A stretch of 61,908 nucleotides of DNA, the filler included, from Candidatus Delongbacteria bacterium (lineage in GTDB: Bacteria; UBA4055), in the NCBI GenBank assembly GCA_016937995.1. It is 6 parts of 6 records of this genome, joined end to end, with 100 filler letters (N's around TTAATTAATTAA, not from the genome) between each part and the next. Parts side by side here need not be neighbours in the genome. Positions count along the whole stretch, not along the records: positions 32,318 to 46,447 come from JAFGVM010000062.1; 5 more parts are not named here. One strand, 5' to 3'. A model generated the notes under the pieces. It saw only the letters and a program-made list of their open reading frames with translations, made no database searches and had not been told where the DNA came from. The translations under genes were made by a program, and so were the position numbers. Positions within the stretch are counted from its first letter, which is position 1, and every line of letters begins with the position of its first letter. Below are positions 1 through 61,908 of the stretch, one piece after another.

Positions 1-1
1 G

Positions 2-733
2 TCTGAACCTGTATCCTATGATTTTGAAATTCTTCCGCCCTGGTGGCTGAGCTGGTGGTTTAAGACTGTCATTATCGGAGTCGTTGTTCTAGTTCTATGG
101 GTTATATACAGGTCAAGAGTGAATAAAATACTGCAGAATGAAAGATTAAGGACCAGGATCGCCGGAGATCTTCATGATGAGATAGGTTCATCACTTACCG
201 GGATATTTATGAGTACCGAGTCTATCCAGAGGTCAAAGGACGAAGATAAGATAAATAAAACGGCAAAAAAGATCGGGGTCAGAACAAAGGAGTTGATGCA
301 TACTTTCAGTGATATTGTATGGTCTATTGAATCAAGGAACGATACTATGGGTGAACTTTCTGACAGAATGGAGGAATTTGTCTTTAAGATGAGTTCAGAC
401 TGTGACATGATAATTATATTTAATTCATCAGGATTGAATAGAGAAAAAAAAATCAGCTCAGAATTAAGGCAGAATCTTTATATGATATTCAAAGAAGCCC
501 TTAATAACAGTATAAAGTATTCTAAGGCTGAAAAGATAGATGTTTCACTGACTCTGGATAAGAAAACTCTTACTTTGAAAGTTAAGGACAATGGAAAGGG
601 TTTTGCTGTTGAGAAACAGTCTTTCGGTGGTCATGGGATGAAAAGCATGAAGAACAGGGCTGAAAAGATCAGTGGAGTGTTGGATATTGTTGATGATAAC
701 GGGGTGCAAATAACAATTAATGTTAATCTGTAG
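2..733 (+). CDS. Sensor histidine kinase (HisKA_3 + HATPase), 5'-partial
   Basis: Frame is open from the window start (SEPVSYDFEILPPWWLSWWF, then a TM helix). H-box RIAGDLHDEIG, N-box EALNNSIKY, G-boxes DNGKGF and GHGMKSM. Confidence 0.92.
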   Translation, partial: SEPVSYDFEILPPWWLSWWFKTVIIGVVVLVLWVIYRSRVNKILQNERLRTRIAGDLHDEIGSSLTGIFMSTESIQRSKDEDKINKTAKKIGVRTKELMHTFSDIVWSIESRNDTMGELSDRMEEFVFKMSSDCDMIIIFNSSGLNREKKISSELRQNLYMIFKEALNNSIKYSKAEKIDVSLTLDKKTLTLKVKDNGKGFAVEKQSFGGHGMKSMKNRAEKISGVLDIVDDNGVQITINVNL

Positions 734-767
734 GAGACGCCTAACAGCCGTCCCCACTTCTAAAAAA

Positions 768-803
768 GATTGCCACGAATTTTGTAAAATCCTCGCAATG
801 ACA
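768..803. repeat. REP-like palindromic repeat (GATTGCCAC...TCGCAATGACA)
   Basis: The same end motifs recur at 6176-6207 and in degenerate form at 6264-6292. Confidence 0.6.
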
Positions 804-815
804 AAGGGATAAATT

Positions 816-1445
816 ATGATTAAATATGGAATCGTAGAAGATATAGAAGATATCAGAGAGAATATAGTCGACTGCATCAGCTCGGATGAACGATTCAAGT
901 GTGTCATTGAATGCGACAGTGTAGAATGTTTTCTTGGGTCACTGAAGGAAGATGATCTTCCTGAATTTGTTTTCATGGATATAAACCTTCCCGGTATGAC
1001 AGGTATTTCTGGTGTTAAACTTGCAAAGGAAAAATATCCCTCAATAGATTTTGTTATGCTGACCAATTTTGATGACAGTAAAAGGATATTTGAATCTCTT
1101 CAGGCAGGTGCTACCGGATATTTATTGAAAAGCACTTCATTCGATGACATTCATAAAGAGATCGAACTTTTATTGAACGGTGGAGCTCCAATGTCCCCTG
1201 TTGTTGCCAGAAAAGTTCTTGAATTCTTCAGACCGGATAAAAAAAAGAAGGATGACTCAAACCTTACTGACAGGGAAAAACAGGTTGTTGAAGGACTGGT
1301 TGATGGCCTTTCATATAAGATGATAGCCGGAAGGCTTGAGATATCCATCGGTACGATATTTACGCATATTAAAAATATTTATAAAAAGCTTCATGTAAAT
1401 TCAAAAGGTGAAGTAATATCTAAATCTCTCAAGGGGGAGATATAG
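816..1445 (+). CDS. NarL/LuxR-family response regulator
   Basis: Receiver domain (VED, MDINLPG, GYLLK) plus LuxR HTH (LTDREKQV...HIKNIYKKL); adjacent to the kinase. Confidence 0.95.
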   Translation: MIKYGIVEDIEDIRENIVDCISSDERFKCVIECDSVECFLGSLKEDDLPEFVFMDINLPGMTGISGVKLAKEKYPSIDFVMLTNFDDSKRIFESLQAGATGYLLKSTSFDDIHKEIELLLNGGAPMSPVVARKVLEFFRPDKKKKDDSNLTDREKQVVEGLVDGLSYKMIAGRLEISIGTIFTHIKNIYKKLHVNSKGEVISKSLKGEI

Positions 1446-1543
1446 GTTCATCCTGATTATTCTTCAATTCATCCATTTTTTAGATATTCTTTGTTATAAA
1501 TATTGTATATTGCTATTGAGGTTAAAATTAAGCGGGGTATATT

Positions 1544-4489
1544 ATGACTTTGAAAAATGTTGATAATGAAATAAAAAATATATTGATCGTAGATATTGGA
1601 AGTACGACTACGAAAGGTCTTTTATTAGAAAATAAAGATGGCAAGCTTGCATTCCAAGCTCAATTTGATGAACCTACGACTGTTGAAAAACCTTTTGAAG
1701 ATGTAAACATCGGATTAGAAAAGGTTATTTTGGGATTAGAAGAAAAGAGTAATATTAATATTTATGATGAAAATAAAAATATTCAAATACCTTTTTTAGC
1801 AACAAGTTCAGCCGGAGGCGGACTTCAAGTTTTACTTTTTGGTCTTACAAAAGCTGACACAGGAAAAGCAGTAGAAGCTTCTGCATACGGAGCAGGTTCG
1901 GTTATTATGGAAACTTTTACAGTTGATGATAAAGTTCCTGAAATGGATAAAATGAGGAAGATAAGAGAGCTTCATCCTGATATGATCCTGATAGCAGGTG
2001 GTATTGACGGTGGCGGTCTTTGGGGTATTTTAAGACAGGCAGAAATATTGTCGTTATCAGAACCTAGATCAAAGTTCATGCCTGAAGAGAAGATACCTTT
2101 GGTATTCTGTGGAAATGTTATGGCCAGAGAGTTCATAAAGCAGATGCTTGGTGACAGTTTTACTGTTCATACAACTGAGAATATCAGACCGAATCTGGAA
2201 GATTTTAATCCTCAACCTGTCAGAGATAAAGTCCATCAGCTTTTTATGGAAAATGTGATGGAAAATGCTCCAGGCTATAAAACTGTGACAAAACAAGTCT
2301 CAGAAAATATTCTTCCAACCCCTTCAGGTGTACAATTAATGATAAACAGCTACGCAAGAAAGCATAATGAGAATATGGTCCTGGTCGATATGGGTGGAGC
2401 AACGACAGATATGTTCAGCAGTATCAAAGGTGAGCAGCACAGGACTGTGTCAGCAAACATAGGTATGAGCTACTCAATTTCAAACATATTAAAGGAAGCA
2501 GGTATCGATCAGATACTTTTCAATATTAATAGCATTATCGATGAGAAAGATGTAAGGAATTACATCACAAATAAGATGCTGAATCCTTCATATGTACCTG
2601 ATAATCAAGAGGAAAGGTTTATAGAATTATCATGTGCTGTAGAAGGTGTGAAGTATTCCTGGAATCAACATAAAAAGATGAATACTGAAGTACGTCATAT
2701 CGGATTTTTAGAGAGAAGAAGAATAAAAATATTCAATGGAGACCTAGGTGCTTTTGAAGAAGCATTGAATTTTAATACAAATAAAGAAGTGTTTTTTCAA
2801 AATTCAGATATAGATCTTCTTATTGGAGCCGGTGGGGTAATATCTTCTGCAAAGAAGGATGAAGATATTGTATTCATAATGAACGAAGGATTTTTACCTT
2901 CAGGCATAACTGAATTAGCTGTCGATCGCCATTTTAAATCACCTCATTTGGGTATTTTAACGAAATTAAATGAAAAACAGGCATTAGAACTTTTTGAAAA
3001 TGAAACACTGAATAAAATTTGTACTGTAATTTCACCTTTCGGAACTATTAAACCTGAAAAAAATGTTTTGATCTGCAAAGACCTGAACGAAAATAAAGAA
3101 TTCATGATCAAAGCAGGATATGTAGTATATCTGAAGAACGGTGGAAATTTCAGTATTAAAACTGAAAAGAACATTTCTTTGGGTAAAGAGATCACTACAT
3201 TTGAAATAGATACTGATAAGCCAATATTGATAGATGCTAGAGGCCGTGGTTTTAGTATGATCCAAAGTTCAATATTTAAAGCTTTGTATAAATCAGATGA
3301 TAAATTAGATATGCCATCAAAAGTTATTAACGGTAGGAATAATATAACCAAAGGTAAATTCTTAATAAAAAGATCCTTGCCTTATAAAGGTGAGATATTG
3401 GCTTCAGTAGGTACAAGAGTTCAAATTGACACTGTTGTTGGTCAAAATCTGTTCAACCCTCCAAAAATATATATGGTTGATATAAAAAGGTTGGTTGGTT
3501 TTGAAAACAAACTTTCTAAGAAAGATATTATCGACGGTTTATTGGTCAAAGAAGGTGATGTTGTTGAGTTCGATCAACCGGTATTCGAATACAGAAAAGG
3601 AAATTCAATTATCCCAGTAAGCTATATATCAAATGCCAGAGGAGAAGTTATCAAAATCGATGATTTTGGAATGATAGTTTTAAAAGAGGTGCAGGATTAC
3701 GGTGATGAACCGGTTAAGATCAATGTCGCTAAAATATTAGATATAAAACCCAATTTAATTAATAAATACCTGAACTTTGGTTTAGGCAGTTTTGTACTTA
3801 GGAGACAGGTAATTGCGAATAAAGTATCAGGAAATAATCAAAAGGATATATTCGGTATGCTTGCAGGAATGTTCCGAAGCGAGGATAAATCCGGATATAC
3901 TTTCAATGAAGGAGATTATCAATCAGTAGCATCTCCTAGTACAGGATTTATAACCGAGATCAATAAAGAAACAGGCGAAGTTACTATCCAATATAAGAGT
4001 AAACCATATAAAATGCATTCCTTTGTTAATGGTATTGTCTCAACAGTAGAAAAAGGATTTTCGGTAGACATAGAAGTTGAAGGTTCTTCAGCTGATTGTG
4101 TAATTGGTTTCGGTGGAGAGAACTTTGGAGAGCTTAAAATTGCAAACATTCAATTAGACCAAAGTTACCATGATAAGATCGCGGTTTTCTTTGAACCGGT
4201 CAATATTGAAATACTAAATAAAGCAAAAACTTATAAGGTTAAAGGTATTATTGCTCCATCTATTGATAACAAAGACTGGGTGGATTATTATGGAAAAGAG
4301 ATAGGTGTTGCTTTAACAGGAAAAGAGAGTATCGACTTTACATTGTTGCTTACAGAAGGATTCGGAAAAGTCATCATGAACAAAGAATATCGGGAATTTT
4401 TCACAGAAATGAAGGGAAAAGTAGCCAGTGTGAACGGGCGGACTCAGATCAGAGCAGGTGTTATTCGACCGCAGGTGATTGTTTCATAG
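1544..4489 (+). CDS. GlmL (glutamate mutase L)-like ASKHA ATPase fused to an uncharacterised C-terminal region
   Basis: VDIGSTTTK, SSAGGGL, LVDMGGATTD and HRTVSANIGMSYS motifs; roughly 400 extra C-terminal residues. Confidence 0.75.
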   Translation: MTLKNVDNEIKNILIVDIGSTTTKGLLLENKDGKLAFQAQFDEPTTVEKPFEDVNIGLEKVILGLEEKSNINIYDENKNIQIPFLATSSAGGGLQVLLFGLTKADTGKAVEASAYGAGSVIMETFTVDDKVPEMDKMRKIRELHPDMILIAGGIDGGGLWGILRQAEILSLSEPRSKFMPEEKIPLVFCGNVMAREFIKQMLGDSFTVHTTENIRPNLEDFNPQPVRDKVHQLFMENVMENAPGYKTVTKQVSENILPTPSGVQLMINSYARKHNENMVLVDMGGATTDMFSSIKGEQHRTVSANIGMSYSISNILKEAGIDQILFNINSIIDEKDVRNYITNKMLNPSYVPDNQEERFIELSCAVEGVKYSWNQHKKMNTEVRHIGFLERRRIKIFNGDLGAFEEALNFNTNKEVFFQNSDIDLLIGAGGVISSAKKDEDIVFIMNEGFLPSGITELAVDRHFKSPHLGILTKLNEKQALELFENETLNKICTVISPFGTIKPEKNVLICKDLNENKEFMIKAGYVVYLKNGGNFSIKTEKNISLGKEITTFEIDTDKPILIDARGRGFSMIQSSIFKALYKSDDKLDMPSKVINGRNNITKGKFLIKRSLPYKGEILASVGTRVQIDTVVGQNLFNPPKIYMVDIKRLVGFENKLSKKDIIDGLLVKEGDVVEFDQPVFEYRKGNSIIPVSYISNARGEVIKIDDFGMIVLKEVQDYGDEPVKINVAKILDIKPNLINKYLNFGLGSFVLRRQVIANKVSGNNQKDIFGMLAGMFRSEDKSGYTFNEGDYQSVASPSTGFITEINKETGEVTIQYKSKPYKMHSFVNGIVSTVEKGFSVDIEVEGSSADCVIGFGGENFGELKIANIQLDQSYHDKIAVFFEPVNIEILNKAKTYKVKGIIAPSIDNKDWVDYYGKEIGVALTGKESIDFTLLLTEGFGKVIMNKEYREFFTEMKGKVASVNGRTQIRAGVIRPQVIVS

Positions 4490-4528
4490 TGAACAGAAAA
4501 AGGTGTATTTTCATATAACCAACAAACG

Positions 4529-4559
4529 AAGAGGATAGTTTCAGACGTCCTCTTTTTTT
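4529..4559 (+). terminator. Rho-independent terminator
   Basis: AAGAGGA/TCCTCTT stem followed by a T-tract. Confidence 0.7.
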
Positions 4560-4665
4560 ATGTTCAAAATTTTTGATTTTGCTTATATTAAAATTTATGT
4601 AAAATAATTTTTTATTTTTACGTAAAATGAATATAATACCCTGAACTTCTTATGGGGCAAACGGA

Positions 4666-4812
4666 ATGAATGTATATATGATTATAATTATAGCATATTT
4701 TACTGTGGTCATTGGAATATCTTTTCTGACAAAGAAAGTTGCGAGCAAGTCGGCAACTGATTTTCTTGTAGCCGGAAGGAACATGGGACTTGTTGTCTGT
4801 GCAGTCGTAGTA
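4666..4812 (+). CDS. Sodium:solute symporter family protein, 3'-truncated by contig end
   Basis: N-terminal TM helix followed by the DFLVAGR motif. Confidence 0.8.
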
Positions 4813-4912
4813 NNNNNNNNNNNNNNNNNNNNNNNNNNNNNNNNNNNNNNNNNNNNTTAATTAATTAANNNNNNNNNNNNNNNNNNNNNNNNNNNNNNNN
4901 NNNNNNNNNNNN
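4813..4912. other. Artificial contig linker
   Basis: N-run + TTAATTAATTAA (stops in all six frames) + N-run, 100 nt. Confidence 0.98.
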
Positions 4913-5078
4913 AACTCTAAAAATAAAAATATGAACTTATATAATCAAATCTTAATGAGTTACAACGATTTTAGCACCCACTTTTTGACCATTAACCCTT
5001 TTTAAATTATTAATTTTCTTTGATATTATCTACAAAATACGATAAATTGCTAACAACTGAAACAAAGAGAGTATTGAT

Positions 5079-5945
5079 ATGAAATACAGACACATTATAT
5101 ATCTTTTGATCATTGCATTTATTCTTACATCCTGTACATCATCAAGGAACAGAAGTGCAGGTAGTTTATCAGGTGCTATGGATAAAGCATCGGATGATCA
5201 TCAGGGAGAAAGAAAAGTTAAAGCTGTTGTAACTGAAGAAGACGAAGAGGATGAAGAAAACGAAGAATACTATGGTAGTCACGGTTACAACGGAGATACT
5301 GAATTTATCACTGTAGAGAAAAGTCAGAATAATTCAAACTCTGAAATAACTCTGGGTAAAGACCACTGGCTCGGATTCCAGTTTGGAACAGGGATCTTAA
5401 GCTCTGAAAGTTTTTACGGCATATCATCTTTCTCAGTTACCGGGAATCAGTTCACTTCTGAGAAGAGATCTGTAAGCTATGAATTGGGTCTCGATTATTC
5501 ACCCTTACAGACAGCGGAAGTTGATTTAAATGACAGTACAATAGTTAATGCTTTGGAAGGTGGTATTGTTTCACTTCATGCAGGATTCCAGAGAAGATTC
5601 TATGTTACACCTAAACATACTTTCCTCGGGAATTACTATTCTCTGGGTGCAAGAGTTCATGCTATGTTCTGGGAGTATAAAAATGAACTTGAAGTAATTG
5701 AATATGATGAATTTGACAATCCTATAGGTACGGACTATGTTAAACATGACCACATATGGGGAGTTGACTTTAATACTGCAGCAGGTTTTAATTTAATGCA
5801 GTTCAAACATTTTAAACTTGGAGTAGAGTTGAATCCCGGAGTGGTTATCTGGTGGTTTGATACGTATCAAGGTTTCTCTAACGATGTATTCGCACCGTTC
5901 TTATATCTGAAAACAAATTTCAGATTCCTTCTTGGTGGAGGGTAG
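5079..5945 (+). CDS. Hypothetical lipoprotein with beta-rich (outer-membrane-like) C-terminal domain
   Basis: Lipobox LTSC, acidic linker, alternating amphipathic strands. Confidence 0.7.
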   Translation: MKYRHIIYLLIIAFILTSCTSSRNRSAGSLSGAMDKASDDHQGERKVKAVVTEEDEEDEENEEYYGSHGYNGDTEFITVEKSQNNSNSEITLGKDHWLGFQFGTGILSSESFYGISSFSVTGNQFTSEKRSVSYELGLDYSPLQTAEVDLNDSTIVNALEGGIVSLHAGFQRRFYVTPKHTFLGNYYSLGARVHAMFWEYKNELEVIEYDEFDNPIGTDYVKHDHIWGVDFNTAAGFNLMQFKHFKLGVELNPGVVIWWFDTYQGFSNDVFAPFLYLKTNFRFLLGGG

Positions 5946-5963
5946 AGATCTTTTGACTTTCCT

Positions 5964-6135
5964 GCACTCAATGAAATTTAGGTTACCTGTCGGAAGTGAT
6001 TATTCACTGTTGTGTAAAAACTACCACTAGTATTATGGGATGCAGATTTTAAAGTGAATAATACCGGTAGACCCTAAATTTACATTCGTGCTGCCCTTTT
6101 CTTTCTAACTTTCTTTTGGGCAAGCAAAAGAAAGT
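5964..6135. repeat. Long imperfect palindrome plus terminal hairpin (MITE/REP-like or structured RNA)
   Basis: AAATTTAGG/CCTAAATTT and ATTATTCACT/AGTGAATAAT pair; then ACTTTCTTTTG-GGCAAG-CAAAAGAAAGT. Confidence 0.55.
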
Positions 6136-6175
6136 TTAAATAATACAAATCCTAAAAAAAAGAATGACGGTTTCG

Positions 6176-6207
6176 GATTGCCACACACCCAGGTGTTCGC
6201 AATGACA
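6176..6207. repeat. REP-like repeat, second copy
   Basis: GATTGCCAC...TCGCAATGACA, as at 768-803. Confidence 0.6.
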
Positions 6208-6211
6208 ACAT

Positions 6212-6241
6212 AAAAAAGGGGATGATAAGAAATCGTCCCCT
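6212..6241 (-). terminator. Terminator of the trx-trxB unit
   Basis: AGGGGATGAT/ATCGTCCCCT stem next to an A6 run (U-tract on the minus strand). Confidence 0.65.
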
Positions 6242-6296
6242 ACATTTTTATTAAATACCCCTGGATTCCTCCCGAATTCGGGAAGAATGACATAAT

Positions 6297-7217
6297 TTAT
6301 TTCGTATTCAAATATTCCATCACACTCAAAGCAGCGACAGTCCCGTCACTAACTGCAGTAGTGACCTGCCTGTACTTTTTAGTAACAACATCACCGGCAG
6401 CAAAAACACCTATCACATTGATCCTAAGATCAGCATCTACAATGATCTCTCCCCTGTCATTAATATCTAATATACCTTTAAAATGATCAGTTCTCGGAAT
6501 ATAACCAATAAAAATAAAAGCACCTGTTGCATTCAAAACCTGAGTCGAGCCGTTCTTATTACTCCTGATCCTGACAGAAGTTAAACTCTCATCCCCGAGA
6601 AATTCATCAACCTCATGCTCCAGAATAATATTTATCTTCGGATGATCGTTAGCTTCTCTGATCGCATGTTCATAACCCTGAAAATGATCGAACTGATGAA
6701 CTATAGTTACACTCTTAGCGTACTTGGTCAATGATACGGCTTCCTCCAGTGCAGAGTTTCCCCCACCGACGACAATAATATCCTGGTCCTGAAAAAAATC
6801 TCCATCGCATGTTGCACAATAAGAAATACCTTTACCTTTGAACTTCTTTTCAGAATCCAATCCCAAAGACCTCGGTTCTCCACCGGTCGCTATAATAACA
6901 GAATCCGCTGAAAATTCATCTTCTCCATCTATCTGAATAAATTTTTCTTTGCCGAGAATATCCATCTTTGTAATTTTACTGCTGGAATAAATTTTACAAC
7001 CGAAAGATTTTGCCTGTTTCTTCATATTGTTAGCTAATTCATATCCGGAAATTTCCAGAACGCCCGGATAATTGGCGATCTTATGAGTAAGAACCATTTG
7101 ACCACCTGCAGCTCCCTGATCAACTATCAAAACTGATTTTTTTGCTCTAGCAAGATAAATACCCGCAGTTAAACCTGCCGGTCCTGCCCCGATGATAATT
7201 GTATCGAATTTTTTCAT
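6297..7217 (-). CDS. trxB: Thioredoxin reductase
   Basis: GAGPAG FAD motif, CATCD active site, GGGNSA NADPH motif. Confidence 0.95.
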   Translation of the reverse strand: MKKFDTIIIGAGPAGLTAGIYLARAKKSVLIVDQGAAGGQMVLTHKIANYPGVLEISGYELANNMKKQAKSFGCKIYSSSKITKMDILGKEKFIQIDGEDEFSADSVIIATGGEPRSLGLDSEKKFKGKGISYCATCDGDFFQDQDIIVVGGGNSALEEAVSLTKYAKSVTIVHQFDHFQGYEHAIREANDHPKINIILEHEVDEFLGDESLTSVRIRSNKNGSTQVLNATGAFIFIGYIPRTDHFKGILDINDRGEIIVDADLRINVIGVFAAGDVVTKKYRQVTTAVSDGTVAALSVMEYLNTK

Positions 7218-7567
7218 TATTCTGGTTTCCCGAATTCTGAGTTAAGAATTGCTGTAACTTCTTGTTTGTTCTGAATACTACTGGTAGCTTTTACAACTTT
7301 ACCGTTCTTGTAATAGACAGTAAAAGGAAGACCGTAGAAATTACTGCATTCCGGAAGATTTCTTATAACCCCGGCATCAGGAATATCAAATTCCATATCA
7401 AAGAATTTAACATTTTCGTATTTATCTTCCAGATTTTCCATTATATCATAAACAGGTAAGCACATTGGACCCATTCTTCCGCAACATACCATAACATTTT
7501 CATTTTCTGATATAGCCTTTTCCAATGCAGAGGCTAATTCGATGTGATCCAGATTCGTTCCTAACAT
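7217..7567 (-). CDS. Thioredoxin-family protein with atypical CCGRMGPMC site
   Basis: Trx-fold features (GLPFT cis-Pro loop, YKNGK); translationally coupled to trxB. Confidence 0.85.
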   Translation of the reverse strand: MLGTNLDHIELASALEKAISENENVMVCCGRMGPMCLPVYDIMENLEDKYENVKFFDMEFDIPDAGVIRNLPECSNFYGLPFTVYYKNGKVVKATSSIQNKQEVTAILNSEFGKPE

Positions 7568-7702
7568 TATTCTCTCCTTGTTATTAGATTTTGTTATGAG
7601 TAGCCCTTAGACTACTTCACTAATATAATAACAACAGAACTCAATGTCAATATTTATTTTTGATTTTTTGTAATATTTAGTAAAGACGCAACATTTTGCG
7701 TC

Positions 7703-8554
7703 TCATTTCAGGCTTCCAATAAAAACTCGATCATTTCCGCCATAATCCCTAATGATCTTAATATCTTTAAATTTGTCCTTAAAGATATTCTTAACAGGTT
7801 CAGCCTGCTCAAAACCGATCTCCAAAAACAGCATACCGTCAGGCTGTAATATTTTTTCAATTATTTCATTTATCCTTCTGTAAAATTTCAAACCGTCACC
7901 TTCATCAGTCAATGCTGTTCTCGGTTCATGGTCCTTTACTTTAGGATCAAGACCATTATAATCTTTTAATGAAATGTACGGAGGGTTAGAAATTACAATA
8001 TCGTGGAGTGACCTTGATGGAGCATTCCTGAACAGATCCCACTTAAAAAATTTTATCTTACCTGAGAGTTCATTTATATCTGCATTTTTTCTAGCCGTAT
8101 CCAGAATTTCATTAGAAATATCGGAGGCAAAAAATAAATTATTCGGACATTCTTTCGCTATAGCTATAGGGATACAACCGCTTCCGGTGCCTATATCCAG
8201 TATTCTAAGATTTTTATCCGATAAATATTTGATAACTTCCTCAACAAGTATCTCTGTGTCATTTCTAGGGATCAAAGTGTGTTCATTTACCATTATCCTG
8301 ACGTTATAGAAATCTTTTTCACCCTTGATATATTGGACCGGTTCATTAAAGGAACTTCTTTTTAGTAATGGTCTTATCTTAGCTAGTTCCTCTTCAGTAA
8401 CTAACCTGTCATACTGCAGATAAAGATCAAGCCTTTTCATACTTAACGCACTTGAAACTATGAGTTCAGCATTTAATCTCGGTTCTTCGATATTGTGTTC
8501 TTTTAGGTAATCTGTAGAGAGGTTTAATATATCTAAAAGTTTTTTATCTGCCAT
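7703..8554 (-). CDS. prmC: Release factor glutamine methyltransferase
   Basis: EPVQYI, LIPR, LDIGTGSG, SNPPY and LEIG motifs. Confidence 0.95.
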   Translation of the reverse strand: MADKKLLDILNLSTDYLKEHNIEEPRLNAELIVSSALSMKRLDLYLQYDRLVTEEELAKIRPLLKRSSFNEPVQYIKGEKDFYNVRIMVNEHTLIPRNDTEILVEEVIKYLSDKNLRILDIGTGSGCIPIAIAKECPNNLFFASDISNEILDTARKNADINELSGKIKFFKWDLFRNAPSRSLHDIVISNPPYISLKDYNGLDPKVKDHEPRTALTDEGDGLKFYRRINEIIEKILQPDGMLFLEIGFEQAEPVKNIFKDKFKDIKIIRDYGGNDRVFIGSLK

Positions 8555-9951
8555 TATATATCGTACTTCCTTATTATCTCATTCAAATTTTGTTTGATCT
8601 GGGAAAATTCATTCTCAAAAATAGTCCTTGAACTTAAATAATATTTTTCGTCTGAAATATATCCGAAAACAGGAGTTTTACTGATCATCCTCATTTCTTT
8701 TGAAAGTTTAGAAACTCCAAGGTCATTCTGCTCTATTGAAACTGCGAGACCTTCAAGTTTTTCAGTAGGTAAAGTCCCGGATCCTGCCTGATCTAGAACA
8801 TTTTCAACTTTTACTTTCCAGTGTTTTGGTACAATTGATTCAATCTGTTCCTTCAATTTTTCAGATTTTTTCTTAAGATCACTTCTTTTTGCTGAAAGTA
8901 ACTTCAGAGTTAAATGACCTGAATTTACAGGGTCCTTTTCAACGAAAATCTTGAGGGTTTCCTCTAAAAGTGCCAATCTTATCTTATCCGTTCTCAATAC
9001 ACGCATCAATGGATTCTTTTTTACTTTTTCTATCAGTTCCTTACTTCCTGCTATGATACCGCATTGCGGTCCGCCAAGAACCTTGTCTCCGCTAAAAGAA
9101 TAAATATCTGCACCATCATTGATAGCTTCCTGGACAGTTGGTTCGTGAGGCAATCCGTATTTATCCAGATCTGAAAAGATCCCGCCTCCCAGATCATAAT
9201 AGAATGGTATATTATGTTTTTTTCCTAGTTCTGCCAGCTCTTTAACAGTAACTTCATCCGTAAATCCTTCAATTCTATAATTTGAAGTATGAACTTTGAC
9301 CAAAGCACCGGTTTTTGTTGTAATTGCATCTTCATAATCAGAAATCTTTGTCTTATTTGTAGAACCGACCTCAAACATCTTTCCACCGGATTTCTTGATC
9401 ACATCAGGCATTCTGAACGACCCGCCGATCTCTACAAGTTCACCGCGGGATACAATGACTTCTTTTCTTTGAGCCAACGTATTAATACATATCATTACTG
9501 CTGCTGCGTTATTATTGACTACCGTTGCCGCTTCAGCACCTGTTATAATACTGATAAGTTCACTTATTTTATCTTCTCTACGACCTCTCTTCCCTGTTTC
9601 AACATTGACCTCAAGGGTTGAATAACCCTGAAGAATACCCTGAAGATTTTCCAGAGCAACTTCTGATAACGGTGCTCTTCCAAGACCTGTATTTAGAACA
9701 ATACCTGTCGCGTTTACAGCATGGCGGGTAAATGGAAGAAATCTTTCTGAAATAGAATCTGATATCTTAGATAAAATATCTTTATCAATACTCTTCCTTT
9801 TATTTTTTAAGATATCACGGCGAACAGTATCCAGTTCATCCTGAATAAGCTTCACCAATATTTCATGCTTATATTTATTCCTCAGTGATACAAACTCATT
9901 ACTTTCAAGAACTTTATCCACTTTAGGTATATTTTTTAATATATTCTGCAT
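8554..9951 (-). CDS. selA: L-seryl-tRNA(Sec) selenium transferase
   Basis: NATGIVLNTGLGRA, VNNNAAA, SRGELVEIGGSFR and FSGDKVLGGPQ (PLP Lys). ATG at 9951 follows an AGGA RBS. Confidence 0.95.
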   Translation of the reverse strand: MQNILKNIPKVDKVLESNEFVSLRNKYKHEILVKLIQDELDTVRRDILKNKRKSIDKDILSKISDSISERFLPFTRHAVNATGIVLNTGLGRAPLSEVALENLQGILQGYSTLEVNVETGKRGRREDKISELISIITGAEAATVVNNNAAAVMICINTLAQRKEVIVSRGELVEIGGSFRMPDVIKKSGGKMFEVGSTNKTKISDYEDAITTKTGALVKVHTSNYRIEGFTDEVTVKELAELGKKHNIPFYYDLGGGIFSDLDKYGLPHEPTVQEAINDGADIYSFSGDKVLGGPQCGIIAGSKELIEKVKKNPLMRVLRTDKIRLALLEETLKIFVEKDPVNSGHLTLKLLSAKRSDLKKKSEKLKEQIESIVPKHWKVKVENVLDQAGSGTLPTEKLEGLAVSIEQNDLGVSKLSKEMRMISKTPVFGYISDEKYYLSSRTIFENEFSQIKQNLNEIIRKYDI

Positions 9952-9967
9952 TGTTCCTACCAAATTT

Positions 9968-10927
9968 TTAATCGAATTTTATAATATTTCTTACTCTGAT
10001 CGAATTTATTATATCTCTGTGTTTTTTTGTGTCGATAGAAAGATTTTTTAGTATTTCAACAATCATAGGATCATCTGAGTCGAACAGCTTGAACAGATCT
10101 TTCTCAATTATCGAATTTTCTAAAATAAAAGCGAATGAATATGCCATTTCAAGAGTGTATTCATCAGTAAATACTTTTGCCATTTCATTCTTAACATTAT
10201 TAATTGAAACTTTTACTTCTTCAAGGGAGCTGTCTCGATGGTCAAATCTGATCAACCCCTCGTTAATTTTTATAATGATCTGTTTGATCCATGCTTCGTG
10301 CTTTTTTTCCTCTTCCACAAGAAAAATCCATACACTCTCTTTAGTGAATTTTTTACTGTAGTAAGAATACAATTGACTTATCATCCTTTCATGTTCGGCA
10401 TGATATCCCAACAGAACAAGTCCTTTATCTATCTCCTCTTTCAGCTCTTTATTCGTCTTACAATTATTTAATAATTCATCAAGTTTTTTCTCTAAAACAT
10501 CCTTATGCGATTCGGTGTCCTTTTTAAGATCATCCAATACTTTCTGAATACCTTTAAGATCACTCCAAAAACTATCGAACATTTTTCTTTCAATTATTGA
10601 ATTTTCCAAATTCTTTGCAAAATCAACTACTTCAGACAACTTAATACCGTATTTTTCCACTTTTAATCTGAAATCAACGATCGATTCTATGGATTTTGAA
10701 ATATATTCAACAGAATAATGCCTTTTATCAAACTTCACTGAACCTTCAACAACATTGTCTAATATTGATCTTAGCCAATCTGCATGTTTAAATTCCTCTT
10801 TAGACAAAAAATCCCAGATATCCATATCAGGGAAATACGCATTTAATACAGAATATAGATTACCTATAGCTTCTTCATGAAATGCCATTAGTTCTATGAT
10901 CTCAAAAATTTCTTCTTTTTCATTCAT
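9968..10927 (-). CDS. Ferritin-like (rubrerythrin-type) protein, two tandem domains
   Basis: Duplicated W.FL..EE.KH and LENSIIE...DT..H motifs. Confidence 0.8.
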   Translation of the reverse strand: MNEKEEIFEIIELMAFHEEAIGNLYSVLNAYFPDMDIWDFLSKEEFKHADWLRSILDNVVEGSVKFDKRHYSVEYISKSIESIVDFRLKVEKYGIKLSEVVDFAKNLENSIIERKMFDSFWSDLKGIQKVLDDLKKDTESHKDVLEKKLDELLNNCKTNKELKEEIDKGLVLLGYHAEHERMISQLYSYYSKKFTKESVWIFLVEEEKKHEAWIKQIIIKINEGLIRFDHRDSSLEEVKVSINNVKNEMAKVFTDEYTLEMAYSFAFILENSIIEKDLFKLFDSDDPMIVEILKNLSIDTKKHRDIINSIRVRNIIKFD

Positions 10928-11435
10928 TGTTGATCCTTTTCACTATATTTTCGAAAGAATTATACTCTTTCTCCTTTAAATATTCGTCCAGTGCTTTCTC
11001 TAAAATATTCTGATGGGATTTAGTATCCGTCCTGAGTTGAACAAGAACTTTCTCCAATTCCGGATCATCGCTGCTGAAATAATTTAAAAAATTCTTCTCT
11101 AACATTGAACTTTCCAGCTTTAAAGCAAACTTTATAGCTTTACCAAGTGTTCTGCCTCCATTTTCAACAATTTTCAGTTCATTTAAAACCTGTTCGATAG
11201 CCATAGTGATCGTTTTAACCGAAAAATGCATGTCACTGAAATCTACAGAACCATCCTCAACATTATCTTTGATCGATATTACCAGATGAAAATGATCTTC
11301 TTCCTCTTTTCGCAGAAAAGTCCACAATTTAAAATCAGGGAATTTTTCACTGTAAGAGGTATAAAGATCAGCTAATGCCTGCTCATTCCTTGCTAACAAT
11401 TCAACGATCTCAACAATTTCTTCCCTTGTCTTCAT
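10920..11435 (-). CDS. Ferritin-like (rubrerythrin-type) protein, single domain
   Basis: WTFLRKEEEDH and LESSMLE...DTKSH; paralogous to both halves of 9968-10927. Confidence 0.8.
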   Translation of the reverse strand: MKTREEIVEIVELLARNEQALADLYTSYSEKFPDFKLWTFLRKEEEDHFHLVISIKDNVEDGSVDFSDMHFSVKTITMAIEQVLNELKIVENGGRTLGKAIKFALKLESSMLEKNFLNYFSSDDPELEKVLVQLRTDTKSHQNILEKALDEYLKEKEYNSFENIVKRINNE

Positions 11436-11652
11436 AAATGATATTTACTCCATATATATACCTGAATAATGAACCGTCATATTTACTGTACATGTCATAC
11501 GTAAATATAAAAGTTAATATCGTTAAATAACAACTAAAAACTGTTTCCAAAAACTAAAATGGTCCTTGTATATGAGTTTTTTCATATTTTTTATAGACTT
11601 TTTTACATATTATTGTTACTATATAACTGAATAAAACTGAGGCTTAACTTAT

Positions 11653-13200
11653 ATGAAAAAGATATTACTTACAGTGCTTTTCCTTACATCAATGGTATTT
11701 GCCGGTGAAGGGGATGAACTGATCAACATTGGCGATATATCTTATCAGGATATGAACTGGAATGATAATGGAGACATTTTTTATTCAAGAAGAAATATAC
11801 AGGATATGACTTCTAAAGGACAACCTGTTGTTATTCATTTTTTCACCGCCTGCTACAGTTGATCAGGTATTCAAACGATGCCGGAGGCGTCTTCCTTTGA
11901 AAGAGCTTACAATAACATAAATCTAAAATCGGATATATATATTGTAGGTGCTTCTACAAATTTAAATTTGATCCCTGATCTTAAATATACCCAGGAAATA
12001 AATTTTATCCGTTATAATATGGCAACTGAAATTGAATTAGGACATTATTACAAATATTTTGATTTTGAAACTGACTATTATTCTAATTTCCTATTCATAG
12101 GCAAGAACAATAAAGTTATCGGAAAACTTGATTATTCAGCTACTCAGGAAGAATTAGAGAATATGTTCAATCTTACTTTAGCATCATTTGAAGGAATCCA
12201 TAAAAGAAAACTTATTGAAAATACTATTCTTACCGGTGAGACTGTATCCTTTGATCTTAGTGATTACATTTACATTGAGGATGGAAAGAGTGCTCAATTT
12301 TCAATTAGCGGTAATTCAAATCCATTAGCCGTAACAGGAAATATTGGAAATGGTAAATTGAATTTGATAAAAGGAGAATACACCGGAAGTTCGAAAATGA
12401 CCGTTCAGGTAAAAGTTCCCGAGAAAGAGATATATTTCAATATGGATTTCTACGTTTTCAGTGCATTGGGAGAGAGTGAGGATTTCGAATACGATTTACT
12501 TACTGAAAGTAATCTTCCATGGGATAATGACAGAGAGGAATGGATCATAGCAGAAGATTTTTCTTTTACTGGAAATTATTCGATCAGATCCGGAGATATA
12601 GTGGACAAACTATCCACAACTCTATCTTTGACAATAAATCTGGAGAACCCTGATTTTATAAGTTTCGCATACAGAACATCTTCTGAAGTTGGGGGTGACA
12701 CCTTAAGTTTTCACGTTGATAATACTTTAATGAACTTTTCAGACCCCGTTTCCTTATGGTCAGGTTATAATGACTGGAGAGTAGTGACCTATAATTTACG
12801 TCCTGGAGAGCATATTTTAAAATGGACATATTCAAAGAATGATTTTGGAAGTGTTGGAGACGATTGTGTTTGGCTTGATGCTGTTGTTCTCCCTGTTAAT
12901 TCTGTTGTGGGTAGTGGGATAGAGAACGATAAATTACCTTCCTCACTTGATATTTCAAATTATCCGAACCCTTTCAATCCTGATACCACTATTGATTTCT
13001 CACTTAACAGAGCTTCTAATGTAATATTAAGTATATATGACATGAACGGTCAGATAGTTGAAAAAATTCACGAAGGATTTACTCAGGCAGGAAATTACTC
13101 TCATAATTTCAACGGGGACAATATCTCCAGTGGAATATATTATGCTGTTATTAAAACTGAGAATCAACAGAAAGTTTCAAAAATGATCCTTGTAAAATAA
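11653..13200 (+). CDS. Probable secreted selenoprotein (515 aa, Sec70): thioredoxin-like CxxU domain, beta-sandwich domains and an NYPNPFNP C-terminal sorting domain
   Basis: ORFs 11653-11862 and 11878-13200 are in one frame, separated only by TGA (11860-62) in PVVIHFFTACYS-U. SECIS-like hairpin follows; signal peptide present; selA on the same contig. Confidence 0.8.
11870..11901 (+). promoter_or_regulatory. Bacterial SECIS-like hairpin
   Basis: TTCAAA-C-GATGCC-GGA-GGCGTC-TTCC-TTTGAA; the G-initial apical loop starts 20 nt after the UGA. Confidence 0.65.
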
Positions 13201-13223
13201 TACTCATTATCTTCATATAATAT

Positions 13224-13249
13224 AAAAGGGTGATCAGGTCACCCTTTTT
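13224..13249. terminator. Bidirectional terminator between convergent genes
   Basis: AAAAGGGTGA/TCACCCTTTT stem. Confidence 0.75.
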
Positions 13250-13467
13250 ACATTTAGTAATTTTTCCATCTCACCTTTATCCGGAAAACGCCCCTCTGTA
13301 TATTTATCGAATACTGATTTACCGTCCAGAGTTATCTGAAAAATACCCCTACCTTTTTCTATCAGTTCAATTTCAGCATTTTTACAAGTTTCCAGAATTT
13401 CTTTTTCCACACGGGAAGCGAACGGGAAATAATCTCAATCACCGCAGTATATAATTTTGATATTCAC
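13234..13467 (-). CDS. SelT/SelW/SelH (Rdx) family selenoprotein, 77 aa, Sec11 (not in the ORF track)
   Basis: Manual translation: MNIKIIYCGD-U-DYFPFASRVEKEILETCKNAEIELIEKGRGIFQITLDGKSVFDKYTEGRFPDKGEMEKLLNVKRVT. TGA at 13435-37; Rdx hallmarks YCxxU, G.F.I..DG and RFP. GTG start overlaps the upstream TAG and has a GGAG RBS. Confidence 0.92.
13397..13430 (-). promoter_or_regulatory. Bacterial SECIS-like hairpin of the Rdx gene
   Basis: AUUUC..UUCC-CGUGU-GGAA..GAAAU; the loop (G at position 2) starts 21 nt after the UGA. Confidence 0.55.
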
Positions 13468-14780
13468 TATAATTTCTCCACGTATTTATTAAAATTCTTT
13501 GCAATATCCCTATAGATTTTTTCCAGCTCTATGACACTTTTTATTTCAACCCATTCATGTGCTCTGTGTGAATTCCAACCTACAGGTCCTAATACAAGTA
13601 CCGGTATCTTTGGAAAATGTCTTTTGAAAACATTTTCATCTGCTACAGAATAACCCATGTTGAAATTCATAAAGTGTATCGTTTTATTCACATTATCTTT
13701 TACAAATTGAGTAAAAGGATGATTTTCTCCCGTAAGATAACCTTCACTGAAAGGAGTAGGTCTTTCTTTAAGCTTTACAGAGCATTTCTTTAAAACTCCA
13801 TCAATCACTACTTCTCTTAATACATTATTATCATACAGAGAATTTATCATATCATCGAACATTCTTTTAAGCTTTTCGATGCTCATATTAGGTGTAAAAG
13901 TACAGTCAATGGAAATATTACCTTTAGAAGGGATAGAGAGAGAACCGTCCCCGCAGACAATTTTATTAACGAAGAATGATCCTTCGATATAATTTACAGC
14001 TTTTTTGTCAGGAACTTCACTATTGAAAAAATCAAATTTGTCATTAAATGTTTTTCTAAGATCTTCAAGAGCAGCAACGATCTTTGAACCTTCTACAGCT
14101 GCATTAATAAAACTCTCATCAAAAGAAATGGCTCCATGTCCACCTGTACCATGTACTTCAATTTCAAATTCACACCTCCCTAGTCGTCCGATACCAATTG
14201 ATCCACCACCATAGATATAATTCGGACCATCCCCAATTTCCGGAACAATTATACCTTTTACATCATCCATGAAACTCGATCTTACCAATTGATTTGCACC
14301 AAGTGAAAAAAATTCCTCATCCACTCCGAAACACAGCTTTATTTTATAATTTTCAGGTTCTACGTCCTTAAAAGCTTCCAACAAAACAGCGATTCCAGCT
14401 TTCATATCATTTGATCCAAGTCCGACTAACACATCTCTATCTTTTCCCTGAAACTCCAATTCTGATCTCTTTGGAGTTAGTGCATCACTTTTACTTAACC
14501 ATGGGTTCGAACTTACAGTATCCATATGAGCATAAAATAGGATAGAATTTTCTCCGGATCCTTTCTCCGCTAAAATATTAAAGAACTTATTACTGTCCTT
14601 ATCGGTGTGAACATATTGTTTATAGAATTTAAAACCATTCCCGTATAACTTATTAATTATGTATTCAGAAATTTCATTTTCATTTCCTCCCTGAATATAT
14701 TCTTTTTTTATCTTTTCTATTGTAAAGGGATTTCTTGAGTCTATCTTGATCAATTCTTCTAAAGTTTTTATAACTTCCAT
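13467..14780 (-). CDS. M20 family metallopeptidase/deacylase (ArgE/DapE-like)
   Basis: HMDTV, GSNDMKAG, DEE and C-terminal H..HE metal-binding motifs. Confidence 0.9.
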   Translation of the reverse strand: MEVIKTLEELIKIDSRNPFTIEKIKKEYIQGGNENEISEYIINKLYGNGFKFYKQYVHTDKDSNKFFNILAEKGSGENSILFYAHMDTVSSNPWLSKSDALTPKRSELEFQGKDRDVLVGLGSNDMKAGIAVLLEAFKDVEPENYKIKLCFGVDEEFFSLGANQLVRSSFMDDVKGIIVPEIGDGPNYIYGGGSIGIGRLGRCEFEIEVHGTGGHGAISFDESFINAAVEGSKIVAALEDLRKTFNDKFDFFNSEVPDKKAVNYIEGSFFVNKIVCGDGSLSIPSKGNISIDCTFTPNMSIEKLKRMFDDMINSLYDNNVLREVVIDGVLKKCSVKLKERPTPFSEGYLTGENHPFTQFVKDNVNKTIHFMNFNMGYSVADENVFKRHFPKIPVLVLGPVGWNSHRAHEWVEIKSVIELEKIYRDIAKNFNKYVEKL

Positions 14781-14880
14781 TTTTACCTCTGAATTTGTAA
14801 TGAATAAAATATACAAAATATCATTGATAAAACATAAAACAAAACTTTATATTTGAATGTTAAATAAAAAGGAGTGAATT

Positions 14881-16041
14881 ATTTCAACAGAAAATAAAAA
14901 CATTTTAAAGAAATCGTTTGATTATGCTACTGTACTAACTGTTTCTATGGCGCATTTGGTTGGAGATATGTATTCAGCATTTCTTGCTCCAGTTCTACCG
15001 ATCTTAATAACGCAGCTCGGTATTTCAAATTTTCAGGGAGGTATGCTCGATTTCGCAAGAAAGATTCCATCACTTCTTAACCCTATATTCGGTATTATTG
15101 CTGATAAGATCGATGCAAAATATTTTATGATCATAGGTATTATCATAATCACTGTAAGTATGAGCTTACTTGGTGTGGTGCCGGATTTTATAACCCTGTT
15201 TATTCTTGTATTCACTGCGGGATTAGGTACCAGTATCTTTCACGTACCAGGTCCGGTTATAATTAAAAAAGTAGCTCATGAAAGACTGGGTCTGGGAATG
15301 AGCTTTTATATGCTCGGTGGTGAATTTGCCAGAACTTTAGGACCTTTGCTAATACTTGGAGCAGTCAGTCTTTGGGGATTTGAAGGTACATACAGAGTTA
15401 TGCCGCTTGGATTAGCTGTAGCAGCGATATTGTATTTTAGATTCAGAAAGATCCATGTTCATAAAAAGATCAACAAAAAAGACAGAGGAAAAGCTGATTA
15501 TAGAAAATATCTCAGATTTTTCGTTATTATTACTGGAATTGTTATTTTTAGATCAGGTATGCATTCAGCTCTCACACTTTATCTTCCAACATATCTTACG
15601 CATAAAGGCAACTCTCTTTGGTTGGCAGGTATATCTCTTTCAATTCTTCAGTTTGCAGGAGCAGCAGGTACTTTTTCTATTGGGATGCTTTCTGATAAAT
15701 TAGGTAGAAGAAAAACACTTATAATTCTCTCTATTCTTAATCCTATTTTGATGTTCGCATTTGTTTTCTCGTCAGGTTTTATGATATTTCCAATTCTTGT
15801 TGTATCAGGCTTCATTCTTTTTGGAAGTAATCCTATAATTCTTGCACTTGTTCAGGAAAGAGATACAAAAAATCTTGCATTTTTAAACGGGACTTATATG
15901 ACAATAAGTTTCGTGGGAAGTTCTTCAATGTTTCTTACTGTAGGTTTCCTTTCCGATATTCTTGGACTTGATACAACATATTTGATAACGGCATTTTTAT
16001 CTATTGCCGCTATACCTTTTGTTCTAATGTTAAAGAAATAA
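14881..16041 (+). CDS. MFS transporter (Fsr-like); probable ATT start
   Basis: Multiple TM helices, G.IADK and GMLSDKLGRR motifs. The frame is open back to ATT codons behind an AAAGGAG RBS; the first ATG is at 14947. Confidence 0.85.
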   Translation: MSTENKNILKKSFDYATVLTVSMAHLVGDMYSAFLAPVLPILITQLGISNFQGGMLDFARKIPSLLNPIFGIIADKIDAKYFMIIGIIIITVSMSLLGVVPDFITLFILVFTAGLGTSIFHVPGPVIIKKVAHERLGLGMSFYMLGGEFARTLGPLLILGAVSLWGFEGTYRVMPLGLAVAAILYFRFRKIHVHKKINKKDRGKADYRKYLRFFVIITGIVIFRSGMHSALTLYLPTYLTHKGNSLWLAGISLSILQFAGAAGTFSIGMLSDKLGRRKTLIILSILNPILMFAFVFSSGFMIFPILVVSGFILFGSNPIILALVQERDTKNLAFLNGTYMTISFVGSSSMFLTVGFLSDILGLDTTYLITAFLSIAAIPFVLMLKK

Positions 16042-16042
16042 A

Positions 16043-16068
16043 AAAAGCCGACTGAAAAGCCGGCTTTT
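16043..16068. terminator. Bidirectional terminator
   Basis: AAAAGCCG/CGGCTTTT stem between convergent genes. Confidence 0.75.
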
Positions 16069-16087
16069 ATATAATAACAATGTTCAA

Positions 16088-16199
16088 TTATTTTGTTGCG
16101 TTAGTAGCTACAATATAATAGAACAGTTTTGCCTGATCAGCTGCCACTGTGTACTGGTTTGTACCAACTGAAGCAGCTAAAGTAAATGTTCCATAAGGA
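16088..16199 (-). CDS. C-terminal fragment of a probable surface protein
   Basis: PYGTFTLAASVGTNQYTVAADQAKLFYYIVATNATK*; resembles the DDPY...KFYYV domain ending the 32992 frame. Confidence 0.7.
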
Positions 16200-16299
16200 N
16201 NNNNNNNNNNNNNNNNNNNNNNNNNNNNNNNNNNNNNNNNNNNTTAATTAATTAANNNNNNNNNNNNNNNNNNNNNNNNNNNNNNNNNNNNNNNNNNNN
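16200..16299. other. Artificial contig linker
   Basis: N-TTAATTAATTAA-N. Confidence 0.98.
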
Positions 16300-16383
16300 A
16301 AGTCAGAGGAAAAAGTCTTACAGTTCGAGAGCCTCAGTGTGACTTTTCGACTTATCACTTACCACTTATAACTTATCACTATA

Positions 16384-17313
16384 ATGGACACGGCCATGAG
16401 AATCGGCATACTTACAGCAACTATAACGGAAAGCGATTTCTTTCCGAATATCATAGAGTTAAAAGATACTGCAGAGAAGCGCGGACATTCCGTTGATATT
16501 TTCAGGAATGGTGAGTTTAATTTGTTTGTTGAAAATGGAGCGACCAAATTATTCTATAATCAGAAAGCTTTTTTTGTGGAAGATTATGATATCGTCCTGA
16601 ATAGAATTTCTGTTAGAGAAAAAAGTAACGCTGAATATTATGTAGCTAATGAATTTATAAATAAAAATATCACTTTCTTTAATACACCCGATGCTATTGC
16701 AAAAGCCAGGAATAAGTTGCTTTCATTGCAAATAATGGCAAAACTGGGAGTGAATCTTACCCGTTCAGCTATTATAAGAAGACCTGAGGACCTTGAATTT
16801 GCAGTATCTCATTTTAATTACCCTCTGGTGCTTAAAAATATCTTCGGTTCACTCGGAAGCTCTACTCTGCTGATATATGATATCAAGCAATTGAGATCTA
16901 CATTTGATTATCTTTGGAATATCAACCGTAATGAAGTTATCCTTATTCAGGAATATATCGAATCTGATGACAGAACTATCTCCGATTTCAGGGTATTTGT
17001 TCTCGGTGATGAGGTTGTTGCCTCTATGAAGAGGACCAATTCGGATAATGATTTCAGAGCGAATTATAAAAAGGGTGCTGCTGTTAAGCTTGCTGAGATA
17101 ACTGAATTGGAAAAAGAGCAGTGTCTTGCCATTGCAAAAGAATTCGGACTTGATATTGCAGGTGTTGACTTTATCAGGACAAAGAACGGACCTGTTTTTT
17201 TAGAAGTAAATTCCAATCCCGGAATTGAAGGAATAAGAAAAGCCACCCAGGCGGATGGCTTTGACATTTTAGATAAGATCGTGGATTATTTGGAGAAGCG
17301 GGTAAAGAATTAA
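16384..17313 (+). CDS. RimK-family ATP-grasp ligase
   Basis: ARNKL, IQEYI, DFRVFV, FRAN, GVDFI and LEVNSNPG motifs. Confidence 0.9.
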   Translation: MDTAMRIGILTATITESDFFPNIIELKDTAEKRGHSVDIFRNGEFNLFVENGATKLFYNQKAFFVEDYDIVLNRISVREKSNAEYYVANEFINKNITFFNTPDAIAKARNKLLSLQIMAKLGVNLTRSAIIRRPEDLEFAVSHFNYPLVLKNIFGSLGSSTLLIYDIKQLRSTFDYLWNINRNEVILIQEYIESDDRTISDFRVFVLGDEVVASMKRTNSDNDFRANYKKGAAVKLAEITELEKEQCLAIAKEFGLDIAGVDFIRTKNGPVFLEVNSNPGIEGIRKATQADGFDILDKIVDYLEKRVKN

Positions 17314-17315
17314 TC

Positions 17316-17588
17316 CTACAATTTCTTTACTTCAGCGATCCCTTTCACTACAAACAGTTTCAAAACCATCCCGATGATCCATGCAAGCAATATCATAACC
17401 GGTATAACAATTGCCAGTACAGCTAGTATAGTGATCACAATTCCCAGAACAGTTGTAACGACGACACCGACAAGAGGCAATGCTACTATTGCGACCACAA
17501 TTGATACAAGTATCGCAAAAACACTGAGTAATATTCGTAAAAAGGGATTTGTAACTTTTTTATTATTAATTGTAATATCCAAAGCCAT
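17316..17588 (-). CDS. Small hydrophobic membrane protein
   Basis: 90 aa with a long hydrophobic stretch; AGGA RBS. Confidence 0.7.
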   Translation of the reverse strand: MALDITINNKKVTNPFLRILLSVFAILVSIVVAIVALPLVGVVVTTVLGIVITILAVLAIVIPVMILLAWIIGMVLKLFVVKGIAEVKKL

Positions 17589-17680
17589 AGATCTTCCTGC
17601 TAATTATTTTTTATAAATTAGATATTTAAATTAGAATAATCAATGAGTTTTTTTGAATGGATTAAACAACGATCATTTAA

Positions 17681-17781
17681 CGTATTTCGTAGGGGAGTCC
17701 TTCCACGGTCTCCCGCTTCTGTTTTATATGCAAAATAATCCCAAAGCGGGAAGGCGTAGAAGCCTTCCCCTACGAAATACG
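17681..17781. repeat. REPIN-like inverted pair of GTAG-type REP sequences
   Basis: Perfect 16-bp inverted repeat CGTATTTCGTAGGGGA/TCCCCTACGAAATACG and inner TCCCGCTT/AAGCGGGA. Confidence 0.7.
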
Positions 17782-17853
17782 ATCAATAAAAAAGGGCGTC
17801 CGCAAACACCCCAATTCTCAATTGTAGAGGGCTACTTACAACTTACTACTGCC

Positions 17854-19029
17854 CTAAATTCCCTCATAATGATAATCGTAAACCGAAAACACATTCTCTG
17901 TTATATCATATACAATGAACTTATCTTTCTTAAAATCAAACTTCATGTCTGTTGGAGTATGAGATTCAACCAGCTCGAGCTGATCAAGAATAATAGCATT
18001 CTGAAACTCCCCATCCTTAAAAACATCAATGTGCGGATTATGCTTAACTCCTGTAGCACACTTCTGGGAGACCCATACAAGAATATTATTATATTTATCC
18101 GCATACATACCGTTCATTACCGACTTCAGCTTACAATTCGGAATTATCCTTTCACCGTTCCATACAAAACCGGCAGTATCCTCATAATGTTTCTTCTCTT
18201 CCGGATTATATTCGATCCTTGCATTATGCTTTGATATTACACCAAGAAGGTCTCCTTTTGTATTTTTCCAGTGTATATGATAATTTTCAGGAAAATTCGG
18301 TGCGTAGAAAATATTATCCGTATAATAAGCAAAAGGCATGAAAATGATCTTTGCATTTTCTACATCTATTGGATCATATTCCGTCGGGATCTCGTGTATT
18401 AGGGTTTTTATTTTAAAACTCTTATCTTTTATTGAAAAACTGTTCCCTATTCGGACTTTATCATCTTCTGCTTTAAATGTCGGGAAATATCCAAGGATCT
18501 CATTTTCATTTATTCCAGTATCTGCAGCACCATAGTATAGGCCAGGTATTATAATCGTTCTGTGCTCTCCAAAGTTTCCATTAAGATCGAACATAGACAT
18601 TCTTGCCTGACCCGGTGATGTTAGTACCAATGAATCCCCTACAATAGCAATATCATTTGCACCGTCAATTTCAGCTGGACCGTTCCCTCTTGAACAGAAT
18701 TTCAGTAAGTATCTACCGTTTTTATCGTACTTGAATACTGTCTGTTTCGCAAAATCTAGAATATAAAAATTCCCATCTTTATCAATTTCCAGATCTGTAG
18801 CACCCGTAAATGTTACCATTGTATCCTGCTCAAGTCCCCCGATCTCAAATTTATTATCAATAACAAACTTTAGATTAGGATTTGCAGGTTTATTTCTGTT
18901 GCTATAATACTTCACACCGTCCTTTTCTGTAATTGTACATGTTTCATTCCTGGAGCAACTGACAGTCATCAGTGTGAGTAACAAACTGAAAGTGGTCAGA
19001 GTTAACAGAAATTTAAAATATCTCTTCAT
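17854..19029 (-). CDS. 6-bladed beta-propeller (NHL-like) lipoprotein
   Basis: Lipobox TVSC; DKDGNFYILD and FCSRGNGPAE motifs. Confidence 0.85.
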   Translation of the reverse strand: MKRYFKFLLTLTTFSLLLTLMTVSCSRNETCTITEKDGVKYYSNRNKPANPNLKFVIDNKFEIGGLEQDTMVTFTGATDLEIDKDGNFYILDFAKQTVFKYDKNGRYLLKFCSRGNGPAEIDGANDIAIVGDSLVLTSPGQARMSMFDLNGNFGEHRTIIIPGLYYGAADTGINENEILGYFPTFKAEDDKVRIGNSFSIKDKSFKIKTLIHEIPTEYDPIDVENAKIIFMPFAYYTDNIFYAPNFPENYHIHWKNTKGDLLGVISKHNARIEYNPEEKKHYEDTAGFVWNGERIIPNCKLKSVMNGMYADKYNNILVWVSQKCATGVKHNPHIDVFKDGEFQNAIILDQLELVESHTPTDMKFDFKKDKFIVYDITENVFSVYDYHYEGI

Positions 19030-19259
19030 TTTTTCCCCTCAGATTAATATTATTTATCAATATCTTACAATTTACATAGTAAAACTTCGTTACTTAAATA
19101 TACAACATTTATCGATAAAGTGTTAATTATTAAGGTTGAAGCAATATATTAACCTGTCAAAAGGTTTGCTGCTGCTATTATATGAGAAATTTTATCCATA
19201 CGTATCAAAAAAAATAGGGACAGTAAAAACCATCCCATATATACAATATCAGACTCAAT

Positions 19260-19544
19260 TTATTCATAAATACGGTTCAAATACTTTTCATAAATAGTAT
19301 CGTCCTTTTTCTTTATAACTTCATAATTTGAAGAATACGAATCAGATTTTTTTGTAATTTTTGACTCTTGCGTAGTAACAACTAAATCATCAGAGTCTGA
19401 TCTAAGTGAAGAAAATTTATCAAACTCAGTTCTGGAATTTTTGTCTACTTCAATTCTACCTTTATTTGCTTCTCCGAATATAATCGTAGTTAATAAAACC
19501 GCAACTAACATTATGCCGTAAATACACTTCCTCGAAATCTTCAT
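19260..19544 (-). CDS. Small exported or membrane-anchored hypothetical protein
   Basis: 94 aa, N-terminal hydrophobic segment, GGGAGG RBS. Confidence 0.7.
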   Translation of the reverse strand: MKISRKCIYGIMLVAVLLTTIIFGEANKGRIEVDKNSRTEFDKFSSLRSDSDDLVVTTQESKITKKSDSYSSNYEVIKKKDDTIYEKYLNRIYE

Positions 19545-19602
19545 TTTATCCTCCCTTTCAATTTTTATAGTTTTAAAAGTTGTAATTTATTTCAATTTAG
19601 AA

Positions 19603-19755
19603 TTAAAATAACAACATCCTCTGCCTCTTTACTCTATCGCTCATCCTTCTCATCTGATATCTCATATCCACTCTGATCGCTTCAACTCTCTTGCTCTGTT
19701 CTGTCATTTTTTCCGGATTACATCTTTCAATATTTTTTTCATTAGTGTTTTTCAT
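19603..19755 (-). CDS. Small basic peptide B (50 aa), not in the ORF track
   Basis: MKNTNEKNIERCNPEKMTEQSKRVEAIRVDMRYQMRRMSDRVKRQRMLLF; AAAGGAG RBS; paralog of 19789-19926. Confidence 0.75.
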   Translation of the reverse strand: MKNTNEKNIERCNPEKMTEQSKRVEAIRVDMRYQMRRMSDRVKRQRMLLF

Positions 19756-19788
19756 AGTATTCTCCTTTATAAATTTTTTACAGTTATT

Positions 19789-19926
19789 TTAGAACATTCC
19801 GTGATTTCTTTTCACTTTATCGATTATCTTCTTCATTTGAAATCTCATATCAACACTTAACATATTCTTTTTATCAACTTTAACAGTGTTCGATCTCTCT
19901 GATTTTGTCTGATTATTGATCTTCAT
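19789..19926 (-). CDS. Small basic peptide A (45 aa), not in the ORF track
   Basis: MKINNQTKSERSNTVKVDKKNMLSVDMRFQMKKIIDKVKRNHGMF; AAAGGAG RBS. Confidence 0.75.
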   Translation of the reverse strand: MKINNQTKSERSNTVKVDKKNMLSVDMRFQMKKIIDKVKRNHGMF

Positions 19927-20200
19927 GATATTCTCCTTTTGTTTTTATTAACTTTTTCAACATACCAACAAAGGAAATATAAATATATTTAATTTGCTTG
20001 TCAAGTTTTTATTTATATTTTTAATGCTTTATGCGTATTTTTATTAACTTTTTTAACATTTGCTACTCTACAGCATTAACTTTCTTATTCTTGATACATA
20101 AGAAATCCTTTAATATTTATACATTATTTATATAAGGGCACATAGGGTATATTACATTCATGATAAAATACCCAGAACAACAGGTTTCAACCTGTGGAAT

Positions 20201-20230
20201 AAAAAAAAGGGCGATCATAAAAATCGCCCT
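20201..20230 (-). terminator. Terminator of the oxidoreductase operon
   Basis: AGGGCGAT/ATCGCCCT stem plus an A-run (U-tract on the minus strand). Confidence 0.75.
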
Positions 20231-20254
20231 ACTAAAATATGAAAATGAATAGAT

Positions 20255-23200
20255 TTACTTCATTTTCTCTTTAAACTCGTCTTCAAAACGTTTAACCAAA
20301 TTATCACAACCATAATCAAACGCTCTTGTAAATCTATCCTGATAGCTGCTTTCAAGATCATTATACTGCTCACAACTATCCTTCATGACCTCAACTGCTT
20401 CTGCAAGAATTTCCTCATTTGAACCGTAATCAGATTCCAGACCCAGCTTTTTCATAATATTATTAAGCTGATCTGTAAAAATAACTGTCTTAGGTTTAAT
20501 TCCTGCATTAAATGCACAAAGCATTTTCTGAGTATTTGAGAAACTTCCTCCTGATTCTATAGGAAACGATGAAGGAAGAATAAGATCCGCATTTTCAGCT
20601 GTCTTTGTCATAAAATAATCCGCAACTACACTAAATTGGTTTACAGGTTGTAATTTTCTTGAATTGGCTTGATCCAAAAGAGTTCCCATAGGATCTTCTC
20701 CGAAAATAAAAATATTCTTCGGTGGAACACTGTCCTTTCTGAAATTTTCCTCTGCAATACTAACTTTACTATCCGGATACTTTTCCTTCATTGCTTCAAA
20801 CAAACAATCACATACTTCTTCATAAATACCCATATCGAACAGACCTTGTGCATTATTTTTCTCTTTAAGACAAATAATACCACTAGAGGTCTTTCCAAGC
20901 TTACCGGTTATAACTGAAAGGTTAAATATTTCACTTTGAGTTTCACGTGAAACTGATCTTTCAGAGAAAACGACCACTGCATTCTGTTCGTTATTGTATT
21001 CAACAGCTATCTTTTTTATGGTCTCAGCATCCAGACCAGACTGCTTTACAACTTTATCAATATCGGTTTCTAGTATTTTCTTTTCGTAGTCATCATAACC
21101 TTCAGCATTGCCATCGATGAATAATTTATTTATCAGATTATCTTTAACAATAAAATAGTTCAGAGCCTTTACAAAGTCATAATAGCTGTCAACTTTAACT
21201 ATCTTGTCTGATTTTTTATTCATTGAAGAGTTTGAGCAAGTTGTTACGTTTATCACTTCAGTACCTTTTGCTCTTGCATTATTAAGCATAAAACCAAATA
21301 CTGCGTTATGTTTATTTGGAGTTGAACCTATCAAATATACTTTCCCTGCTTTATCTAGTTCTTTAAAAGGTGTATTTGCATAAGAGTTGAAAAGTAATTC
21401 ATCAGCTCTACCCAGAAAATGGAAAGATGCTATACTGTTAGTACCAACCGCTGCTCTTGCAAGTTTATTTGTAAGATAAAGTTCCTCGTTTGTAAGTCTT
21501 GCACCCGCATAAAAGTAATTTTCTTCAGGCTTTACCGATTTTATCTTGTCGACAATAATGTTATATGCTTCGTAGAAATCTATCTCTTCGAATTTACCAT
21601 CTTTTTTAAGAAGAGGTTTAGTAATTCTCTTCTTATCGTTTAGATAAGTATAACCGAATTTAGCATATTTACAGATATTCCCGTCAGGATTTGCAAGGGT
21701 CTTTCTACCTTCAGCTTTCACAAAATATCCGTTTTTATGATGAAGATTTACACCACAACCTATAGAACAGTAGTTACAAACTGCTTCCACGATCTCTGTT
21801 TTAAAAGGTCCAGGTTTGAAAGTTTTATTTTCTGATATTGCTCCTGTCGGACATGCATCAATACACATACCACAAGATTCACAAGAAGTATCTTTCAGCG
21901 AATTCCCCAAAGAAGGAGCTAAGTAAGTATCAAATCCTCTATTAACCAATCCCAGAGCACCTGCACCAACTACTTCACTACAGATCCTTACACAACGTGA
22001 ACAAAGTATACATTTATTATTATCTATCTCAATATACGGATGAGAATAATCTACATCATACTTTTTAAAATCTCCCGAGTACTTCTTTTGGTCAACACCG
22101 TACTCTGTACAATATTTTTTCAGATCACAGGTAAACAGTTCACCACATCCACACTCCAAACATCTCTCAACTTCCTTTTCAGCTTGTTCAGGTTTATAAC
22201 CAAGCTCAACTTCGTTAAAATTGTGTCTCTCTTCCGGATCAAGTACAGGCATCTCCTCTCTAGTTTGAGGATAAAATTCATTTTTAAATTCTTCCGAGAC
22301 CATGTTTTCAAAATTATCTCTTTTACTTACAAATTCAGAGCTTTCACCTACTATTTCTTGTCCTGTCAAGAATTGATGACAGCTTTTTGCTGCAATTCTT
22401 CCCTGATTCACACCTTCTATCAGTGTTGCAGCACCAGTTACTGCATCACCTGCAGCAAATATTGAAGGAACTCCGGTCTGTAGAGTTTTTGGATCAGCAG
22501 CTATATCACTCCACTTGTTAAGTTCGAACTTTCCGTCAGCTAGACTGTTTATGTCATCAACGAAATCAACTACTGTCTTCTGACCGATCGCTGAAAGAAT
22601 ATAATCCAGTTCAAGATCAAATTCAGAACCTTCTACAGGTACAGGTCTTCTTCTTCCTGAATCATCAGGTTCACCAAGTTCCATTTTGATGCATGTGAGT
22701 GTCTTAAGTCTACCATTCTCATCCGTATTAACTTTCTTTGGAAGAGTAAGGATCATGTATTCAACACCTTCAAGTTTCGATTCATGGATCTCGATCGGAT
22801 TTGCAGGCATCTCTGCTTCGGTCCTTCTATAAATGATATAAGATTTTTTTGCCCCACATCTTAAGGCTGAACGGCAGCAATCCATAGCTGTGTTACCTCC
22901 ACCTATGGTCGCAACTACTTTACCTGTAAAGTCAGGTCTTGTTTTTGGATCTTCCATTGGTCTCAGAAAATCAATACCCGCTAGAACACCTTCAGAATCC
23001 TCGTTCTCTACTCTCATTGAAGAACCTTTCCAGCATCCAACACTTGTTATCATTGCATCATAATTTTCTTTTACTTCCGCATACTTAATGTCAGTACCGA
23101 ACCTTGTGTTGTATTTTATCTTAACACCCAGTTCCTTTATAGTGTCGATCTCTTTATCAAGAAGTTCGTTGGGCAATCTATAAGCCGGTATTCCATATCT

Positions 23201-23899
23201 TAACATACCGCCACCGGAAGGCATTGCTTCGATAATATCAACATCATGACCTTCAAGAGCGAGATAGTATGCTGCTGTAAGCCCTGCAGGTCCTGCCCCG
23301 ATAACAGAAACTTTTTTTCCTGTCAAAGGTTTTCTTTTCGGTACAAATCTGTCACCTGCAGCAAAATCGACATCAGTAGCATATCTTTTCAGATAATCAA
23401 TACCTACACCGGTCTCATCTATTAAATTTCTTCTACAGGCAACCTCACAAGGTCTTACACATACTCTACCGCAAATAGCAGGAAGAGGATTTTTTTCTTT
23501 GATCAGACCAACTGCTTCTGAATACATACCTTTGTCTATCAGAGCAAGATATCCCTGAACGTCAACTCCGGCTGGACAGGTAAGCTTACAAGGAGCTATA
23601 CAATCTGCGTAATGATTACTTAAGAACAGCTCTAAAGCAGTTTTTCTGGATTTATTAATTCTTTCATTTTTTGTAGTGATCTTCATGTCATTATTTATCT
23701 TTGTAGAACATGCCGGTTGCAATGTTCTCCATCCTTCGATCTCGACTACGCATAAGAAACATGAAGAATAAGGCTTTAATCTTTCATCATGACATAGTGT
23801 GGGTATAGCAATACCGTTCTTTCTGCAAAGTTCAAGAATAGTATCGCCTTTGTTACCGGTGAACTCTTTATTATCAATATATACTTTAATTGCTTCCAT
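20255..23899 (-). CDS. Multidomain Fe-S flavoprotein: 2Fe-2S + GltD/NfnB-like FAD/NADPH module + NuoG-like 4Fe-4S and molybdopterin-fold region
   Basis: IPTLC..CFLC; CGRVCVRPCE; GAGPAG; GGGNTAMD; CILCSRCVRIC; CESCGMCIDACP; CNYCSIGC. No H-cluster motifs. Confidence 0.88.
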   Translation of the reverse strand: MEAIKVYIDNKEFTGNKGDTILELCRKNGIAIPTLCHDERLKPYSSCFLCVVEIEGWRTLQPACSTKINNDMKITTKNERINKSRKTALELFLSNHYADCIAPCKLTCPAGVDVQGYLALIDKGMYSEAVGLIKEKNPLPAICGRVCVRPCEVACRRNLIDETGVGIDYLKRYATDVDFAAGDRFVPKRKPLTGKKVSVIGAGPAGLTAAYYLALEGHDVDIIEAMPSGGGMLRYGIPAYRLPNELLDKEIDTIKELGVKIKYNTRFGTDIKYAEVKENYDAMITSVGCWKGSSMRVENEDSEGVLAGIDFLRPMEDPKTRPDFTGKVVATIGGGNTAMDCCRSALRCGAKKSYIIYRRTEAEMPANPIEIHESKLEGVEYMILTLPKKVNTDENGRLKTLTCIKMELGEPDDSGRRRPVPVEGSEFDLELDYILSAIGQKTVVDFVDDINSLADGKFELNKWSDIAADPKTLQTGVPSIFAAGDAVTGAATLIEGVNQGRIAAKSCHQFLTGQEIVGESSEFVSKRDNFENMVSEEFKNEFYPQTREEMPVLDPEERHNFNEVELGYKPEQAEKEVERCLECGCGELFTCDLKKYCTEYGVDQKKYSGDFKKYDVDYSHPYIEIDNNKCILCSRCVRICSEVVGAGALGLVNRGFDTYLAPSLGNSLKDTSCESCGMCIDACPTGAISENKTFKPGPFKTEIVEAVCNYCSIGCGVNLHHKNGYFVKAEGRKTLANPDGNICKYAKFGYTYLNDKKRITKPLLKKDGKFEEIDFYEAYNIIVDKIKSVKPEENYFYAGARLTNEELYLTNKLARAAVGTNSIASFHFLGRADELLFNSYANTPFKELDKAGKVYLIGSTPNKHNAVFGFMLNNARAKGTEVINVTTCSNSSMNKKSDKIVKVDSYYDFVKALNYFIVKDNLINKLFIDGNAEGYDDYEKKILETDIDKVVKQSGLDAETIKKIAVEYNNEQNAVVVFSERSVSRETQSEIFNLSVITGKLGKTSSGIICLKEKNNAQGLFDMGIYEEVCDCLFEAMKEKYPDSKVSIAEENFRKDSVPPKNIFIFGEDPMGTLLDQANSRKLQPVNQFSVVADYFMTKTAENADLILPSSFPIESGGSFSNTQKMLCAFNAGIKPKTVIFTDQLNNIMKKLGLESDYGSNEEILAEAVEVMKDSCEQYNDLESSYQDRFTRAFDYGCDNLVKRFEDEFKEKMK

Positions 23900-23916
23900 A
23901 TAAGATTCCTTAGGGT

Positions 23917-25704
23917 TTAGTTTACATCAATAGCCTTGAACTTACAAGTATCTAAACATGCACCGCACTTTATGCACTTGTCCTGATCTATCACATGCTT
24001 TTCTTTTCTTTCTCCGCTGATCGCTTTTGGCGGACATACTCTAGCACATGCTGTACATCCTATACACTGATCATTTATTCCAAAAGTTAAAAGAGGTTTA
24101 CATGCTTTTGCAGGACACTTTTTATCGTAAATATGTGCTTCATATTCGTGTCTAAAGTACTTCAAAGTGGTTAATACAGGATTTGGAGCTGTTTGACCAA
24201 GACCGCAAAGAGATGAATCTTTTATCTGTGCTGCCAATTCCTCCAGCTTTTCTATATCTCCTTCTTCTCCATTTCCATCACATATTCTTTGCAAGATCTC
24301 AAGCATCCTTTTTGTTCCTACGCGGCAGAATGTACATTTACCACAACTTTCTTCCTGAGTGAAATTAAGGAAATATTTAGCAACATCCACCATACAAGTC
24401 GTTTCATCCATAACTACCATACCACCGGATCCCATAATGGCACCTGTTGCATTTACAGAATCATAATCAATGATCGTATCTTCTAATTCTGCAGGAATAC
24501 ATCCACCAGAAGGTCCACCCATCTGAACTGCTTTGAATTTTTTACCGTCAGGAACTCCCCCGCCAATATCAAAAATTATCTCTTTTAAAGTAATTCCCAT
24601 TGGTACTTCCACAAGTCCGGTATTGTTTATCTTACCAACAAGTGAGAATACCTTTGTACCTTTACTCTTCTCTGTACCGATTTCAGCATATCTTTCTGAA
24701 CCGTTTGATATGATCCAGGGTATATTAGCCCATGTTTCAACATTGTTAATATTAGTTGGAAGACCCCAAAGTCCTGATTCTGCTGGAAAAGGAGGTCTCT
24801 TGTTCGGCATTCCTCTTTTACCTTCAATAGACGCTATCAATGCAGTTTCCTCTCCACATACAAAAGCACCAGCACCTTGCTTTATCCGAAGATTAAACTC
24901 AAATCCCTGTTCCATAATATCTTCACCAAGAAGTCCGTATTCTTTGGCCTGCTCAATAGCTGTTTCAAGTCTGGTGATAGCAAGAGGATACTCGGTTCTT
25001 AGATAAACAACTCCCTCGTTAGCTCCAATAGCCATTGCACCTATCAACATTCCTTCAATAACTGCATGTGGATCCGATTCAATTATACTTCTATCCATAT
25101 ATGCACCAGGATCTCCTTCATCAGCATTACAGATGATATATTTCTTTTCACCTTTCTGCTTTTTACAGATCTCCCATTTCAGACCTGTAGGGAATCCTCC
25201 ACCTCCACGACCTCTCAATCCTGAATCTTTGATTTCCTGAACTATTTCATCAGGTGTCATCTCAGTTAGTGCTTTAATAAACGCTTTATAACCGTCTCTT
25301 CCAATATAATCATCTATTTTCTCTGCATCGATCAAACCTTTGTTACGAAGTGCTATCAGCCTTTGTTTATTGAAGAATCCGATCTCGCTCATAGTCGGGA
25401 TCTCAGTTTTTTCACCAGGTGGTGTATACATCATTTTTTTAACAGGTCTTCCCTTTAAAAAATGCTCCTCTACCAAAAAAGGAATATCTTCTATTTGCAT
25501 CAACTGATAAAAAATATCATCCGGTTGAACGACCACGATCGGTCCCTGAGCACAAAATCCCTGACAACCCGTTCCTACTACAAGAACTTCTTTATCAAGT
25601 CCCTGTTTTTTTATCTCTGCTTCCAGAGTTTTTTTAACATCGAATGCACCACAAGATACACAAGCTGTACCGGTACATACCATTAAATGAGTCCTGTATT
25701 CCAT
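23917..25704 (-). CDS. HydB/NuoF-like NADH- and FMN-binding subunit
   Basis: GLRGRGGGGFPTG, CNADEGDPG, CGEETAL, SCGKCTFCR and C-terminal 2x[4Fe-4S]. Confidence 0.93.
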   Translation of the reverse strand: MEYRTHLMVCTGTACVSCGAFDVKKTLEAEIKKQGLDKEVLVVGTGCQGFCAQGPIVVVQPDDIFYQLMQIEDIPFLVEEHFLKGRPVKKMMYTPPGEKTEIPTMSEIGFFNKQRLIALRNKGLIDAEKIDDYIGRDGYKAFIKALTEMTPDEIVQEIKDSGLRGRGGGGFPTGLKWEICKKQKGEKKYIICNADEGDPGAYMDRSIIESDPHAVIEGMLIGAMAIGANEGVVYLRTEYPLAITRLETAIEQAKEYGLLGEDIMEQGFEFNLRIKQGAGAFVCGEETALIASIEGKRGMPNKRPPFPAESGLWGLPTNINNVETWANIPWIISNGSERYAEIGTEKSKGTKVFSLVGKINNTGLVEVPMGITLKEIIFDIGGGVPDGKKFKAVQMGGPSGGCIPAELEDTIIDYDSVNATGAIMGSGGMVVMDETTCMVDVAKYFLNFTQEESCGKCTFCRVGTKRMLEILQRICDGNGEEGDIEKLEELAAQIKDSSLCGLGQTAPNPVLTTLKYFRHEYEAHIYDKKCPAKACKPLLTFGINDQCIGCTACARVCPPKAISGERKEKHVIDQDKCIKCGACLDTCKFKAIDVN

Positions 25705-25705
25705 T

Positions 25706-26089
25706 CTATAGCTCCCTCTCACTTCCTATTACCAACGCATAATCTTTTACGATCTTACCCTTAAGAACATGCTCATCAAATATCCTTCTGATCTTATCTT
25801 CAGTAAGATCACTGTATTTTACCGGTGCTTCACCTTTCAATTCTATTGTTGCCATTGGTTCCTTGCTACAGAAACCAGCACAACCTGAAGTTGTTACAAT
25901 AATGTCATCCCTTTTCGATTCTTCGACAATTTTAATAACTGTATTCATGATAGTTCTCGCACCTGCAGCGATTCCGCAAGTACCCATGTGAACTGTTATT
26001 TTTGCGTTTGAGATCCCCTCACGGAGCATAGCTGTCTTTTTAACCTTATTTCTGATCTCTTCAAGGTCTTTTATGCTTAGTTTTGCCAT
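25706..26089 (-). CDS. Thioredoxin-like [2Fe-2S] ferredoxin subunit (HndB/HydD-like)
   Basis: MGTCGIAAGA and SGCAGFCSKEP motifs. Confidence 0.88.
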   Translation of the reverse strand: MAKLSIKDLEEIRNKVKKTAMLREGISNAKITVHMGTCGIAAGARTIMNTVIKIVEESKRDDIIVTTSGCAGFCSKEPMATIELKGEAPVKYSDLTEDKIRRIFDEHVLKGKIVKDYALVIGSEREL

Positions 26090-26611
26090 TTATATTCCCT
26101 CCAGTGATTTGTAATGTTTAATGATCTTTGGTATATCGGATCTTTTCAGCTTTCCATGAACATCTTCATTAACAGTTATCACAGGAGCAAGACCACAACA
26201 ACCTAAACATGATACAGATTCCAAAGTGAAAAGTCTGTCATCTGTAGTAGCACCGTCTTCAACATTCAATTCTGTCATTAAAGCATATGTAATATCTGGT
26301 GCATTCTGAACATGACAAGCAGTACCGTGACATACTTTAATTATATATTTCCCTACAGGGTTGATCCTGAACTGAGAATAGAATGTAACAACTCCAAAGA
26401 TATCACTCTCACTTAAATTAGCTTTTTGGGAAATTTTGCTTATAGCACTTTTGGGGACATAACCGTAAATCTCCTGAGTCCCCTGTAATAGAGAGATCAT
26501 ACTGCCTTGCTTACCTGCATATTTTTCCAGCAATTCATCTAAAAGGTTCAGGTCTACTGGTTCATCCGGCAAAGTTGAGAACCTGGATGGGTTTTTTCTT
26601 TTAATCCTCAT
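26090..26611 (-). CDS. HydC/NuoE-like [2Fe-2S] subunit
   Basis: VTFYSQF, CHGTACHV and CLGCCGLAP motifs. Confidence 0.93.
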   Translation of the reverse strand: MRIKRKNPSRFSTLPDEPVDLNLLDELLEKYAGKQGSMISLLQGTQEIYGYVPKSAISKISQKANLSESDIFGVVTFYSQFRINPVGKYIIKVCHGTACHVQNAPDITYALMTELNVEDGATTDDRLFTLESVSCLGCCGLAPVITVNEDVHGKLKRSDIPKIIKHYKSLEGI

Positions 26612-26780
26612 TTTACCCTCATTTTATTAATAATTCATTATATTATACTTTTTATAAGAATATCAATATTAAATTTCTTATTGAGTAAACGCAAGAATTT
26701 TTTCTGTTTATTTTTTCACAAAAATGTGGGAATTATTTTATCGTCAGGGTTTTGAACAAAAAAATGAAACATTAATTTGA

Positions 26781-27230
26781 TCAGAGATCATTTGAATCAA
26801 GGATAAAAGTCCCATCTTCATCAATATGAGTAAAAACAAAATTTATCTCAGGATATGATGTAAGCAAAGCAATGAATGTGCTTTTTAGATCACCGATCGG
26901 CTTTCTGTCAATATGATCATACTGAAATGTGGCTTTGACTTCTGTTCCTTCTCCGATCTTGGATCTTATGTTGAAAGTTCCATTACTTTCTTCTGATGCC
27001 TGAGATAAAAGAGATAATCCCATTCCTACTCTTCTTGTAGTCCTGGTCGTATAAAAAGGATCGAGTACTTTTTCTACAGTTTCCTCACTCATTCCTTTTC
27101 CGTTGTCGTTTATTTCTATAGCAAGAATATTATTGGTAGCATCCTCAGTAATATTTACTTCTATCCGTAAAGCTCCGGCAGCTATTGAATTCTCTACGAC
27201 ATCAAGAATATGCAATGACAGCTCTTCCAT
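26781..27230 (-). CDS. Stand-alone HATPase (kinase-like) protein of the type found in hydrogenase operons
   Basis: ELSLHILDVVENS, DNGKGM, DPFYTTRTTRRVGMG and HIDRKPIGD motifs. Confidence 0.85.
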   Translation of the reverse strand: MEELSLHILDVVENSIAAGALRIEVNITEDATNNILAIEINDNGKGMSEETVEKVLDPFYTTRTTRRVGMGLSLLSQASEESNGTFNIRSKIGEGTEVKATFQYDHIDRKPIGDLKSTFIALLTSYPEINFVFTHIDEDGTFILDSNDL

Positions 27231-27599
27231 CTCTGTTCTCCAGTGCTTTTTTTATTTCAGCTACAGTAACATCTTCTATTAAAAATGTAGTAGAGGTCTT
27301 TCCTATATCATGAAGAAAATGTGCATCAGAAAAAGTAACCTGAGGTAATCCTGCAGACATTGGGAAATCAAATTTATTGCTCTTCAACATATAATTTGGT
27401 GATAATTCTATACCGTCAAGATCAAGGCCTTCGGGAATAAAACCAAGCTGCCCGATAAGGCTGAACCTTTCACGATCAACATGAGAAGCTATAGCAAGAC
27501 CTCCATGGGAATGGATCAGTTCTACTATTTTTTCCACAGAAAGCTCTGTTGCTCCAATAAGAAGCCTTTCGTTCAGGGCAACGATCTCATCCTGATCAT
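27202..27599 (-). CDS. PHP-domain phosphoesterase, 5'-partial
   Basis: GGLAIASHVDR, QLGFIP and SDAH motifs; frame open to the contig end. Confidence 0.85.
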
Positions 27600-27699
27600 N
27601 NNNNNNNNNNNNNNNNNNNNNNNNNNNNNNNNNNNNNNNNNNNTTAATTAATTAANNNNNNNNNNNNNNNNNNNNNNNNNNNNNNNNNNNNNNNNNNNN
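27600..27699. other. Artificial contig linker
   Basis: N-TTAATTAATTAA-N. Confidence 0.98.
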
Positions 27700-29190
27700 G
27701 CTATTGGATTTAATCCGATGATCCTTTCTGATTACGACAAAATAGGAATTGACACAAACAAGGAATTCGGTTTTGTGTTAACTGATCTTGTTGTTACAGA
27801 AATTGAAGGAAAAAATGTTCAGGCTAATATCGGAATTCTTTTTCCTGTAAAGGAAAACGTAAATGCTTATGATTTTTTCAAAGAGAAGATCTTTGCACAA
27901 AAAACTGAGGAATTCGTTCCAAGTGAAGTAGGAAATATAATTACGATCAAGTCTGCAGCAGAAGAAGATGTTCTTGTTACTGTTACGCATGATAATGCTT
28001 TCTTGATTTTCAACATTTCGATAAACATGAATGGAACAGTAAAAAAATTCATTGATAAAACAAAAAAGATGGGTTCTACATCAAACTACACAGAGATCCA
28101 ATCAGCTATTGATCTTGGTGAAGATATTGCAGCTTACGTTGACTTTAAAGAACTTTTAAAGAACAACGGTAATCTTCTTGAAAAATTAAATGATCAATTC
28201 AACGACCAACCTAGTATTAGTCAACTTGGACTAGGAACTACTGAACCTTTAAAATTCTATAGAGGTATGGGTGCGAACCTTGATCTTGACAACTCTGATC
28301 TCATTTCAAAATTCGCGGGTTTTATTGATAAGAATTCACCTTATCTTGCAATGATGCTTAATGCAAAAAAAGATAAAGATGTGATGCTTAATTTTGAACA
28401 AAGACCTGCTATTTTGATCGCATTATTATTGAATTTTGATAAATATATCGAATTCATGCTGAATAATTTCCCTCAGGAAGTGAAAGATACTTATAACAAT
28501 CAACTGACTGACATCAAAACACAGATCGGAATTGATCTTGACCAGGAATTGATAAAACAAATGGCCGGAAGTTTCAATTTTGGTATCTATGACGCAAATT
28601 CAATTAACATGATGAACTATAATGCAGTTATAAATTTCAACGTTAAAGATCCTGTTGCTTTCCAAGCTACTTTGGGAAAGCTGGCTTCTGTAGGTTTAAC
28701 ACCAATGGATGATCAGGGATTAATTGAAGCGGTTGGTGATGAAAATAAAGATCTTGTTAAAGGTGTTAAGGGATATTCGGTATCTTTAGGAATGGCTGTC
28801 GGCTATGTTTTGATAGATGGTGATAACGTTTCGATCGTTTCCGGTAAACCAACTATGATCCAGCTTCTTAATGGAAGCGCTGATAAGAGTTTTACAAAAA
28901 AATTGGATGGTAAAATCGCAGATAAACTGAAAAATAAAGACAATTACTTATATCTTGATATTGATGAATCTTATAAGATTACAAAAACTATTTTCGGAAT
29001 GATCGCTGGTATGACAGGAACAGAGAATCAGATCGATGCAAAAATTGATGGATTCGTTAAGAACTTCGTTTACTTTTATGCTCAGGGTGGACTTGATGGA
29101 GAAAAGTCAATTGGAGAATATGTTGTAAAAACAAGATTCCAAAAACCTTTCTTCTTAGCTCTTAAAGACGAGATACAAAAAATGAAATAA
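27700..29190 (+). CDS. Hypothetical protein, 5'-partial
   Basis: Long frame open from the contig start; no motif recognised. Confidence 0.75.
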   Translation, partial: AIGFNPMILSDYDKIGIDTNKEFGFVLTDLVVTEIEGKNVQANIGILFPVKENVNAYDFFKEKIFAQKTEEFVPSEVGNIITIKSAAEEDVLVTVTHDNAFLIFNISINMNGTVKKFIDKTKKMGSTSNYTEIQSAIDLGEDIAAYVDFKELLKNNGNLLEKLNDQFNDQPSISQLGLGTTEPLKFYRGMGANLDLDNSDLISKFAGFIDKNSPYLAMMLNAKKDKDVMLNFEQRPAILIALLLNFDKYIEFMLNNFPQEVKDTYNNQLTDIKTQIGIDLDQELIKQMAGSFNFGIYDANSINMMNYNAVINFNVKDPVAFQATLGKLASVGLTPMDDQGLIEAVGDENKDLVKGVKGYSVSLGMAVGYVLIDGDNVSIVSGKPTMIQLLNGSADKSFTKKLDGKIADKLKNKDNYLYLDIDESYKITKTIFGMIAGMTGTENQIDAKIDGFVKNFVYFYAQGGLDGEKSIGEYVVKTRFQKPFFLALKDEIQKMK

Positions 29191-29212
29191 CAGTAGTTAA
29201 TTTTATTTTTCG

Positions 29213-29237
29213 AAGGGTGGTTTAACCACCCTTTTTT
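29213..29237 (+). terminator. Rho-independent terminator
   Basis: AAGGGTGGT/ACCACCCTT stem plus T-tract. Confidence 0.75.
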
Positions 29238-29300
29238 ATTGTAATTAATTCAATTTATTGTTAACTTATTTTTTAAATAATATGTGATCCGGGGTAAAAT

Positions 29301-30275
29301 ATGATAGTTGTAACAGGTGGAGCGGGTTTTATTGGATCCGCTATCGTTTGGGGATTGAACCAAAGAGGTATTGACAATATTATAGTCGTAGACAGTTTAA
29401 AAAAAAGTGAAAAATGGAAGAATCTGAGAGGGTTAAAATTTGCCGATTATATTGAGAAAGAAGATTTTATGTACTTTTTAGACAACGGTCTTCTTCCAAA
29501 TACGATATCAAAAGTGATTCATATGGGTGCTTGTTCATCAACTTGGGAGGATGACGCAAGCTATCTTGCTCAAAATAATTATTCATTCACCAAAATTCTT
29601 GCTGAATTTTGCATCGAAAATTCTATTAGATTTATCTATGCTTCAAGTGCTGCAACTTACGGAATGGGAGAAAATGGCTTTCATGACGATGTTAACAACT
29701 TGGAAATATTAAGACCATTGAACATGTATGGTTATTCAAAACAAATGTTCGATATGTATGCAAAGAAAAATAATTACTTCGATAAGATAGCAGGCTTGAA
29801 ATTTTTTAATGTGTTCGGACCTAATGAATACCACAAAGATAATATGACAAGCAAAATGTATAAATCCTATTTCGAAATAAAGGATACTAGAAAAATAAAA
29901 CTTTTCAGATCAAATCATCCTGATTGGAATGATGGAGAATTTGTAAGGGACTTTATATACATTAAAGACGTTGTTAGAATAGTTCTGGAAATACTTGACA
30001 ATCCCGGTGTTAACGGACTTTTCAATATTGGTACAGGAAAGAGCAGAAGCTGGAAAGATCTTTCAACTGCAATGTTCAAGAGTATGGATATTGAACCTAA
30101 CATTGAATATATTGACATGTTCGATCATCTTAAGGGTAAGTATCAGTATTTCACTGAGGCAGATATGAACAAGCTTAAATCAGCCTGTATAAACACTGAA
30201 TGCATGTCGCTAGAGGATTCAATTGATGATTATGTAAAAAATTATCTTATCCCAAATAAATATCTAGGTGATTAA
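29301..30275 (+). CDS. hldD: ADP-L-glycero-D-manno-heptose 6-epimerase
   Basis: TGGAGFIG, HMGACSST, YASSAATYG, PLNMYGYSK, NEYHK and YQYFTEAD motifs. Confidence 0.95.
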   Translation: MIVVTGGAGFIGSAIVWGLNQRGIDNIIVVDSLKKSEKWKNLRGLKFADYIEKEDFMYFLDNGLLPNTISKVIHMGACSSTWEDDASYLAQNNYSFTKILAEFCIENSIRFIYASSAATYGMGENGFHDDVNNLEILRPLNMYGYSKQMFDMYAKKNNYFDKIAGLKFFNVFGPNEYHKDNMTSKMYKSYFEIKDTRKIKLFRSNHPDWNDGEFVRDFIYIKDVVRIVLEILDNPGVNGLFNIGTGKSRSWKDLSTAMFKSMDIEPNIEYIDMFDHLKGKYQYFTEADMNKLKSACINTECMSLEDSIDDYVKNYLIPNKYLGD

Positions 30276-30341
30276 AAAGGCTGGACATAAAATCCGGTCC
30301 TACTTCATCATTGGAAATTCCGAGTTGAATATTGGATATTG

Positions 30342-30521
30342 TTATGTATCGCCACTTACTACACTTTCTCTGGATTTTCTTATAAATTCTAATTTCTCAT
30401 ATTCTTCCTGAGAAATTTCACCCTTTTTTTTCTTTTCAAGGGCTTCAAGTGCATCAAGGAATTCATTATCCATAAAATCATCGAACTGGTCGATCTTCTC
30501 TTTACTTTTTTCTTTACACAT
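30342..30521 (-). CDS. Small charged protein (59 aa, SHOCT-like motif), not in the ORF track
   Basis: MCKEKSKEKIDQFDDFMDNEFLDALEALEKKKKGEISQEEYEKLEFIRKSRESVVSGDT; starts 1 nt after the cdaA stop. Confidence 0.6.
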   Translation of the reverse strand: MCKEKSKEKIDQFDDFMDNEFLDALEALEKKKKGEISQEEYEKLEFIRKSRESVVSGDT

Positions 30522-30522
30522 A

Positions 30523-31284
30523 CTAAATATTCTTAAAAAATCTTGTTATTTTATTTCTGAGAGAATTTTTATCTTCAACATTGAGGAATCTTCCGTTATA
30601 TGCAATTCTAACTTTTCCAGTTTCTTCAGAAATCACTACTATCACAGCATCACTTTCATCGGACAGTCCGATCGCTGCCCTATGCCTTGTACCGAATGAT
30701 GAATCAATTTCTCTTGTAGTTATAGGCAATATACATCTTGCTGCGGATATCATATCATTTATAATTATTACTGCACCGTCATGTAAAGGAGAGCCGGGAT
30801 TGAACATAGTAACGATCAGATCGGCACTGACTTCACTTTTTATTGGAACTCCGGTTTCAATTACATACTTCAGTCCAACATTTTTTTGCAGAACTATCAA
30901 ACCACCGATCCTTTTTTCGGACAGAGCAAATGCTGCATTTGTTATCTCATCGGTCATTGTGTTAGCTTTAATTTTCAGGATCTTTCTAATTATTCTGTTT
31001 TGACCTATTTGTGTTAACAATCTCCTGATCTCAGGTTGAAATAATATAAAAAATGCAAGCCAGAATATTGTAGTGATCGAAGAGAGCAGCCAGGACATTA
31101 TACTTAAGTTTAAAAAATCCGCTATTATACCGATCAAAACCACCGTGAATAATCCCAGGAACATTGTAGTTGCTCTCGAGTCTTTCAACATAGTAAATAA
31201 TTTATAGAACATGGCAGTAAATAATAGAATGTCTGCTAGATCTATTAACGAAAACGAAACAAAACCAATGTTGAAAAGATGCAT
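30523..31284 (-). CDS. cdaA: Membrane-bound diadenylate cyclase
   Basis: Three N-terminal TM helices, FQPEIR, PLHDGA, GTRHRAA and SEETG motifs. Confidence 0.93.
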   Translation of the reverse strand: MHLFNIGFVSFSLIDLADILLFTAMFYKLFTMLKDSRATTMFLGLFTVVLIGIIADFLNLSIMSWLLSSITTIFWLAFFILFQPEIRRLLTQIGQNRIIRKILKIKANTMTDEITNAAFALSEKRIGGLIVLQKNVGLKYVIETGVPIKSEVSADLIVTMFNPGSPLHDGAVIIINDMISAARCILPITTREIDSSFGTRHRAAIGLSDESDAVIVVISEETGKVRIAYNGRFLNVEDKNSLRNKITRFFKNI

Positions 31285-31296
31285 TTTATTCTCTGA

Positions 31297-31956
31297 TCAT
31301 AAATTAATTAAAGGTACTTTTTTACTTTTGTTGATCTTGAAATTCTTGTAGTATTGCGGTTCTATCATCTTATCTTCAATTTCTTTTTCTCTGTTAAGAT
31401 AAGCTATCTTTCCAATATAGTATGCTCTTGGGAAAAATTCACTATAATAATCATTTATTTTTACAACATCTTTCGGGATGTTGCCAACAGTAAGATTCTT
31501 AATATCAATTAATTCTTCATAGCTACCAACGCTGATCTCAGACAGTAATTTAATACCACCCTTGTCTTTTTTATATGATGCAGTGAACATATCTTTCTGC
31601 TTCCCGTCAAGCATCACGGTTATTTTATTTTGATCAAATTGCTCTATTCCTGCAAAAGCAACTGCGTCTATTGACCTGACAGGTAACAATTTTATATTCA
31701 CTGCCAATGCTATTCCTTTCAAAGCAGACATACCAACTCTTAAACCCGTAAAAGATCCCGGGCCTGACCCGACAGCAAGCAGATCAATATCGGTAATTTT
31801 TATACAGTTTGAACTCAATATAGTGTCAATGTTCTTAAATAGCTTCTTATTATGGGAGTATGGAGTTTTATCATTGATCTCCTGTAACAATTCATCATTC
31901 CTCAGTAAAGCCACAGAGCAATATTCAGTCGATGTATCTACCGCTAATATATACAC
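31297..31956 (-). CDS. tsaB: t6A biosynthesis protein TsaB
   Basis: LAVDTST and GPGSFTGLRVG motifs. Confidence 0.93.
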   Translation of the reverse strand: MYILAVDTSTEYCSVALLRNDELLQEINDKTPYSHNKKLFKNIDTILSSNCIKITDIDLLAVGSGPGSFTGLRVGMSALKGIALAVNIKLLPVRSIDAVAFAGIEQFDQNKITVMLDGKQKDMFTASYKKDKGGIKLLSEISVGSYEELIDIKNLTVGNIPKDVVKINDYYSEFFPRAYYIGKIAYLNREKEIEDKMIEPQYYKNFKINKSKKVPLINL

Positions 31957-32217
31957 TTATTCATACCTTTGTATTCTAATTTTTCTTTTGTTCTCATCTA
32001 TTACTTCAATTTTAATATCTAATCTATTTTTTGGTAATTCATCAATAAGCTTTTCAGACCATTCAATAATTGTTACTGAACCTTCCCGTCCTGCAAAGTC
32101 ATAGAACCCTATCTCTGTCAATTCTTCAGTATCTGATATTCGGTATAGATCATAATGGAATATACTGTATTTTTTGCCTGAATACTGGTTTAAGATTATA
32201 TAACTCGGAGAATTTAC
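31957..32217 (-). CDS. tsaE: t6A biosynthesis ATPase TsaE, 5'-partial
   Basis: Manual translation VNSPSYIILNQY...HYDLYRI...IIEWSE; directly upstream of tsaB. Confidence 0.9.
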   Translation of the reverse strand, partial: VNSPSYIILNQYSGKKYSIFHYDLYRISDTEELTEIGFYDFAGREGSVTIIEWSEKLIDELPKNRLDIKIEVIDENKRKIRIQRYE

Positions 32218-32317
32218 NNNNNNNNNNNNNNNNNNNNNNNNNNNNNNNNNNNNNNNNNNNNTTAATTAATTAANNNNNNNNNNNNNNNNNNNNNNNNNNN
32301 NNNNNNNNNNNNNNNNN
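32218..32317. other. Artificial contig linker
   Basis: N-TTAATTAATTAA-N. Confidence 0.98.
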
Positions 32318-32325
32318 CACACATA

Positions 32326-32409
32326 CCCATAACATTGGCAAAACATCAATGGGTTACTTGGATATTTGACTCGCTTAACACCACTGCTTTTTGCCATGAC
32401 CGTTGTGGG
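32326..32409. repeat. attC-like palindromic junction site 1 (84 bp)
   Basis: CCCATAAC-ATTGGCAAAA...TTTTGCCATGACC-GTTGTGGG. Confidence 0.75.
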
Positions 32410-32492
32410 CAATGTGTAATTTGGAAAAACTGATAATACCGGCATATTAAACAGAATAATTAGAAATATAGTCAAATGTAAATTTTATACAT

Positions 32493-33002
32493 TTATTTTT
32501 TTTCTACAATAAGTTTCTTGTGCTTATATACAATTCTGATAAATTCTTTTAATTCTTCTGATTGAGAATCTTTAAAGAATTTCTCTATACTCTTATTGGG
32601 TAAATAGATATAAGCTTTTGCAAAATCTAACTCATATAAACTAATCCCATCTAAAATGAATTTAAATCTTAGATCTACATCATCGGTTTTCTCAAATCCT
32701 TTTTTATAGTACTTATTCAGATAAAACATTTCTATCTCGGATTGAGCTATTTCTTTTAATTGCTCAAACATATCTGAATATGTATTCTTAAAGATAATCT
32801 TTAAATCTTCATCACAATTGAACTTAGTTTTTTTCAAAATAGAGAATTTGTTATCTCTATCTGAATTTGCGATCATTATTTCTCCACTCAATCCTTTTAA
32901 TTCTTTTGAATCATACTTGCCTTTAACAGATAAAAATACGAATACCGTATTGAACAACGATTTGTGATAAAGAATCCTGTATTGGTCTCTTTTATTTGCC
33001 AT
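32493..33002 (-). CDS. Hypothetical protein
   Basis: 169-aa ORF overlapping the end of the upstream frame; GAGG RBS. Confidence 0.7.
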   Translation of the reverse strand: MANKRDQYRILYHKSLFNTVFVFLSVKGKYDSKELKGLSGEIMIANSDRDNKFSILKKTKFNCDEDLKIIFKNTYSDMFEQLKEIAQSEIEMFYLNKYYKKGFEKTDDVDLRFKFILDGISLYELDFAKAYIYLPNKSIEKFFKDSQSEELKEFIRIVYKHKKLIVEKK

Positions 33003-35097
33003 TTACTACCTCACTTTTTTTAATTATTTCTTTCGAACTATTTATGCCTACGACATAATAGAATTTTTTATTTTGTGTTATTGTTGATGTCCAAGTCGTG
33101 TCATTAAAGCTACCACTTGTATCCAATGTGAAATTATTGTACGGGTCATCTGAAGAATATACCTGATAACTATCTGCTCCAGTCACAGAGTTCCAAACCA
33201 GTGTAGTACTCTCAGCTAAATGTTCAATTGAAATTATATTGGGTGCAGACATGTCATCCGATAATATTATAGGATTTCCCGTACTTACAACCTCAGGCTC
33301 AAATCCATACAAAATTGCATTTGCTTTATTATCAAGTATAATTTCGGCATTCCCTTCATATCCAGTTGATGTCTGCATTGCTTTTATATGTAAAGTATTC
33401 CCACTTGTCCAGCTTGTTACGAAATTCCCAAGATTTGCGATTATTACCATTTTTCCGTCAATAATTTCAAGCTTTGAATCTGAATTCGAATCTTTCGATT
33501 GAATCTCATCGGGTCTGCTCTTTATATAGACATCAAATTCTATATCATTTGTATCAATCAGTTCTGTACTGTCATTCGCCTGTAAATGACATATGACTTT
33601 TCTAGGAGTATTCAAAGCTGAAACACTTGATTTTACTTTCTGTAGCTGTTCTTTCTGTTTTGAGTAAATATTATTATCAGGTGGCCACATTTGATCCTGA
33701 TCAACATTCACCATATAGGCATTTGCAACATAGGTATTGTAAACATTATTCCATGATGTACTGTAATCCGAAATATCAAATGATTGGTTTGTTGAATTCC
33801 ATGTAATTACAGAATCACATCCTTGAATACTATCCCCTATTATTTCAGTTGTTGAAAAGTGCGGTTTATTGAATGGCAGCATAACAAGATTCATTCCTGT
33901 TTTCAGGCTAAATACAGCTTGTTCTTCGATATAACCCAATGAAACAAATGAAAAAGAACTATCAGCATTTATAAGATAAGGTTTACTTTCGTCTATATAG
34001 AAATTGTCAATATTTCCAATTTCTGTTAGTGAACTTGTTACCCATATTTTCTCTATATTATCCCAGTAACTTACAGATTCTATCTCTGAATATTTACTAA
34101 TTAAATCACCTGCCTGTGTTAAATCTTCGCCTGAACATAAATTTACTGCTTAAGAAGGTACAGCTAGCCAATTTATTCCTTCCAAACAATCATATTTAAT
34201 TATAGTAACTATATCGCTATAAGTTGTGTCTGCATTAACAATTTCTTGGAGTTTATAAAATTTTCTTGAGGAGGTTACGGATGTACTCCAATTTGTATTG
34301 GAACCACTATATTCAAGAGTCCAGCTACTAAAATCCTGTTCGGGATTATCTGAACTATATAAATTATAGGATGAAGATTTGGCTACACTTGAATAATCGA
34401 AATGAAAATCTACATTACTTCCATTTTCCTCAGGGCTTAAAGAAGTTTTTCGTACAGTTGAATAATTATTGTCGAAGAACTTTGTCAATCCGTTATTTAT
34501 ATAAGTGGCTACCTGTTGCGAACCGATAATTCCTCCTCCGAAAACCATCTGATTCCATCCGTCAATTTCACTTATATAATATGGCTCTACTAAACATACT
34601 GGTATATTTTTACTAGGATCGACAGAGTTCAATACCTCTAAACCTCCTCTCTGACTTATTCCGAAATTAGTAAACCCAATTTTCAATAACTCATGATGTA
34701 TTGCATATGCTAAACTATAACTAATCCACGGTCGGTAATAAATTGTTTTAGTTCCCTGAACCCATGCCCAACTGTTGCTATTAAAATGAATACTAACTGC
34801 TGCATCTGGCTCATATGTATTAATCATTATAGCTCTGTCTCCGTTATCAACATGAGCATCAGTAGTTCTAGTCATTATTACAGTAGCAAGTAAGCTGAGT
34901 AAATTAGTTCGTAGCGTTAAGCCTACCTGTAAATTGATATCTGCTTCATCTGGGTATTCTGTTCCATTTCTACCTAATGCACCTCGGTTTCCAGGTCCTC
35001 CATGTCCAGGGTCTATCAGAATTGTCTGAAACATAACACCCTGAGAAAAAATCAACCCAGTAACAAAAAATACGAGTATGAAAATATAATTCTTCAT
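32992..35097 (-). pseudogene. Secreted N-acetylmuramoyl-L-alanine amidase (Amidase_3) with surface domains, interrupted by an in-frame TAA
   Basis: IDPGHGG, EADIN, SIHFNS and CLVE motifs. ORFs 34150-35097 and 32992-33939 share a frame; the 70 intervening codons are open and the only stop is TAA at 34150-52. Confidence 0.8.
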
Positions 35098-35116
35098 TTT
35101 ACTGCTCCCATTACTT

Positions 35117-36097
35117 TCATAACTTAATCAAATAAATATTCCCGTCATTCATTTCGTAGTACAAAATCATTTTATTATTTGGTGACAGAGTTGGTGAGTA
35201 TTCAAGTTTGTCACTTGTATTTGTTATCTGCTTGAACTTTTTTGAATTAATATCAAATATTGCTATATCGTAGTTTTCAATACTATAATGATTATCTTCT
35301 TCCAAACAGAAAATAATTTTAGTATCATCAAAGCTCCAAGTTGGATTACTACAACTTAATTTCTCATCAAATGGGTGTTTATATTCGCTTTTAATTTTTT
35401 TCTCAATATCCCAAAAACATATTTGATTATAATCTTTGAAAACAATATTATTTTTATTGTATGAAATTTTCGCTGTTACTAGGCTTAATTTAATTTCATC
35501 ACGAATTTCTCCATTCTCATCAATATATTTATCTCCATCAGGTGTTAGTGATACAACAATTCGGTTTTTTTCTTTATTATTCAGTAAATGTGAGTATTCA
35601 CTATTAATTGGTAATATTTTTGATTCGTATTTATAGTTTTTTCTATCAAAAGCTGCAATATACTGCCCCGTTTCAGAATACATCCAAATTGGACTTGTTA
35701 ACCAATCAGATTGAAAAAGTCTTTCAATTGAATAATCTTCAATATTTATGACTGAAATTGATGAAGTCTTTATTCCTTCAATTCTATCTCTAGCAAGAAA
35801 AGCAATGTATTTACTGTCTACAGACCATGTAACAGAATTATAAGTTGTTGCAATATTTAAATTACCAATTTTCTTAAATGCTTTGCCTTTCATATCAGAT
35901 ATATAGATAGAGCCATTTCTTATATACGAGATATATTTACCGTCAGGTGAAAATTTTGGATGTTGGTATGGGTTTTCTTGCGTTCCATCTTTTGTTAATT
36001 GGATACTGCTATATTTTTTAGTATTTACCCCACAACCAGTTATAATTATGCTGATAATTATTGCAAACAGATATAATTTTTTTAAAATTCTAAGCAT
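35117..36097 (-). CDS. TolB-like (PD40) beta-propeller lipoprotein
   Basis: Lipobox ITGC; PKFSPDGKYI, PTWSFDD and PTLSPNN repeats. Confidence 0.85.
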   Translation of the reverse strand: MLRILKKLYLFAIIISIIITGCGVNTKKYSSIQLTKDGTQENPYQHPKFSPDGKYISYIRNGSIYISDMKGKAFKKIGNLNIATTYNSVTWSVDSKYIAFLARDRIEGIKTSSISVINIEDYSIERLFQSDWLTSPIWMYSETGQYIAAFDRKNYKYESKILPINSEYSHLLNNKEKNRIVVSLTPDGDKYIDENGEIRDEIKLSLVTAKISYNKNNIVFKDYNQICFWDIEKKIKSEYKHPFDEKLSCSNPTWSFDDTKIIFCLEEDNHYSIENYDIAIFDINSKKFKQITNTSDKLEYSPTLSPNNKMILYYEMNDGNIYLIKL

Positions 36098-36315
36098 AGC
36101 CCCTTTTTTATTGCTTCTTTATCATGAAAATTACAATAAAACAATATACTGAATATTTTCTTTTTAGTCAATATTTCAAAAATAAATAATTATATGATTT
36201 GACCTGTATTCTTTGCTTGAATAAAGGAACAGAATTTCATATTATTAGGTATGTTATCGATTAATATAAAAATAGATATGCCGGTATTATGAGAAACAGA
36301 GAAATTACACACAGA

Positions 36316-36387
36316 CCCACAACATGGGAAAAATGACACGGCGAGGGGAATGTTATTTGCCGCTCTTTTTTCCCTATCCGTTGTGGG
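36316..36387. repeat. attC-like palindromic junction site 2 (72 bp)
   Basis: CCCACAAC-ATGGGAAAAA...CGGCGA..TTGCCG...TTTTTCCCTATCC-GTTGTGGG. Confidence 0.8.
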
Positions 36388-36582
36388 AAATAGTAATCAG
36401 GAATTCTTGTGGGGGGGGGGAGTCATCTAGAAAAATATGGGATTAATGGTAAATAGAAACATAATAATTTCGTTTGAAAAGGTTAAATTAGGGATTATCT
36501 TTCTGCAATAGGTCAATTCGAAATAAAAATGAGTTTTTATGGAGTTTAGATCAGGTTTTAAATTAAAATATGGAGTTGTGTG

Positions 36583-37425
36583 ATGAATCGTATTTTATAC
36601 TTGTTTGTTCTTGTTTGTTTCACTTTTGGTTATTCAAAAACAATCTACGGTGAATATACTTACACCTACGGAGATGACGAAACTCTGACGACCGCAAAGC
36701 AAAAATGCCAAACTTTAGCCAAAAGAGACGCCGTCGAAAAATTCGCAACTTATATCACAAGTGAAACTGTCATCAGAAATTATCAGACGGAAAGCGACGA
36801 AATAATAGCTAACACAGAAGCTATGATAACAGATGTAAAAACTGTCGAAGAACGAATAGACAAGTCAAATACCACCATTTATTACAAAGTAAGCGCGGAA
36901 GTTGACGAAGAAAAGATCCTCGCGGTGTATAATGAAAGAGAGCGTATAAGGCTCGAGAAGATCGAAGCAGAAAGAAAACTGCAGGCAGACAAACTCGAAG
37001 CTGAAAGGAAAGCAGAAGCCGCCAGAATAGAAGCCGAGAGAAAGGCGCAGGAATTAAAACTTAAAGCCGAAAAGGAAGCTCTGGAAGCCAAACTAAAACA
37101 TGAAAAAGAAATGGCTTCAATAGAACAGGAAACTGAAAAACTTAAACTTTCGCGAGAAATAAATGAGAAGGACAGAAGATTCTGGAAAACTCAAAAATGG
37201 ATTGCGCTCGGAGCATTTGCAGGATCAGCAGCCCTCGGTACCTATTTCAATTTTCAGGGCTCGTCAAATTACGACGACTATAAATCTGCAACAACGACAG
37301 CATCGGCGGATGACCTTTATGATAAAGCTGAAAGCAATTATCTTTACCGGGATGTAACATTCAGCGTATCCGTTCTACCGCTCGGATATTTTTTCTACGC
37401 ATGGTATAAAGAAAGTCAGTATTAA
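36583..37425 (+). CDS. Exported hypothetical protein with coiled-coil linker and hydrophobic C-terminal domain
   Basis: Signal peptide, E/K/A-rich helical segment, aromatic-rich C-terminus. Confidence 0.8.
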   Translation: MNRILYLFVLVCFTFGYSKTIYGEYTYTYGDDETLTTAKQKCQTLAKRDAVEKFATYITSETVIRNYQTESDEIIANTEAMITDVKTVEERIDKSNTTIYYKVSAEVDEEKILAVYNERERIRLEKIEAERKLQADKLEAERKAEAARIEAERKAQELKLKAEKEALEAKLKHEKEMASIEQETEKLKLSREINEKDRRFWKTQKWIALGAFAGSAALGTYFNFQGSSNYDDYKSATTTASADDLYDKAESNYLYRDVTFSVSVLPLGYFFYAWYKESQY

Positions 37426-37443
37426 AAGGAAAGGAAAAGTAAA

Positions 37444-40400
37444 ATGAAAAAATTCTTAGGACTAATAACAATAATAACAGCATTCATAATAATCTGGGCA
37501 TGCTCAGACCTTGAACATTCTAATCCATTTGATTCAAGCTACGGCGATCCGGCTCAGTTAACAAAGCTTGACCTTACGATAGAAAAAATAGACCGCATAA
37601 AGCTCGTCTGGGATGATGATTACTACAGCAAAGATTCAAATTACACTTTCCAGATCGACAGAAAAGTCGGCGAATCCGGCACATGGCAGGAAAAGTATAA
37701 AATATTCAAAAGCAATACTACTTTTTTCACAGACTCGGCAGCAGGCATTAATCAGATGAATTACTACAGAGTAAAAGTGGCTTACGATGAAAATATATCA
37801 GAACCGATTGAGGCCGGAGTGAACAACCCGTTTAATCCGCCGTCAAATATTATAACAAATCGCAAAGACATTCGTACGATTCAGATAAGTTGGGCTGACA
37901 ATTCAAACGGAGAAGATGGCTTCAGGATAGACAGATTTTCTGCAGGTGTCTGGCATGACGGATTTAAGACTGTAGGTCAGAACATAGCATCATGGACTGA
38001 TTCTTCAGCCGTTCTTAACGACAGCATCAGATATAGAGTATGCGGATTTAGAAAAACTTATTCATCTCTTTCAGTCGCAACCCAACTGATAGATAATTTA
38101 GTTCCGGCGCCTTCTAATCTTACAATAAAGCAGAACGATGTCAGCACTTTTGAATTGAACTGGGCAGACAACAGCATAGGCGAAGAAGGCTTTATCATTC
38201 AGAGGAGCATTGACGGAGGCGCATACAGTCAGATAGCGTCTTTACAGGCTAATACAACTACCTATACAGATAATTCGGTCAGCAAGAACAAAAGCCTGAG
38301 CGATGTCAGCTACAGAGTTATGTCTTTTTATGGTACATATCAATCCGATTATGCTGAAACGGCATCAGAAATTGATTTTCCAGCACCGGGTTCGATATCG
38401 TATGAAAAACTTTCAATTTCATCTATAAAGCTGAACTGGTCGGATAACAGCCTTGCAGAAACAGGTTTCAAGATCGAAAAGAAGATCGGGGCCGGCAGCT
38501 GGGCTGAGTATGCGACCGTCGGGGCGAACATAACGACTTGGACTGATACGGCAGCCGAGATAAATCAGAATCTGCAGTACAGGATCTATGGCTATAAAGG
38601 AACGAATACATCTCCGGTAACTGAAAGCTCTGTGATAGATAATGCTTTTCCTGCTCCGTCATCTATAACATATACGAAGATCTCCATTTCTTCGTTAAAA
38701 ATTGACTGGCTCGACAATTCAGTCGGTGAAGACGGCTTTAAGATAGACAGATCTGTTGACGGTACATGGACTACTGCTTATGCAACCGTTGCAGGCAATA
38801 TAAAAACTTATACAGACAGCAACGCTCCGATCAATAAAACCGTTATTTACCGTGTTTACGCATACAAATCATCAAGTGTGTCGGCTTCTGTTTCCACTTT
38901 GTCGATAAACAATACTTTTCCGGCACCTACAAATCCTATTATAACACAGCTTGCTGTCAATTCAGTAAAAATTGACTGGACAGATAATTCTACAGGCGAA
39001 GACGGGTTTAAGATTGATAAAAAGAGCACTACAGGTGTCTGGACTACGGCTTTTGCTTCTGTCGGTGCGAGTATCACAACTTATACAGATACCGCAGCTG
39101 CAATCTCAGACAGCCTGCAATACAGAATTTACGGTTATAAAGGAACAACATATTCAACTTACGCTTATACAAGCGCATCCGACCTTACATTTCCGCCGCC
39201 GACAAATGTAACAGACAGCAGCGTGAGCATTATTTCAATAAAATTGAACTGGGCTGATAACAGCACAGGCGAAACAGGTTTTAAAATTGACAGGTCGGTT
39301 GACGGTGGTGCGTGGGGAATCGCCTATGGTACAGTCGGCGAGAATGTCGTTACATGGACTGATGCCAACGCTCCGATAAATAAAAATATTCAGTACAGAA
39401 TTTACGGTTATACTGCAACTGACGCATCAAGCTATGCTTACTCAAATACGATCGCCAATACTTTTCCGGCTCCGGTTCTAAATACTGTTACTCAACAAAC
39501 AGTAAGCTCTTTCAAGCTTGACTGGTCGGACAATTCAACCGGCGAGGAAGGATTCAAAATCGAGAGAAAAATTGATGATGGTACTTATGCTCAGATAGCT
39601 TCTGTCGGGGCGAATGTAATTACATATACCGACAGCTCGATTAATAAAAAAGGCTACACTACTGTTTACTACAGGATTAGAGCGTTCAAAGGAACTGATT
39701 ATTCAGTTTACAGTGAAAAGACGCAGTTAATTTCTTTTCCTGCACCGACGAATATAAATTATACAAAAACAAGCATCAGTTCTATAACCGTAACTTGGGC
39801 TGACAATTCAAACGGCGAAGACGGTTTCAAGATAGATAAAAAAGTAGGATCTTCTGAATGGATATTAACCTACGGTACCGCATCTGCAAATGCAGTATCT
39901 TGGCTTGATTCAAATGCTGAGCCGAACACATCAATTCAATATAGAGTATATGCCTACAAAGGCAGCAACTCATCAACTGCAAACTACAGCGCAACAATTG
40001 ACAATACATTCCCTGCTCCGCTGAATATTTCAACCGAAAAGCTGACAATATCGTCTATCAAGGTCAATTGGACAGACAATTCAACAGGCGAAACAGGCTT
40101 CATAGTTGACAGAAAAATAGGCGTTGACAGCTGGGCAGCTTACGATACAACCGCGGCAAACGCAGTAACATGGACTGACAATAACGCAGTTATAAATGTA
40201 AATTTACAATACAGGATCAAAGGTTATAAAGACAGCTACTATTCTAATTATCTTGAATCATCTCAGATAAGCAATATCTTCCCGGCTCCCACTAACCTTA
40301 CACTGACTCAGGTAAAATCCAAAACAAAAGCCACTTCAATAAAACTGGACTGGACTGATAATTCCAATGGAGAAGACGGGTTCAAAATCTCAAAAAAAGA

Positions 40401-42180
40401 CGAAGTAGGCAACTGGAATGATCTTTATACTGTCGGAAGCAACATAAAAACATGGACTGATACGAACGCAACGATAAGCGATAGCCTTGCTTACCGAGTA
40501 AAAGGATATAAAGGAACATACTCATCCGGTTACACAACAGCCGATGTAAGCGCTCTAACCTTTCCGCCGCCATCGAATCTCACCTTCACGAAAATAGACT
40601 TGAACTCGATAAGGCTAAATTGGACTGATAACTCAACCGGCGAAGACGGCTTCAAAATTGACAAAAAAATCGGTGACGCAGCTTGGACAGTAGCTTATGG
40701 AACAGTAGCTGTAAACGCAGTAACTTGGACAGACGACAATGCAGATGTAAACCAAAATCTGCAATATAGAGTTTATAGCTATTCAGGACCATTCGTATCC
40801 AATTTTGTAGAAACAACTCTAATTGACAATACTTTCCCTGCTCCGACAAACCTAACAACAACTCAAGCTAGCATAACTACGGCAACAATCGCATGGACTG
40901 ACAACAGCACCGGAGAAGAAAAATTCGAGATCGAAAGAAAATTATCAGCCGATGCAACATATCTAAAAGTAGGCGAAGTGATCGGCAGTGCCACGACGAC
41001 AAAAACATATTCAGATACTACCGTCGTTCCAACAAATACATACGATTACAGAGTAAAAGGAGTATTAGGAACAAATTCATCAGCTTACATAACGAAAACA
41101 GGATATGAAAACATTTTCCCAGCTCCTACGAATCTCGCAGCTACTGTCGAATCCGAAACCTCAATAAAACTCGCTTGGACTGACAATTCTATAGGAGAAG
41201 AAGGTTTTAAAATTGACAGAAAAGTCGGCAGTGCAGGCACATGGACGACTGATTATGCAACAGTAGGATCAAATGAAATTGAATTTACTGACACTGGGCT
41301 CACAGCAGGAATAATATATTATTACAAAGTAAGAGGGTACTGTATTTCAACTTACAGCTATTATACTAACGAAGCGACCAAATTTATTCCTGATATGTCA
41401 GGATTTGTTTTAATACCTATTGGTAATTTTAATATGGGTCAATCGGGGATTGCTAGCGCTGAACCTGAACATATTGTAAATATTACAAAAGAATATTATT
41501 TATCCAAGACCGAATTAACTCAAAAAGAATGGGCTGATATTATGGGTACTAATCCAGCGAGTGGTTATGGTATTGGTGATAATTTCCCAGTCTATTCAGT
41601 CAGCTGGTATTCGGCACTTGTATATTGCAATAAAAGAAGCATCGCTGATGGGCTTTCACCATGTTATAGTATTAGTGGATCAACTGATCCAGCAACTTGG
41701 GGTTCAATTCCCGCTAGCTGGAATACAACTTGGAACGCTGTTGTTTGTGATTTCGATGCTAAAGGATATCGTATCCCTACTGAAGCGGAATGGGAATATG
41801 CTGCACAGCACAATGATAACAGAACATTCCCATGGGGAGAAACTGAGCCTACAAACAGTTACTGCAATTTTAGTAATTATGTCGGAGAAACTACTATTGT
41901 TGGTAATTATCCAAGTGGAAATAATAGCCTTGGCCTTTCCGACATGGCAGGAAATGTAGAAGAATGGGTGTGGGATTGGTATAACTATCCGTACCCAAGC
42001 TCAGAACAAATTGATCCAACAGGACCAGTCGAACCGATAGTTGAACAAGAAGTTAAAATCGCACGTGGCGGAAATTGGGGTGCGAGCCCAAGCCTTGTTG
42101 TCAAATGCGCACAAAGAAGAACGCTTGATCCTTTCTTTGCATCAATAGACACGGGACTGAGAATTGCGAGGACGAAATAA
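37444..42180 (+). CDS. Large lipoprotein: 14 FN3 repeats + C-terminal FGE-sulfatase (SUMF1, C-type lectin fold) domain
   Basis: Lipobox IWAC; 13 W.DNS..E..F repeats plus one degenerate copy; YRIPTEAEWEYAA, DMAGNVEEW and RGGNW motifs. Confidence 0.9.
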   Translation: MKKFLGLITIITAFIIIWACSDLEHSNPFDSSYGDPAQLTKLDLTIEKIDRIKLVWDDDYYSKDSNYTFQIDRKVGESGTWQEKYKIFKSNTTFFTDSAAGINQMNYYRVKVAYDENISEPIEAGVNNPFNPPSNIITNRKDIRTIQISWADNSNGEDGFRIDRFSAGVWHDGFKTVGQNIASWTDSSAVLNDSIRYRVCGFRKTYSSLSVATQLIDNLVPAPSNLTIKQNDVSTFELNWADNSIGEEGFIIQRSIDGGAYSQIASLQANTTTYTDNSVSKNKSLSDVSYRVMSFYGTYQSDYAETASEIDFPAPGSISYEKLSISSIKLNWSDNSLAETGFKIEKKIGAGSWAEYATVGANITTWTDTAAEINQNLQYRIYGYKGTNTSPVTESSVIDNAFPAPSSITYTKISISSLKIDWLDNSVGEDGFKIDRSVDGTWTTAYATVAGNIKTYTDSNAPINKTVIYRVYAYKSSSVSASVSTLSINNTFPAPTNPIITQLAVNSVKIDWTDNSTGEDGFKIDKKSTTGVWTTAFASVGASITTYTDTAAAISDSLQYRIYGYKGTTYSTYAYTSASDLTFPPPTNVTDSSVSIISIKLNWADNSTGETGFKIDRSVDGGAWGIAYGTVGENVVTWTDANAPINKNIQYRIYGYTATDASSYAYSNTIANTFPAPVLNTVTQQTVSSFKLDWSDNSTGEEGFKIERKIDDGTYAQIASVGANVITYTDSSINKKGYTTVYYRIRAFKGTDYSVYSEKTQLISFPAPTNINYTKTSISSITVTWADNSNGEDGFKIDKKVGSSEWILTYGTASANAVSWLDSNAEPNTSIQYRVYAYKGSNSSTANYSATIDNTFPAPLNISTEKLTISSIKVNWTDNSTGETGFIVDRKIGVDSWAAYDTTAANAVTWTDNNAVINVNLQYRIKGYKDSYYSNYLESSQISNIFPAPTNLTLTQVKSKTKATSIKLDWTDNSNGEDGFKISKKDEVGNWNDLYTVGSNIKTWTDTNATISDSLAYRVKGYKGTYSSGYTTADVSALTFPPPSNLTFTKIDLNSIRLNWTDNSTGEDGFKIDKKIGDAAWTVAYGTVAVNAVTWTDDNADVNQNLQYRVYSYSGPFVSNFVETTLIDNTFPAPTNLTTTQASITTATIAWTDNSTGEEKFEIERKLSADATYLKVGEVIGSATTTKTYSDTTVVPTNTYDYRVKGVLGTNSSAYITKTGYENIFPAPTNLAATVESETSIKLAWTDNSIGEEGFKIDRKVGSAGTWTTDYATVGSNEIEFTDTGLTAGIIYYYKVRGYCISTYSYYTNEATKFIPDMSGFVLIPIGNFNMGQSGIASAEPEHIVNITKEYYLSKTELTQKEWADIMGTNPASGYGIGDNFPVYSVSWYSALVYCNKRSIADGLSPCYSISGSTDPATWGSIPASWNTTWNAVVCDFDAKGYRIPTEAEWEYAAQHNDNRTFPWGETEPTNSYCNFSNYVGETTIVGNYPSGNNSLGLSDMAGNVEEWVWDWYNYPYPSSEQIDPTGPVEPIVEQEVKIARGGNWGASPSLVVKCAQRRTLDPFFASIDTGLRIARTK

Positions 42181-42226
42181 TACATAGAAGATAAATAATT
42201 TCTGTAAATTAAATTATAAGGAATAT

Positions 42227-43120
42227 ATGGAATTTCCTAAAAGAGTCGAACAACATATAACTGAAACCAGCAGTTTCAAAATATTCAATAGTGCGATCCC
42301 TAATTCTTGGATTGTAAGAGAAATTTCTGAAAGAGATTATGGTATTGATTGCTATATTGAATTAGTTGATTCAAACAATCAAGTTACTGGAGAATTAATT
42401 TCAATTCAATTAAAAGGGATGCAATCAATTACTTGGACTAAGGAAAACTATTATACTCTATCGGGAATTAAGCTTTCGACAACAAATTACTGGCGATTTT
42501 TTCCAATACCAGTGTTTATTTGTTTAGTTGATCTAAACTCTAAAGAAATATTTTTTAATGCTGCTAAGGAATCGATCAGAAGAGATTTTTTAACATATTC
42601 AAACCAAGATGTTTTTTCTTATAAAATTGAGAAAAAGTGCAAATTATCAATAAGTAATATTCCCAATTTCATACACTCATACTATAAGGAAAAACTTCAT
42701 AATGAGCTACAAATAAATATCATAACATTTATTTCTCATTATCACAAATATCGCAATTTTATTGAAGAGAATATCGGGAACGATTGTTTCATGGGGATCG
42801 AAAAAAGTAGGTTGTTTTATATGAAACACTTATATAATAATACAGAATTTCTTTGTAAATATTTTCAAATTCCGTGGGATCTCAAATGCTTTGATGAATA
42901 TATTAAAATCAGTCAATCAAGGTATGGCAATAATTATTGTTTATATGAAGAACAATTCGAAGAAATATCTTTAAAATTAAATGAATTATTAGCTCCTGTA
43001 ATTCTAAGAATTAAAAATCATATAACGGTAGAGGAAAAAGAATATTGGGCAAAAAATGATTTTGATTTATATAATTATTTGTTCTTAGTTAAGTCAAACG
43101 GAGAAATAGATGCATGGTAA
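42227..43120 (+). CDS. DUF4365-type PD-(D/E)xK nuclease-like protein
   Basis: W..RE..E.DYGID..IEL...TG....IQLK pattern. Confidence 0.8.
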   Translation: MEFPKRVEQHITETSSFKIFNSAIPNSWIVREISERDYGIDCYIELVDSNNQVTGELISIQLKGMQSITWTKENYYTLSGIKLSTTNYWRFFPIPVFICLVDLNSKEIFFNAAKESIRRDFLTYSNQDVFSYKIEKKCKLSISNIPNFIHSYYKEKLHNELQINIITFISHYHKYRNFIEENIGNDCFMGIEKSRLFYMKHLYNNTEFLCKYFQIPWDLKCFDEYIKISQSRYGNNYCLYEEQFEEISLKLNELLAPVILRIKNHITVEEKEYWAKNDFDLYNYLFLVKSNGEIDAW

Positions 43121-43202
43121 CTGATAAAAAGATTTTTTTAGAATGATTTGCTATAATATGATATTCTACCAATATTCCATAATAGTATAAGGAAGGAGTA
43201 AT

Positions 43203-44213
43203 ATGAATGATGTTGAAAAATTGGTAGCTTTCAATAATGTTAGAAGTTACTTGAATCAAGAAGACCAAAAATATTTATTATCAAAGCTTTCTATCGATCA
43301 GACTAATTTAACTCATCGACTTAGGGGGCTTAATGTACAAAATGAATTCTTCACAATCCAACATTTGCTTGGATCTTGTAATGATATTCTTTCGTTTGAT
43401 GAAAGTACTTCTGTCTTGACTAAATCATATTCGCCTGATTCTTGTTTGGTTCTCAAAAACAATCAGAAAATGTTTGTTGAAATTAAGAGCAAAGATGAAT
43501 TTGAATTTAAAATAAGTGGAGGGAATCTTCAAAAACGAATTGATTTTGCAAATAATTTTGGGTATAAGCTTTATTTTGCTGTTAAACTTAAAAGTTTTTG
43601 GGGGCTATATTCGAGCGAATATTTGAAATCAAAGAACGGTAAATTAAAATTTCCAGAGGACTATTTAAATTCTGAATTTGAAACAATGTTTGGTAGCAAA
43701 TTAATAATATTACCAAAAGGTATTAAAGTTAAAAGTTTTTACTCTAAAACAGAAGATAGTTTAATGCAAATTAGGCACGAAAATTTTGGCAATCTTTACA
43801 AGTATCAATTTTTTTTCAATGACAATTTAATCTTTGATATAAATAAATCTAATGAAAATGAAGCAGCCATTAGTATAATTTTAGAAGCTCTACACAATGA
43901 AATGTCAAATCAATCACAAAACATCGAAGATTTGGGCAATGGAGAGACCTTAATAACTGAAATGTTAACGGACAATACTTTTTTCTACGATTATAGTTTT
44001 CTGTTAGCTCCCATAAATCACGCTCAATCTGATTTGGGATTTATTATGGACAATACATCTTTTTTTAAATATATCGTTCAACAAAAAGGAAAGTCACCTG
44101 TAACGAAAGATTCACTTTATAGGATATTGGATTTTTTGCATAAAAAAGGCATAACGATAATTATATCTAAATTAATCGAACAAAAAGGGGACTTTGTTGA
44201 AAAAATATTATAA
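43203..44213 (+). CDS. Putative PD-(D/E)xK nuclease-fold protein
   Basis: SPD...FVEIK motif. Confidence 0.6.
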   Translation: MNDVEKLVAFNNVRSYLNQEDQKYLLSKLSIDQTNLTHRLRGLNVQNEFFTIQHLLGSCNDILSFDESTSVLTKSYSPDSCLVLKNNQKMFVEIKSKDEFEFKISGGNLQKRIDFANNFGYKLYFAVKLKSFWGLYSSEYLKSKNGKLKFPEDYLNSEFETMFGSKLIILPKGIKVKSFYSKTEDSLMQIRHENFGNLYKYQFFFNDNLIFDINKSNENEAAISIILEALHNEMSNQSQNIEDLGNGETLITEMLTDNTFFYDYSFLLAPINHAQSDLGFIMDNTSFFKYIVQQKGKSPVTKDSLYRILDFLHKKGITIIISKLIEQKGDFVEKIL

Positions 44214-44428
44214 ATACAAAGTATTTCTTCCATAAAATAGATATCATTTCACTCAATTTAAATTAATTTTGAAATACATGAAAAAAACAAACTCAATAAT
44301 CCTTTTCAAACAGAAACTCAAAACAGAGGCGTACGAAAAAATCGTACATCTGAATATTACAAAGTATTTTTATATGAACAAAATTTAAGTATTCAAATAG
44401 AATTAGAAAACTAACATCGGAATTTATT

Positions 44429-46078
44429 ATGCCAGATCAGAATTTGCACGAATTATTGACCGACCTCATCCAAACATGGGAAAACGAGGTTATTGAGTTT
44501 AAGGAAGTGAATGATAACTTTCCGACTTCGGATATCGGGAAGTATTTTTCCGCTTTATCGAATGAAGCGAACTTGAGAGATAAAGAGCATGCTTGGCTTG
44601 TATTCGGCGTTAATAATAAAATGAGGAAAATTGTCGGTACTGATTACAGAAATGAGGCTGACAGACTTCAAAGCTTGAAAATGCAGATCTCACAGAATAC
44701 TGAACCGAGTATTACATTTAGAAATATTCACGAAGTGACTGTTGAAGGTCACAGAGTGGTTTTATTAGAAATTCCTTCCGCACCGGTTGGTATTCCTATC
44801 TCTTGGAACGGACATTACTATTCCCGTTCAGGTGAAAGTTTGGTTTCTCTCGGATTAGACAAGCTTGATGAGATCAGGAATCAGACTTCGGCATCTGACT
44901 GGACGGCTAAAGTTATTGATGAAGCTACGCTTGAGCATCTTGATCCGGAAGCGATTGAAAAAGCACGGGAGGCTTATGCGAAAAAGTATTCGAACCGTTT
45001 TACTGATTCCGAGATTAAAAAATGGTCTGTTCCCGTTTTTCTCGACAGAGCAAGATTAACTTTATCCGGTAAGATCACGAGAAGCACTTTAATACTTCTC
45101 GGTAAAAAAGAATCCTCTCATTTACTTCTACCTTATCCTGCTCAGATTACTTGGAAGCTCGTGGATAAAGTCAAAGCTTATGAACATTTCGCACCGCCTT
45201 TTTTATTGAGTACTTCTGAGCTTTATCTGAAGATAAGAAACTATCAGATCAGAATTCTGCCGGAAAATAGCCTAATTCCCGTAGAAGTTTCAAAATATGA
45301 CAGAAAAGTCGTCCTCGAAGCTCTTCATAACTGCATCGCGCATCAGGATTATACAAAGAATGCCCGAATCCTTGTAACTGAGCATCAGGATAAGTTAACA
45401 TTTGAGAACGACGGCGGATTCTATGAGGGTAGTCCGGATGATTACATAACAGGCGATAAAACACCTCGCCATTACCGCAATTCATTTCTCGCTCAAGCTA
45501 TGTCAGAACTGAATATGATAGACACAATGGGATACGGTATTCACCAAATGAACACTGTTCAGGCGAAAAGATATTTCCCTTTACCCGATTACGATCTTTC
45601 AGAAAAAGGTGTTGTTAAATTAACCATTCACGGCAAAGTATTTGATCCGGAATACAGTAAACTGCTCATACAGAATCAGGATCTTTCTTTAGAGGATATT
45701 ATTGCTTTGGACAGAGTACAGAAACTGCTTCCTTTGACTGATGAAATGATTAAAAGGTTGAGAAAGGCACAGCTTATTGAAGGCAGAAAGCCGAATTTTC
45801 ACATATCGTTGAAAGTAGCTACGGTGGCAGACAGAAAAGCTGAATATATAAAAACTAAAGGTTTTGATGACGCTTATTGTAAAGACCTGATCCTTGAGTA
45901 CATAAGAAAGTGGGGAGAAATATCACGCAAACAGGCAGAGGATTTACTTTGGGATAAGCTACCTGACATACTTGATGACAAAGCTAAATTCGTTAAGGTT
46001 ACAAACCTGTTGCAAAGCCTAAAAAAAGAAGGTAAGATAGTATTGGGTAAAGCAAAAAAATGGAAATTGAATTTATGA
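44429..46078 (+). CDS. AlbA_2/Schlafen domain + HATPase_c_4 + C-terminal winged-helix protein
   Basis: ENEVIEFKE, SALSN, LVFGV, EALHNCIAHQDY, YRN and GYGI motifs. Confidence 0.88.
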   Translation: MPDQNLHELLTDLIQTWENEVIEFKEVNDNFPTSDIGKYFSALSNEANLRDKEHAWLVFGVNNKMRKIVGTDYRNEADRLQSLKMQISQNTEPSITFRNIHEVTVEGHRVVLLEIPSAPVGIPISWNGHYYSRSGESLVSLGLDKLDEIRNQTSASDWTAKVIDEATLEHLDPEAIEKAREAYAKKYSNRFTDSEIKKWSVPVFLDRARLTLSGKITRSTLILLGKKESSHLLLPYPAQITWKLVDKVKAYEHFAPPFLLSTSELYLKIRNYQIRILPENSLIPVEVSKYDRKVVLEALHNCIAHQDYTKNARILVTEHQDKLTFENDGGFYEGSPDDYITGDKTPRHYRNSFLAQAMSELNMIDTMGYGIHQMNTVQAKRYFPLPDYDLSEKGVVKLTIHGKVFDPEYSKLLIQNQDLSLEDIIALDRVQKLLPLTDEMIKRLRKAQLIEGRKPNFHISLKVATVADRKAEYIKTKGFDDAYCKDLILEYIRKWGEISRKQAEDLLWDKLPDILDDKAKFVKVTNLLQSLKKEGKIVLGKAKKWKLNL

Positions 46079-46159
46079 GAACTTATGAGAACTCTTATGC
46101 GTACTACTTCACATTTTGTAGCTAAAAATTATGAGAACTTTATGAGAACTTATGAGAAG
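46073..46159 (+). repeat. Cluster of TTATGAGAAC decamers
   Basis: Perfect copies at 46073, 46083, 46129 and 46140; variants at 46095 and 46150. Confidence 0.85.
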
Positions 46160-46312
46160 TATGAAAGAATCGTACAACTGCAGAAAGATAATCCCAAAAT
46201 AAAACTCGAACCATTGGAGCGCGAATTAAATAAAGCTAAAAAGTGTATAAAGTACTCGGAGATAAGTAAATGAGAAGACTCCCCCCCCCATATAGTGACT
46301 GATTACTACTAT

Positions 46313-46384
46313 CCCACAACATTGGAAAAATGACACGGCGAGGGGAATGTTATTTGCCGCGCTTTTTTCCATGACCGTTGTGGG
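46313..46384. repeat. attC-like palindromic junction site 3 (72 bp)
   Basis: CCCACAAC-ATTGGAAAAA...TTTTTCCATGACC-GTTGTGGG; near-identical to site 2. Confidence 0.8.
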
Positions 46385-46447
46385 AAATAGTAATCAGTAA
46401 TTCTTGTAGGGTTTATTGAGCTTTCTTTATAATTCTGCCACCGGCGG

Positions 46448-46547
46448 NNNNNNNNNNNNNNNNNNNNNNNNNNNNNNNNNNNNNNNNNNNNTTAATTAAT
46501 TAANNNNNNNNNNNNNNNNNNNNNNNNNNNNNNNNNNNNNNNNNNNN
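46448..46547. other. Artificial contig linker
   Basis: N-TTAATTAATTAA-N. Confidence 0.98.
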
Positions 46548-47345
46548 AGATATGGAGGACGAATTCTGATAAGTGTGCAGTACGTCTGACATAGAATTTA
46601 TCAGCTCTTTTAATTTGTTTAGATCCTCAAGCTTTTCAGGCGGCAACTCGGATGAAAGTTTATCTATTATATCAATAGAAGATGATATTGAATTTTCTAT
46701 ATCTGATTTAAACGTATTTACCATTACTACAATGGTATCGATAATGGATTTCCGTTTAACTATTTTAATATTTTCTTCAAGCTGAACATTTTTATCAGAT
46801 AGATCTTTATGGGATTTTAATAATGCGTTGTTCCTTTCTGCATTATCCAGCTGAACATCAAGCAATTTTTTATATTTGCTCATTTCATTAGTTGCTCTGA
46901 TCGAAGTTTCTCCAAGCCTGTCAACAATAGTTTTACCCAGGTTCATCTGGATTTCGTGCAACTTCTCATAAATTTTGTAAAAATTATCTGTATTTATGAA
47001 CAATATCTTACACTGAGCACTAAAACAGTAAACATTAGCAGATCTTTTTTTATTACTAACCAAAGCCATTTCACCAACAAACTCATTCTTATTACAAACG
47101 TTCAAAACTATCTCTTTGGCCTCTTTTCCTGCAGTCTCTTTTGTAGTGATCTTTTTTATTACAAGTGAACCTTTCGCTATGAGATAGATACCATCAGGCT
47201 CTGCATTCTGCTCGATTATCAGCTCATCCTTAACATATTTCTTTATCTCGAACAGAGATTCATCAAGTTCACTTAACATGTCATCACTCACACCCTGAAA
47301 CAACCTGCTCTCCCTGAGATATTGAAATGTCTTTTCAGATAACAT
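46548..47345 (-). CDS. Cyclic-nucleotide-binding domain + coiled-coil protein, 3'-partial
   Basis: IYLIAKG, FVGEMAL and RSANV motifs; ATG at 47345. Confidence 0.85.
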
Positions 47346-47513
47346 ACTCTTATATTGTCCTGTAATGAAGTCAGTTAACACTATATTATAATCATATATT
47401 GTTAAAAAACAAATACAAAATTTAAGCAATTTAAAATTTTATTTACTTTGAAAAGCCGTTTTTTTAATTAAATTTATGTAAACAATTTAGTGTAACGAAT
47501 AAAAAGGCAGTAT

Positions 47514-48419
47514 ATGTTAAATGAGATGATAGTTTTTATCGAAGATGCAATTGGAATATCAGTAGATATGCAGTTCAATATATTCAAAACATTTGTAGCT
47601 ATTCTAGTTGTTTACCTGTTGAATTTTATCGTTATGAGAGTTATTAAAAAGGAGACGAAAGATCCCAAATCTGTTTTTATGTGGGGGAAGACCATCTCTT
47701 ACCTAAGGGTAATATTGTTACTTTTTATAATCGGCAGGATATGGCTTTCAAATTTTCAATCAATATCAACTTATCTTGGTTTGTTATCAGCAGGTGTTGC
47801 AATAGCCTTAAAAGATATCATAGCAAATTTCGCAGGCTGGATATTCATTCTCTGGAGAAGACCTTTTGAAATAGGTGACAGAATAGAGATAGATGGTCAA
47901 AAGGGAGATGTGATTGACATCAGGATATTCCAGTTTACAATAATTGAGATAGGTAACTGGGTCGATGCTGATCAAAGTACTGGGAGAATGATACATATAC
48001 CTAACGGATTGGTATATCTTAAATCTTTGGCGAATTATACAAAAGGATTTGACTTTATCTGGAATGAAATAGCTATCCTGATAACATTTGAAAGCAACTG
48101 GCAGATCGCCAAAAAATTAATACAGAAAGTTGGTATTGAGCATGCTGTCGGAGTTGAGGAAATTGCTAAAAACAAGATTAAGAAAGCCAGTAAAAAATTT
48201 ATGATTAACTACAATAACCTTACACCTATAGTTTATACCACGGTAAAGGATAGCGGAGTAATGTTAACCCTCAGATATCTTTGTGATCCAAGAGCAAGAA
48301 GAGGTACAGAGAATGATATTTGGGAAGATATCCTCACACATTTTTCAAACCATAAAGATATTGATCTTGCATATCCTACCACCCGTTTTTACAGTATTAA
48401 CGAGGGAAAAACTAATTAA
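47514..48419 (+). CDS. MscS-family mechanosensitive channel
   Basis: RPFEIGDRIEI, GDVIDI and IPN motifs after TM helices. Confidence 0.92.
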   Translation: MLNEMIVFIEDAIGISVDMQFNIFKTFVAILVVYLLNFIVMRVIKKETKDPKSVFMWGKTISYLRVILLLFIIGRIWLSNFQSISTYLGLLSAGVAIALKDIIANFAGWIFILWRRPFEIGDRIEIDGQKGDVIDIRIFQFTIIEIGNWVDADQSTGRMIHIPNGLVYLKSLANYTKGFDFIWNEIAILITFESNWQIAKKLIQKVGIEHAVGVEEIAKNKIKKASKKFMINYNNLTPIVYTTVKDSGVMLTLRYLCDPRARRGTENDIWEDILTHFSNHKDIDLAYPTTRFYSINEGKTN

Positions 48420-48431
48420 ACGGAGTACTTT

Positions 48432-49469
48432 TTGAAACTGAATATCATATTAATATTTTCAACAATATTTTTACTTTGCAAGCTGAATGCATACACCGGT
48501 ACTTACTATGAATATTACGAGAACCTAAGTAATGAACCTGTATCTGCTTTATCAGCTTCTACAGGACAGAATATTTTCGATAATTTACCGGTGGATATAG
48601 ACAATCTTGATACCAGATCAAAATTATTTATTTCATCTTCGCTTTACGTTCTTCAGGGAGGCGATAATTACGGACCAAACAATGAAATAACAAGAATGGA
48701 AAATGTGGACTTTGCAAAGAATTTCAGTATTATATATAACTATAAGCCTGCAATGATGCCATTTGTTTCGTTTTACACTCCCTATAAGCAAGTTCTTGAT
48801 TATGGATTAACACGAGAGATAACTAAAAAGAGAGATGTACTGTCTCTGGGATGGATCTCAGATCTCGGAAAACACCAATTGATAAGTTCTGTTGATTATG
48901 TAATTTCTTCTTTTATTGATGGAATTGACTACGAGAGATATTCAAACGCATTTTCTGCACGTTTTCTTATAAACATAAAAGTTAATGAGAGGTCGTCAAT
49001 GTTCTTTGGTGCAGTATCTGAATCATTCCTTCAATTTGATACCGATAAGGAAGTGGAGCGAAAGAACAAATATTTTAATGGATATGAAGGGAACCTGGGT
49101 TTGAACTACAAGAGCAGATCATGGTTTTGTATATATTCCGCAATGTACTGCACTTATGATGTTTTTTATGATGAAACTGATGGATCTCAATTGAATTATC
49201 CGTGGGTTTTAGAGAATAAAATAATTTTCGGAAAGCATTTAAATGAGAACCTGACTACTTCGATCAGTTACGAACTTCTACCATCTACTTTCACATCCTA
49301 CATGCCCGATATTGGAGATAAATTCAGACATACAATCGGTGTTTTCGTAGGTTTTAAGATGGAAAATATAGACATGAATTTTTCATATCATGACAGTAAA
49401 ATCCTATCTGAAGAATCGTTGGGTAAAAGTGCGTTTCAAATGGATATGGTCTACAAACTCAGGAAATAA
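48432..49469 (+). CDS. Hypothetical exported, probably outer-membrane beta-barrel protein
   Basis: Signal peptide, aromatic-rich beta pattern; TTG start after GGAG. Confidence 0.65.
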   Translation: MKLNIILIFSTIFLLCKLNAYTGTYYEYYENLSNEPVSALSASTGQNIFDNLPVDIDNLDTRSKLFISSSLYVLQGGDNYGPNNEITRMENVDFAKNFSIIYNYKPAMMPFVSFYTPYKQVLDYGLTREITKKRDVLSLGWISDLGKHQLISSVDYVISSFIDGIDYERYSNAFSARFLINIKVNERSSMFFGAVSESFLQFDTDKEVERKNKYFNGYEGNLGLNYKSRSWFCIYSAMYCTYDVFYDETDGSQLNYPWVLENKIIFGKHLNENLTTSISYELLPSTFTSYMPDIGDKFRHTIGVFVGFKMENIDMNFSYHDSKILSEESLGKSAFQMDMVYKLRK

Positions 49470-49474
49470 TTATT

Positions 49475-51145
49475 ATGAAAAAAATCAAAGTTAACTGTAT
49501 AAATACGTCTTCCGCTAAACATGTTGAATTTGGTACGACTTTAAAAGAGCTAGTAGAAATATTCAAACCTCACTTGAAATATCCAATACTCGGAGCTTAC
49601 GTAAATAATTGTTTAAAGGACCTGTCTTACATGGTAAGCAGCTTTATAGATGTTGAATATTTTGATATTACAAATCAGGATGGGATGAGAATGTACATCC
49701 GTTCACTGAATTTCGTACTTTATAAAGCAGTAAAAGATATTTTACCAAAACAGTCTAAACTACATATTCTTCATGCTGTTTCAAAGGGGTATTACTGTGA
49801 TATCCGTGATCCGGGTATTAGAAAGCCGATATCTGAAATAATTCTGGAATTGAAAAAAAGAATGATCGAAATAATCAGGGAAGATCTTGATTTTGTCAAA
49901 TACAAGACTAAAACTGAGCAGGCTATAAAGGTATTCAATAAAACAGGTCTGGATGATAAGAAACTATTACTCTCTCAAAGAAAAAGGATCTACACCTCTG
50001 TTTATAAGATGGATGGTGCAATAAATTATTTACATGGTAATCTCGTACCTTCCACCGGATATCTAAAAACATTCAATTTAGTAAGTTACTATGATGGTAT
50101 GCTTCTTCAGGTACCTTCATTAGAAGATCCGTCAAAAACAGAGAAAAAAGTAAATCAAAAGCAGTTGTTCGAAGTTTTCAAAGAGCATAAAGCCTGGCTG
50201 CAGTTACTGGATATTGAAAATGTTGGGAAATTAAATAATTATATCGAAAACAAAGATCAAGGCAATCTTATCAAGATAGCTGAGGCTCTACATGCAAAAA
50301 AGATCGGAAAAATTGCAGATAAAATTGTCAGGTCAAGATCAAAGATCAAAGTAGTTCTTATTTCAGGACCATCAGCTTCAGGAAAGACAACATTTTCAAA
50401 AAGATTAAGTATACAACTTCAGGTATCAGGACTGAAACCTGTTGTGATCTCACTTGATAATTATTTTGTTAACAGAGATAAAACACCTATTGATAAGAAC
50501 GGTGAATATGATTTTGAGTCACTGCAGGCTATTGATATTAAACTATTTAACAAGCACCTGGTCGATCTCATCAAAGGTAAGAAAGTGACAATCCCAAGAT
50601 TCGATTTTCATCATGGGCACCGTGATGAAAACGGGGATGAATTACAGTTGGGTGAGAACAGTATTATCATAATTGAAGGTATTCATGGTTTAAATCCCGG
50701 ACTTACTCCTTCTGTTGAAAACCGTAGTAAATTCAAAATATACGTTTCAGCTTTAACTCAAGTATCAATTGACAGACATAACAGGATCAATACTACTGAT
50801 AATAGACTTTTACGCAGAATGATAAGAGATCATAACTACAGGAACCATTCTGCTTTACAGACATTGAAGAGATGGCCAAGTGTAAGAGCTGGGGAGGAAA
50901 AAAATATATTCCCGTATCAGGAGGAAGCGGATATTATGTTCAATTCTTCTTTACTTTATGAATTTTGTGTTTTAAAGAGTATGGCAGAACCATTAATAAA
51001 CGAGATACCTGAGAATGTAAAAGAATATGCAGAAGCTCTAAGGTTGTTAAAGTTTTTATCTTTTTTCTTACCAATTTCTAAAGAACAAATCCCTCAGACT
51101 TCAATACTACGCGAGTTCATAGGTGGTTCAAGTTATGATTACTAG
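49475..51145 (+). CDS. Nucleoside (uridine) kinase with ThrRS-like N-terminal region
   Basis: GPSASGKTT, SLDNYF, IEGIHGLN and RLLRRMIRD motifs. Confidence 0.9.
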   Translation: MKKIKVNCINTSSAKHVEFGTTLKELVEIFKPHLKYPILGAYVNNCLKDLSYMVSSFIDVEYFDITNQDGMRMYIRSLNFVLYKAVKDILPKQSKLHILHAVSKGYYCDIRDPGIRKPISEIILELKKRMIEIIREDLDFVKYKTKTEQAIKVFNKTGLDDKKLLLSQRKRIYTSVYKMDGAINYLHGNLVPSTGYLKTFNLVSYYDGMLLQVPSLEDPSKTEKKVNQKQLFEVFKEHKAWLQLLDIENVGKLNNYIENKDQGNLIKIAEALHAKKIGKIADKIVRSRSKIKVVLISGPSASGKTTFSKRLSIQLQVSGLKPVVISLDNYFVNRDKTPIDKNGEYDFESLQAIDIKLFNKHLVDLIKGKKVTIPRFDFHHGHRDENGDELQLGENSIIIIEGIHGLNPGLTPSVENRSKFKIYVSALTQVSIDRHNRINTTDNRLLRRMIRDHNYRNHSALQTLKRWPSVRAGEEKNIFPYQEEADIMFNSSLLYEFCVLKSMAEPLINEIPENVKEYAEALRLLKFLSFFLPISKEQIPQTSILREFIGGSSYDY

Positions 51146-51166
51146 AATCAAAATGAAGGAAGAATT

Positions 51167-51508
51167 ATGACCAGATCACTTAAAGCGGTATTGTTTTCAG
51201 CATTTATATTTCCTGGTGCGGGTCATTTTCTGCTAAAAAAATATTACAGGGGTATTACTTTTTTAGTATTGACCGCATTCTCACTTTATCTGATGATATC
51301 AGGAACAATTGAAAGGGCATTTATAATTCTTGAAAAAATAGAACAGGGAGAAGTTCAGCCTGATGTAAATTCAATTTTAAATTTAGTGATGCAACAACCA
51401 AATCCAGCTGAGGCTCAACTGATCCATACAGGTTTCTGGTTATTGATATTTTTATGGATTGTGGGGATAATTGATTCTTATAGAATTACAAGGATGCAAA
51501 ACAAATAA
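51167..51508 (+). CDS. Small membrane protein
   Basis: SAFIFPGAGH and W..GIIDSY motifs with TM helices. Confidence 0.75.
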   Translation: MTRSLKAVLFSAFIFPGAGHFLLKKYYRGITFLVLTAFSLYLMISGTIERAFIILEKIEQGEVQPDVNSILNLVMQQPNPAEAQLIHTGFWLLIFLWIVGIIDSYRITRMQNK

Positions 51509-51524
51509 GTGACTGGAAAGCATT

Positions 51525-51989
51525 ATGTTAAATAACGATATTTTAAGAAGAATTAGATATACTTTTGATCTTGAAGATTCTCAAATGATAAATATCTTCG
51601 GCTTAGCTGATCTTGAAGTTACAAGAGCACAGATCAGTGACTGGATGAAGAAAGATGAAGATGAAGATTATAAAGCTATTAACGATAAAACATTTGCAAC
51701 TTTCTTAAATGGATTTATCAATTTCAAAAGAGGAAAGAGGGAAGGGGAACAACCTGAACCCGAGAAAAAGCTTACTAATAATCTTATTTTGATGAAATTG
51801 AAGATAGCCTTGAACTTGAAAAATGAAGATATTTTAAAAGTATTAGAAAGTAGTGATATGAAAATGAGTAAGCATGAACTGAGTGCTTTTTTTAGAAAAC
51901 CAGGGCATAAAAATTATAAAGAATGCAAAGATCAAATTCTGAGGAATTTTTTAAAGGGGATTCAACTTAAATTTCGTGGTGAAAATTAA
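51525..51989 (+). CDS. DUF1456 (YehS-like) protein
   Basis: NNDILRRIRY, FLNGFI..KRG and DQILRNFL.G motifs. Confidence 0.88.
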   Translation: MLNNDILRRIRYTFDLEDSQMINIFGLADLEVTRAQISDWMKKDEDEDYKAINDKTFATFLNGFINFKRGKREGEQPEPEKKLTNNLILMKLKIALNLKNEDILKVLESSDMKMSKHELSAFFRKPGHKNYKECKDQILRNFLKGIQLKFRGEN

Positions 51990-52032
51990 GTTTAGGTATG
52001 AGGTATAAAGTATGAGGTATCAGATCGCTCAA

Positions 52033-52383
52033 TTACTTTGAATTTTTCTTTTTCATTGTGAGTATTGAAGAAGATATCATTTTTTGTAATTCATTTAAAT
52101 TACTGGTTAAAGAATCAAATTCATTCTGAGTAATATATTCTGTTTTGTGTAAAATAATTAACCAATATTCTGTTTCACTAGCTTCTTTTTGAGAAATAGC
52201 CAATTTATGGATAAAATCAGAAGTGCTTTCAGCATGCTTACTTTCTCTAATATTCGCACCAATTGAAGTTCCGCTTCGTAACAATTGTTTTGAAATTACA
52301 TACTCTGATTTTTTATTTTTTAATAATTTTCATAGATTCACAATTCTAATAGCAAAACTTAAACTCTTTTCTTATAAGACCAT
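52033..52383 (-). pseudogene. Four-helix-bundle (23S rRNA IVS protein-like) pseudogene
   Basis: ATG at 52383 behind a GAGG RBS gives MVL*EKSLSFAIRIVNL*K...KQLLRSGTSIGANIRES, with in-frame TAA (52372-74) and TGA (52330-32). Confidence 0.8.
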
Positions 52384-52456
52384 AATTACCTCAATATTAT
52401 ATTTTCATGTTTAAATTTTTATCTATTTTAATCCTTTGACTTTAACTCATATCTCA

Positions 52457-55400
52457 TCACTTGTTTATCAGGTAACCACCTTCTTCACCAGATCCATGTC
52501 CGAGTTCAATACTTTTTCCTGCACAAGAGATCACATCGCGGTCATGCTCAGTGATAACAATTGTATTGTCTTTTACGAGTTTTTCAAATGAATGTAGAAG
52601 TATTTCAATATCTTTGAGGTCAAGACCTGCAGATGGTTCATCTATGACAATGAAATTATCGTTAGGATTCTTAAGCAGTTCTTTGATGATAACCAGCCGT
52701 TTTCTCTGCCACACCGAGAGAGTCGTAAATTTTCTGTTCAGAGAAATATTCTTTACTCCGAGGTCTTTGAAGTATTTATTCAACTTGGTCAGCTGAGTAT
52801 TATTAATTATTCTTGAGAGTTCTTCTGTAGGTAGATCAAGCAGTTCTGAAATATTCTTATCAGAGAGTTTTTGTTCAAGTATCTCAGGTTTGTACTTCTG
52901 TCCTTCGCAGACTGAGCAGACCTTATCAGTTTCTCTTAAGAAATCAAGATTCCCTTTGATATAACCTTTTCCCTGACAGGCAGGGCAATAGCTGCTTGAA
53001 GAAGTGAAGACAGCTTTCTTAACTTTGTTGGATTTAGCCAGCTTGTCCATGATAATATTATTCATTTCAAAGAAAGAGCCTACAGTGATTGAGGAATAAT
53101 GATCATCAGCTATAATTACATTATCGAATTCGCCTTCAACTGACCTGCAGCCTGTGATATTGTTCTTTAATGACTCTGCAAGAACTTTAAAGACAAGAGT
53201 TGATTTTCCACTTCCGCATGGTCCGTGAACTATATTTAAAGTATTATAGGAGAAGTCCACATCGATATCCTTCAAATTGTGCAGATAAGCACCTTTAACT
53301 GAGAAAGTTCTCTCTCCATGAGGAAATACTCGTTTATGCGGAGAATTGATGCTCTTGTAGGTTTTAGCGATATTATCGTATTTTATCTTTCCGTCTTCAA
53401 GCTCAACAACATTATCTGCTGCTGAAACAAATCTTTCTTTAGGATCAGATATTATAACTGTGTTGCCGAGGTCTTTGAGTTCTTTTAGCGCTTCAGTGAT
53501 CAGATGTTCTTCTTTATAATAAAGTCCGTTTGCAGGTTCATCAAGTATGTACATAATATCAGTGATCTTTTCTTCTGCAAGCATAGCCAGTCTGAGCCTC
53601 TGCTTTTCACCCGATGAAAGAGTGTTATATGATCTGTTTAAAGAGATATAACCAAGACTGAATTTGGAGAGTCTGTTCAGTTTATTCAGTATCTTAGATG
53701 TTAGAGATTCACTGTTTTTGAGCTTCAAGTCTTCAAAGAAAGCTATTGAATGCTTAACGCTATTTTCAGTGAGATCGCTTATGGACAGGTTGTTTATCTT
53801 ATAGCTGAGTGCCGTTTCATTTAGCCGTTTTCCGCCACAGACCGGACATTCTTTCTCAACCATCAGAGTTTCAAAGTTCTTCTTCTTTAAATTATTCAGA
53901 TTGATCAGATAATCTTCTTTGATCAGATTCGCAAAGCCTTTCCAAACCGTTTTGAACTTGTGAACTCCTTTACGGTTAGCTCTCTCGTAAGCCCAGTTGA
54001 CATCGTATCCAATATTTCCGGTACCGTTAAAAATGATATCAAGTTCTTTCTCTGAGTAATCATGAAGTTTTTTCTCCGGTACGATGTTATGTTGTTCAAA
54101 CACGGTGTACAAGGTTGCCAGATATTGACCGGTAATTTCAGAGAAGAATTTCCCGGGCTTGCTTCCGTTCATGGCGCCTGCTTCGATCGAAAGATCAAAG
54201 TCCGCCACTCTGTTAATGTCAACTTCGTCTGTTATTCCTCTTCCGCTGCAGTTCTGACAGGCACCGTTTATGTGCAGGAATGAAAACAATGAATTATTCT
54301 TCTGATGCTCCGGCAGAACTTTGTCAGCAGTGCTGAACCGTGAGTAAAGCAATCTGTAAAGTTCGTAGATCCCGCTTACCTGTGCAAATGATATTCTATC
54401 AGCCCTATTTTTTTCCTGAGATAGCGATATCGCAGGACTCAGATTTCGGATCGACTTGAATTCACCTTTTGAAGAAGTGCCTATGAACTGCCTCGCATAA
54501 GCTGAAAGTGATGACAGATATAAATTATTCGCTTCATTGAAAAGAGTATCGTTGATCAGGCTTGTTTTACCCGCTCCTTCACCGCCTTTAACGAGAGTGA
54601 TCTTATTCTTTTCTATCTCAAGGTTTATATTTTTCAAATTATTTGTAGAAACATCTTCAAGTATGATCTTATCTGAGATAATATTATCTATTTGTCGAAT
54701 TTTATTGTCAAGATCGAATATTTTTGCGGTCAGTGATCTTTTGCAGTTAAGAATACCCTTGACTAAACCCTGATACAGAACTTCACCGCCTTTATCTCCG
54801 GCTCCGGGACCTAGATCAACAATATGGTCTGACTGGGAAATGAAATACGCATCATGCTCAATAGCTATGATAGTATTGCCGACCTTACATATAGCATCAA
54901 GGTTCTTCAGCAGTATTTTTGTATCGAACATTGAAAGACCGGTCGTAGGTTCATCAAGAAGTATGAGGTTGTTCTTAGCATTTGTTTCGAGATAGGCAGA
55001 GAGTTTTAACCTCTTAGCTTCACCGCCAGACAAAGTTGAAGTCGGCTGACCGAGCTTCAGATATCCCAGTCCGAGCCTGTTTAAAATATCAAGCTTTGAG
55101 AAAATTTTCTTTTCATGCCTGAAGAATTCGCAAGCTTCAGAAATCTCAAGTTCAAGCACATCATAAATGCTTTTTCCGTTGAATTTAATTTTAAGGACAT
55201 CATCGTGGAATCTTTTGCTGTTGCAGCTGCTGCAGGTCAGTTTAATATTGTCAAGGAAGTGCATTGTGATCTCAGTTTCACCTTTTCCGAGACATTCTTC
55301 ACATCTGCCAGTTCCTGTGTTGAATGAGAAAGCTGTTGCATGCATAGAGTCAGGGAGTTTTGAGTATAGATTCCGTATATCGTCAAAAATACCGGTATAG

Positions 55401-57022
55401 GTTGCAGCATTTGATCTTGAGTTCTTTCCCGGCTGCTTCGCATCGATCTCTACAACATTCTTGAATTTTTTAGCGACCACTCCGCTGACAAGACTTGATT
55501 TCCCTGCTCCGGATACTCCTGTGACCACATTGAGACTGTTAAGCCTAAAATCAGCATCAATATTCTTCAGATTATTTAAATTTGCACTCTTGACTGAGAA
55601 ATATTCTGCTTTGTCTGATGTAGGTTCTTTGAAAGATATTTTACTGTTCAACTCTTTATATGTTACGCTGTCTTTAGCATTGAAGTCGGAAGCTTTTCCG
55701 CAGAATAATAATTTACCACCGAGATAACCTGCTCCAGGACCGATATCAATAATATGATCTGCTGCTAAAATAGTTTCCTTATCATGCTCAACGACAATGA
55801 CTGAATTCCCTCTGCTGACAAGTTCTCTGAAGACTGAAATGAGCTTAAAATTGTCAGTTCCGTGAAGACCAATGGAAGGTTCATCGAAAATATACATTAT
55901 GCCTGACATTTTACTGTCGAGTACGGCAGCAATTCTTAATCTCTGAGATTCGCCGCCGGATAGGGTATTCGATCTTCTTTCAGGAGTAAGATAACCTAAT
56001 CCCAGACTGATCAGAACTTCGCACTTTTTGAGAATAGCTGAGATTATCTCTTTCTGAACTTCATCAGTTGAATTTATAGCTGTGAAAAAATCATTTAACT
56101 CTGAGAATGTTCTGCCTGTGTAATATGGAAAGTTCTTGTTATCGAAAGTAACCTGCAAAGACTCCTTTTTCAATCCTGAACCGTTACAATGAGAACAGGT
56201 CTTTGAGGAAACGAATTTAAGTATATTTTTATTCCGATCTCGCTTAAGTATCTCTGACATTATAGGAATAATACCTTTATAGTATCCTTCATCTCTCGGT
56301 TTTGCAGTAATCCCCACCCATTTCATCCTCGATTCAAGAGTATGCTTGCCAAAGGCTATTTTTATCTTATCACTACCGTGAAAGATAACGTTTCTCTGAT
56401 AATCAGTTAGTTCATTGAAAGGGATATCTACATTGAATCCTTCACTTTCACATACCTGGTTAAGCACATCAATTGTTACCTGAGAATAAATGGTATATCC
56501 ATCTTTCAAAGTAATTTTGAGAGCTCTGTCCCTGAGTGACTTTGTTTCATCTTCGATAAGAAGTTTTTCCTCGATATATTCCTCTTCTCCAAGGCCGTTA
56601 CAATTCGGGCATTGACCTACATGATTATTGAATGAGAACATTCCCCGGGAGAGTTTGATACTTTCAGGGCTTTTACCGCATCTTGCGAACAATAGTCGTA
56701 ACAGGTCTGTTATGCCGCTCAGAGTTCCTGCAGTAGATCTCAGGTCACCTGTAATAGTTTTCTGCTTGATCGATACAACAGGTCTTATTCCTGATATTTC
56801 TGCATCAACTTCACCGGTCTTAGCAAGATACTGCCTGGCATAAACAGAAAAAGATTCAAAGAATCGTTTGTTCGCTTCCTTTTCAATTATATCAGCAACA
56901 AGGCTTGATTTTCCTGATCCTGAAACACCTGTGATGCATACGAATTTGTTGTGCGGGATTTCTACCGAGAAATCTTTTAGATTGTGAATATTTGCGTTTT
57001 TTATTTTAAGATATTTTGCCAT
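52457..57022 (-). CDS. uvrA: Double-length UvrA-family ABC ATPase (four nucleotide-binding domains)
   Basis: Walker A GVSGSGKS, GVSGAGKS, GGEGAGKT and GPCGSGKS; FSFN...CxxC zinc fingers; LSGGE/DEP motifs. Confidence 0.85.
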   Translation of the reverse strand: MAKYLKIKNANIHNLKDFSVEIPHNKFVCITGVSGSGKSSLVADIIEKEANKRFFESFSVYARQYLAKTGEVDAEISGIRPVVSIKQKTITGDLRSTAGTLSGITDLLRLLFARCGKSPESIKLSRGMFSFNNHVGQCPNCNGLGEEEYIEEKLLIEDETKSLRDRALKITLKDGYTIYSQVTIDVLNQVCESEGFNVDIPFNELTDYQRNVIFHGSDKIKIAFGKHTLESRMKWVGITAKPRDEGYYKGIIPIMSEILKRDRNKNILKFVSSKTCSHCNGSGLKKESLQVTFDNKNFPYYTGRTFSELNDFFTAINSTDEVQKEIISAILKKCEVLISLGLGYLTPERRSNTLSGGESQRLRIAAVLDSKMSGIMYIFDEPSIGLHGTDNFKLISVFRELVSRGNSVIVVEHDKETILAADHIIDIGPGAGYLGGKLLFCGKASDFNAKDSVTYKELNSKISFKEPTSDKAEYFSVKSANLNNLKNIDADFRLNSLNVVTGVSGAGKSSLVSGVVAKKFKNVVEIDAKQPGKNSRSNAATYTGIFDDIRNLYSKLPDSMHATAFSFNTGTGRCEECLGKGETEITMHFLDNIKLTCSSCNSKRFHDDVLKIKFNGKSIYDVLELEISEACEFFRHEKKIFSKLDILNRLGLGYLKLGQPTSTLSGGEAKRLKLSAYLETNAKNNLILLDEPTTGLSMFDTKILLKNLDAICKVGNTIIAIEHDAYFISQSDHIVDLGPGAGDKGGEVLYQGLVKGILNCKRSLTAKIFDLDNKIRQIDNIISDKIILEDVSTNNLKNINLEIEKNKITLVKGGEGAGKTSLINDTLFNEANNLYLSSLSAYARQFIGTSSKGEFKSIRNLSPAISLSQEKNRADRISFAQVSGIYELYRLLYSRFSTADKVLPEHQKNNSLFSFLHINGACQNCSGRGITDEVDINRVADFDLSIEAGAMNGSKPGKFFSEITGQYLATLYTVFEQHNIVPEKKLHDYSEKELDIIFNGTGNIGYDVNWAYERANRKGVHKFKTVWKGFANLIKEDYLINLNNLKKKNFETLMVEKECPVCGGKRLNETALSYKINNLSISDLTENSVKHSIAFFEDLKLKNSESLTSKILNKLNRLSKFSLGYISLNRSYNTLSSGEKQRLRLAMLAEEKITDIMYILDEPANGLYYKEEHLITEALKELKDLGNTVIISDPKERFVSAADNVVELEDGKIKYDNIAKTYKSINSPHKRVFPHGERTFSVKGAYLHNLKDIDVDFSYNTLNIVHGPCGSGKSTLVFKVLAESLKNNITGCRSVEGEFDNVIIADDHYSSITVGSFFEMNNIIMDKLAKSNKVKKAVFTSSSSYCPACQGKGYIKGNLDFLRETDKVCSVCEGQKYKPEILEQKLSDKNISELLDLPTEELSRIINNTQLTKLNKYFKDLGVKNISLNRKFTTLSVWQRKRLVIIKELLKNPNDNFIVIDEPSAGLDLKDIEILLHSFEKLVKDNTIVITEHDRDVISCAGKSIELGHGSGEEGGYLINK

Positions 57023-57023
57023 A

Positions 57024-57466
57024 TTATTCTTTTATAAATTTCCACTTTTTCCCACAATTATAACAGTAATTATATTTCTTAAATAACGGAAGAATTATTC
57101 TCAAAAAAAACAACATATAGGTGAATTTAGATCCATTTGAATGAACGATATATTATTTGATTTACAAAAAGGACATATGTAAATAGTAGTATTTTTTTTG
57201 GTGATAATTTGTTCAATTTTTTCTTTATTATCATTTTCTTTATCCGGTATAAAACCTACTTCTTTCAATATTTCTTTAGCTTTATTAAAATCTTTTTCAG
57301 TTACTTGTAATTTAACTCCACCCACTGCATTTGAATAAAAATTATTGGCTTGTATTGTCATTTCATCTTTTAGAAAAGTAGGGATTTCATGAGAGTCTAA
57401 AAGTGCTTTAACAGGATGAGCTTCATGAGGGTATGTAAATATCAATATCGTTTTCCAGTTTGTCAT
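57024..57466 (-). pseudogene. DUF2007-like protein with C-terminal zinc ribbon, split by a -1 frameshift
   Basis: Frame 0 ends after CPFC...; the -1 frame continues ...FFLRIILPLFKKYNYCYNCGKKWKFIKE* and stops 1 nt before the uvrA ATG. Confidence 0.7.
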
Positions 57467-57501
57467 TTTATTGCGCCCCGGTGCTTTAATATGAATTTAG
57501 A

Positions 57502-58818
57502 TTATTTAAATTTAATGTCATGAATATTTGAAACAGCGTACGCAGGAATAGACATGATTTTATCATAGATCCCATAATTTTCTCCTGAGAACCTTATTCC
57601 CAAATCGAGATCTCGTTCCTTTAGAAACAGATGAAGACTTTGCATAGCTCCCCTTGTTCCTGCTTTAACTTCTATAGGAATTATTTTCCCGGCAATAGAG
57701 ATGATATAATCAATTTCAGCATTACTGCCTCTCATTTCTCTGTGCCAGTAAAAGATCTCAGGTCTGACTCTTGGATTTCCTGACGAAATTAACTCATTAT
57801 AAACATATAATTCTGCTAATGCACCTTTGTTTATCAGACTATTGTAATCTTGTACTACAAAAACTGACAGGTCAAGTTTTGAAATTCTCTGATATATTCC
57901 TGTGTCAAAAATCGCGACTTTAAATTTATTGTTTTTTATTTGTGCCCCTAAAGGTAACCCTCTTGCTGATGTGTGAAATATCTTATATGCAATTCCTGCT
58001 TGTACTAACAGTTCAAGAGCATTTTTATATGTTGTATATTTATCGTTGGAAATATTAGAATATTTGAATTTTCCACCTGCCTGAAAAGCAATAGATTTGA
58101 AAACTTCATCCAGTATCAGAGGAGATGTTCTTCCCTTGTATTTTGCAAAGTCATCTATATAACCCATTATTATATTATCAAGAATTTTCTGGCATTGCAA
58201 TATATCATTGGTTCTTACATAGGTTTTAACTACTTCAGGCATACCTCCAATTATTTGAAAAACTTTCAGATGGTCTAAAAGTCTGTTATGAAACACATCA
58301 TCAATAGGATTATCAACTCCGGATTGCTTAATTAAAACACTCAAATCTTTTGATCCAACAGCCTGTAGGTATTCAAAAAAGTTCATAGGATAAATGAACA
58401 CAGATTCAATCCTGCCAACTCCATAAGAGGGGATTTCAGCTAGAGCAAATTCCAGTAAAGAGCCGGCTGCGATAACATGTAATTCCGGTAGTTTCTCATA
58501 AAAGAATCTTAAAGCCCTTATCGCATCAGGATTTGCCTGAATTTCATCAAAAAAAAGAAGTGTTTTACCAGGAATAATGGAATGCTGATAATACAGAGAA
58601 AGTTTTTTAATAATTTCCTGTGGATTGAGTGAAGCTGTAAAAAAATTATGGATATCCCTGTCTTCTTCCAAATTAACTTCAAGGAAATCGTTGAACTTTT
58701 TTCCCAGTTCCCGAATACTAAAAGTTTTTCCTACCTGTCTCGCTCCTCGAACCAATAAGACTTTTCTGTCTTTCCGATCTTTCCAATCGAGTAAATATTT
58801 TTCAATATTTCTGATCAT
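57502..58818 (-). CDS. AAA+ ATPase (AAA_14 + DUF4143 with PD-(D/E)xK tail)
   Basis: GARQVGKT, FFDEIQ, GGMPE and EIDY...IPIEVK motifs; GAGGTG RBS before ATG 58818. Confidence 0.9.
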   Translation of the reverse strand: MIRNIEKYLLDWKDRKDRKVLLVRGARQVGKTFSIRELGKKFNDFLEVNLEEDRDIHNFFTASLNPQEIIKKLSLYYQHSIIPGKTLLFFDEIQANPDAIRALRFFYEKLPELHVIAAGSLLEFALAEIPSYGVGRIESVFIYPMNFFEYLQAVGSKDLSVLIKQSGVDNPIDDVFHNRLLDHLKVFQIIGGMPEVVKTYVRTNDILQCQKILDNIIMGYIDDFAKYKGRTSPLILDEVFKSIAFQAGGKFKYSNISNDKYTTYKNALELLVQAGIAYKIFHTSARGLPLGAQIKNNKFKVAIFDTGIYQRISKLDLSVFVVQDYNSLINKGALAELYVYNELISSGNPRVRPEIFYWHREMRGSNAEIDYIISIAGKIIPIEVKAGTRGAMQSLHLFLKERDLDLGIRFSGENYGIYDKIMSIPAYAVSNIHDIKFK

Positions 58819-58865
58819 TAAACACCTCATTGTATGATGACATGAATAATATAAGTACAAACCGA

Positions 58866-58946
58866 AGAAAAGTCAAGGCATATAACCGATTAAAACGCAG
58901 AAAAGTCAAGGCAGACAAACAATCAATTCAAAGAATAGTCAAGGCA
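58866..58946. repeat. Three 15-bp direct repeats (AGAAWAGTCAAGGCA) with 33-bp period
   Basis: Copies start at 58866, 58899 and 58932, upstream of the ATPase. Confidence 0.85.
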
Positions 58947-58966
58947 AAAAAACGAATTAATTAGGG

Positions 58967-60901
58967 TCACTTTATCGCACCCCGGTGCTTTAATATATAC
59001 TTCGATCTGTCTTTAGGGCTGACACCTCTGTAAGGAATGGTCTTTCCTAGCTCGAGCGGGACTTCCTGATAACCGTGGAAGTGAGTAATATACTTTCCTT
59101 TGCCGCCTGTGATTGAATTAAGTGTATTGAGATAATCCAAGGATGTTGCGACTGGGATCTTTCCATCTATGACAATTTTCCCATCAACATTCTCAGGCGT
59201 ACCAATCTCAGCTCTGATAGCTATAAGACTGCTGATGATCTTGCCGGAAGATTCTTCAGGAGCTGATATTTTAAACGACAGCACTGGTTCGAGCAATTTG
59301 CAGCCTGTATTAATTAGTCCGTTCATCATCGCAAGTTTCGTAGCAAGAATAAAATCTCCGGGACGGGAATGAATTACATGATCTTCTTCACCGATCAGAG
59401 TTATTTTCAGATCAGTGACCTGCCAGCCGTAGATACCCTGTTGAAGTGCTTCATCTATTGTAGCCTCTATCTCATTCTGATACTTTGCGGCTATTTTATC
59501 AACTCCTACTTTTGATTCATAGACAACTCCGCTTCCCCGTTCTAAAGGCTCAATTTCAAATCTGACAACAGCCCAGCACGGTTTAGGCATTGTATACTCA
59601 TCGTAGCCTTCGCCTTTTTGCGTCGGAGTTTCTTTATAAATGACGATCGGATCTCCGAAGCTAACACTCAAATTAAATCTCTGCCTGAATACTGTCTCAA
59701 GTATCTCAAGCTGGATCTTTCCCATGATCTTAATATGAAGTTGTCTCTCATCCTTAAGCCAAACATAGTTGAGTGCCGGATCTTCCTCCGAAAGCTCTTT
59801 CACTGCAGTAACAAGTGCTGAAAGATCAGAGTCTTTTTCCGGTTCAAGTTTTACGGTAAGCAAAGGATCGCTGAGACCTGTATGTTTACATAGTTCAATT
59901 CTCTTCAAGAGTTCCGGATCAGAACCGATCATATCACCCGCAATGACATTTTCAAGACCGCAGATCATAGCAGTATCACCTGACTGTAGGATATCTAAAG
60001 TCTCAAGCTTGCCTGAATAGGATTTTTTTATCTGAGTAACTTTATTTTCTTTTCCCTGTGAACCATAAGTAACAAGATCTCTGTTCCTGATCGAGCCACT
60101 GAAAAGCCTTACACTTGCCATTTTACCAAATTGAGCGTCATATTCAAGCTTGTAAACTATACCAGAAAGTTCATTGCTTTTCGCGGATGCTTCCGGCATT
60201 ATAGTCGTGATATCATCGAGTAATTCTTTAATACCTTCGTTAAGCTTTGCTGAGCCTGACAGAACAGGAAATAAAATCCTGCTGTGAATACTTTTTTTTA
60301 AGGCTGTATTTAGCTCAGAGAAAGAAATATTCTCTTCATTTAAGTATTTCTCTATCAGAATATCATCAGCTGAAGAAATTTGTTCAGTAATTTCATCGGA
60401 GATATCGTCAGTCTCTGAAAAATCCTGCAAAACAATAATATTCTGAGATAATTCTTTCTTTATTTCTTCTGTGACTGCATCAATATCAGCACCGGCACGA
60501 TCGGTTTTATTTATAAAAATTAAAACAGGTATATTAAGCTTTACCAATGCAGACCAGAGATTTTCAGTATGTGCCTGAACACCTTCTACTGCTGAAATAA
60601 CTAATACAGCGCAATCTAAGGCTAATAATGATCGATCAACTTCTGATGAAAAATCGATGTGCCCCGGAGTATCAATTATATTTATCGTTGTATTATTCCA
60701 TTCCAGAGAAACTGAAGCTGAACGGACTGAGATACCACGCTCTTTCTCAACTTCCATTGAATCTGTTACGGAAGTACCTTTATCAACTGAACCTGCCGTT
60801 TTTATCCTGCCTGAAAGTTCAAGCATCCTTTCTGTAATAGTGGTTTTCCCTGCATCAACATGCGCAAGGATACCTATGTTAATGAATTTGTTTTTTTTCA
60901 T
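58967..60901 (-). CDS. TetM/TetW/TetO-like ribosomal protection family GTPase
   Basis: NIGILAHVDAGKTT, ERGIS, DTPGH and NKTD motifs; 644 aa with EF-G-like domains. Confidence 0.85.
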   Translation of the reverse strand: MKKNKFINIGILAHVDAGKTTITERMLELSGRIKTAGSVDKGTSVTDSMEVEKERGISVRSASVSLEWNNTTINIIDTPGHIDFSSEVDRSLLALDCAVLVISAVEGVQAHTENLWSALVKLNIPVLIFINKTDRAGADIDAVTEEIKKELSQNIIVLQDFSETDDISDEITEQISSADDILIEKYLNEENISFSELNTALKKSIHSRILFPVLSGSAKLNEGIKELLDDITTIMPEASAKSNELSGIVYKLEYDAQFGKMASVRLFSGSIRNRDLVTYGSQGKENKVTQIKKSYSGKLETLDILQSGDTAMICGLENVIAGDMIGSDPELLKRIELCKHTGLSDPLLTVKLEPEKDSDLSALVTAVKELSEEDPALNYVWLKDERQLHIKIMGKIQLEILETVFRQRFNLSVSFGDPIVIYKETPTQKGEGYDEYTMPKPCWAVVRFEIEPLERGSGVVYESKVGVDKIAAKYQNEIEATIDEALQQGIYGWQVTDLKITLIGEEDHVIHSRPGDFILATKLAMMNGLINTGCKLLEPVLSFKISAPEESSGKIISSLIAIRAEIGTPENVDGKIVIDGKIPVATSLDYLNTLNSITGGKGKYITHFHGYQEVPLELGKTIPYRGVSPKDRSKYILKHRGAIK

Positions 60902-60906
60902 AAATC

Positions 60907-61389
60907 TTATTTAAAACTATAAGTAAAACCCAAGCCGTATCTTTTCTTTTCAAAGTCAGTTACTATACCATAACTGATATTTTTATTCTTATCTCTAGGT
61001 TTATCTAGTCCACCTGCAGAAATCCCTGCGTGTATCACATCTGCTACCCAGGCGGTCAAAGAGAAAATAATCAATCCTCTTCCATAATCATACTTTGTTC
61101 TGTCAACAACTTCACCTGTACCCATAGGAAAACCTTGAAGCATCAAAGAAATTCCGGGGATTATCATTAATCTGGCAGCTACATATGACCAGCCAGCTTT
61201 ATTATTATCAAGATAAAAATGTCCGGCACCAGGTAAAAATGCAGAATAAATGATCGCTTTTGATCTTATTTTCTCTGACTTTGGTGTTTTCATATAGCGA
61301 AAATTTGATTTTGTTTTTGTAGAGTCAGGTTCTGATGCCAGTAAAAATAAAAATGGAATTAAAAATAGAATTACTGCTATTTTTTTCAA
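60907..61389 (-). CDS. Exported or membrane hypothetical protein
   Basis: Signal peptide, SAFLPGAGHFY motif; TTG start after AAGGAG. Confidence 0.7.
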   Translation of the reverse strand: MKKIAVILFLIPFLFLLASEPDSTKTKSNFRYMKTPKSEKIRSKAIIYSAFLPGAGHFYLDNNKAGWSYVAARLMIIPGISLMLQGFPMGTGEVVDRTKYDYGRGLIIFSLTAWVADVIHAGISAGGLDKPRDKNKNISYGIVTDFEKKRYGLGFTYSFK

Positions 61390-61453
61390 ATTGTACTCCT
61401 TCAATGAAACTAATAATAGCTCAAAGTAATAGAACTTGCTGGAGAATGCAAAT

Positions 61454-61479
61454 AAAAAAGCCTCTTAAAAGAGGCTTTT
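61454..61479 (-). terminator. Rho-independent terminator (possibly bidirectional)
   Basis: AAAAGCCTCTT/AAGAGGCTTTT stem. Confidence 0.75.
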
Positions 61480-61505
61480 ATCACGTCATAACTATCCAAA
61501 ATTGT

Positions 61506-61908
61506 TTACTTCACAATTATCGTTACACTTGCGACTTCATAACCGTCTGAGTCAGTGTTATGCATCCTGATATCATAAGTTCCGCTTTGCTTAGGAGCTT
61601 TCAGGACCATTGAACCACCTCCATTGTATCTCTTATACTGAAGATGCTTGTAAGCCAGATCATTTTCATCATTGACCTTTTCAGATCCGTGCGGGCAATC
61701 ACCCGGAACGATACCGATCCACGCACTTGATGCGAACGCGGGATGTACTTTGAAATCAATTTTTATATCTTCATTAGGGAAATAACTTTTCTTGTCAGTG
61801 GATAATGAGATCAGGTCTGATTTTACCGAAACCGTAAAAGGTACATATGCCATTTCTTTACCATTGCTGTCATTATCATTGAGTCTTATATCATAATTTC
61901 CTAGTTTC
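61506..61908 (-). CDS. Hypothetical protein with tandem Ig-like repeats, 5'-partial
   Basis: Frame is open to the window end; GNYDIRLNDNDSNGKEMA resembles GTYDIRMHNTDSDGYEVA. Confidence 0.7.
   Translation of the reverse strand, partial: KLGNYDIRLNDNDSNGKEMAYVPFTVSVKSDLISLSTDKKSYFPNEDIKIDFKVHPAFASSAWIGIVPGDCPHGSEKVNDENDLAYKHLQYKRYNGGGSMVLKAPKQSGTYDIRMHNTDSDGYEVASVTIIVK

Follow-up and report, generated by a model that had tools for sequence, protein, structure and literature searches.

A predicted selenoprotein combining a TlpA/ResA-like thioredoxin head with a type IX secretion sorting domain in Candidatus Delongbacteria

Bacterial selenoproteins are mostly small redox proteins located in the cytoplasm or periplasm. 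The ResA, CcmG (DsbE), TlpA, StoA, SdbA and Etrx proteins (cd02966) share a fold consisting of an N-terminal beta-hairpin and a thioredoxin core with a central insert, the redox motif being located at strand 1/helix 1 with a conserved acidic residue three positions after it, and are exported as membrane-anchored proteins or lipoproteins of the periplasm. Thioredoxin-fold selenoproteins of the TlpA/redoxin type have already been reported (PMC13188914, Table 1), and the words T9SS and sorting are absent from the main text of that paper. HBP35 of Porphyromonas gingivalis, to which hemin binding has been ascribed, depends on the T9SS to reach the cell surface and combines a thioredoxin-like motif with a conserved C-terminal domain (PMC2907840, PMC3120885).

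The window analysed here is the whole stretch of 61,908 nucleotides, filler included, assembled from six parts of a Candidatus Delongbacteria genome (GCA_016937995.1). Positions 11653-13200 on its plus strand very probably encode a single exported selenoprotein of 515 residues, with a thioredoxin-like head, selenocysteine (Sec) inserted by means of a hairpin and predicted export by the T9SS route, as judged from sequence comparison and structural modelling. When TGA is translated as U, these positions form one frame, of which the TGA at 11860-11862 is the sole interruption. The following features were distinguished.

11653..13200, plus strand: predicted complete selenoprotein coding sequence, 515 codons including the Sec-UGA, followed by the TAA stop at 13198-13200.
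11653..11703, plus strand: predicted Sec-type signal peptide MKKILLTVLFLTSMVFA, likely cleaved before GEG, recognised by inspection (KK, hydrophobic core, VFA).
11710..12192, plus strand: ResA/TlpA/DsbE-like thioredoxin-fold head, aa 20-180, with C67-Y-S-U70 and the invariant Glu78, from the AlphaFold model and structure search.
11860..11862, plus strand: in-frame TGA, most likely read as selenocysteine, residue 70; a single TGA in the same alignment column in 24/24 loci.
11877..11891, plus strand: SECIS-like hairpin with stem GAUGCC / GGCGUC and loop GGA (11883-11885), from covariation and RNAalifold.
12196..12462, plus strand: Ig-like beta-sandwich domain, aa about 182-270 (model strands 182-270, pLDDT blocks 94-97).
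12475..12912, plus strand: jelly-roll (MAM/CBM-like) domain, aa about 275-420 (model strands 298-419).
12961..13191, plus strand: T9SS type A C-terminal sorting domain, aa 437-513 (PF18962, E 1.4e-11, 45 bits against a cut-off of 27; TIGR04183, 45 bits against 23).
8554..9963, minus strand: selA, L-seryl-tRNA(Sec) selenium transferase (TIGR00474, 549.7 bits against a cut-off of 267.9), 1.7 kb upstream and divergent.

The upstream frame begins with the ATG at 11653 and comprises 69 codons, encoding MKKILLTVLFLTSMVFA followed by GEG...VVIHFFTACYS (ORF 11653..11862 including the stop). Five sense codons (TCA GGT ATT CAA ACG, 11863-11877) bridge the TGA and a 440-aa ORF, which extends from the ATG at 11878 to the TAA at 13198-13200. 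The first-pass annotation had described VIHFFTAC-Y-S-TGA and an open bridge of five codons into the 440-aa ORF, and both are present in the window sequence. The read-through product (TGA=U) has 515 residues with the motif C67-Y-S-U70, and its BLASTP matches to the read-through frames of related loci are full-length (query 1-515). Contigs from two further sequencing runs, one of them from another study, match 11733-12156 and 11737-12050 with no differences and carry the same TGA, so that a sense codon at this site is not seen in the sequence data. The many short contig pieces matching 12957-12998 were rejected as copies of the selenoprotein gene, as they come from the NYPNPFNP motif found in other T9SS cargo. 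Among the sequencing runs listed as containing the sequence there was no RNA run, and the single metatranscriptome compared gave no match, a result without bearing on expression.

Conservation of the TGA was assessed across 24 family members at the DNA level, comprising the window, one metagenome contig (L003) and 22 loci from 12 of 15 related genomes of the phylum labelled Candidatus Delongbacteria. The 22 matches of the genome search each contain exactly one internal TGA, and neither TAA, TAG nor a sense codon occurs at the Sec position in any of the 24 loci, with identity over the head ranging from 23 to 84%. Homologs with another stop or a non-Cys sense residue at codon 70 were thus not observed among these loci. 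The genuine stops of the 22 complete family genes are TAA (14) or TAG (8), never TGA. Additional loci were sought by pattern-based scans: none of 127 pattern matches was confirmed in a metagenome scan with the 69-aa alignment, while a second metagenome scan with the alignment of the post-UGA head gave one locus from 380 pattern matches and a scan of genome contigs gave two loci from 55.

The same interruption is reflected in the protein databases. Public annotations list the family genes as two products, a 69-aa 'hypothetical protein' and a 440-aa 'T9SS sorting domain protein'. In length, the 17 closest database homologs range from 418 to 441 aa, with 81-86% query coverage, and the 16 that were aligned start at, or slightly before, the residues PEA. 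Separate upstream ORFs were found in nine relatives, each ending in ...AC[YFL]S and seven of the nine being exactly 69 aa long. Gene callers have therefore divided each relative at the same site, and what would be an active enzyme is rendered invisible in the databases, as are the roughly two copies that most genomes of the phylum contain. These separate ORFs, together with the ATG that the window and its two closest relatives have five codons past the TGA, could be taken to mean that the TGA is a true stop closing a 69-aa secreted peptide, with the 440-aa ORF either starting at ATG 11878 or dead, i.e. two genes or a pseudogene. This is extremely improbable, considering that the frame and the TGA are kept in 24/24 loci down to 23% identity and that the TGA is never replaced by TAA or TAG. 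The post-UGA ATG occurs in only three of fifteen group-1/3 sequences (with TTG in one), such that a start codon specific to the downstream part is not conserved; the 440-aa part carries a T9SS sorting domain and lacks a signal peptide; the thioredoxin fold requires residues from both sides of the TGA; and homolog comparison reveals protein-level conservation on both of its flanks, in both halves. The unity of the gene and the conservation of its UGA are thus directly supported, in agreement with the single 515-aa protein proposed previously.

A Cys-containing homolog was not found, with all 13 head-region matches (13/13) covering only the part after U. In an exhaustive protein search, none of the family-length matches among the best 150 begins before query residue 75, although the matches listed are mostly jelly-roll repeat proteins, so that the absence of a Cys form is not thereby proven. 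The comparison of Sec and Cys pairs usually made for selenoproteins is consequently inapplicable to this family, which appears to be obligately Sec-containing on the evidence of the UGA in 24/24 loci and the Cys form not being found.

The genomic context is consistent with selenocysteine as the most likely residue encoded by this TGA. The selA gene lies on the minus strand, divergent from the selenoprotein gene, and a SelW/Rdx-like gene (TIGR02174, 48.7 bits against a cut-off of 34.2) lies convergent with it, both as first annotated. The Rdx gene has a single TGA within its frame, at a CGDU motif, and its own terminator is also TGA. While tRNA genes, including tRNA-Sec, were not detected in the window by ARAGORN, selB was above cut-off in 12/15 related genomes, selD in 15/15 and tRNA-Sec in 14/15, with selD containing its own in-frame TGA in 14 of the 15. 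Read-through is evident from evolutionary conservation, and sequence does not identify the residue inserted, which leaves room for the TGA being decoded other than as Sec, either by genome-wide reassignment to Trp or Gly or by a near-cognate tRNA inserting Trp or Cys. TGA nevertheless closes 6/34 long frames in the window, as well as the Rdx gene, and a genome-wide codon reassignment is thus not indicated. Furthermore, there is one TGA per family gene, always at the redox-motif position, a covarying hairpin is found at SECIS distance, and selA is present in the window and selB, selD and tRNA-Sec in the related genomes, making such non-Sec decoding very improbable.

Bacterial SECIS elements are stem-loops located directly downstream of the UGA, with a G in the apical loop. 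The corresponding hairpin begins 14 nt from the UGA in the window and 17 nt from it in L003. In a covariation test on 15 sequences and seven pairs, 90.5% of the cells were paired compared to 70.6% in shuffles, with a covariation score of 0.516 against 0.128; none of 500 shuffles attained this score and slid controls reached at most 0.118, these shuffle counts not being probabilities and the helix having been derived from the very 15 sequences tested. Double changes were found at the three outer stem pairs, to which the covariation is limited, with pair 30-44 alone showing six pair types and nine double changes among the 15 sequences. As the seventh pair (29-45) is present in 6/15 sequences only, six pairs are conserved, and the same 6-bp helix was predicted by RNAalifold. 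The three inner pairs and the loop overlap conserved Pro-Glu-Ala codons (CCG GAG GCx), and their invariance could thus stem from constraint on the protein.

The hairpin had been described as strong and two-tiered. One conserved and covarying tier of 6 bp is retained from that description; the lower tier (UUCAAA/UUUGAA), rejected as a conserved element, is specific to the window, with the upper tier alone kept in relatives. The folding energy of the single sequence is likewise unremarkable, with a z of -1.16 for a 101-nt segment and 27/200 shuffles folding equally well or better. It is the comparison between sequences, and not the single sequence, that provides the evidence beyond chance. In the group-2 paralogs (GUSTC), a hairpin with a GU-containing loop lies about as far from the UGA, with weaker support (87.5% paired; 16/500 shuffles attain the score). 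A search of the whole window against Rfam gave no families at gathering score, and the only match near the site at E <= 10 was a chance miRNA match on the opposite strand. If decoding follows the usual bacterial route, SelB loaded with Sec-tRNA(Sec) would bind the 6-bp GGA-loop hairpin, such that Sec would be incorporated at UGA-70 in place of termination.

The AlphaFold model of the full protein has a pLDDT of 87.5, and that of the head alone 88.1. The thioredoxin fold spans the TGA in this model, with the strand at residues 59-64 preceding it and the helix at residues 77-87 following it, and the modelled head has the N-terminal hairpin and central insert of the cd02966 fold. In a structure search with the head model, 91 chains were matched with Z >= 8; the best 50 of the 91 were nearly all of thioredoxin fold, led by TlpA/DsbE/ResA types. 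The best match was ResA (2f9s_A; Z 14.0, rmsd 2.6, 134 of 138 residues aligned), while DsbE, CcmG, TlpA, StoA, SdbA and Etrx2 gave Z 9.6-12.7 and many further members of the family scored Z 11-13. The CxxU thioredoxin-like head assigned in the first pass was thus borne out by a fold that spans the TGA. In profile alignments C67 and U70 fall on the CxxC of 2m72 and 2l5o (E 3.9e-4 for 2m72). By comparison, the window head matched none of the Pfam and NCBIfam families at E <= 1, including Redoxin (PF08534), AhpC-TSA (PF00578) and DsbE (TIGR00385), and the heads of the group-2 paralogs remained below threshold (Redoxin, 17.1 bits against 26.6; DsbE, 14.5 bits against 123). With the curated models silent on the window head, its membership of the TlpA/ResA/DsbE group follows from fold together with weak profile similarity only. 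Six family members gave no match to the curated NCBIfam selenoprotein models (NF04xxxx, e.g. VPGUxxT, Trx7/PDZ and SaoT); at E <= 1 their sole match above a curated cut-off was the T9SS sorting domain, with the others being sub-threshold matches to non-selenoprotein models.

The Glu after the motif is invariant across the family alignment, which is taken here to be a feature of the ResA/CcmG type. In the window protein five residues are inserted between U70 and Glu78, and the model places U70 in an extended loop of 12 residues and not at the N-terminus of the helix, while the group-2 paralogs show textbook U-x-x-C-x-x-E spacing. Four motif geometries (CxxU, CU, UxxxC and UxxC) occur around the invariant U, with Sec being fixed and its partner Cys mobile (-3 in 11 sequences, -1 in two, +4 in two and +3 in nine); the CU form sits within the CxxU clade. 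These geometries provide a natural experiment on the need of Sec for a partner Cys, and in the CxxU of the window Sec occupies the second motif position, normally the resolving one.

The head is most likely a selenol/thiol-disulfide oxidoreductase working as a reductase or isomerase, a function that can be assigned with about even confidence. Its Sec and the Cys nearby would be joined in a selenenylsulfide, its substrates would be extracellular or located at the surface, and binding or positioning them would fall to the Ig-like and jelly-roll domains. An electron donor for a surface oxidoreductase is not obvious outside the cell, which counts against this function. A rather unlikely reading, in which the protein would equally be a genuine T9SS-exported selenoprotein, is that the Sec site serves as a 1-Sec peroxidase-like scavenger or binds soft metals or metalloids (Hg, Cu, As or Se species) with high affinity at the cell surface, the nearby Cys being the second ligand. 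The top structural matches to ResA, DsbE and CcmG (Z 12-14), the invariant Glu, presumably of ResA/CcmG type, and the textbook spacing in the group-2 paralogs argue for the oxidoreductase instead. The scavenging or metal-binding role would nonetheless fit a partner Cys that shifts where U never does, which is unexpected for a classical CxxC redox pair, as well as the nesting of the CU form in the CxxU clade, the matches of the head model to peroxiredoxins, glutathione peroxidase and Sco copper chaperones (Z 10-11.5) and an extracellular site with no evident reductant for recycling a disulfide. For CU dipeptides of other selenoproteins, a metal-binding role has been argued (10.1101/2022.07.06.499078).

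The remainder of the protein conforms to the signal peptide, beta-sandwich domains and terminal NYPNPFNP...KMILVK sorting domain initially proposed. The signal-peptide region, present by inspection, is a low-confidence helix in the model (residues 2-15; residues 10-21 with pLDDT < 50), and a similar hydrophobic N-terminus occurs in most of the 21 relatives with an assignable start. Both the Ig-like and the jelly-roll domain are found in the AlphaFold model. Foldseek matches of the whole model include CBM51, MAM-Ig-FN and DipZ C-terminal entries, which would belong to the jelly-roll domain, the output containing no aligned ranges. Giant proteins (P0132) contain as many as 30 copies of the jelly-roll domain, and the scaffold of Ig-like, jelly-roll and sorting domains also bears a cyclophilin head in another protein (P0244). 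The sorting domain is above cut-off with both PF18962 and TIGR04183, and the PorU sortase is above cut-off in 10/15 related genomes. It can be expected that the signal peptide directs passage through the inner membrane by the Sec translocon, after which the type A sorting domain would target the folded chain to the type IX secretion system for release or anchoring at the cell surface.

As a tentative extension, rather less likely than not, this would be the first selenoprotein family built for T9SS export to the cell surface or medium, and together with the cyclophilin-headed protein it may form a surface kit of protein-folding or unfolding catalysts in Delongbacteria. The selenium atom would be the fixed catalytic centre, around which the helper Cys would have changed position three or more times (-3, -1, +4, +3), and the anaerobic Delongbacteria would act on extracellular proteins or their own secreted cargo by selenium chemistry that does not depend on a cytoplasmic electron supply. 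The overlap of the probable SECIS hairpin with the conserved Pro-Glu-Ala codons provides a clean example of joint constraint on RNA and protein, and the hairpin and motif together could seed a search model for similar genes in T9SS-bearing phyla.

The window protein differs from the cd02966 enzymes, with which it shares the fold, the acidic residue and predicted export, in the Sec in place of one motif Cys, in the insertion of five residues that separates the motif from the Glu-bearing helix and in the fusion of the head to Ig-like, jelly-roll and T9SS sorting domains. Among described architectures, the C-terminal domains of DipZ of Mycobacterium tuberculosis were matched by the head model (5cyy_A, Z 12.3, model 1-165 on chain 376-549) and by the whole model (2hyx_A, E 6.2e-7 across 404 alignment columns). 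DipZ presumably combines a TlpA-like thioredoxin domain and a carbohydrate-binding-type jelly-roll in one chain, which would represent the same domain logic. Its global superposition is poor (TM 0.24-0.35, rmsd 17), and the domain arrangement therefore differs; unlike the window protein, DipZ also contains Cys, is tethered to a membrane electron-transfer domain and lacks a T9SS domain. The selenoproteins of PMC13188914 share their UxxC arrangement with the group-2 paralogs, whereas the window subfamily has the motif CxxU and its variants CU and UxxxC, and is set apart by the descriptions in Table 1 of that paper, where no cd02966 entry is CxxU. HBP35, comparable to the window protein by its description, is a Cys protein, and Sec, Ig-like or jelly-roll domains are not mentioned in the opening lines of its abstracts (PMC2907840, PMC3120885). 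The gene at 11653-13200 thus appears, from its sequence and model, to be a genuine selenoprotein gene and a multidomain T9SS-cargo variant of the TlpA-like selenoproteins. Large surface-exported bacterial selenoproteins had been considered poorly described in the first-pass annotation; while TlpA-like selenoproteins are an already published class (PMC13188914), the domain architecture and the predicted export route are new, adding a multidomain, secretion-system-targeted architecture to the bacterial selenoproteins that would place selenium chemistry at or past the outer membrane.

An ATG at window position 11653 opens a 69-codon frame (MKKILLTVLFLTSMVFAGEG...GQPVVIHFFTACYS) that is closed by the TGA at 11860-11862, and five sense codons (S-G-I-Q-T) separate this TGA from the ATG at 11878 of a second ORF of 440 codons, terminated by a TAA at 13198-13200. 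With the TGA translated as selenocysteine (U), a product of 515 residues with the motif C67-Y-S-U70 is obtained, of which the last 80 residues incorporate a type IX secretion system (T9SS) type A sorting domain (PF18962, 45 bits, cut-off 27; TIGR04183, 45 bits, cut-off 23). This layout, as proposed in the first-pass annotation, is borne out by the sequence and both domain models, and the TIGR00474 and TIGR02174 matches likewise place the gene divergent from the selA operon and convergent with an Rdx gene, which lies immediately downstream of its end.

Features of the window
6297-7217, minus strand: thioredoxin-reductase-like gene near selA (TIGR01292, 337.6 bits, just below the 343.45 cut-off)
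8554-9963: selA, divergent to the selenoprotein gene (TIGR00474, 549.7 bits, cut-off 267.9)
9968-10927 and 10920-11435, both minus strand: two neighbouring genes that separate selA from the selenoprotein gene
11877-11891: SECIS-like hairpin (6-bp stem, GGA loop), conserved across 15 group-1/3 sequences
13234-13467, minus strand: SelW/SelT/Rdx-type selenoprotein gene of 77 codons (MNIKIIYCGDU...; TIGR02174, 48.7 bits against 34.2)
13467-14816, minus strand: ArgE/DapE-type M20 deacylase, with weak similarity to the YgeY 'selenium metabolism-linked hydrolase' (E 4e-13, below cut-off)
58967-60901, minus strand: EF-G/Tet(M)-like ribosomal-protection-type GTPase (NF012153, 568 bits against 775, below cut-off)

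The sole internal TGA of the Rdx gene (13435-13437) is the selenocysteine codon of its CGDU motif, and its terminator is also a TGA (13234-13236). Its GTG start shares bases with the TAG that ends the M20 deacylase gene upstream (TAGTG), and co-transcription of the two genes is probable. In the window, the M20 deacylase is convergent to the group-1 selenoprotein gene on its downstream side, and this arrangement recurs in the homologous loci L001 and L002 as well as in a further seven, more distant ones (L008-L013 and L015; 56-59 % identity), which may be plain synteny. The two intervening genes (9968-10927 and 10920-11435) match no Pfam or NCBIfam model and are paralogs of each other; in L001 the region equivalent to each also matches the other gene, though more weakly (30-39 % identity), and the pair stays beside selA in L001 and is partly seen in L002.

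Protein searches with the read-through product ranked the window's own 440-aa ORF first, while the next seventeen matches (418-441 aa) covered only 81-86 % of the query, and the sixteen aligned among them all start at or slightly ahead of a conserved P-E-A. With the 69-aa piece as sole query, nine relatives (65-78 % identity) were retrieved, all ending in ...AC[YFL]S, of which seven are exactly 69 aa long and two have an upstream start extension. At the DNA level, L001 and L002 (Candidatus Delongbacteria genome contigs) and L003 (a metagenome contig) contain a TGA at the same codon, and a six-frame search of 15 genomes of the phylum returned 22 matches in twelve genomes, each with one stop, which is always TGA. 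In these loci the homolog survey for TGA or cysteine at codon 70 that the first-pass annotation had put forward yielded TGA throughout, with the read-through frames of 21 genome loci, L003 and the window each containing one TGA in the same alignment column. Excluded from this count were L001 and L002, which coincide with L004 and L005, and two duplicate rows, in which tandem neighbours appear a second time owing to the overlap of L012 with L018. Nineteen of the 21 loci match the window protein from query residue 1, 2 or 5 through 515; L011 ends at a contig edge and the L007 row has no signal peptide, its start being set too far in. The 22nd genome locus, L025 (G003:C55, minus strand), encodes approximately 270 aa with one TGA, in FTGUGAC, and passes from a signal peptide and TlpA-like head directly to the T9SS sorting domain, without the two beta-sandwich domains. 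Most genomes of the phylum contain approximately two family members each. In L018 and L012 (G015:C18, 25757-27816) two family genes occur in tandem, one with a CU (AQFCU) and the other with a CxxU motif (ACFSU).

Of the 22 complete genes, 14 have TAA and 8 have TAG as the true terminator, and none has TGA. Among the group-1/3 sequences an ATG follows the TGA in only 3/15 and a TTG in 1/15, so that the downstream part has no conserved start, and taken alone it would form a T9SS cargo that lacks a signal peptide, which favours a single gene. Sequencing error in the window as the source of the TGA is ruled out, as contigs of two further runs, of which one belongs to a separate study, span the site with 0 differences and carry the same TGA. 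The sequence comparisons indicate a genuine selenoprotein gene, which the public annotations examined wrongly divide into two ORFs.

Genome-wide recoding of TGA was rejected, as TGA terminates 6/34 long frames in the window as well as the neighbouring Rdx gene. The selenocysteine machinery is represented by selA in the window and, among the 15 related genomes, by selB over the cut-off in twelve, selD in 15 and tRNA-Sec in fourteen. A second, well-known selenoprotein, SelD provides an internal control for selenocysteine decoding in the lineage, with one in-frame TGA of its own in 14/15 of these genomes (G001-G015), the fifteenth match being partial.

The strong two-tier hairpin described earlier after the UGA is upheld for one 6-bp tier, which is conserved and covarying, but the lower tier is not conserved and the folding energy in the window is unexceptional (z = -1.16; 27/200 shuffles fold as well). 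In the 15 group-1/3 sequences the helix begins 14 nt downstream of the UGA (17 nt for L003), and the same six pairs were predicted independently by RNAalifold. Over seven tested pairs, the seventh of which (29-45) is formed in only 6/15 sequences, 90.5 % of cells are paired, against 70.6 % in shuffles. Pair 30-44 displays six pair types and nine double changes, with five and four double changes in pairs 31-43 and 32-42, respectively. The covariation score is 0.516 (0.128 in shuffles) and was reached by 0/500 shuffles; slid controls attained at most 64.8 % pairing and a score of 0.118. The three inner pairs and the loop coincide with the codons of the conserved Pro-Glu-Ala. In the group-2 paralogs a hairpin whose loop contains GU lies at a similar distance, with 87.5 % pairing and too little variation to be very informative, and its score was reached by 16/500 shuffles. 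These shuffle counts are not probabilities. No Rfam family matches the hairpin region or the window.

AlphaFold2 modelling of the read-through product (46-row alignment) gave a pLDDT of 87.5 at full length and 88.1 for the head alone, with a thioredoxin fold that spans the UGA.

Domains in the AlphaFold2 model
Residues 2-15: signal helix
Residues ~20-180: thioredoxin-fold head
Residues ~182-270: Ig-like sandwich
Residues ~275-420: jelly-roll domain
Residues 432-513: sorting domain

Strand 59-64 precedes the UGA position and helix 77-87 follows it, so that the predicted fold requires both 'ORFs'. ResA was the top structural match of the head model (2f9s; Z 14.0, rmsd 2.6, 134 residues), followed by DsbE/CcmG, TlpA, StoA, SdbA, DsbF and Etrx2 (Z 9.6-12.7). 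A profile search with the head identified two TlpA-like NMR structures (2m72, E 3.9e-4; 2l5o, E 7.7e-4), with C67/U70 aligned on their CxxC and then a five-residue insertion ahead of an invariant Glu. The model, the ResA match and the sorting-domain scores all agree with the earlier proposal of one exported 515-aa protein with a CxxU thioredoxin-like head on beta-sandwich domains. Among the curated Pfam and NCBIfam models the window's head is unrecognised and the paralogs' heads are matched below threshold only, and there is no match to any NCBIfam selenoprotein model. Whole-model structural matches also include DipZ C-terminal, MAM and CBM entries. The jelly-roll domain, which no Pfam model covers in the window protein, recurs many times over, up to 30 times, in giant proteins of 2,000-7,800 aa; the database protein P0132 (4,599 aa) has 30 matched jelly-roll stretches. 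In a second database protein, P0244 (508 aa), the Ig-like/jelly-roll/T9SS-sorting scaffold (33 % identity over window residues 178-515) is joined to a head of the cyclophilin PPIase type (PF00160, 151.6 bits), so that the scaffold seems to serve in a modular way, carrying one or another enzyme head.

The aligned motifs point to an unusual history for the family, in which the partner cysteine moves while the selenocysteine is fixed. Four forms could be distinguished: AC[YFM][SG]U (CxxU; eleven sequences, including the window), FCU (CU; two sequences, L018 and L003), SUGSMC (UxxxC; two sequences, L016 and L017) and GU[SRG][TGA]C (UxxC; nine sequences, eight group-2 paralogs and L025). The UxxxC form explains database proteins starting with 'MC.KPEA'. 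A maximum-likelihood tree of the 22 full-length rows (L003 and L025 excluded) resolves three clades, UxxxC (100/100), UxxC (100/100) and CxxU together with CU (92/87). The CU sequence L018 is nested within the CxxU clade (99/97), with L018, L016 and L017 forming long branches of uncertain placement. On the basis of spacing to the preceding strand and Glu, selenocysteine occupies the first (nucleophilic) CxxC position in group 2 and the second in the window's group. No cysteine form of the family was seen in the protein homolog searches.

Selenocysteine decoding and T9SS cargo export are both established in bacteria and underlie the path proposed here. SelB would read the hairpin and insert selenocysteine at codon 70, the signal peptide would bring the chain into the periplasm, and the sorting domain would take the folded protein via the T9SS to the surface or medium. 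The PorU sortase is over the cut-off in 10/15 related genomes. The favoured role of the head, to which we attach middling confidence, is that of a selenol/thiol-disulfide oxidoreductase whose substrates, outside the cell or at its surface, would be held by the beta-sandwich domains. The main rival, a peroxidase-like or metal-binding selenocysteine site, would accord with the wandering partner cysteine and the lack of an external reductant, and is regarded as a rather less probable function.

A 2026 review tabulates prokaryotic selenoprotein families, including TlpA-like/redoxin-like families with UxxC or UGC (cd02966, PF08534) (PMC13188914). Within the accessible part of that table none of these is CxxU, unlike the window's group, and the words T9SS and sorting are absent from the accessible text. 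Full-text literature searches returned nothing on T9SS-exported selenoproteins or on selenocysteine in Delongbacteria, and supplementary family lists may bear on priority. HBP35 of Porphyromonas gingivalis is, as described in the accessible parts of two reports (PMC2907840, PMC3120885), a cysteine-based precedent for a thioredoxin motif in a T9SS cargo. Selenocysteine-motif variation inside one thioredoxin-like family has a precedent in SaoT, according to the available portion of that preprint (10.1101/2022.07.06.499078). While TlpA-like selenoproteins are already known, the window gene is, as predicted from its sequence, one in a new multidomain, T9SS-exported architecture, and it is this architecture, together with the unusual motif history, that distinguishes it from those known.

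Follow-up and report, generated by a model that had tools for sequence, protein, structure and literature searches.

A probable fragment of an integron-type gene-cassette array with two large multigene cassettes in an uncultured low-GC anaerobe

The attC sites of integrons follow the consensus RYYYAAC in the R'' box and GTTRRRY in the R' box, and, to our knowledge, the AAC and GTT triplets are their only strictly conserved bases. Their structural marks include an unpaired central spacer, on the bottom strand a G after AAC, and extrahelical bases on the R''-L'' arm, by which the choice of strand is set; the VCR sites of Vibrio cholerae are longer and have a branched terminal structure (both PMC2727003). 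Since attC sequence and structure are kept within a taxon, a dedicated covariance model recovers a whole family; according to Ghaly et al. (2021, PMC8352920), 11 taxa have been modeled, i.e., six gammaproteobacterial orders, Acidobacteria, Cyanobacteria, Deltaproteobacteria, Planctomycetes, and Spirochaetes. Clusters of attC sites without an integrase are called CALINs and are delimited as two or more attC sites that share a strand, lie within 4 kb, and have no integrase nearby (Cury et al. 2016, PMC4889954); the same source puts the "largest known cassette" at roughly 2 kb. In a preprint (bioRxiv 10.64898/2026.03.17.712381), capture efficiency drops with cassette size, and a 4-kb V. cholerae cassette, which includes an IS, was not mobilized and never recovered.

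The window, i.e., the whole stretch of DNA analyzed here (61.9 kb), consists of six contigs joined by N spacers, and the contig under study occupies positions 32318–46447 (14.1 kb). We consider this contig, with a probability of about 80%, to be a fragment of an integron-type gene-cassette array, a CALIN on this contig, from an uncultured anaerobe of low GC content that has type IX secretion. The three structured palindromes that were predicted originally to divide the contig into modules of about 3.98 and 10.0 kb are indeed found there, all co-oriented on the plus strand, with start-to-start spacings of 3990 and 9997 nt (Table 1). The contig begins 8 nt ahead of site 1 and ends 63 nt past site 3. 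Site 1 (core of 74 nt) is part of an unseen upstream cassette, and its loop variant differs from that of sites 2 and 3 and is the same as one in the public locus L001.

Table 1. Sites, cassettes, end arms, and genes of the contig (positions along the window)
Feature	Position	Strand	Remarks
attC-type site 1	32326..32409	+	R'' box ends in AAC (from 32331), R' box opens with GTT (ends 32404)
Cassette 1	32410..36315	genes on -	3916 nt from GTT to next AAC; GC 0.30
Cassette 1 start arm	32410..32447	+	inverted repeat of 36276-36315
ORF, 169 aa	32493..33002	-	no family found in family search
ORF, 315 aa	32992..33939	-	no family found in family search
N-acetylmuramoyl-L-alanine amidase (Amidase_3), 315 aa	34150..35097	-	E 1.5e-26
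PD40/TolB-like beta-propeller protein, 326 aa	35117..36097	-	Pfam scan
Cassette 1 end arm	36276..36315	+	complementary to 32410-32447
attC-type site 2	36316..36387	+	AAC from 36321, GTT ends 36382
Cassette 2	36388..46312	+	9935 nt from GTT to next AAC; six genes on plus strand
Cassette 2 start arm	36388..36424	+	G10 tract 36411-36420; inverted repeat of 46277-46312
ORF, 281 aa	36580..37425	+	no family found in family search
1578-aa protein, fn3-like repeats and FGE-sulfatase-type domain	37444..42180	+	
DUF4365 protein, 297 aa, restriction-endonuclease-like	42227..43120	+	weak match to pAgo-associated REase model
336-aa protein, Hjc-like PD-(D/E)XK nuclease domain	43203..44213	+	weak match
Schlafen AlbA_2 and HATPase_c_4 protein, 549 aa	44429..46078	+	
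ORF, 62 aa	46085..46273	+	no family found in family search
Cassette 2 end arm	46277..46312	+	C9 tract 46281-46289
attC-type site 3	46313..46384	+	AAC from 46318, GTT ends 46379
Third cassette, first 63 nt	46385..46447	+	stops at contig end

Chance does not remotely account for the sites: covariance-model E-values of the three in the window range from 4e-15 to 5e-21, and their DNA folding z-scores from -2.1 to -5.7. A search of the 61.9 kb with filters off gave nothing else better than E ~1, reverse-strand self-hits aside, and the other 47 kb of the window contain no site by the covariance model. The assembly does break at the sites, as noted originally: two Logan contigs of the probable source run, 3953 and 9989 nt long, match the two modules and terminate within the sites, and further loop variants of the site are present in the source and sister runs, where contigs again break within sites.

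As had been anticipated, further copies exist elsewhere. A covariance model of the site (R1), for which 13 copies were used, recovers 35 sites, spread over the window (3) and eight public loci: L007 (9), L003 (5), L004 (5), L006 (4), L005 (3), L001 (3), L009 (2), and L008 (1). Within each locus, every site lies on one strand. Exact-pattern scans found the family in only one of 185,579 species genomes (the MAG G001) and in seven metagenome contigs. In the 13 aligned copies, compensatory changes occur at 6 of 19 predicted pairs, and both the R and L stems are backed by covariation. The R box comprises AAC/GTT and 5 bp; next come an asymmetric unpaired spacer (2 vs. 5 nt), the L box, and a loop that varies. 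The R stem runs on to approximately 20 bp and includes a 2x2 internal loop that is conserved. The terminal structure is variable (at least four unrelated loop variants; core of 60–76 nt, in one case 146 nt). Regular expressions locate AAC and GTT in 34/34 sites (the L008 site was left out), and AAC...GTT is all that is invariant across sites. The sequence GTTGTGG, initially regarded as a deviant core, turned out to be just the commonest of at least ten R' variants, others being GTTATGG, GTTAGGG, and GTTAGCT. All 34 sites have CCGTT, which was itself part of the search pattern; the C ahead of GTT implies that AAC is followed by G on the bottom strand. The fold of site 3 leaves one extra unpaired base on the arm formed by the complement of R''-L''. 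Pairing close to the loop is variable.

Of known systems, the cassette arrays of sedentary chromosomal integrons and CALINs come nearest. There, too, co-oriented AAC...GTT hairpins follow each cassette, the crossover is at GTT, sites are highly similar within a lineage, and most cassettes hold single promoterless-looking ORFs, toxin-antitoxin cassettes and some reversed ones among them; the lack of a nearby integrase is CALIN-like. With the Vibrio superintegron the family shares a lineage-specific, highly similar set of sites, toxin-antitoxin cassettes, and a chromosomal setting (L006 sits on a 319-kb contig). It differs from textbook attC in the shorter spacer (2/5 nt) and in that none of ten R' variants fits GTTRRRY exactly, only the triplets being kept. 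The R stem extends well beyond 7 bp, and the cassette ends pair over 20–46 nt rather than 7. As in the taxon-specific families of PMC8352920, sequence and structure are kept within the taxon, yet the present family belongs to none of the 11 taxa modeled there.

The flanks of the sites were decisive, and they give the position of the crossover. In every cassette (26 of 26), the 5 nt that follow GTT at the start pair perfectly with the 5 nt that precede AAC at the other end, and the match also holds in all 13 cassettes whose start differs from the majority GTGGG. Within a single site, the same complementarity is seen in only 9 of 34 cases, and it is absent from all 25 in which one box or the other departs from the majority. 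With arms of 25 nt, pairing scores average 11.5 within a cassette, 4.0 within a site, and 3.6 for other pairs (Mann–Whitney p 3e-8). Site 2 is a hybrid junction, its left flank pairing with the start of cassette 1 and its right flank with the end of cassette 2. Site 3 folds in place into a hairpin of approximately 100 nt, since its two flanks share one arm type. Given the cassette-wise pairing and the invariance of AAC...GTT alone, the crossover is placed at GTT, as in integron attC. By this comparison, the exchange is placed at G/TT of R', and the bases 3' of GTT are assigned to the next cassette; the proof is a clean comparative one and does without experiment. The palindromes are thus genuine attC-type recombination sites delimiting gene modules, as the original prediction held. 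Its suggestion of a new cassette system has to be given up, as the architecture (invariant AAC and GTT, R and L boxes, unpaired spacer, variable loop, crossover at GTT) is that of integron attC.

It is very improbable that the palindromes are merely dispersed repeats (REP/BIME, MITE), terminators, or small RNAs unrelated to cassette recombination. What speaks for such a reading is that, like MITEs and REP/BIME, they are short intergenic imperfect palindromes that break assemblies, that only three copies occur in 62 kb of the MAG, and that Rfam, which does not include the IntegronFinder attC model, has no match in the contig. Dispersed elements, however, lie in either orientation, with neither a switch of flank partner at a fixed GTT nor a packaging of one gene per interval. 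Here the arrays are strictly co-oriented, the orientation of sites is independent of that of genes, no T-run follows the stem at any of the three sites, and flank pairing changes partner exactly at GTT (26/26 vs. 9/34), which neither a terminator nor a MITE predicts. A MITE/REP element was rejected as a candidate, since copies are co-oriented per locus, sited between ORFs, and absent from the other 47 kb. An invertible segment or shufflon was rejected as well: the three cores repeat in direct orientation, inversion is confined to the outer arms, which pair cassette-wise, and no recombinase is present on the contig.

The four genes of cassette 1 are all reversed relative to the sites. In cassette 2, the arms (46 nt, 38 identities) enclose DNA with a GC content of 0.40 over the first 5.8 kb and 0.32 over the last 4.1 kb, and this step hints at a composite origin. 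Its 1578-aa protein contains approximately 13 tandem fn3-like repeats of roughly 270–280 nt and a C-terminal FGE-sulfatase-type domain, the latter 44% identical to a protein from an L006 cassette. The start of the third cassette resembles that of a caspase-domain cassette in L004.

The loci of relatives are dense co-oriented arrays in which intervals mostly contain one ORF in the site direction; 24 cassettes span 567–3206 nt, with a median of about 1.25 kb. Their cargo (HicA, HicB-like, ParE, GNAT, NUDIX, HAD, Mrr, a TehB-type methyltransferase, secreted proteins) is typical of chromosomal integrons, and T9SS tails were found on 8 of 45 proteins. Thus, the expectation of multigene, oppositely transcribed modules holds in the window (3.9 and 9.9 kb, one reversed) but not in the relatives, whose cassettes are mostly single-gene and co-oriented. 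Where cassettes are reversed, as some are in L004, L006, and the window, the site direction is retained, and so site orientation tracks the array, not the gene. The commonest relative cassette type has at its ends an interrupted inverted repeat of up to about 100 nt. Positions 1–193 of L007 are approximately 93% identical to the flank ahead of the first site of L006, and the two diverge right after GTTA. As foreseen, then, the cassette next to a shared one is not the same in all relatives, which shows that cassettes have been reassorted among them.

The window cassettes are 2x and 5x the size of the roughly 2-kb "largest known" one. It is quite possible, though not our preferred view, that the sites are true attC and that the modules arose when several cassettes fused as internal sites were lost, or when later insertions enlarged a cassette, and are now effectively fixed. 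Modules of 3.9 and 9.9 kb are out of the 0.57–3.2 kb range of the 24 relative cassettes, and the GC step in cassette 2 and its unrelated functions (a giant fn3/FGE surface protein, then three nuclease-like genes) are in line with fusion, as is the published fall of capture with size (bioRxiv 10.64898/2026.03.17.712381). Against this, neither module contains a relic site or half-site even with filters off, and in each of them start and end pair over 20–46 nt. Matched ends do not prove a single origin, since one arm type is common to several different cassettes (window cassettes 2 and 3, L003, L004), which again favors fusion. At the same time, a multigene stretch of at least 2.9 kb in L004 closes with the arm type of window cassettes 2 and 3, and hence large cassettes recur in the family.

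Returning to the integron-type reading, the recombinase was predicted to be encoded elsewhere, and the contig agrees with this. A Pfam scan of its ten main ORFs found no recombinase family, and tblastn of the window with two Xer-type recombinases of a related MAG gave nothing (best E 1.3). A point against the integron-type reading is that neither an integron integrase nor attI or a Pc promoter turned up in the window or the scanned ORFs of the relatives' loci, which are fragmentary DNA. For a complete integron (intI beside attI and an array), no example was found in these fragmentary sequences or in nine genomes, namely G001 and eight others of its phylum. In 9/9 of these genomes, from a phylum that may not be that of the window host, TIGR02249 stayed below cut-off; only Xer-like proteins of 291–315 aa are present, with matches skipping the IntI-specific middle segment. 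In V. cholerae, by contrast, cassettes are small and IntIA is known.

The same arrays might be run by a non-classical tyrosine recombinase, e.g., an Xer-like one, forming a parallel or divergent cassette platform. We regard this as unlikely: the absence of IntI over the NCBIfam cut-off, the R stem of up to ~20 bp with its 2x2 internal loop, and the 2/5-nt spacer speak for it, but all testable structural features match attC. The absence of IntI itself means little, because the relatives' loci are array interiors or short fragments, the MAGs are incomplete, and the window host may belong to a phylum other than that of G001.

For the integron-type array, we suggest that the palindrome, when single-stranded, folds into a hairpin (R box, asymmetric spacer, L box, variable loop) and that it is cut at GTT by a tyrosine recombinase whose gene lies elsewhere and which is most probably an integron integrase. 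With such a cut, the DNA that starts right behind one GTT and runs to the following one would be a single excisable, circularizable cassette, whose complementary end arms of 20–46 nt may lengthen the hairpin stem after excision. The large modules may still move as units, although their present mobility is doubtful, given their oversize and the fall of capture with size. A further proposal is an operon-moving platform, in which the long, cassette-specific end arms would zip the ends of a 4–10 kb cassette into one extended hairpin and lift the limit of ~2–4 kb known from classical integrons, using an enzyme that could be Xer-like and non-classical; we think it rather unlikely.

Sites 1 and 2, which share a strand and whose starts are 3.99 kb apart, form a CALIN, whereas site 3, located 10 kb further, falls outside it at the default threshold. 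The first gap is just under the 4-kb clustering distance of IntegronFinder and the second above it; default settings would thus split the array, and the cassettes exceed the size on which detection software is tuned. A full-text literature search gave no paper on integrons and Delongbacteria, nor on integron, attC, and Cloacimon*.

What is unusual here is that the two cassettes are so large and hold several genes each, that their ends pair over 20–46 nt, and that the host lineage is poorly known. Of interest to integron researchers are the attC family itself, given how little is known of its uncultured lineage, and the large cassettes with nuclease-rich, defense-like cargo. Should the large modules be shown to move, the accepted limit of integron cargo would need revision.

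The finding spans one entire contig among the six that make up the window, which are joined by N-TTAATTAATTAA-N spacers. The positions given for the three palindromes in the original prediction are correct. All three face the same way, and the contig starts 8 nt ahead of site 1 and ends 63 nt past site 3. Identity between sites 2 and 3 is 93% across 99 nt, while site 1 has only both ends in common with them, its centre being different and longer. Among the three sites, the end-adjacent stem carries a compensatory change (GGCAAAA/TTTTGCC vs. GGAAAAA/TTTTTCC), and folding of the sites as single-strand DNA yielded z-scores from -2.1 to -5.7. A search of the remaining 47 kb of the window with R1, a covariance model of the site family, with filters off, produced zero additional copies. 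The Rfam scan of the contig (E<=1) yielded a sole match, to a snoRNA, by chance. The predicted lack of a recombinase also held for the contig: no such family is found in its ten main ORFs, and tblastn with two Xer-type proteins had no match. Elsewhere, the window contains an inverted repeat, a short tandem array and a 644-aa EF-G-family GTPase; the best model for the latter is that of tetracycline ribosomal protection (568 bits, below the 775-bit cut-off), and the gene may encode a paralogue of EF-G instead of conferring resistance.

Coordinates of features in the window and in related loci (L003, L004, L007, and L009, metagenome contigs)
Feature	Sequence	Position (nt)	Strand	Remarks
Contig	window	32318-46447		14,130 nt, GC 0.35
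Site 1	window	32326-32409
Site 2	window	36316-36387
Site 3	window	46313-46384
Cassette 1	window	32410-36315	-	3.9 kb, four genes
Cassette 1 arms	window	32410-32447, 36276-36315		one arm type at both ends
Cassette 2	window	36388-46312	+	9.9 kb, six genes
Cassette 2 arms	window	36388-36424, 46277-46312		second arm type at both ends
Arm homopolymers	window	36411-36420, 46281-46289		G10 and C9
Tandem units of 1578-aa ORF	window	37886-41231		~13 units of 270-282 nt, 60-89% identical
Nuclease-type/defence-associated domains	window	42227-46078		DUF4365, Hjc-like, Schlafen AlbA_2
Nuclease-type/defence-associated domains	L004	3-2651		FRG, YhcG nuclease
Arms with G11 and C6	L003	between sites at 4632 and 1455
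Leader/trailer motifs, examples	L007	1084-1106, 2505-2537		
Stretch shared with L006	L007	1-193
Long-core site	L009	1148-1320		146-nt core
Inverted repeat	window	17675-17787		53-nt arms, 75% complementary, 7 nt between; inter-ORF, unrelated contig
Tandem array	window	58859-58957		three 33-nt units, 76-79% identity to reference copy; in 106-nt gap separating two minus-strand genes
EF-G-family GTPase	window	58967-60901	-

Further copies of the site, anticipated in the original prediction, do exist: R1 identified 35 in total in the window and its relatives, many of them missed by the exact pattern covering both site ends that was first run on species-representative genomes and then on metagenomes. 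That pattern had recovered one true copy in the genomes (L001, from an unclassified MAG, whose centre matches that of site 1) and seven metagenome contigs. A second genome-contig match (L002) is GC-rich coding sequence and was taken by eye as a chance match; two pattern scans of viral contigs produced 1 and 4 loci, none of which the covariance model recognised, so these are chance matches too. R1 was built from an alignment of 13 site copies; compensatory changes occur at 6 of the 19 pairs that RNAalifold predicts for it. The relative loci contain nine (L007, 12.9 kb), five (L003 and L004 each), four (L006), three (L005 and L001 each), two (L009), and one (L008) R1 sites, and within each locus the sites all lie on a single strand, arranged as arrays. 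The core of one L009 site is about twice the usual length with normal ends, i.e., its variable loop is expanded. The site-carrying MAG G001 (2.4 Mb, in small contigs) is the sole carrier among nine genomes of its phylum. The organism of the window has T9SS-tailed proteins, SelA, and GlmL-type genes; its SelA as a query had no match in that phylum, and its NuoF-like protein, with 58-62% identity in eight of the nine genomes, is uninformative on host placement.

In integrons, crossover occurs at G/TT of the R' box. Hence, the bases 3' of GTT belong to the next cassette, and their expected match is where that cassette ends rather than where their own site begins. AAC and GTT were located in 34 sites, the single site of L008 being excluded, and their flanks were compared. 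In all 26 cassettes, 13/13 of those with a non-majority start (other than GTGGG) included, the 5 nt 3' of GTT and the 5 nt that precede the next AAC are perfectly reverse-complementary. The two boxes of one site are perfectly complementary in 9/34 cases, and in none of 25 if either box is non-majority. For gapped 25-nt arms, the mean score was 11.5 within a cassette (n=26), 4.0 within a site (n=33), and 3.6 for all other pairs (n=1063), same-cassette scores exceeding same-site ones with Mann-Whitney p 3e-8; an ungapped comparison, with two GTT positions misplaced, agrees (12.6 vs. 7.3 of 20). Across sites, the only invariant bases are AAC and GTT. This invariance and the cassette-wise pairing put the exchange point at GTT, with the two halves of an outer stem belonging to one and the same cassette.

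The cassette-wise rule is also followed by the longer arms of the window. Each of its two cassettes has its own arm type (46-nt arms with 38 identities in cassette 2), and site 2 is a hybrid combining both types. Local alignment of 150-nt cassette ends was often no better than shuffles past the first ~20 nt, and long arms are asserted only for cassette 2 of the window, cassette 2 of L003, and the leader and trailer motifs described below. The arms of window cassette 2 carry homopolymers at mirror positions, and an unrelated L003 cassette has such tracts in its arms as well. The tracts may be prone to slippage, or they may contribute to the arm structure.

Elements common to attC sites are the R''-L'' and L'-R' arms, an unpaired central spacer, extrahelical bases on the R''-L'' arm, and a variable terminal structure, and in most sites the bottom strand has a G following AAC (Bouvier et al., 2009, PMC2727003). 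The sites studied here have an R box (AAC/GTT plus 5 bp), a spacer (2 vs. 5 nt), an L box that covaries and spans at least 6 bp, and a loop that varies between sites (core lengths 60-76 nt, one core being 146 nt). The C precedes GTT in 34/34 sites, CCGTT having been part of the regular expression that located them, and the single fold made for site 3 has one unpaired base on the expected arm. They differ from attC in that none of the R' variants exactly fits GTTRRRY, the spacer is short, and the cassette-wise stem runs at least 10 bp further, past a conserved 2x2 mismatch. No integrase, attI, or Pc promoter was found in the window or in the related loci, which are array interiors or short fragments. 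The recombinases of G001 are Xer-like proteins and fragments only, and none of the nine genomes of its phylum reached the TIGR02249 cut-off.

Inter-site intervals in the relatives usually contain a single ORF in the same direction as the sites, and the 24 complete cassettes are 567-3206 nt long. Their cargo includes toxin-antitoxin proteins (HicA toxin, HicB-like antitoxin, ParE toxin), enzymes (GNAT acetyltransferase, NUDIX and HAD hydrolases, Mrr endonuclease, methyltransferases), TPR proteins, FGE-sulfatase-domain proteins, and a caspase-domain protein; T9SS sorting tails are present in 8/45 cassette proteins. Two cassettes, each with a Hic-type gene, are reversed relative to the sites, as is cassette 1 of the window. 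A sigma-70 scan gave no evidence on cassette promoters (57 sites vs. 55 expected from shuffles). The commonest cassette type (L004, L005, L007, L008) has a conserved ~115-nt leader with GGTTTGTTTT and CATTGGCAC, and the inverse of these motifs directly follows the stop codon; all seven complete cassettes with the leader also have the trailer. Leader and trailer may together form a long interrupted terminal inverted repeat; alternatively, they may represent a promoter carried by the cassette or common ancestry of paralogous T9SS-cargo cassettes.

[quoted passage not shown] (2021, PMC8352920). Capture drops as cassette size rises, and a 4-kb V. cholerae cassette with an IS was not recovered (2026 preprint, 10.64898/2026.03.17.712381); excision is length-dependent for some site pairs (Loot et al., 2017, PMC5371416). 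Thus, the two multigene cassettes of the window are outliers relative to the sizes in the main text of these papers, whose supplementary size tables might list larger ones. An unfiltered R1 search revealed no relic sites inside either cassette. Cassette 2 has a GC step (0.40/0.32) and unrelated cargo, making its origin by fusion plausible. L004 likewise has multigene DNA (FRG, DUF1488, YhcG nuclease; 2.9 kb or more) that ends in the arm type of cassette 2.

The tandem units of the 1578-aa ORF encode fn3-like domains, N-terminal to a C-terminal FGE-sulfatase-type domain. Nuclease-type and defence-associated domains abound in the large cassettes, and the YhcG protein of L004 matches the PADLOC candidate PDC-S02 (E 2.5e-126). 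PADLOC matches of the window proteins were all weak and partial, and in the large cassettes of the window and L004 no known defence system was recognised in complete form. Defence genes in integron cassettes have recently been reported, and the domain content of the large cassettes is consistent with this.

Signs of reassortment were observed as well. L007 opens with 193 nt that share ~93% identity with the DNA ahead of the first L006 site, the metagenomes being different, and the two loci part directly after GTTA of that site. The two loci have either one cassette or one array edge in common, and different cassettes come after it. The probable source run and a sister run from its study were compared as assembled Logan contigs. 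Those of 3953 and 9989 nt correspond to the two window modules and end inside sites, and further contigs have site ends with other loop sequences, so additional site copies are present in the sample. Joints listed from the Logan contigs have sides of at most 38 nt within repeats and were given no weight.

The original observation stands, and its prediction of a recombination array was right in kind; the kind is an integron, not a new system. We are less confident that IntI is the acting enzyme, and likewise that the large modules are mobile at present, than we are of the array itself: with a probability of about four in five, the contig is part of an integron-type array, lacks an integrase and has two oversized cassettes.

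Follow-up and report, generated by a model that had tools for sequence, protein, structure and literature searches.

Both the form taken by an excised gene cassette and the origin of attC sites are open questions in integron biology. The attC site is an imperfect palindrome of 57-141 bp bounded by 5'-AAC-3' and 5'-GTT-3' (RYYYAAC ... GTTRRRY), with R and L stems, an unpaired spacer between them and a variable terminal structure; in the canonical site, as outlined in the passages of these sources on attC structure, the spacer has 5-6 nt per arm and extrahelical bases in the L'' arm mark the recombining strand (PMC5027507, PMC5371416, PMC3053210). The classical R box is given as 7 bp in passages of two of them (PMC5027507, PMC5371416), and a passage of the first states that the single- or double-stranded state of cassettes is not known (PMC5027507). 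Clusters of at least two attC sites with no IntI nearby are defined as CALINs in a passage of PMC9024848.

The window analysed here, a stretch of 61,908 nt, is made up of joined draft contigs with 100-nt N/TTAATTAATTAA separators, and the finding is confined to one 14,130-bp contig at 32318-46447, both ends of which coincide with sites. This contig is probably a fragment of an integron-type gene-cassette array from an uncultured Delongbacteria genome, with each module being one cassette, and in a draft assembly the array would be filed as a CALIN. Like Vibrio-type (VCR) chromosomal arrays and CALINs, the arrays studied here have mostly co-oriented cassettes, near-identical hairpin sites with a conserved AAC...GTT, variable R' bases that belong to the next cassette, and toxin-antitoxin pairs, acetyltransferases and unknowns as cargo, and draft assemblies break there. 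Unlike them, they have no linked integrase or attI, their cassette ends pair over 15-38 bp beyond the spacer side and not just over the 7-bp R box, their spacer is 2x5 nt, and two cassettes (4 and 10 kb) carry 4-5 genes. No integron report for the host phylum was found in the literature searched.

With the classical attC (59-base element), the sites share an R box, an unpaired spacer, an L box, a variable terminal structure, a length of 57-141 bp (34 of 35 sites) and a crossover at a conserved triplet. In contrast to it, the studied family has a predicted extra outer helix drawn from one cassette's two ends, which lies behind a conserved mismatched linker (left CAAT/AAAT, right ACAG/ACAGA) and would form only in the excised circle or via long-range pairing.

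Organization of the array

The features of the contig are as follows.

32318-32325, plus strand: final 8 nt of the preceding cassette (CACACATA), truncated by the contig end and resembling an A-type right end
32326-32409, plus strand: site 1, attC-like hairpin CCCATAAC-AT-TGGCAAAA...TTTTGCCA-TGACC-GTTGTGGG (model R1, 62.5 bits)
32403-36380, plus strand: cassette 1 (module 1), 3978 bp from G/TT to G/TT (repeat spacing 3978; Logan contig)
32402-32447, plus strand: cassette 1 left end, with R' GTTGTGGG, a CAA linker, block 2 TGTGTAATTT, N10 and block 3 ATAATACCGGCATAT
36276-36323, minus strand: cassette 1 right end, an inverted copy of the left end with N4 and N11 linkers, terminating in R'' CCCACAAC; inverted reading GTTGTGGG-TCTG-TGTGTAATTT-N11-ATAATACCGGCATAT
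36316-36387, plus strand: site 2, attC-like hairpin, hybrid A/B (model R1, 65 bits)
36381-46377, plus strand: cassette 2 (module 2), 9997 bp (repeat spacing 9997; Logan contig)
36380-36424, plus strand: cassette 2 left end, with GTTGTGGG, AAA, TAGTAATCAG, N9 and T-G10-AGTC
36491-36507, plus strand: cassette 2 fourth block, a 17-nt perfect inverted match with 46179-46195
46179-46195, minus strand: inverted counterpart of 36491-36507 in cassette 2
46277-46320, minus strand: cassette 2 right end, an inverted copy of the left end with N4 and N8 linkers and G9; inverted reading GTTGTGGG-ATAG-TAGTAATCAG-N8-T-G9-AGTC
46313-46384, plus strand: site 3, attC-like hairpin, type B/B' (model R1, 76.2 bits)
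46378-46447, plus strand: start of cassette 3, with a type-B R box and block 2, truncated by the contig end

The initial annotation of this DNA described inverted end blocks specific to each module, and their sequences are as described. Of the R-box-plus-block-2 patterns, one is found 2 times and the other 3 times in the window, and both are absent from shuffled sequence (0 expected); a 15-mer is present in 2 copies, one per strand, with 0 expected from 100 shuffles. The site flanks had been given as A/A, A/B and B/B. The hybrid A/B stands, and A/A is tentative, being based on CACACA within the 8 nt visible at the contig end; at the third site the R box and block 2 are indeed the same, but block 3 differs, being GGTTTATTGAGC, which pairs with a right end found in locus L007, and the site is B/B'.

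In an independent Logan assembly of the probable source run, each module lies with both ends on a single contig (32375-36325 and 36334-46322), so the inverted ends are not an assembly artefact. The contigs of that assembly break at the sites, and the adjacency of modules 1 and 2 is not confirmed by it. Depth is up to ~250 at the sites against ~14 in the modules.

Structure of the attC-like sites

The related-locus set comprised 8 loci from public metagenomes and one MAG, and led to 26 complete cassettes; these are not independent, as 7 of the 26 have end type C, and ~18 distinct end types remain. Model R1 gave 35 full sites on the window contig and the 8 related loci, at a spacing of 0.6-9.9 kb; the 14.1-kb contig has 3 of them and L010 as many as 9. 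The sites within each array are all of the same polarity. AAC and GTT, the only fixed bases of the R box, are invariant in all 33 aligned sites, as are parts of the L box; the bases flanking them fit RYYY/RRRY loosely, GTTAGGG being a closer fit than GTTGTGG. The L box of 6-8 bp is preserved by compensatory changes, with 6 pairs unbroken in 33/33 sequences and changes on both sides at 3 pairs.

Folded as single strands, the sites form R and L stems with a 2x5 loop between them and a large variable loop; the unpaired spacer is AT against TGACC (2x5 nt), and a possible bulged A lies beyond the L box. The placement of extrahelical bases in these sites is of low confidence and, together with the 2x5 spacer, counts against the integron-type reading. 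The sites of the window measure 72-84 bp and those of the family 70-86 bp, with one of 156 bp. The commonest type, C/C, is a symmetric palindrome of ~190 bp. A search of Rfam returned no family matching these sites.

Matching of cassette ends

In all 24 scored cassettes, the five bases beyond GTT/AAC at one end match those at the other, compared with 9 of 31 pairs of flanks at one site and 124 of 552 cross pairings. As had been proposed, the end types thus follow the module and not the site, and the ends of the other modules covary, with no random pairing. At least 10 forms of the five post-GTT bases occur (GTGGG, AGGGG, ATGGG, GTACG, AGCTG, AGCCT, AGCAT, ACAAG, AGAGC and GTGTG), and R-box variants are always paired as complements across a cassette. 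As expected of attC sites with a G/TT crossover, the R' bases are variable, belong to the following cassette and complement its own R'' (24/24). This R-box share of the end match is the textbook integron-cassette signature, and only the part beyond the R box is unusual.

Specificity to the cassette extends to a second block, 8-12 nt farther outward; the local match score beyond the R box is 10.8 for own ends, 6.7 for same-site flanks and 6.4 for cross pairs. The N3/N4 linker asymmetry, which the two modules had suggested to be conserved, does not hold across the family: most left linkers have 4 nt (CAAT or AAAT), and right linkers have 4 or 5 nt (CTGT, TCTGT or TATGT). In the hybrid array sites R-box pairing is poor, at a mean of 3.1 of 5 variable bases, and this counts against the integron-type reading.

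The loci L009 and L010 are 90% identical through the leader and first site, and their homology stops at GTT(A), after which different cassettes follow; homology between L007 and L010 likewise stops at GTTAG. These breakpoints place the crossover at or inside GTT. The ends of a cassette match each other, and not the neighbour, because the sequence outward of GTT/AAC travels with the cassette.

As a control, we used an IntI-linked integron with 4 cassettes from Kovacikia minuta plasmid pB, which resembles the studied family in its R-box sequences (GTTAGCTG...) and in the cassette-wise matching of its R boxes. In contrast to the studied family, its own-end match ends 4-8 bases past GTT with no second block, and its outer score of 4-8 is like that of random pairings in the studied family. 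The contrast with classical cassettes drawn by the initial annotation is borne out by this control and by the 7-bp R box given in the passages cited (PMC5027507, PMC5371416).

Predicted hairpin at the circle junction

When a cassette's own two ends are rejoined, the resulting junction gives a more stable predicted fold than the array junction does for 24 of the 26 cassettes (Wilcoxon p = 5.7e-7), with means of -24.9 kcal/mol and 22 outer pairs for the rejoined junction and -14.6 kcal/mol and 10.2 for the array junction. Junctions with the left ends of other cassettes have means of -13.0 kcal/mol and 9.2 outer pairs. The proposal that an excised circle forms one long hairpin is thus supported by computation. 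Longer cassettes tend to have more outer pairs (rho 0.51, p 0.008), and this counts against our reading, since no such correlation is expected of a circle hairpin that is purely local.

Genes carried by the cassettes

The four ORFs of cassette 1 all lie on the minus strand and encode proteins of 169 aa, 315 aa, 315 aa (Amidase_3) and 326 aa (a PD40 beta-propeller). The five main ORFs of cassette 2 are all on the plus strand, beginning with one of 281 aa and one of 1578 aa that has fn3-type repeats and a C-terminal FGE domain; the others encode a DUF4365 protein, a Hjc-like nuclease and a Schlafen AlbA_2/HATPase_c_4 protein. Most of the 26 cassettes have one ORF of at least 90 aa, and the window cassettes, at 4 and 10 kb with 4 and 5 genes, far exceed this usual single-ORF cassette, which counts against the integron-type reading. 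The main ORF is co-oriented with the array sites in 23 of the 26 (one of these was assigned separately, its stop codon falling inside the site) and opposite in 3. Cargo across the loci includes ParDE, HicB, GNAT acetyltransferases, methyltransferases, Mrr, NUDIX and secreted proteins, which is typical of chromosomal integrons.

Search for a recombinase and alternative explanations

No integrase gene was found in the window or in the 8 related loci, and none of these has an IntI (TIGR02249) with an attI beside the array. The arrays have clustered sites with no IntI nearby, as CALINs do, and the absence of IntI in draft contigs may be an assembly effect. IntI-like sequence was found only as broken fragments, located on other contigs of the genomes G001 and G004. 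A 52-aa fragment in L001's MAG matches integron-integrase models only; its full-length relatives score 460-469 bits on TIGR02249 (cut-off 265), and the IntI of Kovacikia minuta pB is 60% identical to them. Genuine IntI genes are common in the related candidate phyla Marinimicrobia, KSB1, Latescibacterota and Calditrichota.

The lack of an IntI linked to any array in the window and the 8 loci would also fit the same layout being run by a non-integron recombinase, for example a short Xer-type enzyme, which would make the system integron-like and not an integron; the 2x5 spacer geometry and the outer helix, both departures from canonical attC, point the same way. We consider this unlikely, given that invariant AAC/GTT bases and an R/L/loop layout characterise IntI substrates, as described in a passage of PMC5027507, that L001's MAG carries an IntI-type N-terminal fragment, and that IntI genes are common in the four phyla named above.

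No transposase or target-site duplications were seen around the modules, and no invertase gene was found. Excised circles, deletions and alternative orders were not seen in assembled contigs, which break at the sites, nor were strand-changing joints in the contigs of 2-3 runs, contigs being weak evidence on such joints. A classification as TIR transposons or MITEs was set aside: outside the R box the ends differ between modules, and neither duplications nor a transposase were seen.

Inverted ends of 46-49 bp on each module, with no recombinase of its own, might suggest non-autonomous transposons whose TIRs are bound in trans by a transposase from another locus and which insert beside a hairpin target. 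This is very unlikely, as one transposase would have to recognise at least 18 unrelated end types: between modules the ends share only GTT and a common R-box variant, and all invariant sequence sits in the spacer between modules. In addition, the boundaries fall exactly at GTT, and no target-site duplications were seen.

Every segment is also flanked by inverted repeats, and genes lie on the opposite strand in 3 of 26 cassettes, as might be expected if the modules were invertible segments flipped by a recombinase between inverted ends. Shufflons similarly consist of segments bounded by inverted copies of a short core, but the junctions studied here are complete hairpin sites of fixed polarity, with segment-specific ends and no evidence of flipping. 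The three cassettes with opposite genes still lie between sites that share one polarity, flipping would switch nothing inside or outside the module, and neither an invertase gene nor, in the contigs of 2-3 runs (weak evidence), a strand-changing joint was seen. The module inversion suggested by the initial annotation is thus hard to credit, in view also of the single site polarity per array and the 23 of 26 main ORFs on the array strand.

That the sites are passive intergenic palindromes of the REP/MITE kind, or terminators, with non-mobile genes between them is scarcely plausible: they are palindromic, intergenic and multi-copy (depth up to ~250 against ~14 in modules) and the commonest, C/C, is a symmetric palindrome of ~190 bp, but flank matching tracks the cassette and not the site (24/24 against 9/31), R-box variants are always complementary across a cassette, and two metagenomes have the same leader but different cassettes after it, diverging at GTT.

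Discussion

Recombination crosses at or inside GTT, and the sequence outward of it moves with the cassette. Beyond the R box of 7-8 bp, a mismatched linker of 3-5 nt is followed by a cassette-specific second helix of 8-12 bp, often with third and fourth blocks after it. The two ends would become contiguous only on excision of a circle, giving a long imperfect hairpin with 15-38 extra base pairs. We infer that a tyrosine recombinase of the IntI kind works on the folded strand, and that the outer helix may be selected for stabilising the folded site of the excised cassette and so favouring re-insertion, with hybrid array sites folding poorly.

It is possible, and we put it forward tentatively, that these sites make up a distinct class of attC, in which an outer third helix from the two ends of the same cassette is maintained by concerted change and lengthens with cassette size; the enzyme in that case may or may not be a canonical IntI. 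If so, the conservation of the outer helix would be natural evidence for the excised cassette acting as a folded hairpin, because the helix exists only once the cassette has left the array, and the helix may allow multi-gene cassettes of 4-10 kb to move. Should it raise insertion efficiency, it could also be used in designing structure-specific recombination tools.

Each of the ~18 unrelated end types retains 15-38 extra pairs, which are possible only between one cassette's ends, and the covariation in these pairs would be a record, left in nature, of selection acting on the cassette when excised or end-paired. The finding explains the shattering of these accessory regions in metagenome assemblies. 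It would extend integron-type arrays to Delongbacteria and relatives, where cassettes reach 10 kb and include genes of the nuclease and Schlafen types.

Contig make-up and assembly support

The window joins six unrelated draft contigs through artificial linkers, and any ORF or repeat spanning one of these linkers is meaningless.

4813-4912, 16200-16299, 27600-27699, 32218-32317 and 46448-46547: artificial 100-nt linkers, N44-TTAATTAATTAA-N44

The array lies on a contig of 14,130 bp (32318-46447), each end of which falls at or beside a repeat copy, and it is by binning alone that this contig is assigned to the Delongbacteria genome. For SelA (8554-9963), a housekeeping protein encoded on a neighbouring contig, the best named relatives come from Candidatus Delongbacteria bacterium, with 84-86% identity. 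A separate assembly of the sequencing run that is probably the source (X1) places both ends of each cassette on a single contig, so the inverted ends did not arise as an artefact of MAG assembly; its contigs break at the sites and do not confirm the order of the cassettes. Word depth in run X1 is about 14 over the cassettes and 80-250 over the site segments. A site depth of up to ~250 versus ~14 suggests that cassettes are far more numerous than the three junctions here would indicate, although other organisms may contribute to it. The same run holds a 1434-nt contig at a depth of about 60 which begins in site 3 and finishes in a right end of the B type, suggesting a short multi-copy cassette adjoining cassette 2. 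The joints listed in contigs of three runs had short sides (20-38 nt) or shared only conserved site parts, via a different loop, and from these contig data we read them as other members of the site family instead of circle junctions.

Cassette ends and the sites between them

The end sequences of cassettes 1 (32403-36380) and 2 (36381-46377) are exactly those given by the initial annotation. The 15-nt third block of cassette 1 occurs twice in the window, once per strand (0 expected from 100 shuffles), and the patterns combining the R box with the second block occur two and three times (0 expected). No end block overlaps any ORF. Cassette 2 carries one further inverted block.

36491-36507 and 46179-46195: extra perfect 17-nt inverted block of cassette 2, about 110-125 nt inward of each end

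The 72-84 bp between the cassettes are hairpins composed of CCCAYAAC, AT, an 8-nt stem arm, a variable middle, the complementary arm, TRWCC and GTTGTGGG. Folded as single strands, they have an outer stem of 8-9 bp, a 2x5 internal loop, an inner stem of 6-8 bp and a large loop, and the inner stem carries paired substitutions across the three window sites (GGGAAAAA/TTTTTCCC, TGGAAAAA/TTTTCCA and TGGCAAAA/TTTTGCCA). An Rfam search of the contig returned a sub-threshold snoRNA match and nothing else. The attC sites of integrons are described as having an R box with conserved AAC/GTT, an unpaired spacer, an L box and a variable terminal structure, with lengths of 57-141 bp (PMC5027507, PMC3053210), and the window hairpins share this layout, the outer stem with AAC/GTT being the R box and the inner stem the L box.

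Related arrays in metagenomes and a MAG

A two-sided pattern of the site gave two matches in the genome collection: one true locus (L001), on a 4.5-kb contig (C48) of a MAG (G001), and one match inside a coding region which we rejected as chance. In the metagenome collection, the same pattern gave seven loci, all belonging to the site family. With a relaxed expression, the related loci proved to be dense arrays containing 33 sites, from which a covariance model of the site (R1) was built. The only invariant positions in the site alignment are AAC, GTT, and parts of the L box and spacer; six L-box pairs are unbroken in 33/33 sequences, with changes on both sides at three of these pairs. Model R1 matches 35 full sites, one truncated site and one weak outlier, and finds no site on the other contigs of the window. 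A 156-nt site in one metagenome locus (L012 1158-1313) owes its length to roughly 80 nt inserted in the variable loop, and it still scores 37 bits.

In the viral collection, a loose pattern gave 61 single matches, all of which were scored for L-box pairing; four paired at 6/8 or better. One of these with perfect pairing (L067) scored 22.6 bits with model R1. On this partial check, in which model R1 was run on L067 only, we treated the other 60, judged by L-box pairing, as chance.

The sites of L001 closely resemble window site 1. Among nine genomes of the phylum around G001, sites were found in one, confined to contig C48; the leader DNA of metagenome locus L009 was found in none of the nine, and neither was the window's CdaA, one weak match aside. 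Given the absence of CdaA from these nine genomes, G001 is probably not of the window's phylum, or C48 is mis-binned. As for the location of L001, either C48 is mis-binned or the array family spans phyla.

A non-coding leader lies directly before the first site of two metagenome loci (L009 6522-7102, minus strand; L010 1-203). It is at least 270 nt long (about 580 nt in L009) and about 90% identical between the two metagenomes, and it could contain an attI-like site or a promoter. Before the leader in L009 are an Endonuclease_NS gene and a methyltransferase gene, with no integrase.

Position of the crossover

Directly outward of GTT and AAC, five bases vary and take at least ten forms; read inverted, they are identical at both ends in 24/24 of the cassettes whose two ends can be seen. 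Within a single site, in contrast, the two halves agree in only 9/31 cases, and random left-right pairings do so in 124/552. By eye, the ends of two extra cassettes found by model R1 (in L008 and L012) match as well. Between L009 and L010, the leader and first site are about 90% identical, the homology stops at GTT(A), and unrelated cassettes follow; between L007 and L010, homology over a cassette plus its site stops at GTTAG. These homology breaks place the crossover at or within GTT, with the variable R' bases being part of the next cassette. A crossover at or inside GTT, with R' bases travelling with the next cassette, is a textbook property of integron arrays. As such, the R-box part of the match reported by the initial annotation is the known cassette signature. 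According to one description of such arrays, complementarity between the variable 4 bp of R' and R'' is not required within the array (PMC5371416).

The match between cassette ends extends beyond the R box

Beyond the R box there is an unpaired linker of 3-5 nt, mostly CAAT or AAAT on the left and mostly CTGT, TCTGT or TATGT on the right (inverted), and after this linker a block of 8-12 nt that the two ends of a cassette share and that varies from cassette to cassette. The 26 cassettes fall into about 18 distinct end types. Third and fourth blocks follow in some types: A and B in the window, B again in L006, and the common C type, where they extend over ~90 nt. Outside the R box, a cassette's own two ends reach a local match score of 10.8, compared with 6.7 for flanks of the same site and 6.4 for cross pairs. 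The observation that ends match cassette by cassette is confirmed and holds across 26 cassettes; its ordinary part is the R box, and its unusual part is the outer helix. Related end types differ at both ends, as in block 2, which is TGTGTAATTT in the window A type and TGTGTAATTG in L009, and in the bases after the G run, which are AGTC in the window B type and TAAGCCAAATAGCCAT in L006. Such differences point to the two ends changing in concert.

The B' end type (block 3 GGTTTATTGAGC) forms the right end of one cassette in L007 and the left end of another four cassettes off (2960 and 9360). Cassette 3, which is truncated in the window, has the same type at its left end (46377-46420).

For each cassette, the right end, the 3' site and the cassette's own left end were joined in silico and folded with DNA parameters. 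The rejoined junctions averaged -24.9 kcal/mol with 22 outer pairs (26 cassettes), the junctions as they stand in the array -14.6 kcal/mol with 10.2 outer pairs, and junctions with the left ends of other cassettes -13.0 kcal/mol with 9.2 outer pairs. Rejoining improved on the array junction in 24/26 cassettes (Wilcoxon p = 5.7e-7), and in the two exceptions ends of the C type flank the site on both sides. The two window cassettes gave the strongest rejoined folds (-40.1 and -43.1 kcal/mol, with 33 and 32 outer pairs), and the L010 6785-8075 cassette has next to no outer match. Hybrid array sites folded no better than random pairings (p = 0.13). The earlier suggestion, which attributes co-evolution of the ends to a single hairpin formed by the excised circle, is supported computationally by the gain in energy on rejoining. 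The ends could also pair across the cassette within the array as a panhandle, which we considered because longer cassettes tend to have more outer pairs (rho 0.51, p 0.008, from cassettes that are not independent samples). Inversion of the cassettes, also suggested earlier, found no support in the contigs, where site polarity is uniform and no joints change strand.

For comparison with an IntI-linked integron, we used the plasmid-collection integron of Kovacikia minuta plasmid pB, which has an annotated integron integrase 60% identical to the IntI family discussed below. A strict RYYYAAC/GTTRRRY scan of this plasmid gave no matches, and its sites were placed by eye with coordinate windows. The R box matches cassette by cassette as in the arrays studied here, but the match extends only 4-8 bases after GTT, and the outer scores, at 4-8, are comparable to those of random pairs in our arrays. 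This small sample (n=4) fits the 7-bp R box of the literature. Literature searches, with supplementary files outside their reach, found no paper on cassette-end pairing beyond the R box, nor any joining Delongbacteria with integrons or attC with type IX secretion. As far as these searches and one control go, the outer helix is an undescribed variant.

Cassette cargo and gene orientation

Cassette lengths span 0.56-9.9 kb, with a median of 1.4 kb, and in 23/26 the array strand carries the main ORF. The cassette at L010 2654-3818, whose stop codon falls inside the site, was counted as co-oriented from separate ORF evidence. The main ORF is on the opposite strand in the following.

32403-36380: window cassette 1
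L007 4760-7208: metagenome cassette
L009 5675-3054: metagenome cassette

In the related loci, the cargo includes ParD/ParE and HicB toxin-antitoxin components, GNAT acetyltransferases, methyltransferases, Mrr, NUDIX and HAD enzymes, FGE-domain proteins and a caspase, and many cassette proteins carry a type IX secretion tail. The window cassettes encode an amidase, a PD40 propeller, a 1578-aa repeat protein with an FGE end, a DUF4365 protein, an Hjc-like nuclease and a Schlafen/ATPase protein; PADLOC gave weak matches only on eight of their proteins. The repeat protein (37444-42180) has about 11 tandem fn3-type repeats of 270-282 nt (~91 aa) and a C-terminal domain of the FGE-sulfatase type. 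FGE-ended proteins are found in other cassettes too (L009 3460-4920 and L006 6143-6877). The window contig with the repeat protein carries no reverse transcriptase.

Candidate recombinase and proposed mechanism

No recombinase gene was found in the window or in the eight related loci. In G001, a 52-aa open frame at the end of another contig matches integron-integrase models only. Two broken IntI pieces were recorded, this fragment among them.

G001:C90:3406-3600 (L019/L084): N-terminal IntI piece with three stops, at a contig end
G004:C95:31798-31905: C-terminal IntI piece, a 52-aa frame 86% identical to full-length IntI

The G001 fragment, with its three stop codons, is 74% identical to residues 1-65 of a full-length relative. 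Such full-length relatives (321-327 aa) score 460-469 bits on TIGR02249 (cut-off 265) and, in MAGs of Marinimicrobia, KSB1, Latescibacterota, Calditrichota and others, carry the name integron integrase; among the matches listed (at least 120 relatives), none is named Delongbacteria. Viral contigs gave one partial match to these relatives. It is plausible that an IntI-type enzyme, unlinked to any array, moves the cassettes, and a recombinase of another type is a live rival to it.

In the proposed mechanism, recombination between two sites would excise cassettes as circles. In the circle, the two ends of a cassette would complete a three-helix hairpin of outer helix, R box and L box. With hybrid array sites folding no better than random pairings, this three-helix hairpin may be what stabilises the folded site for re-insertion.
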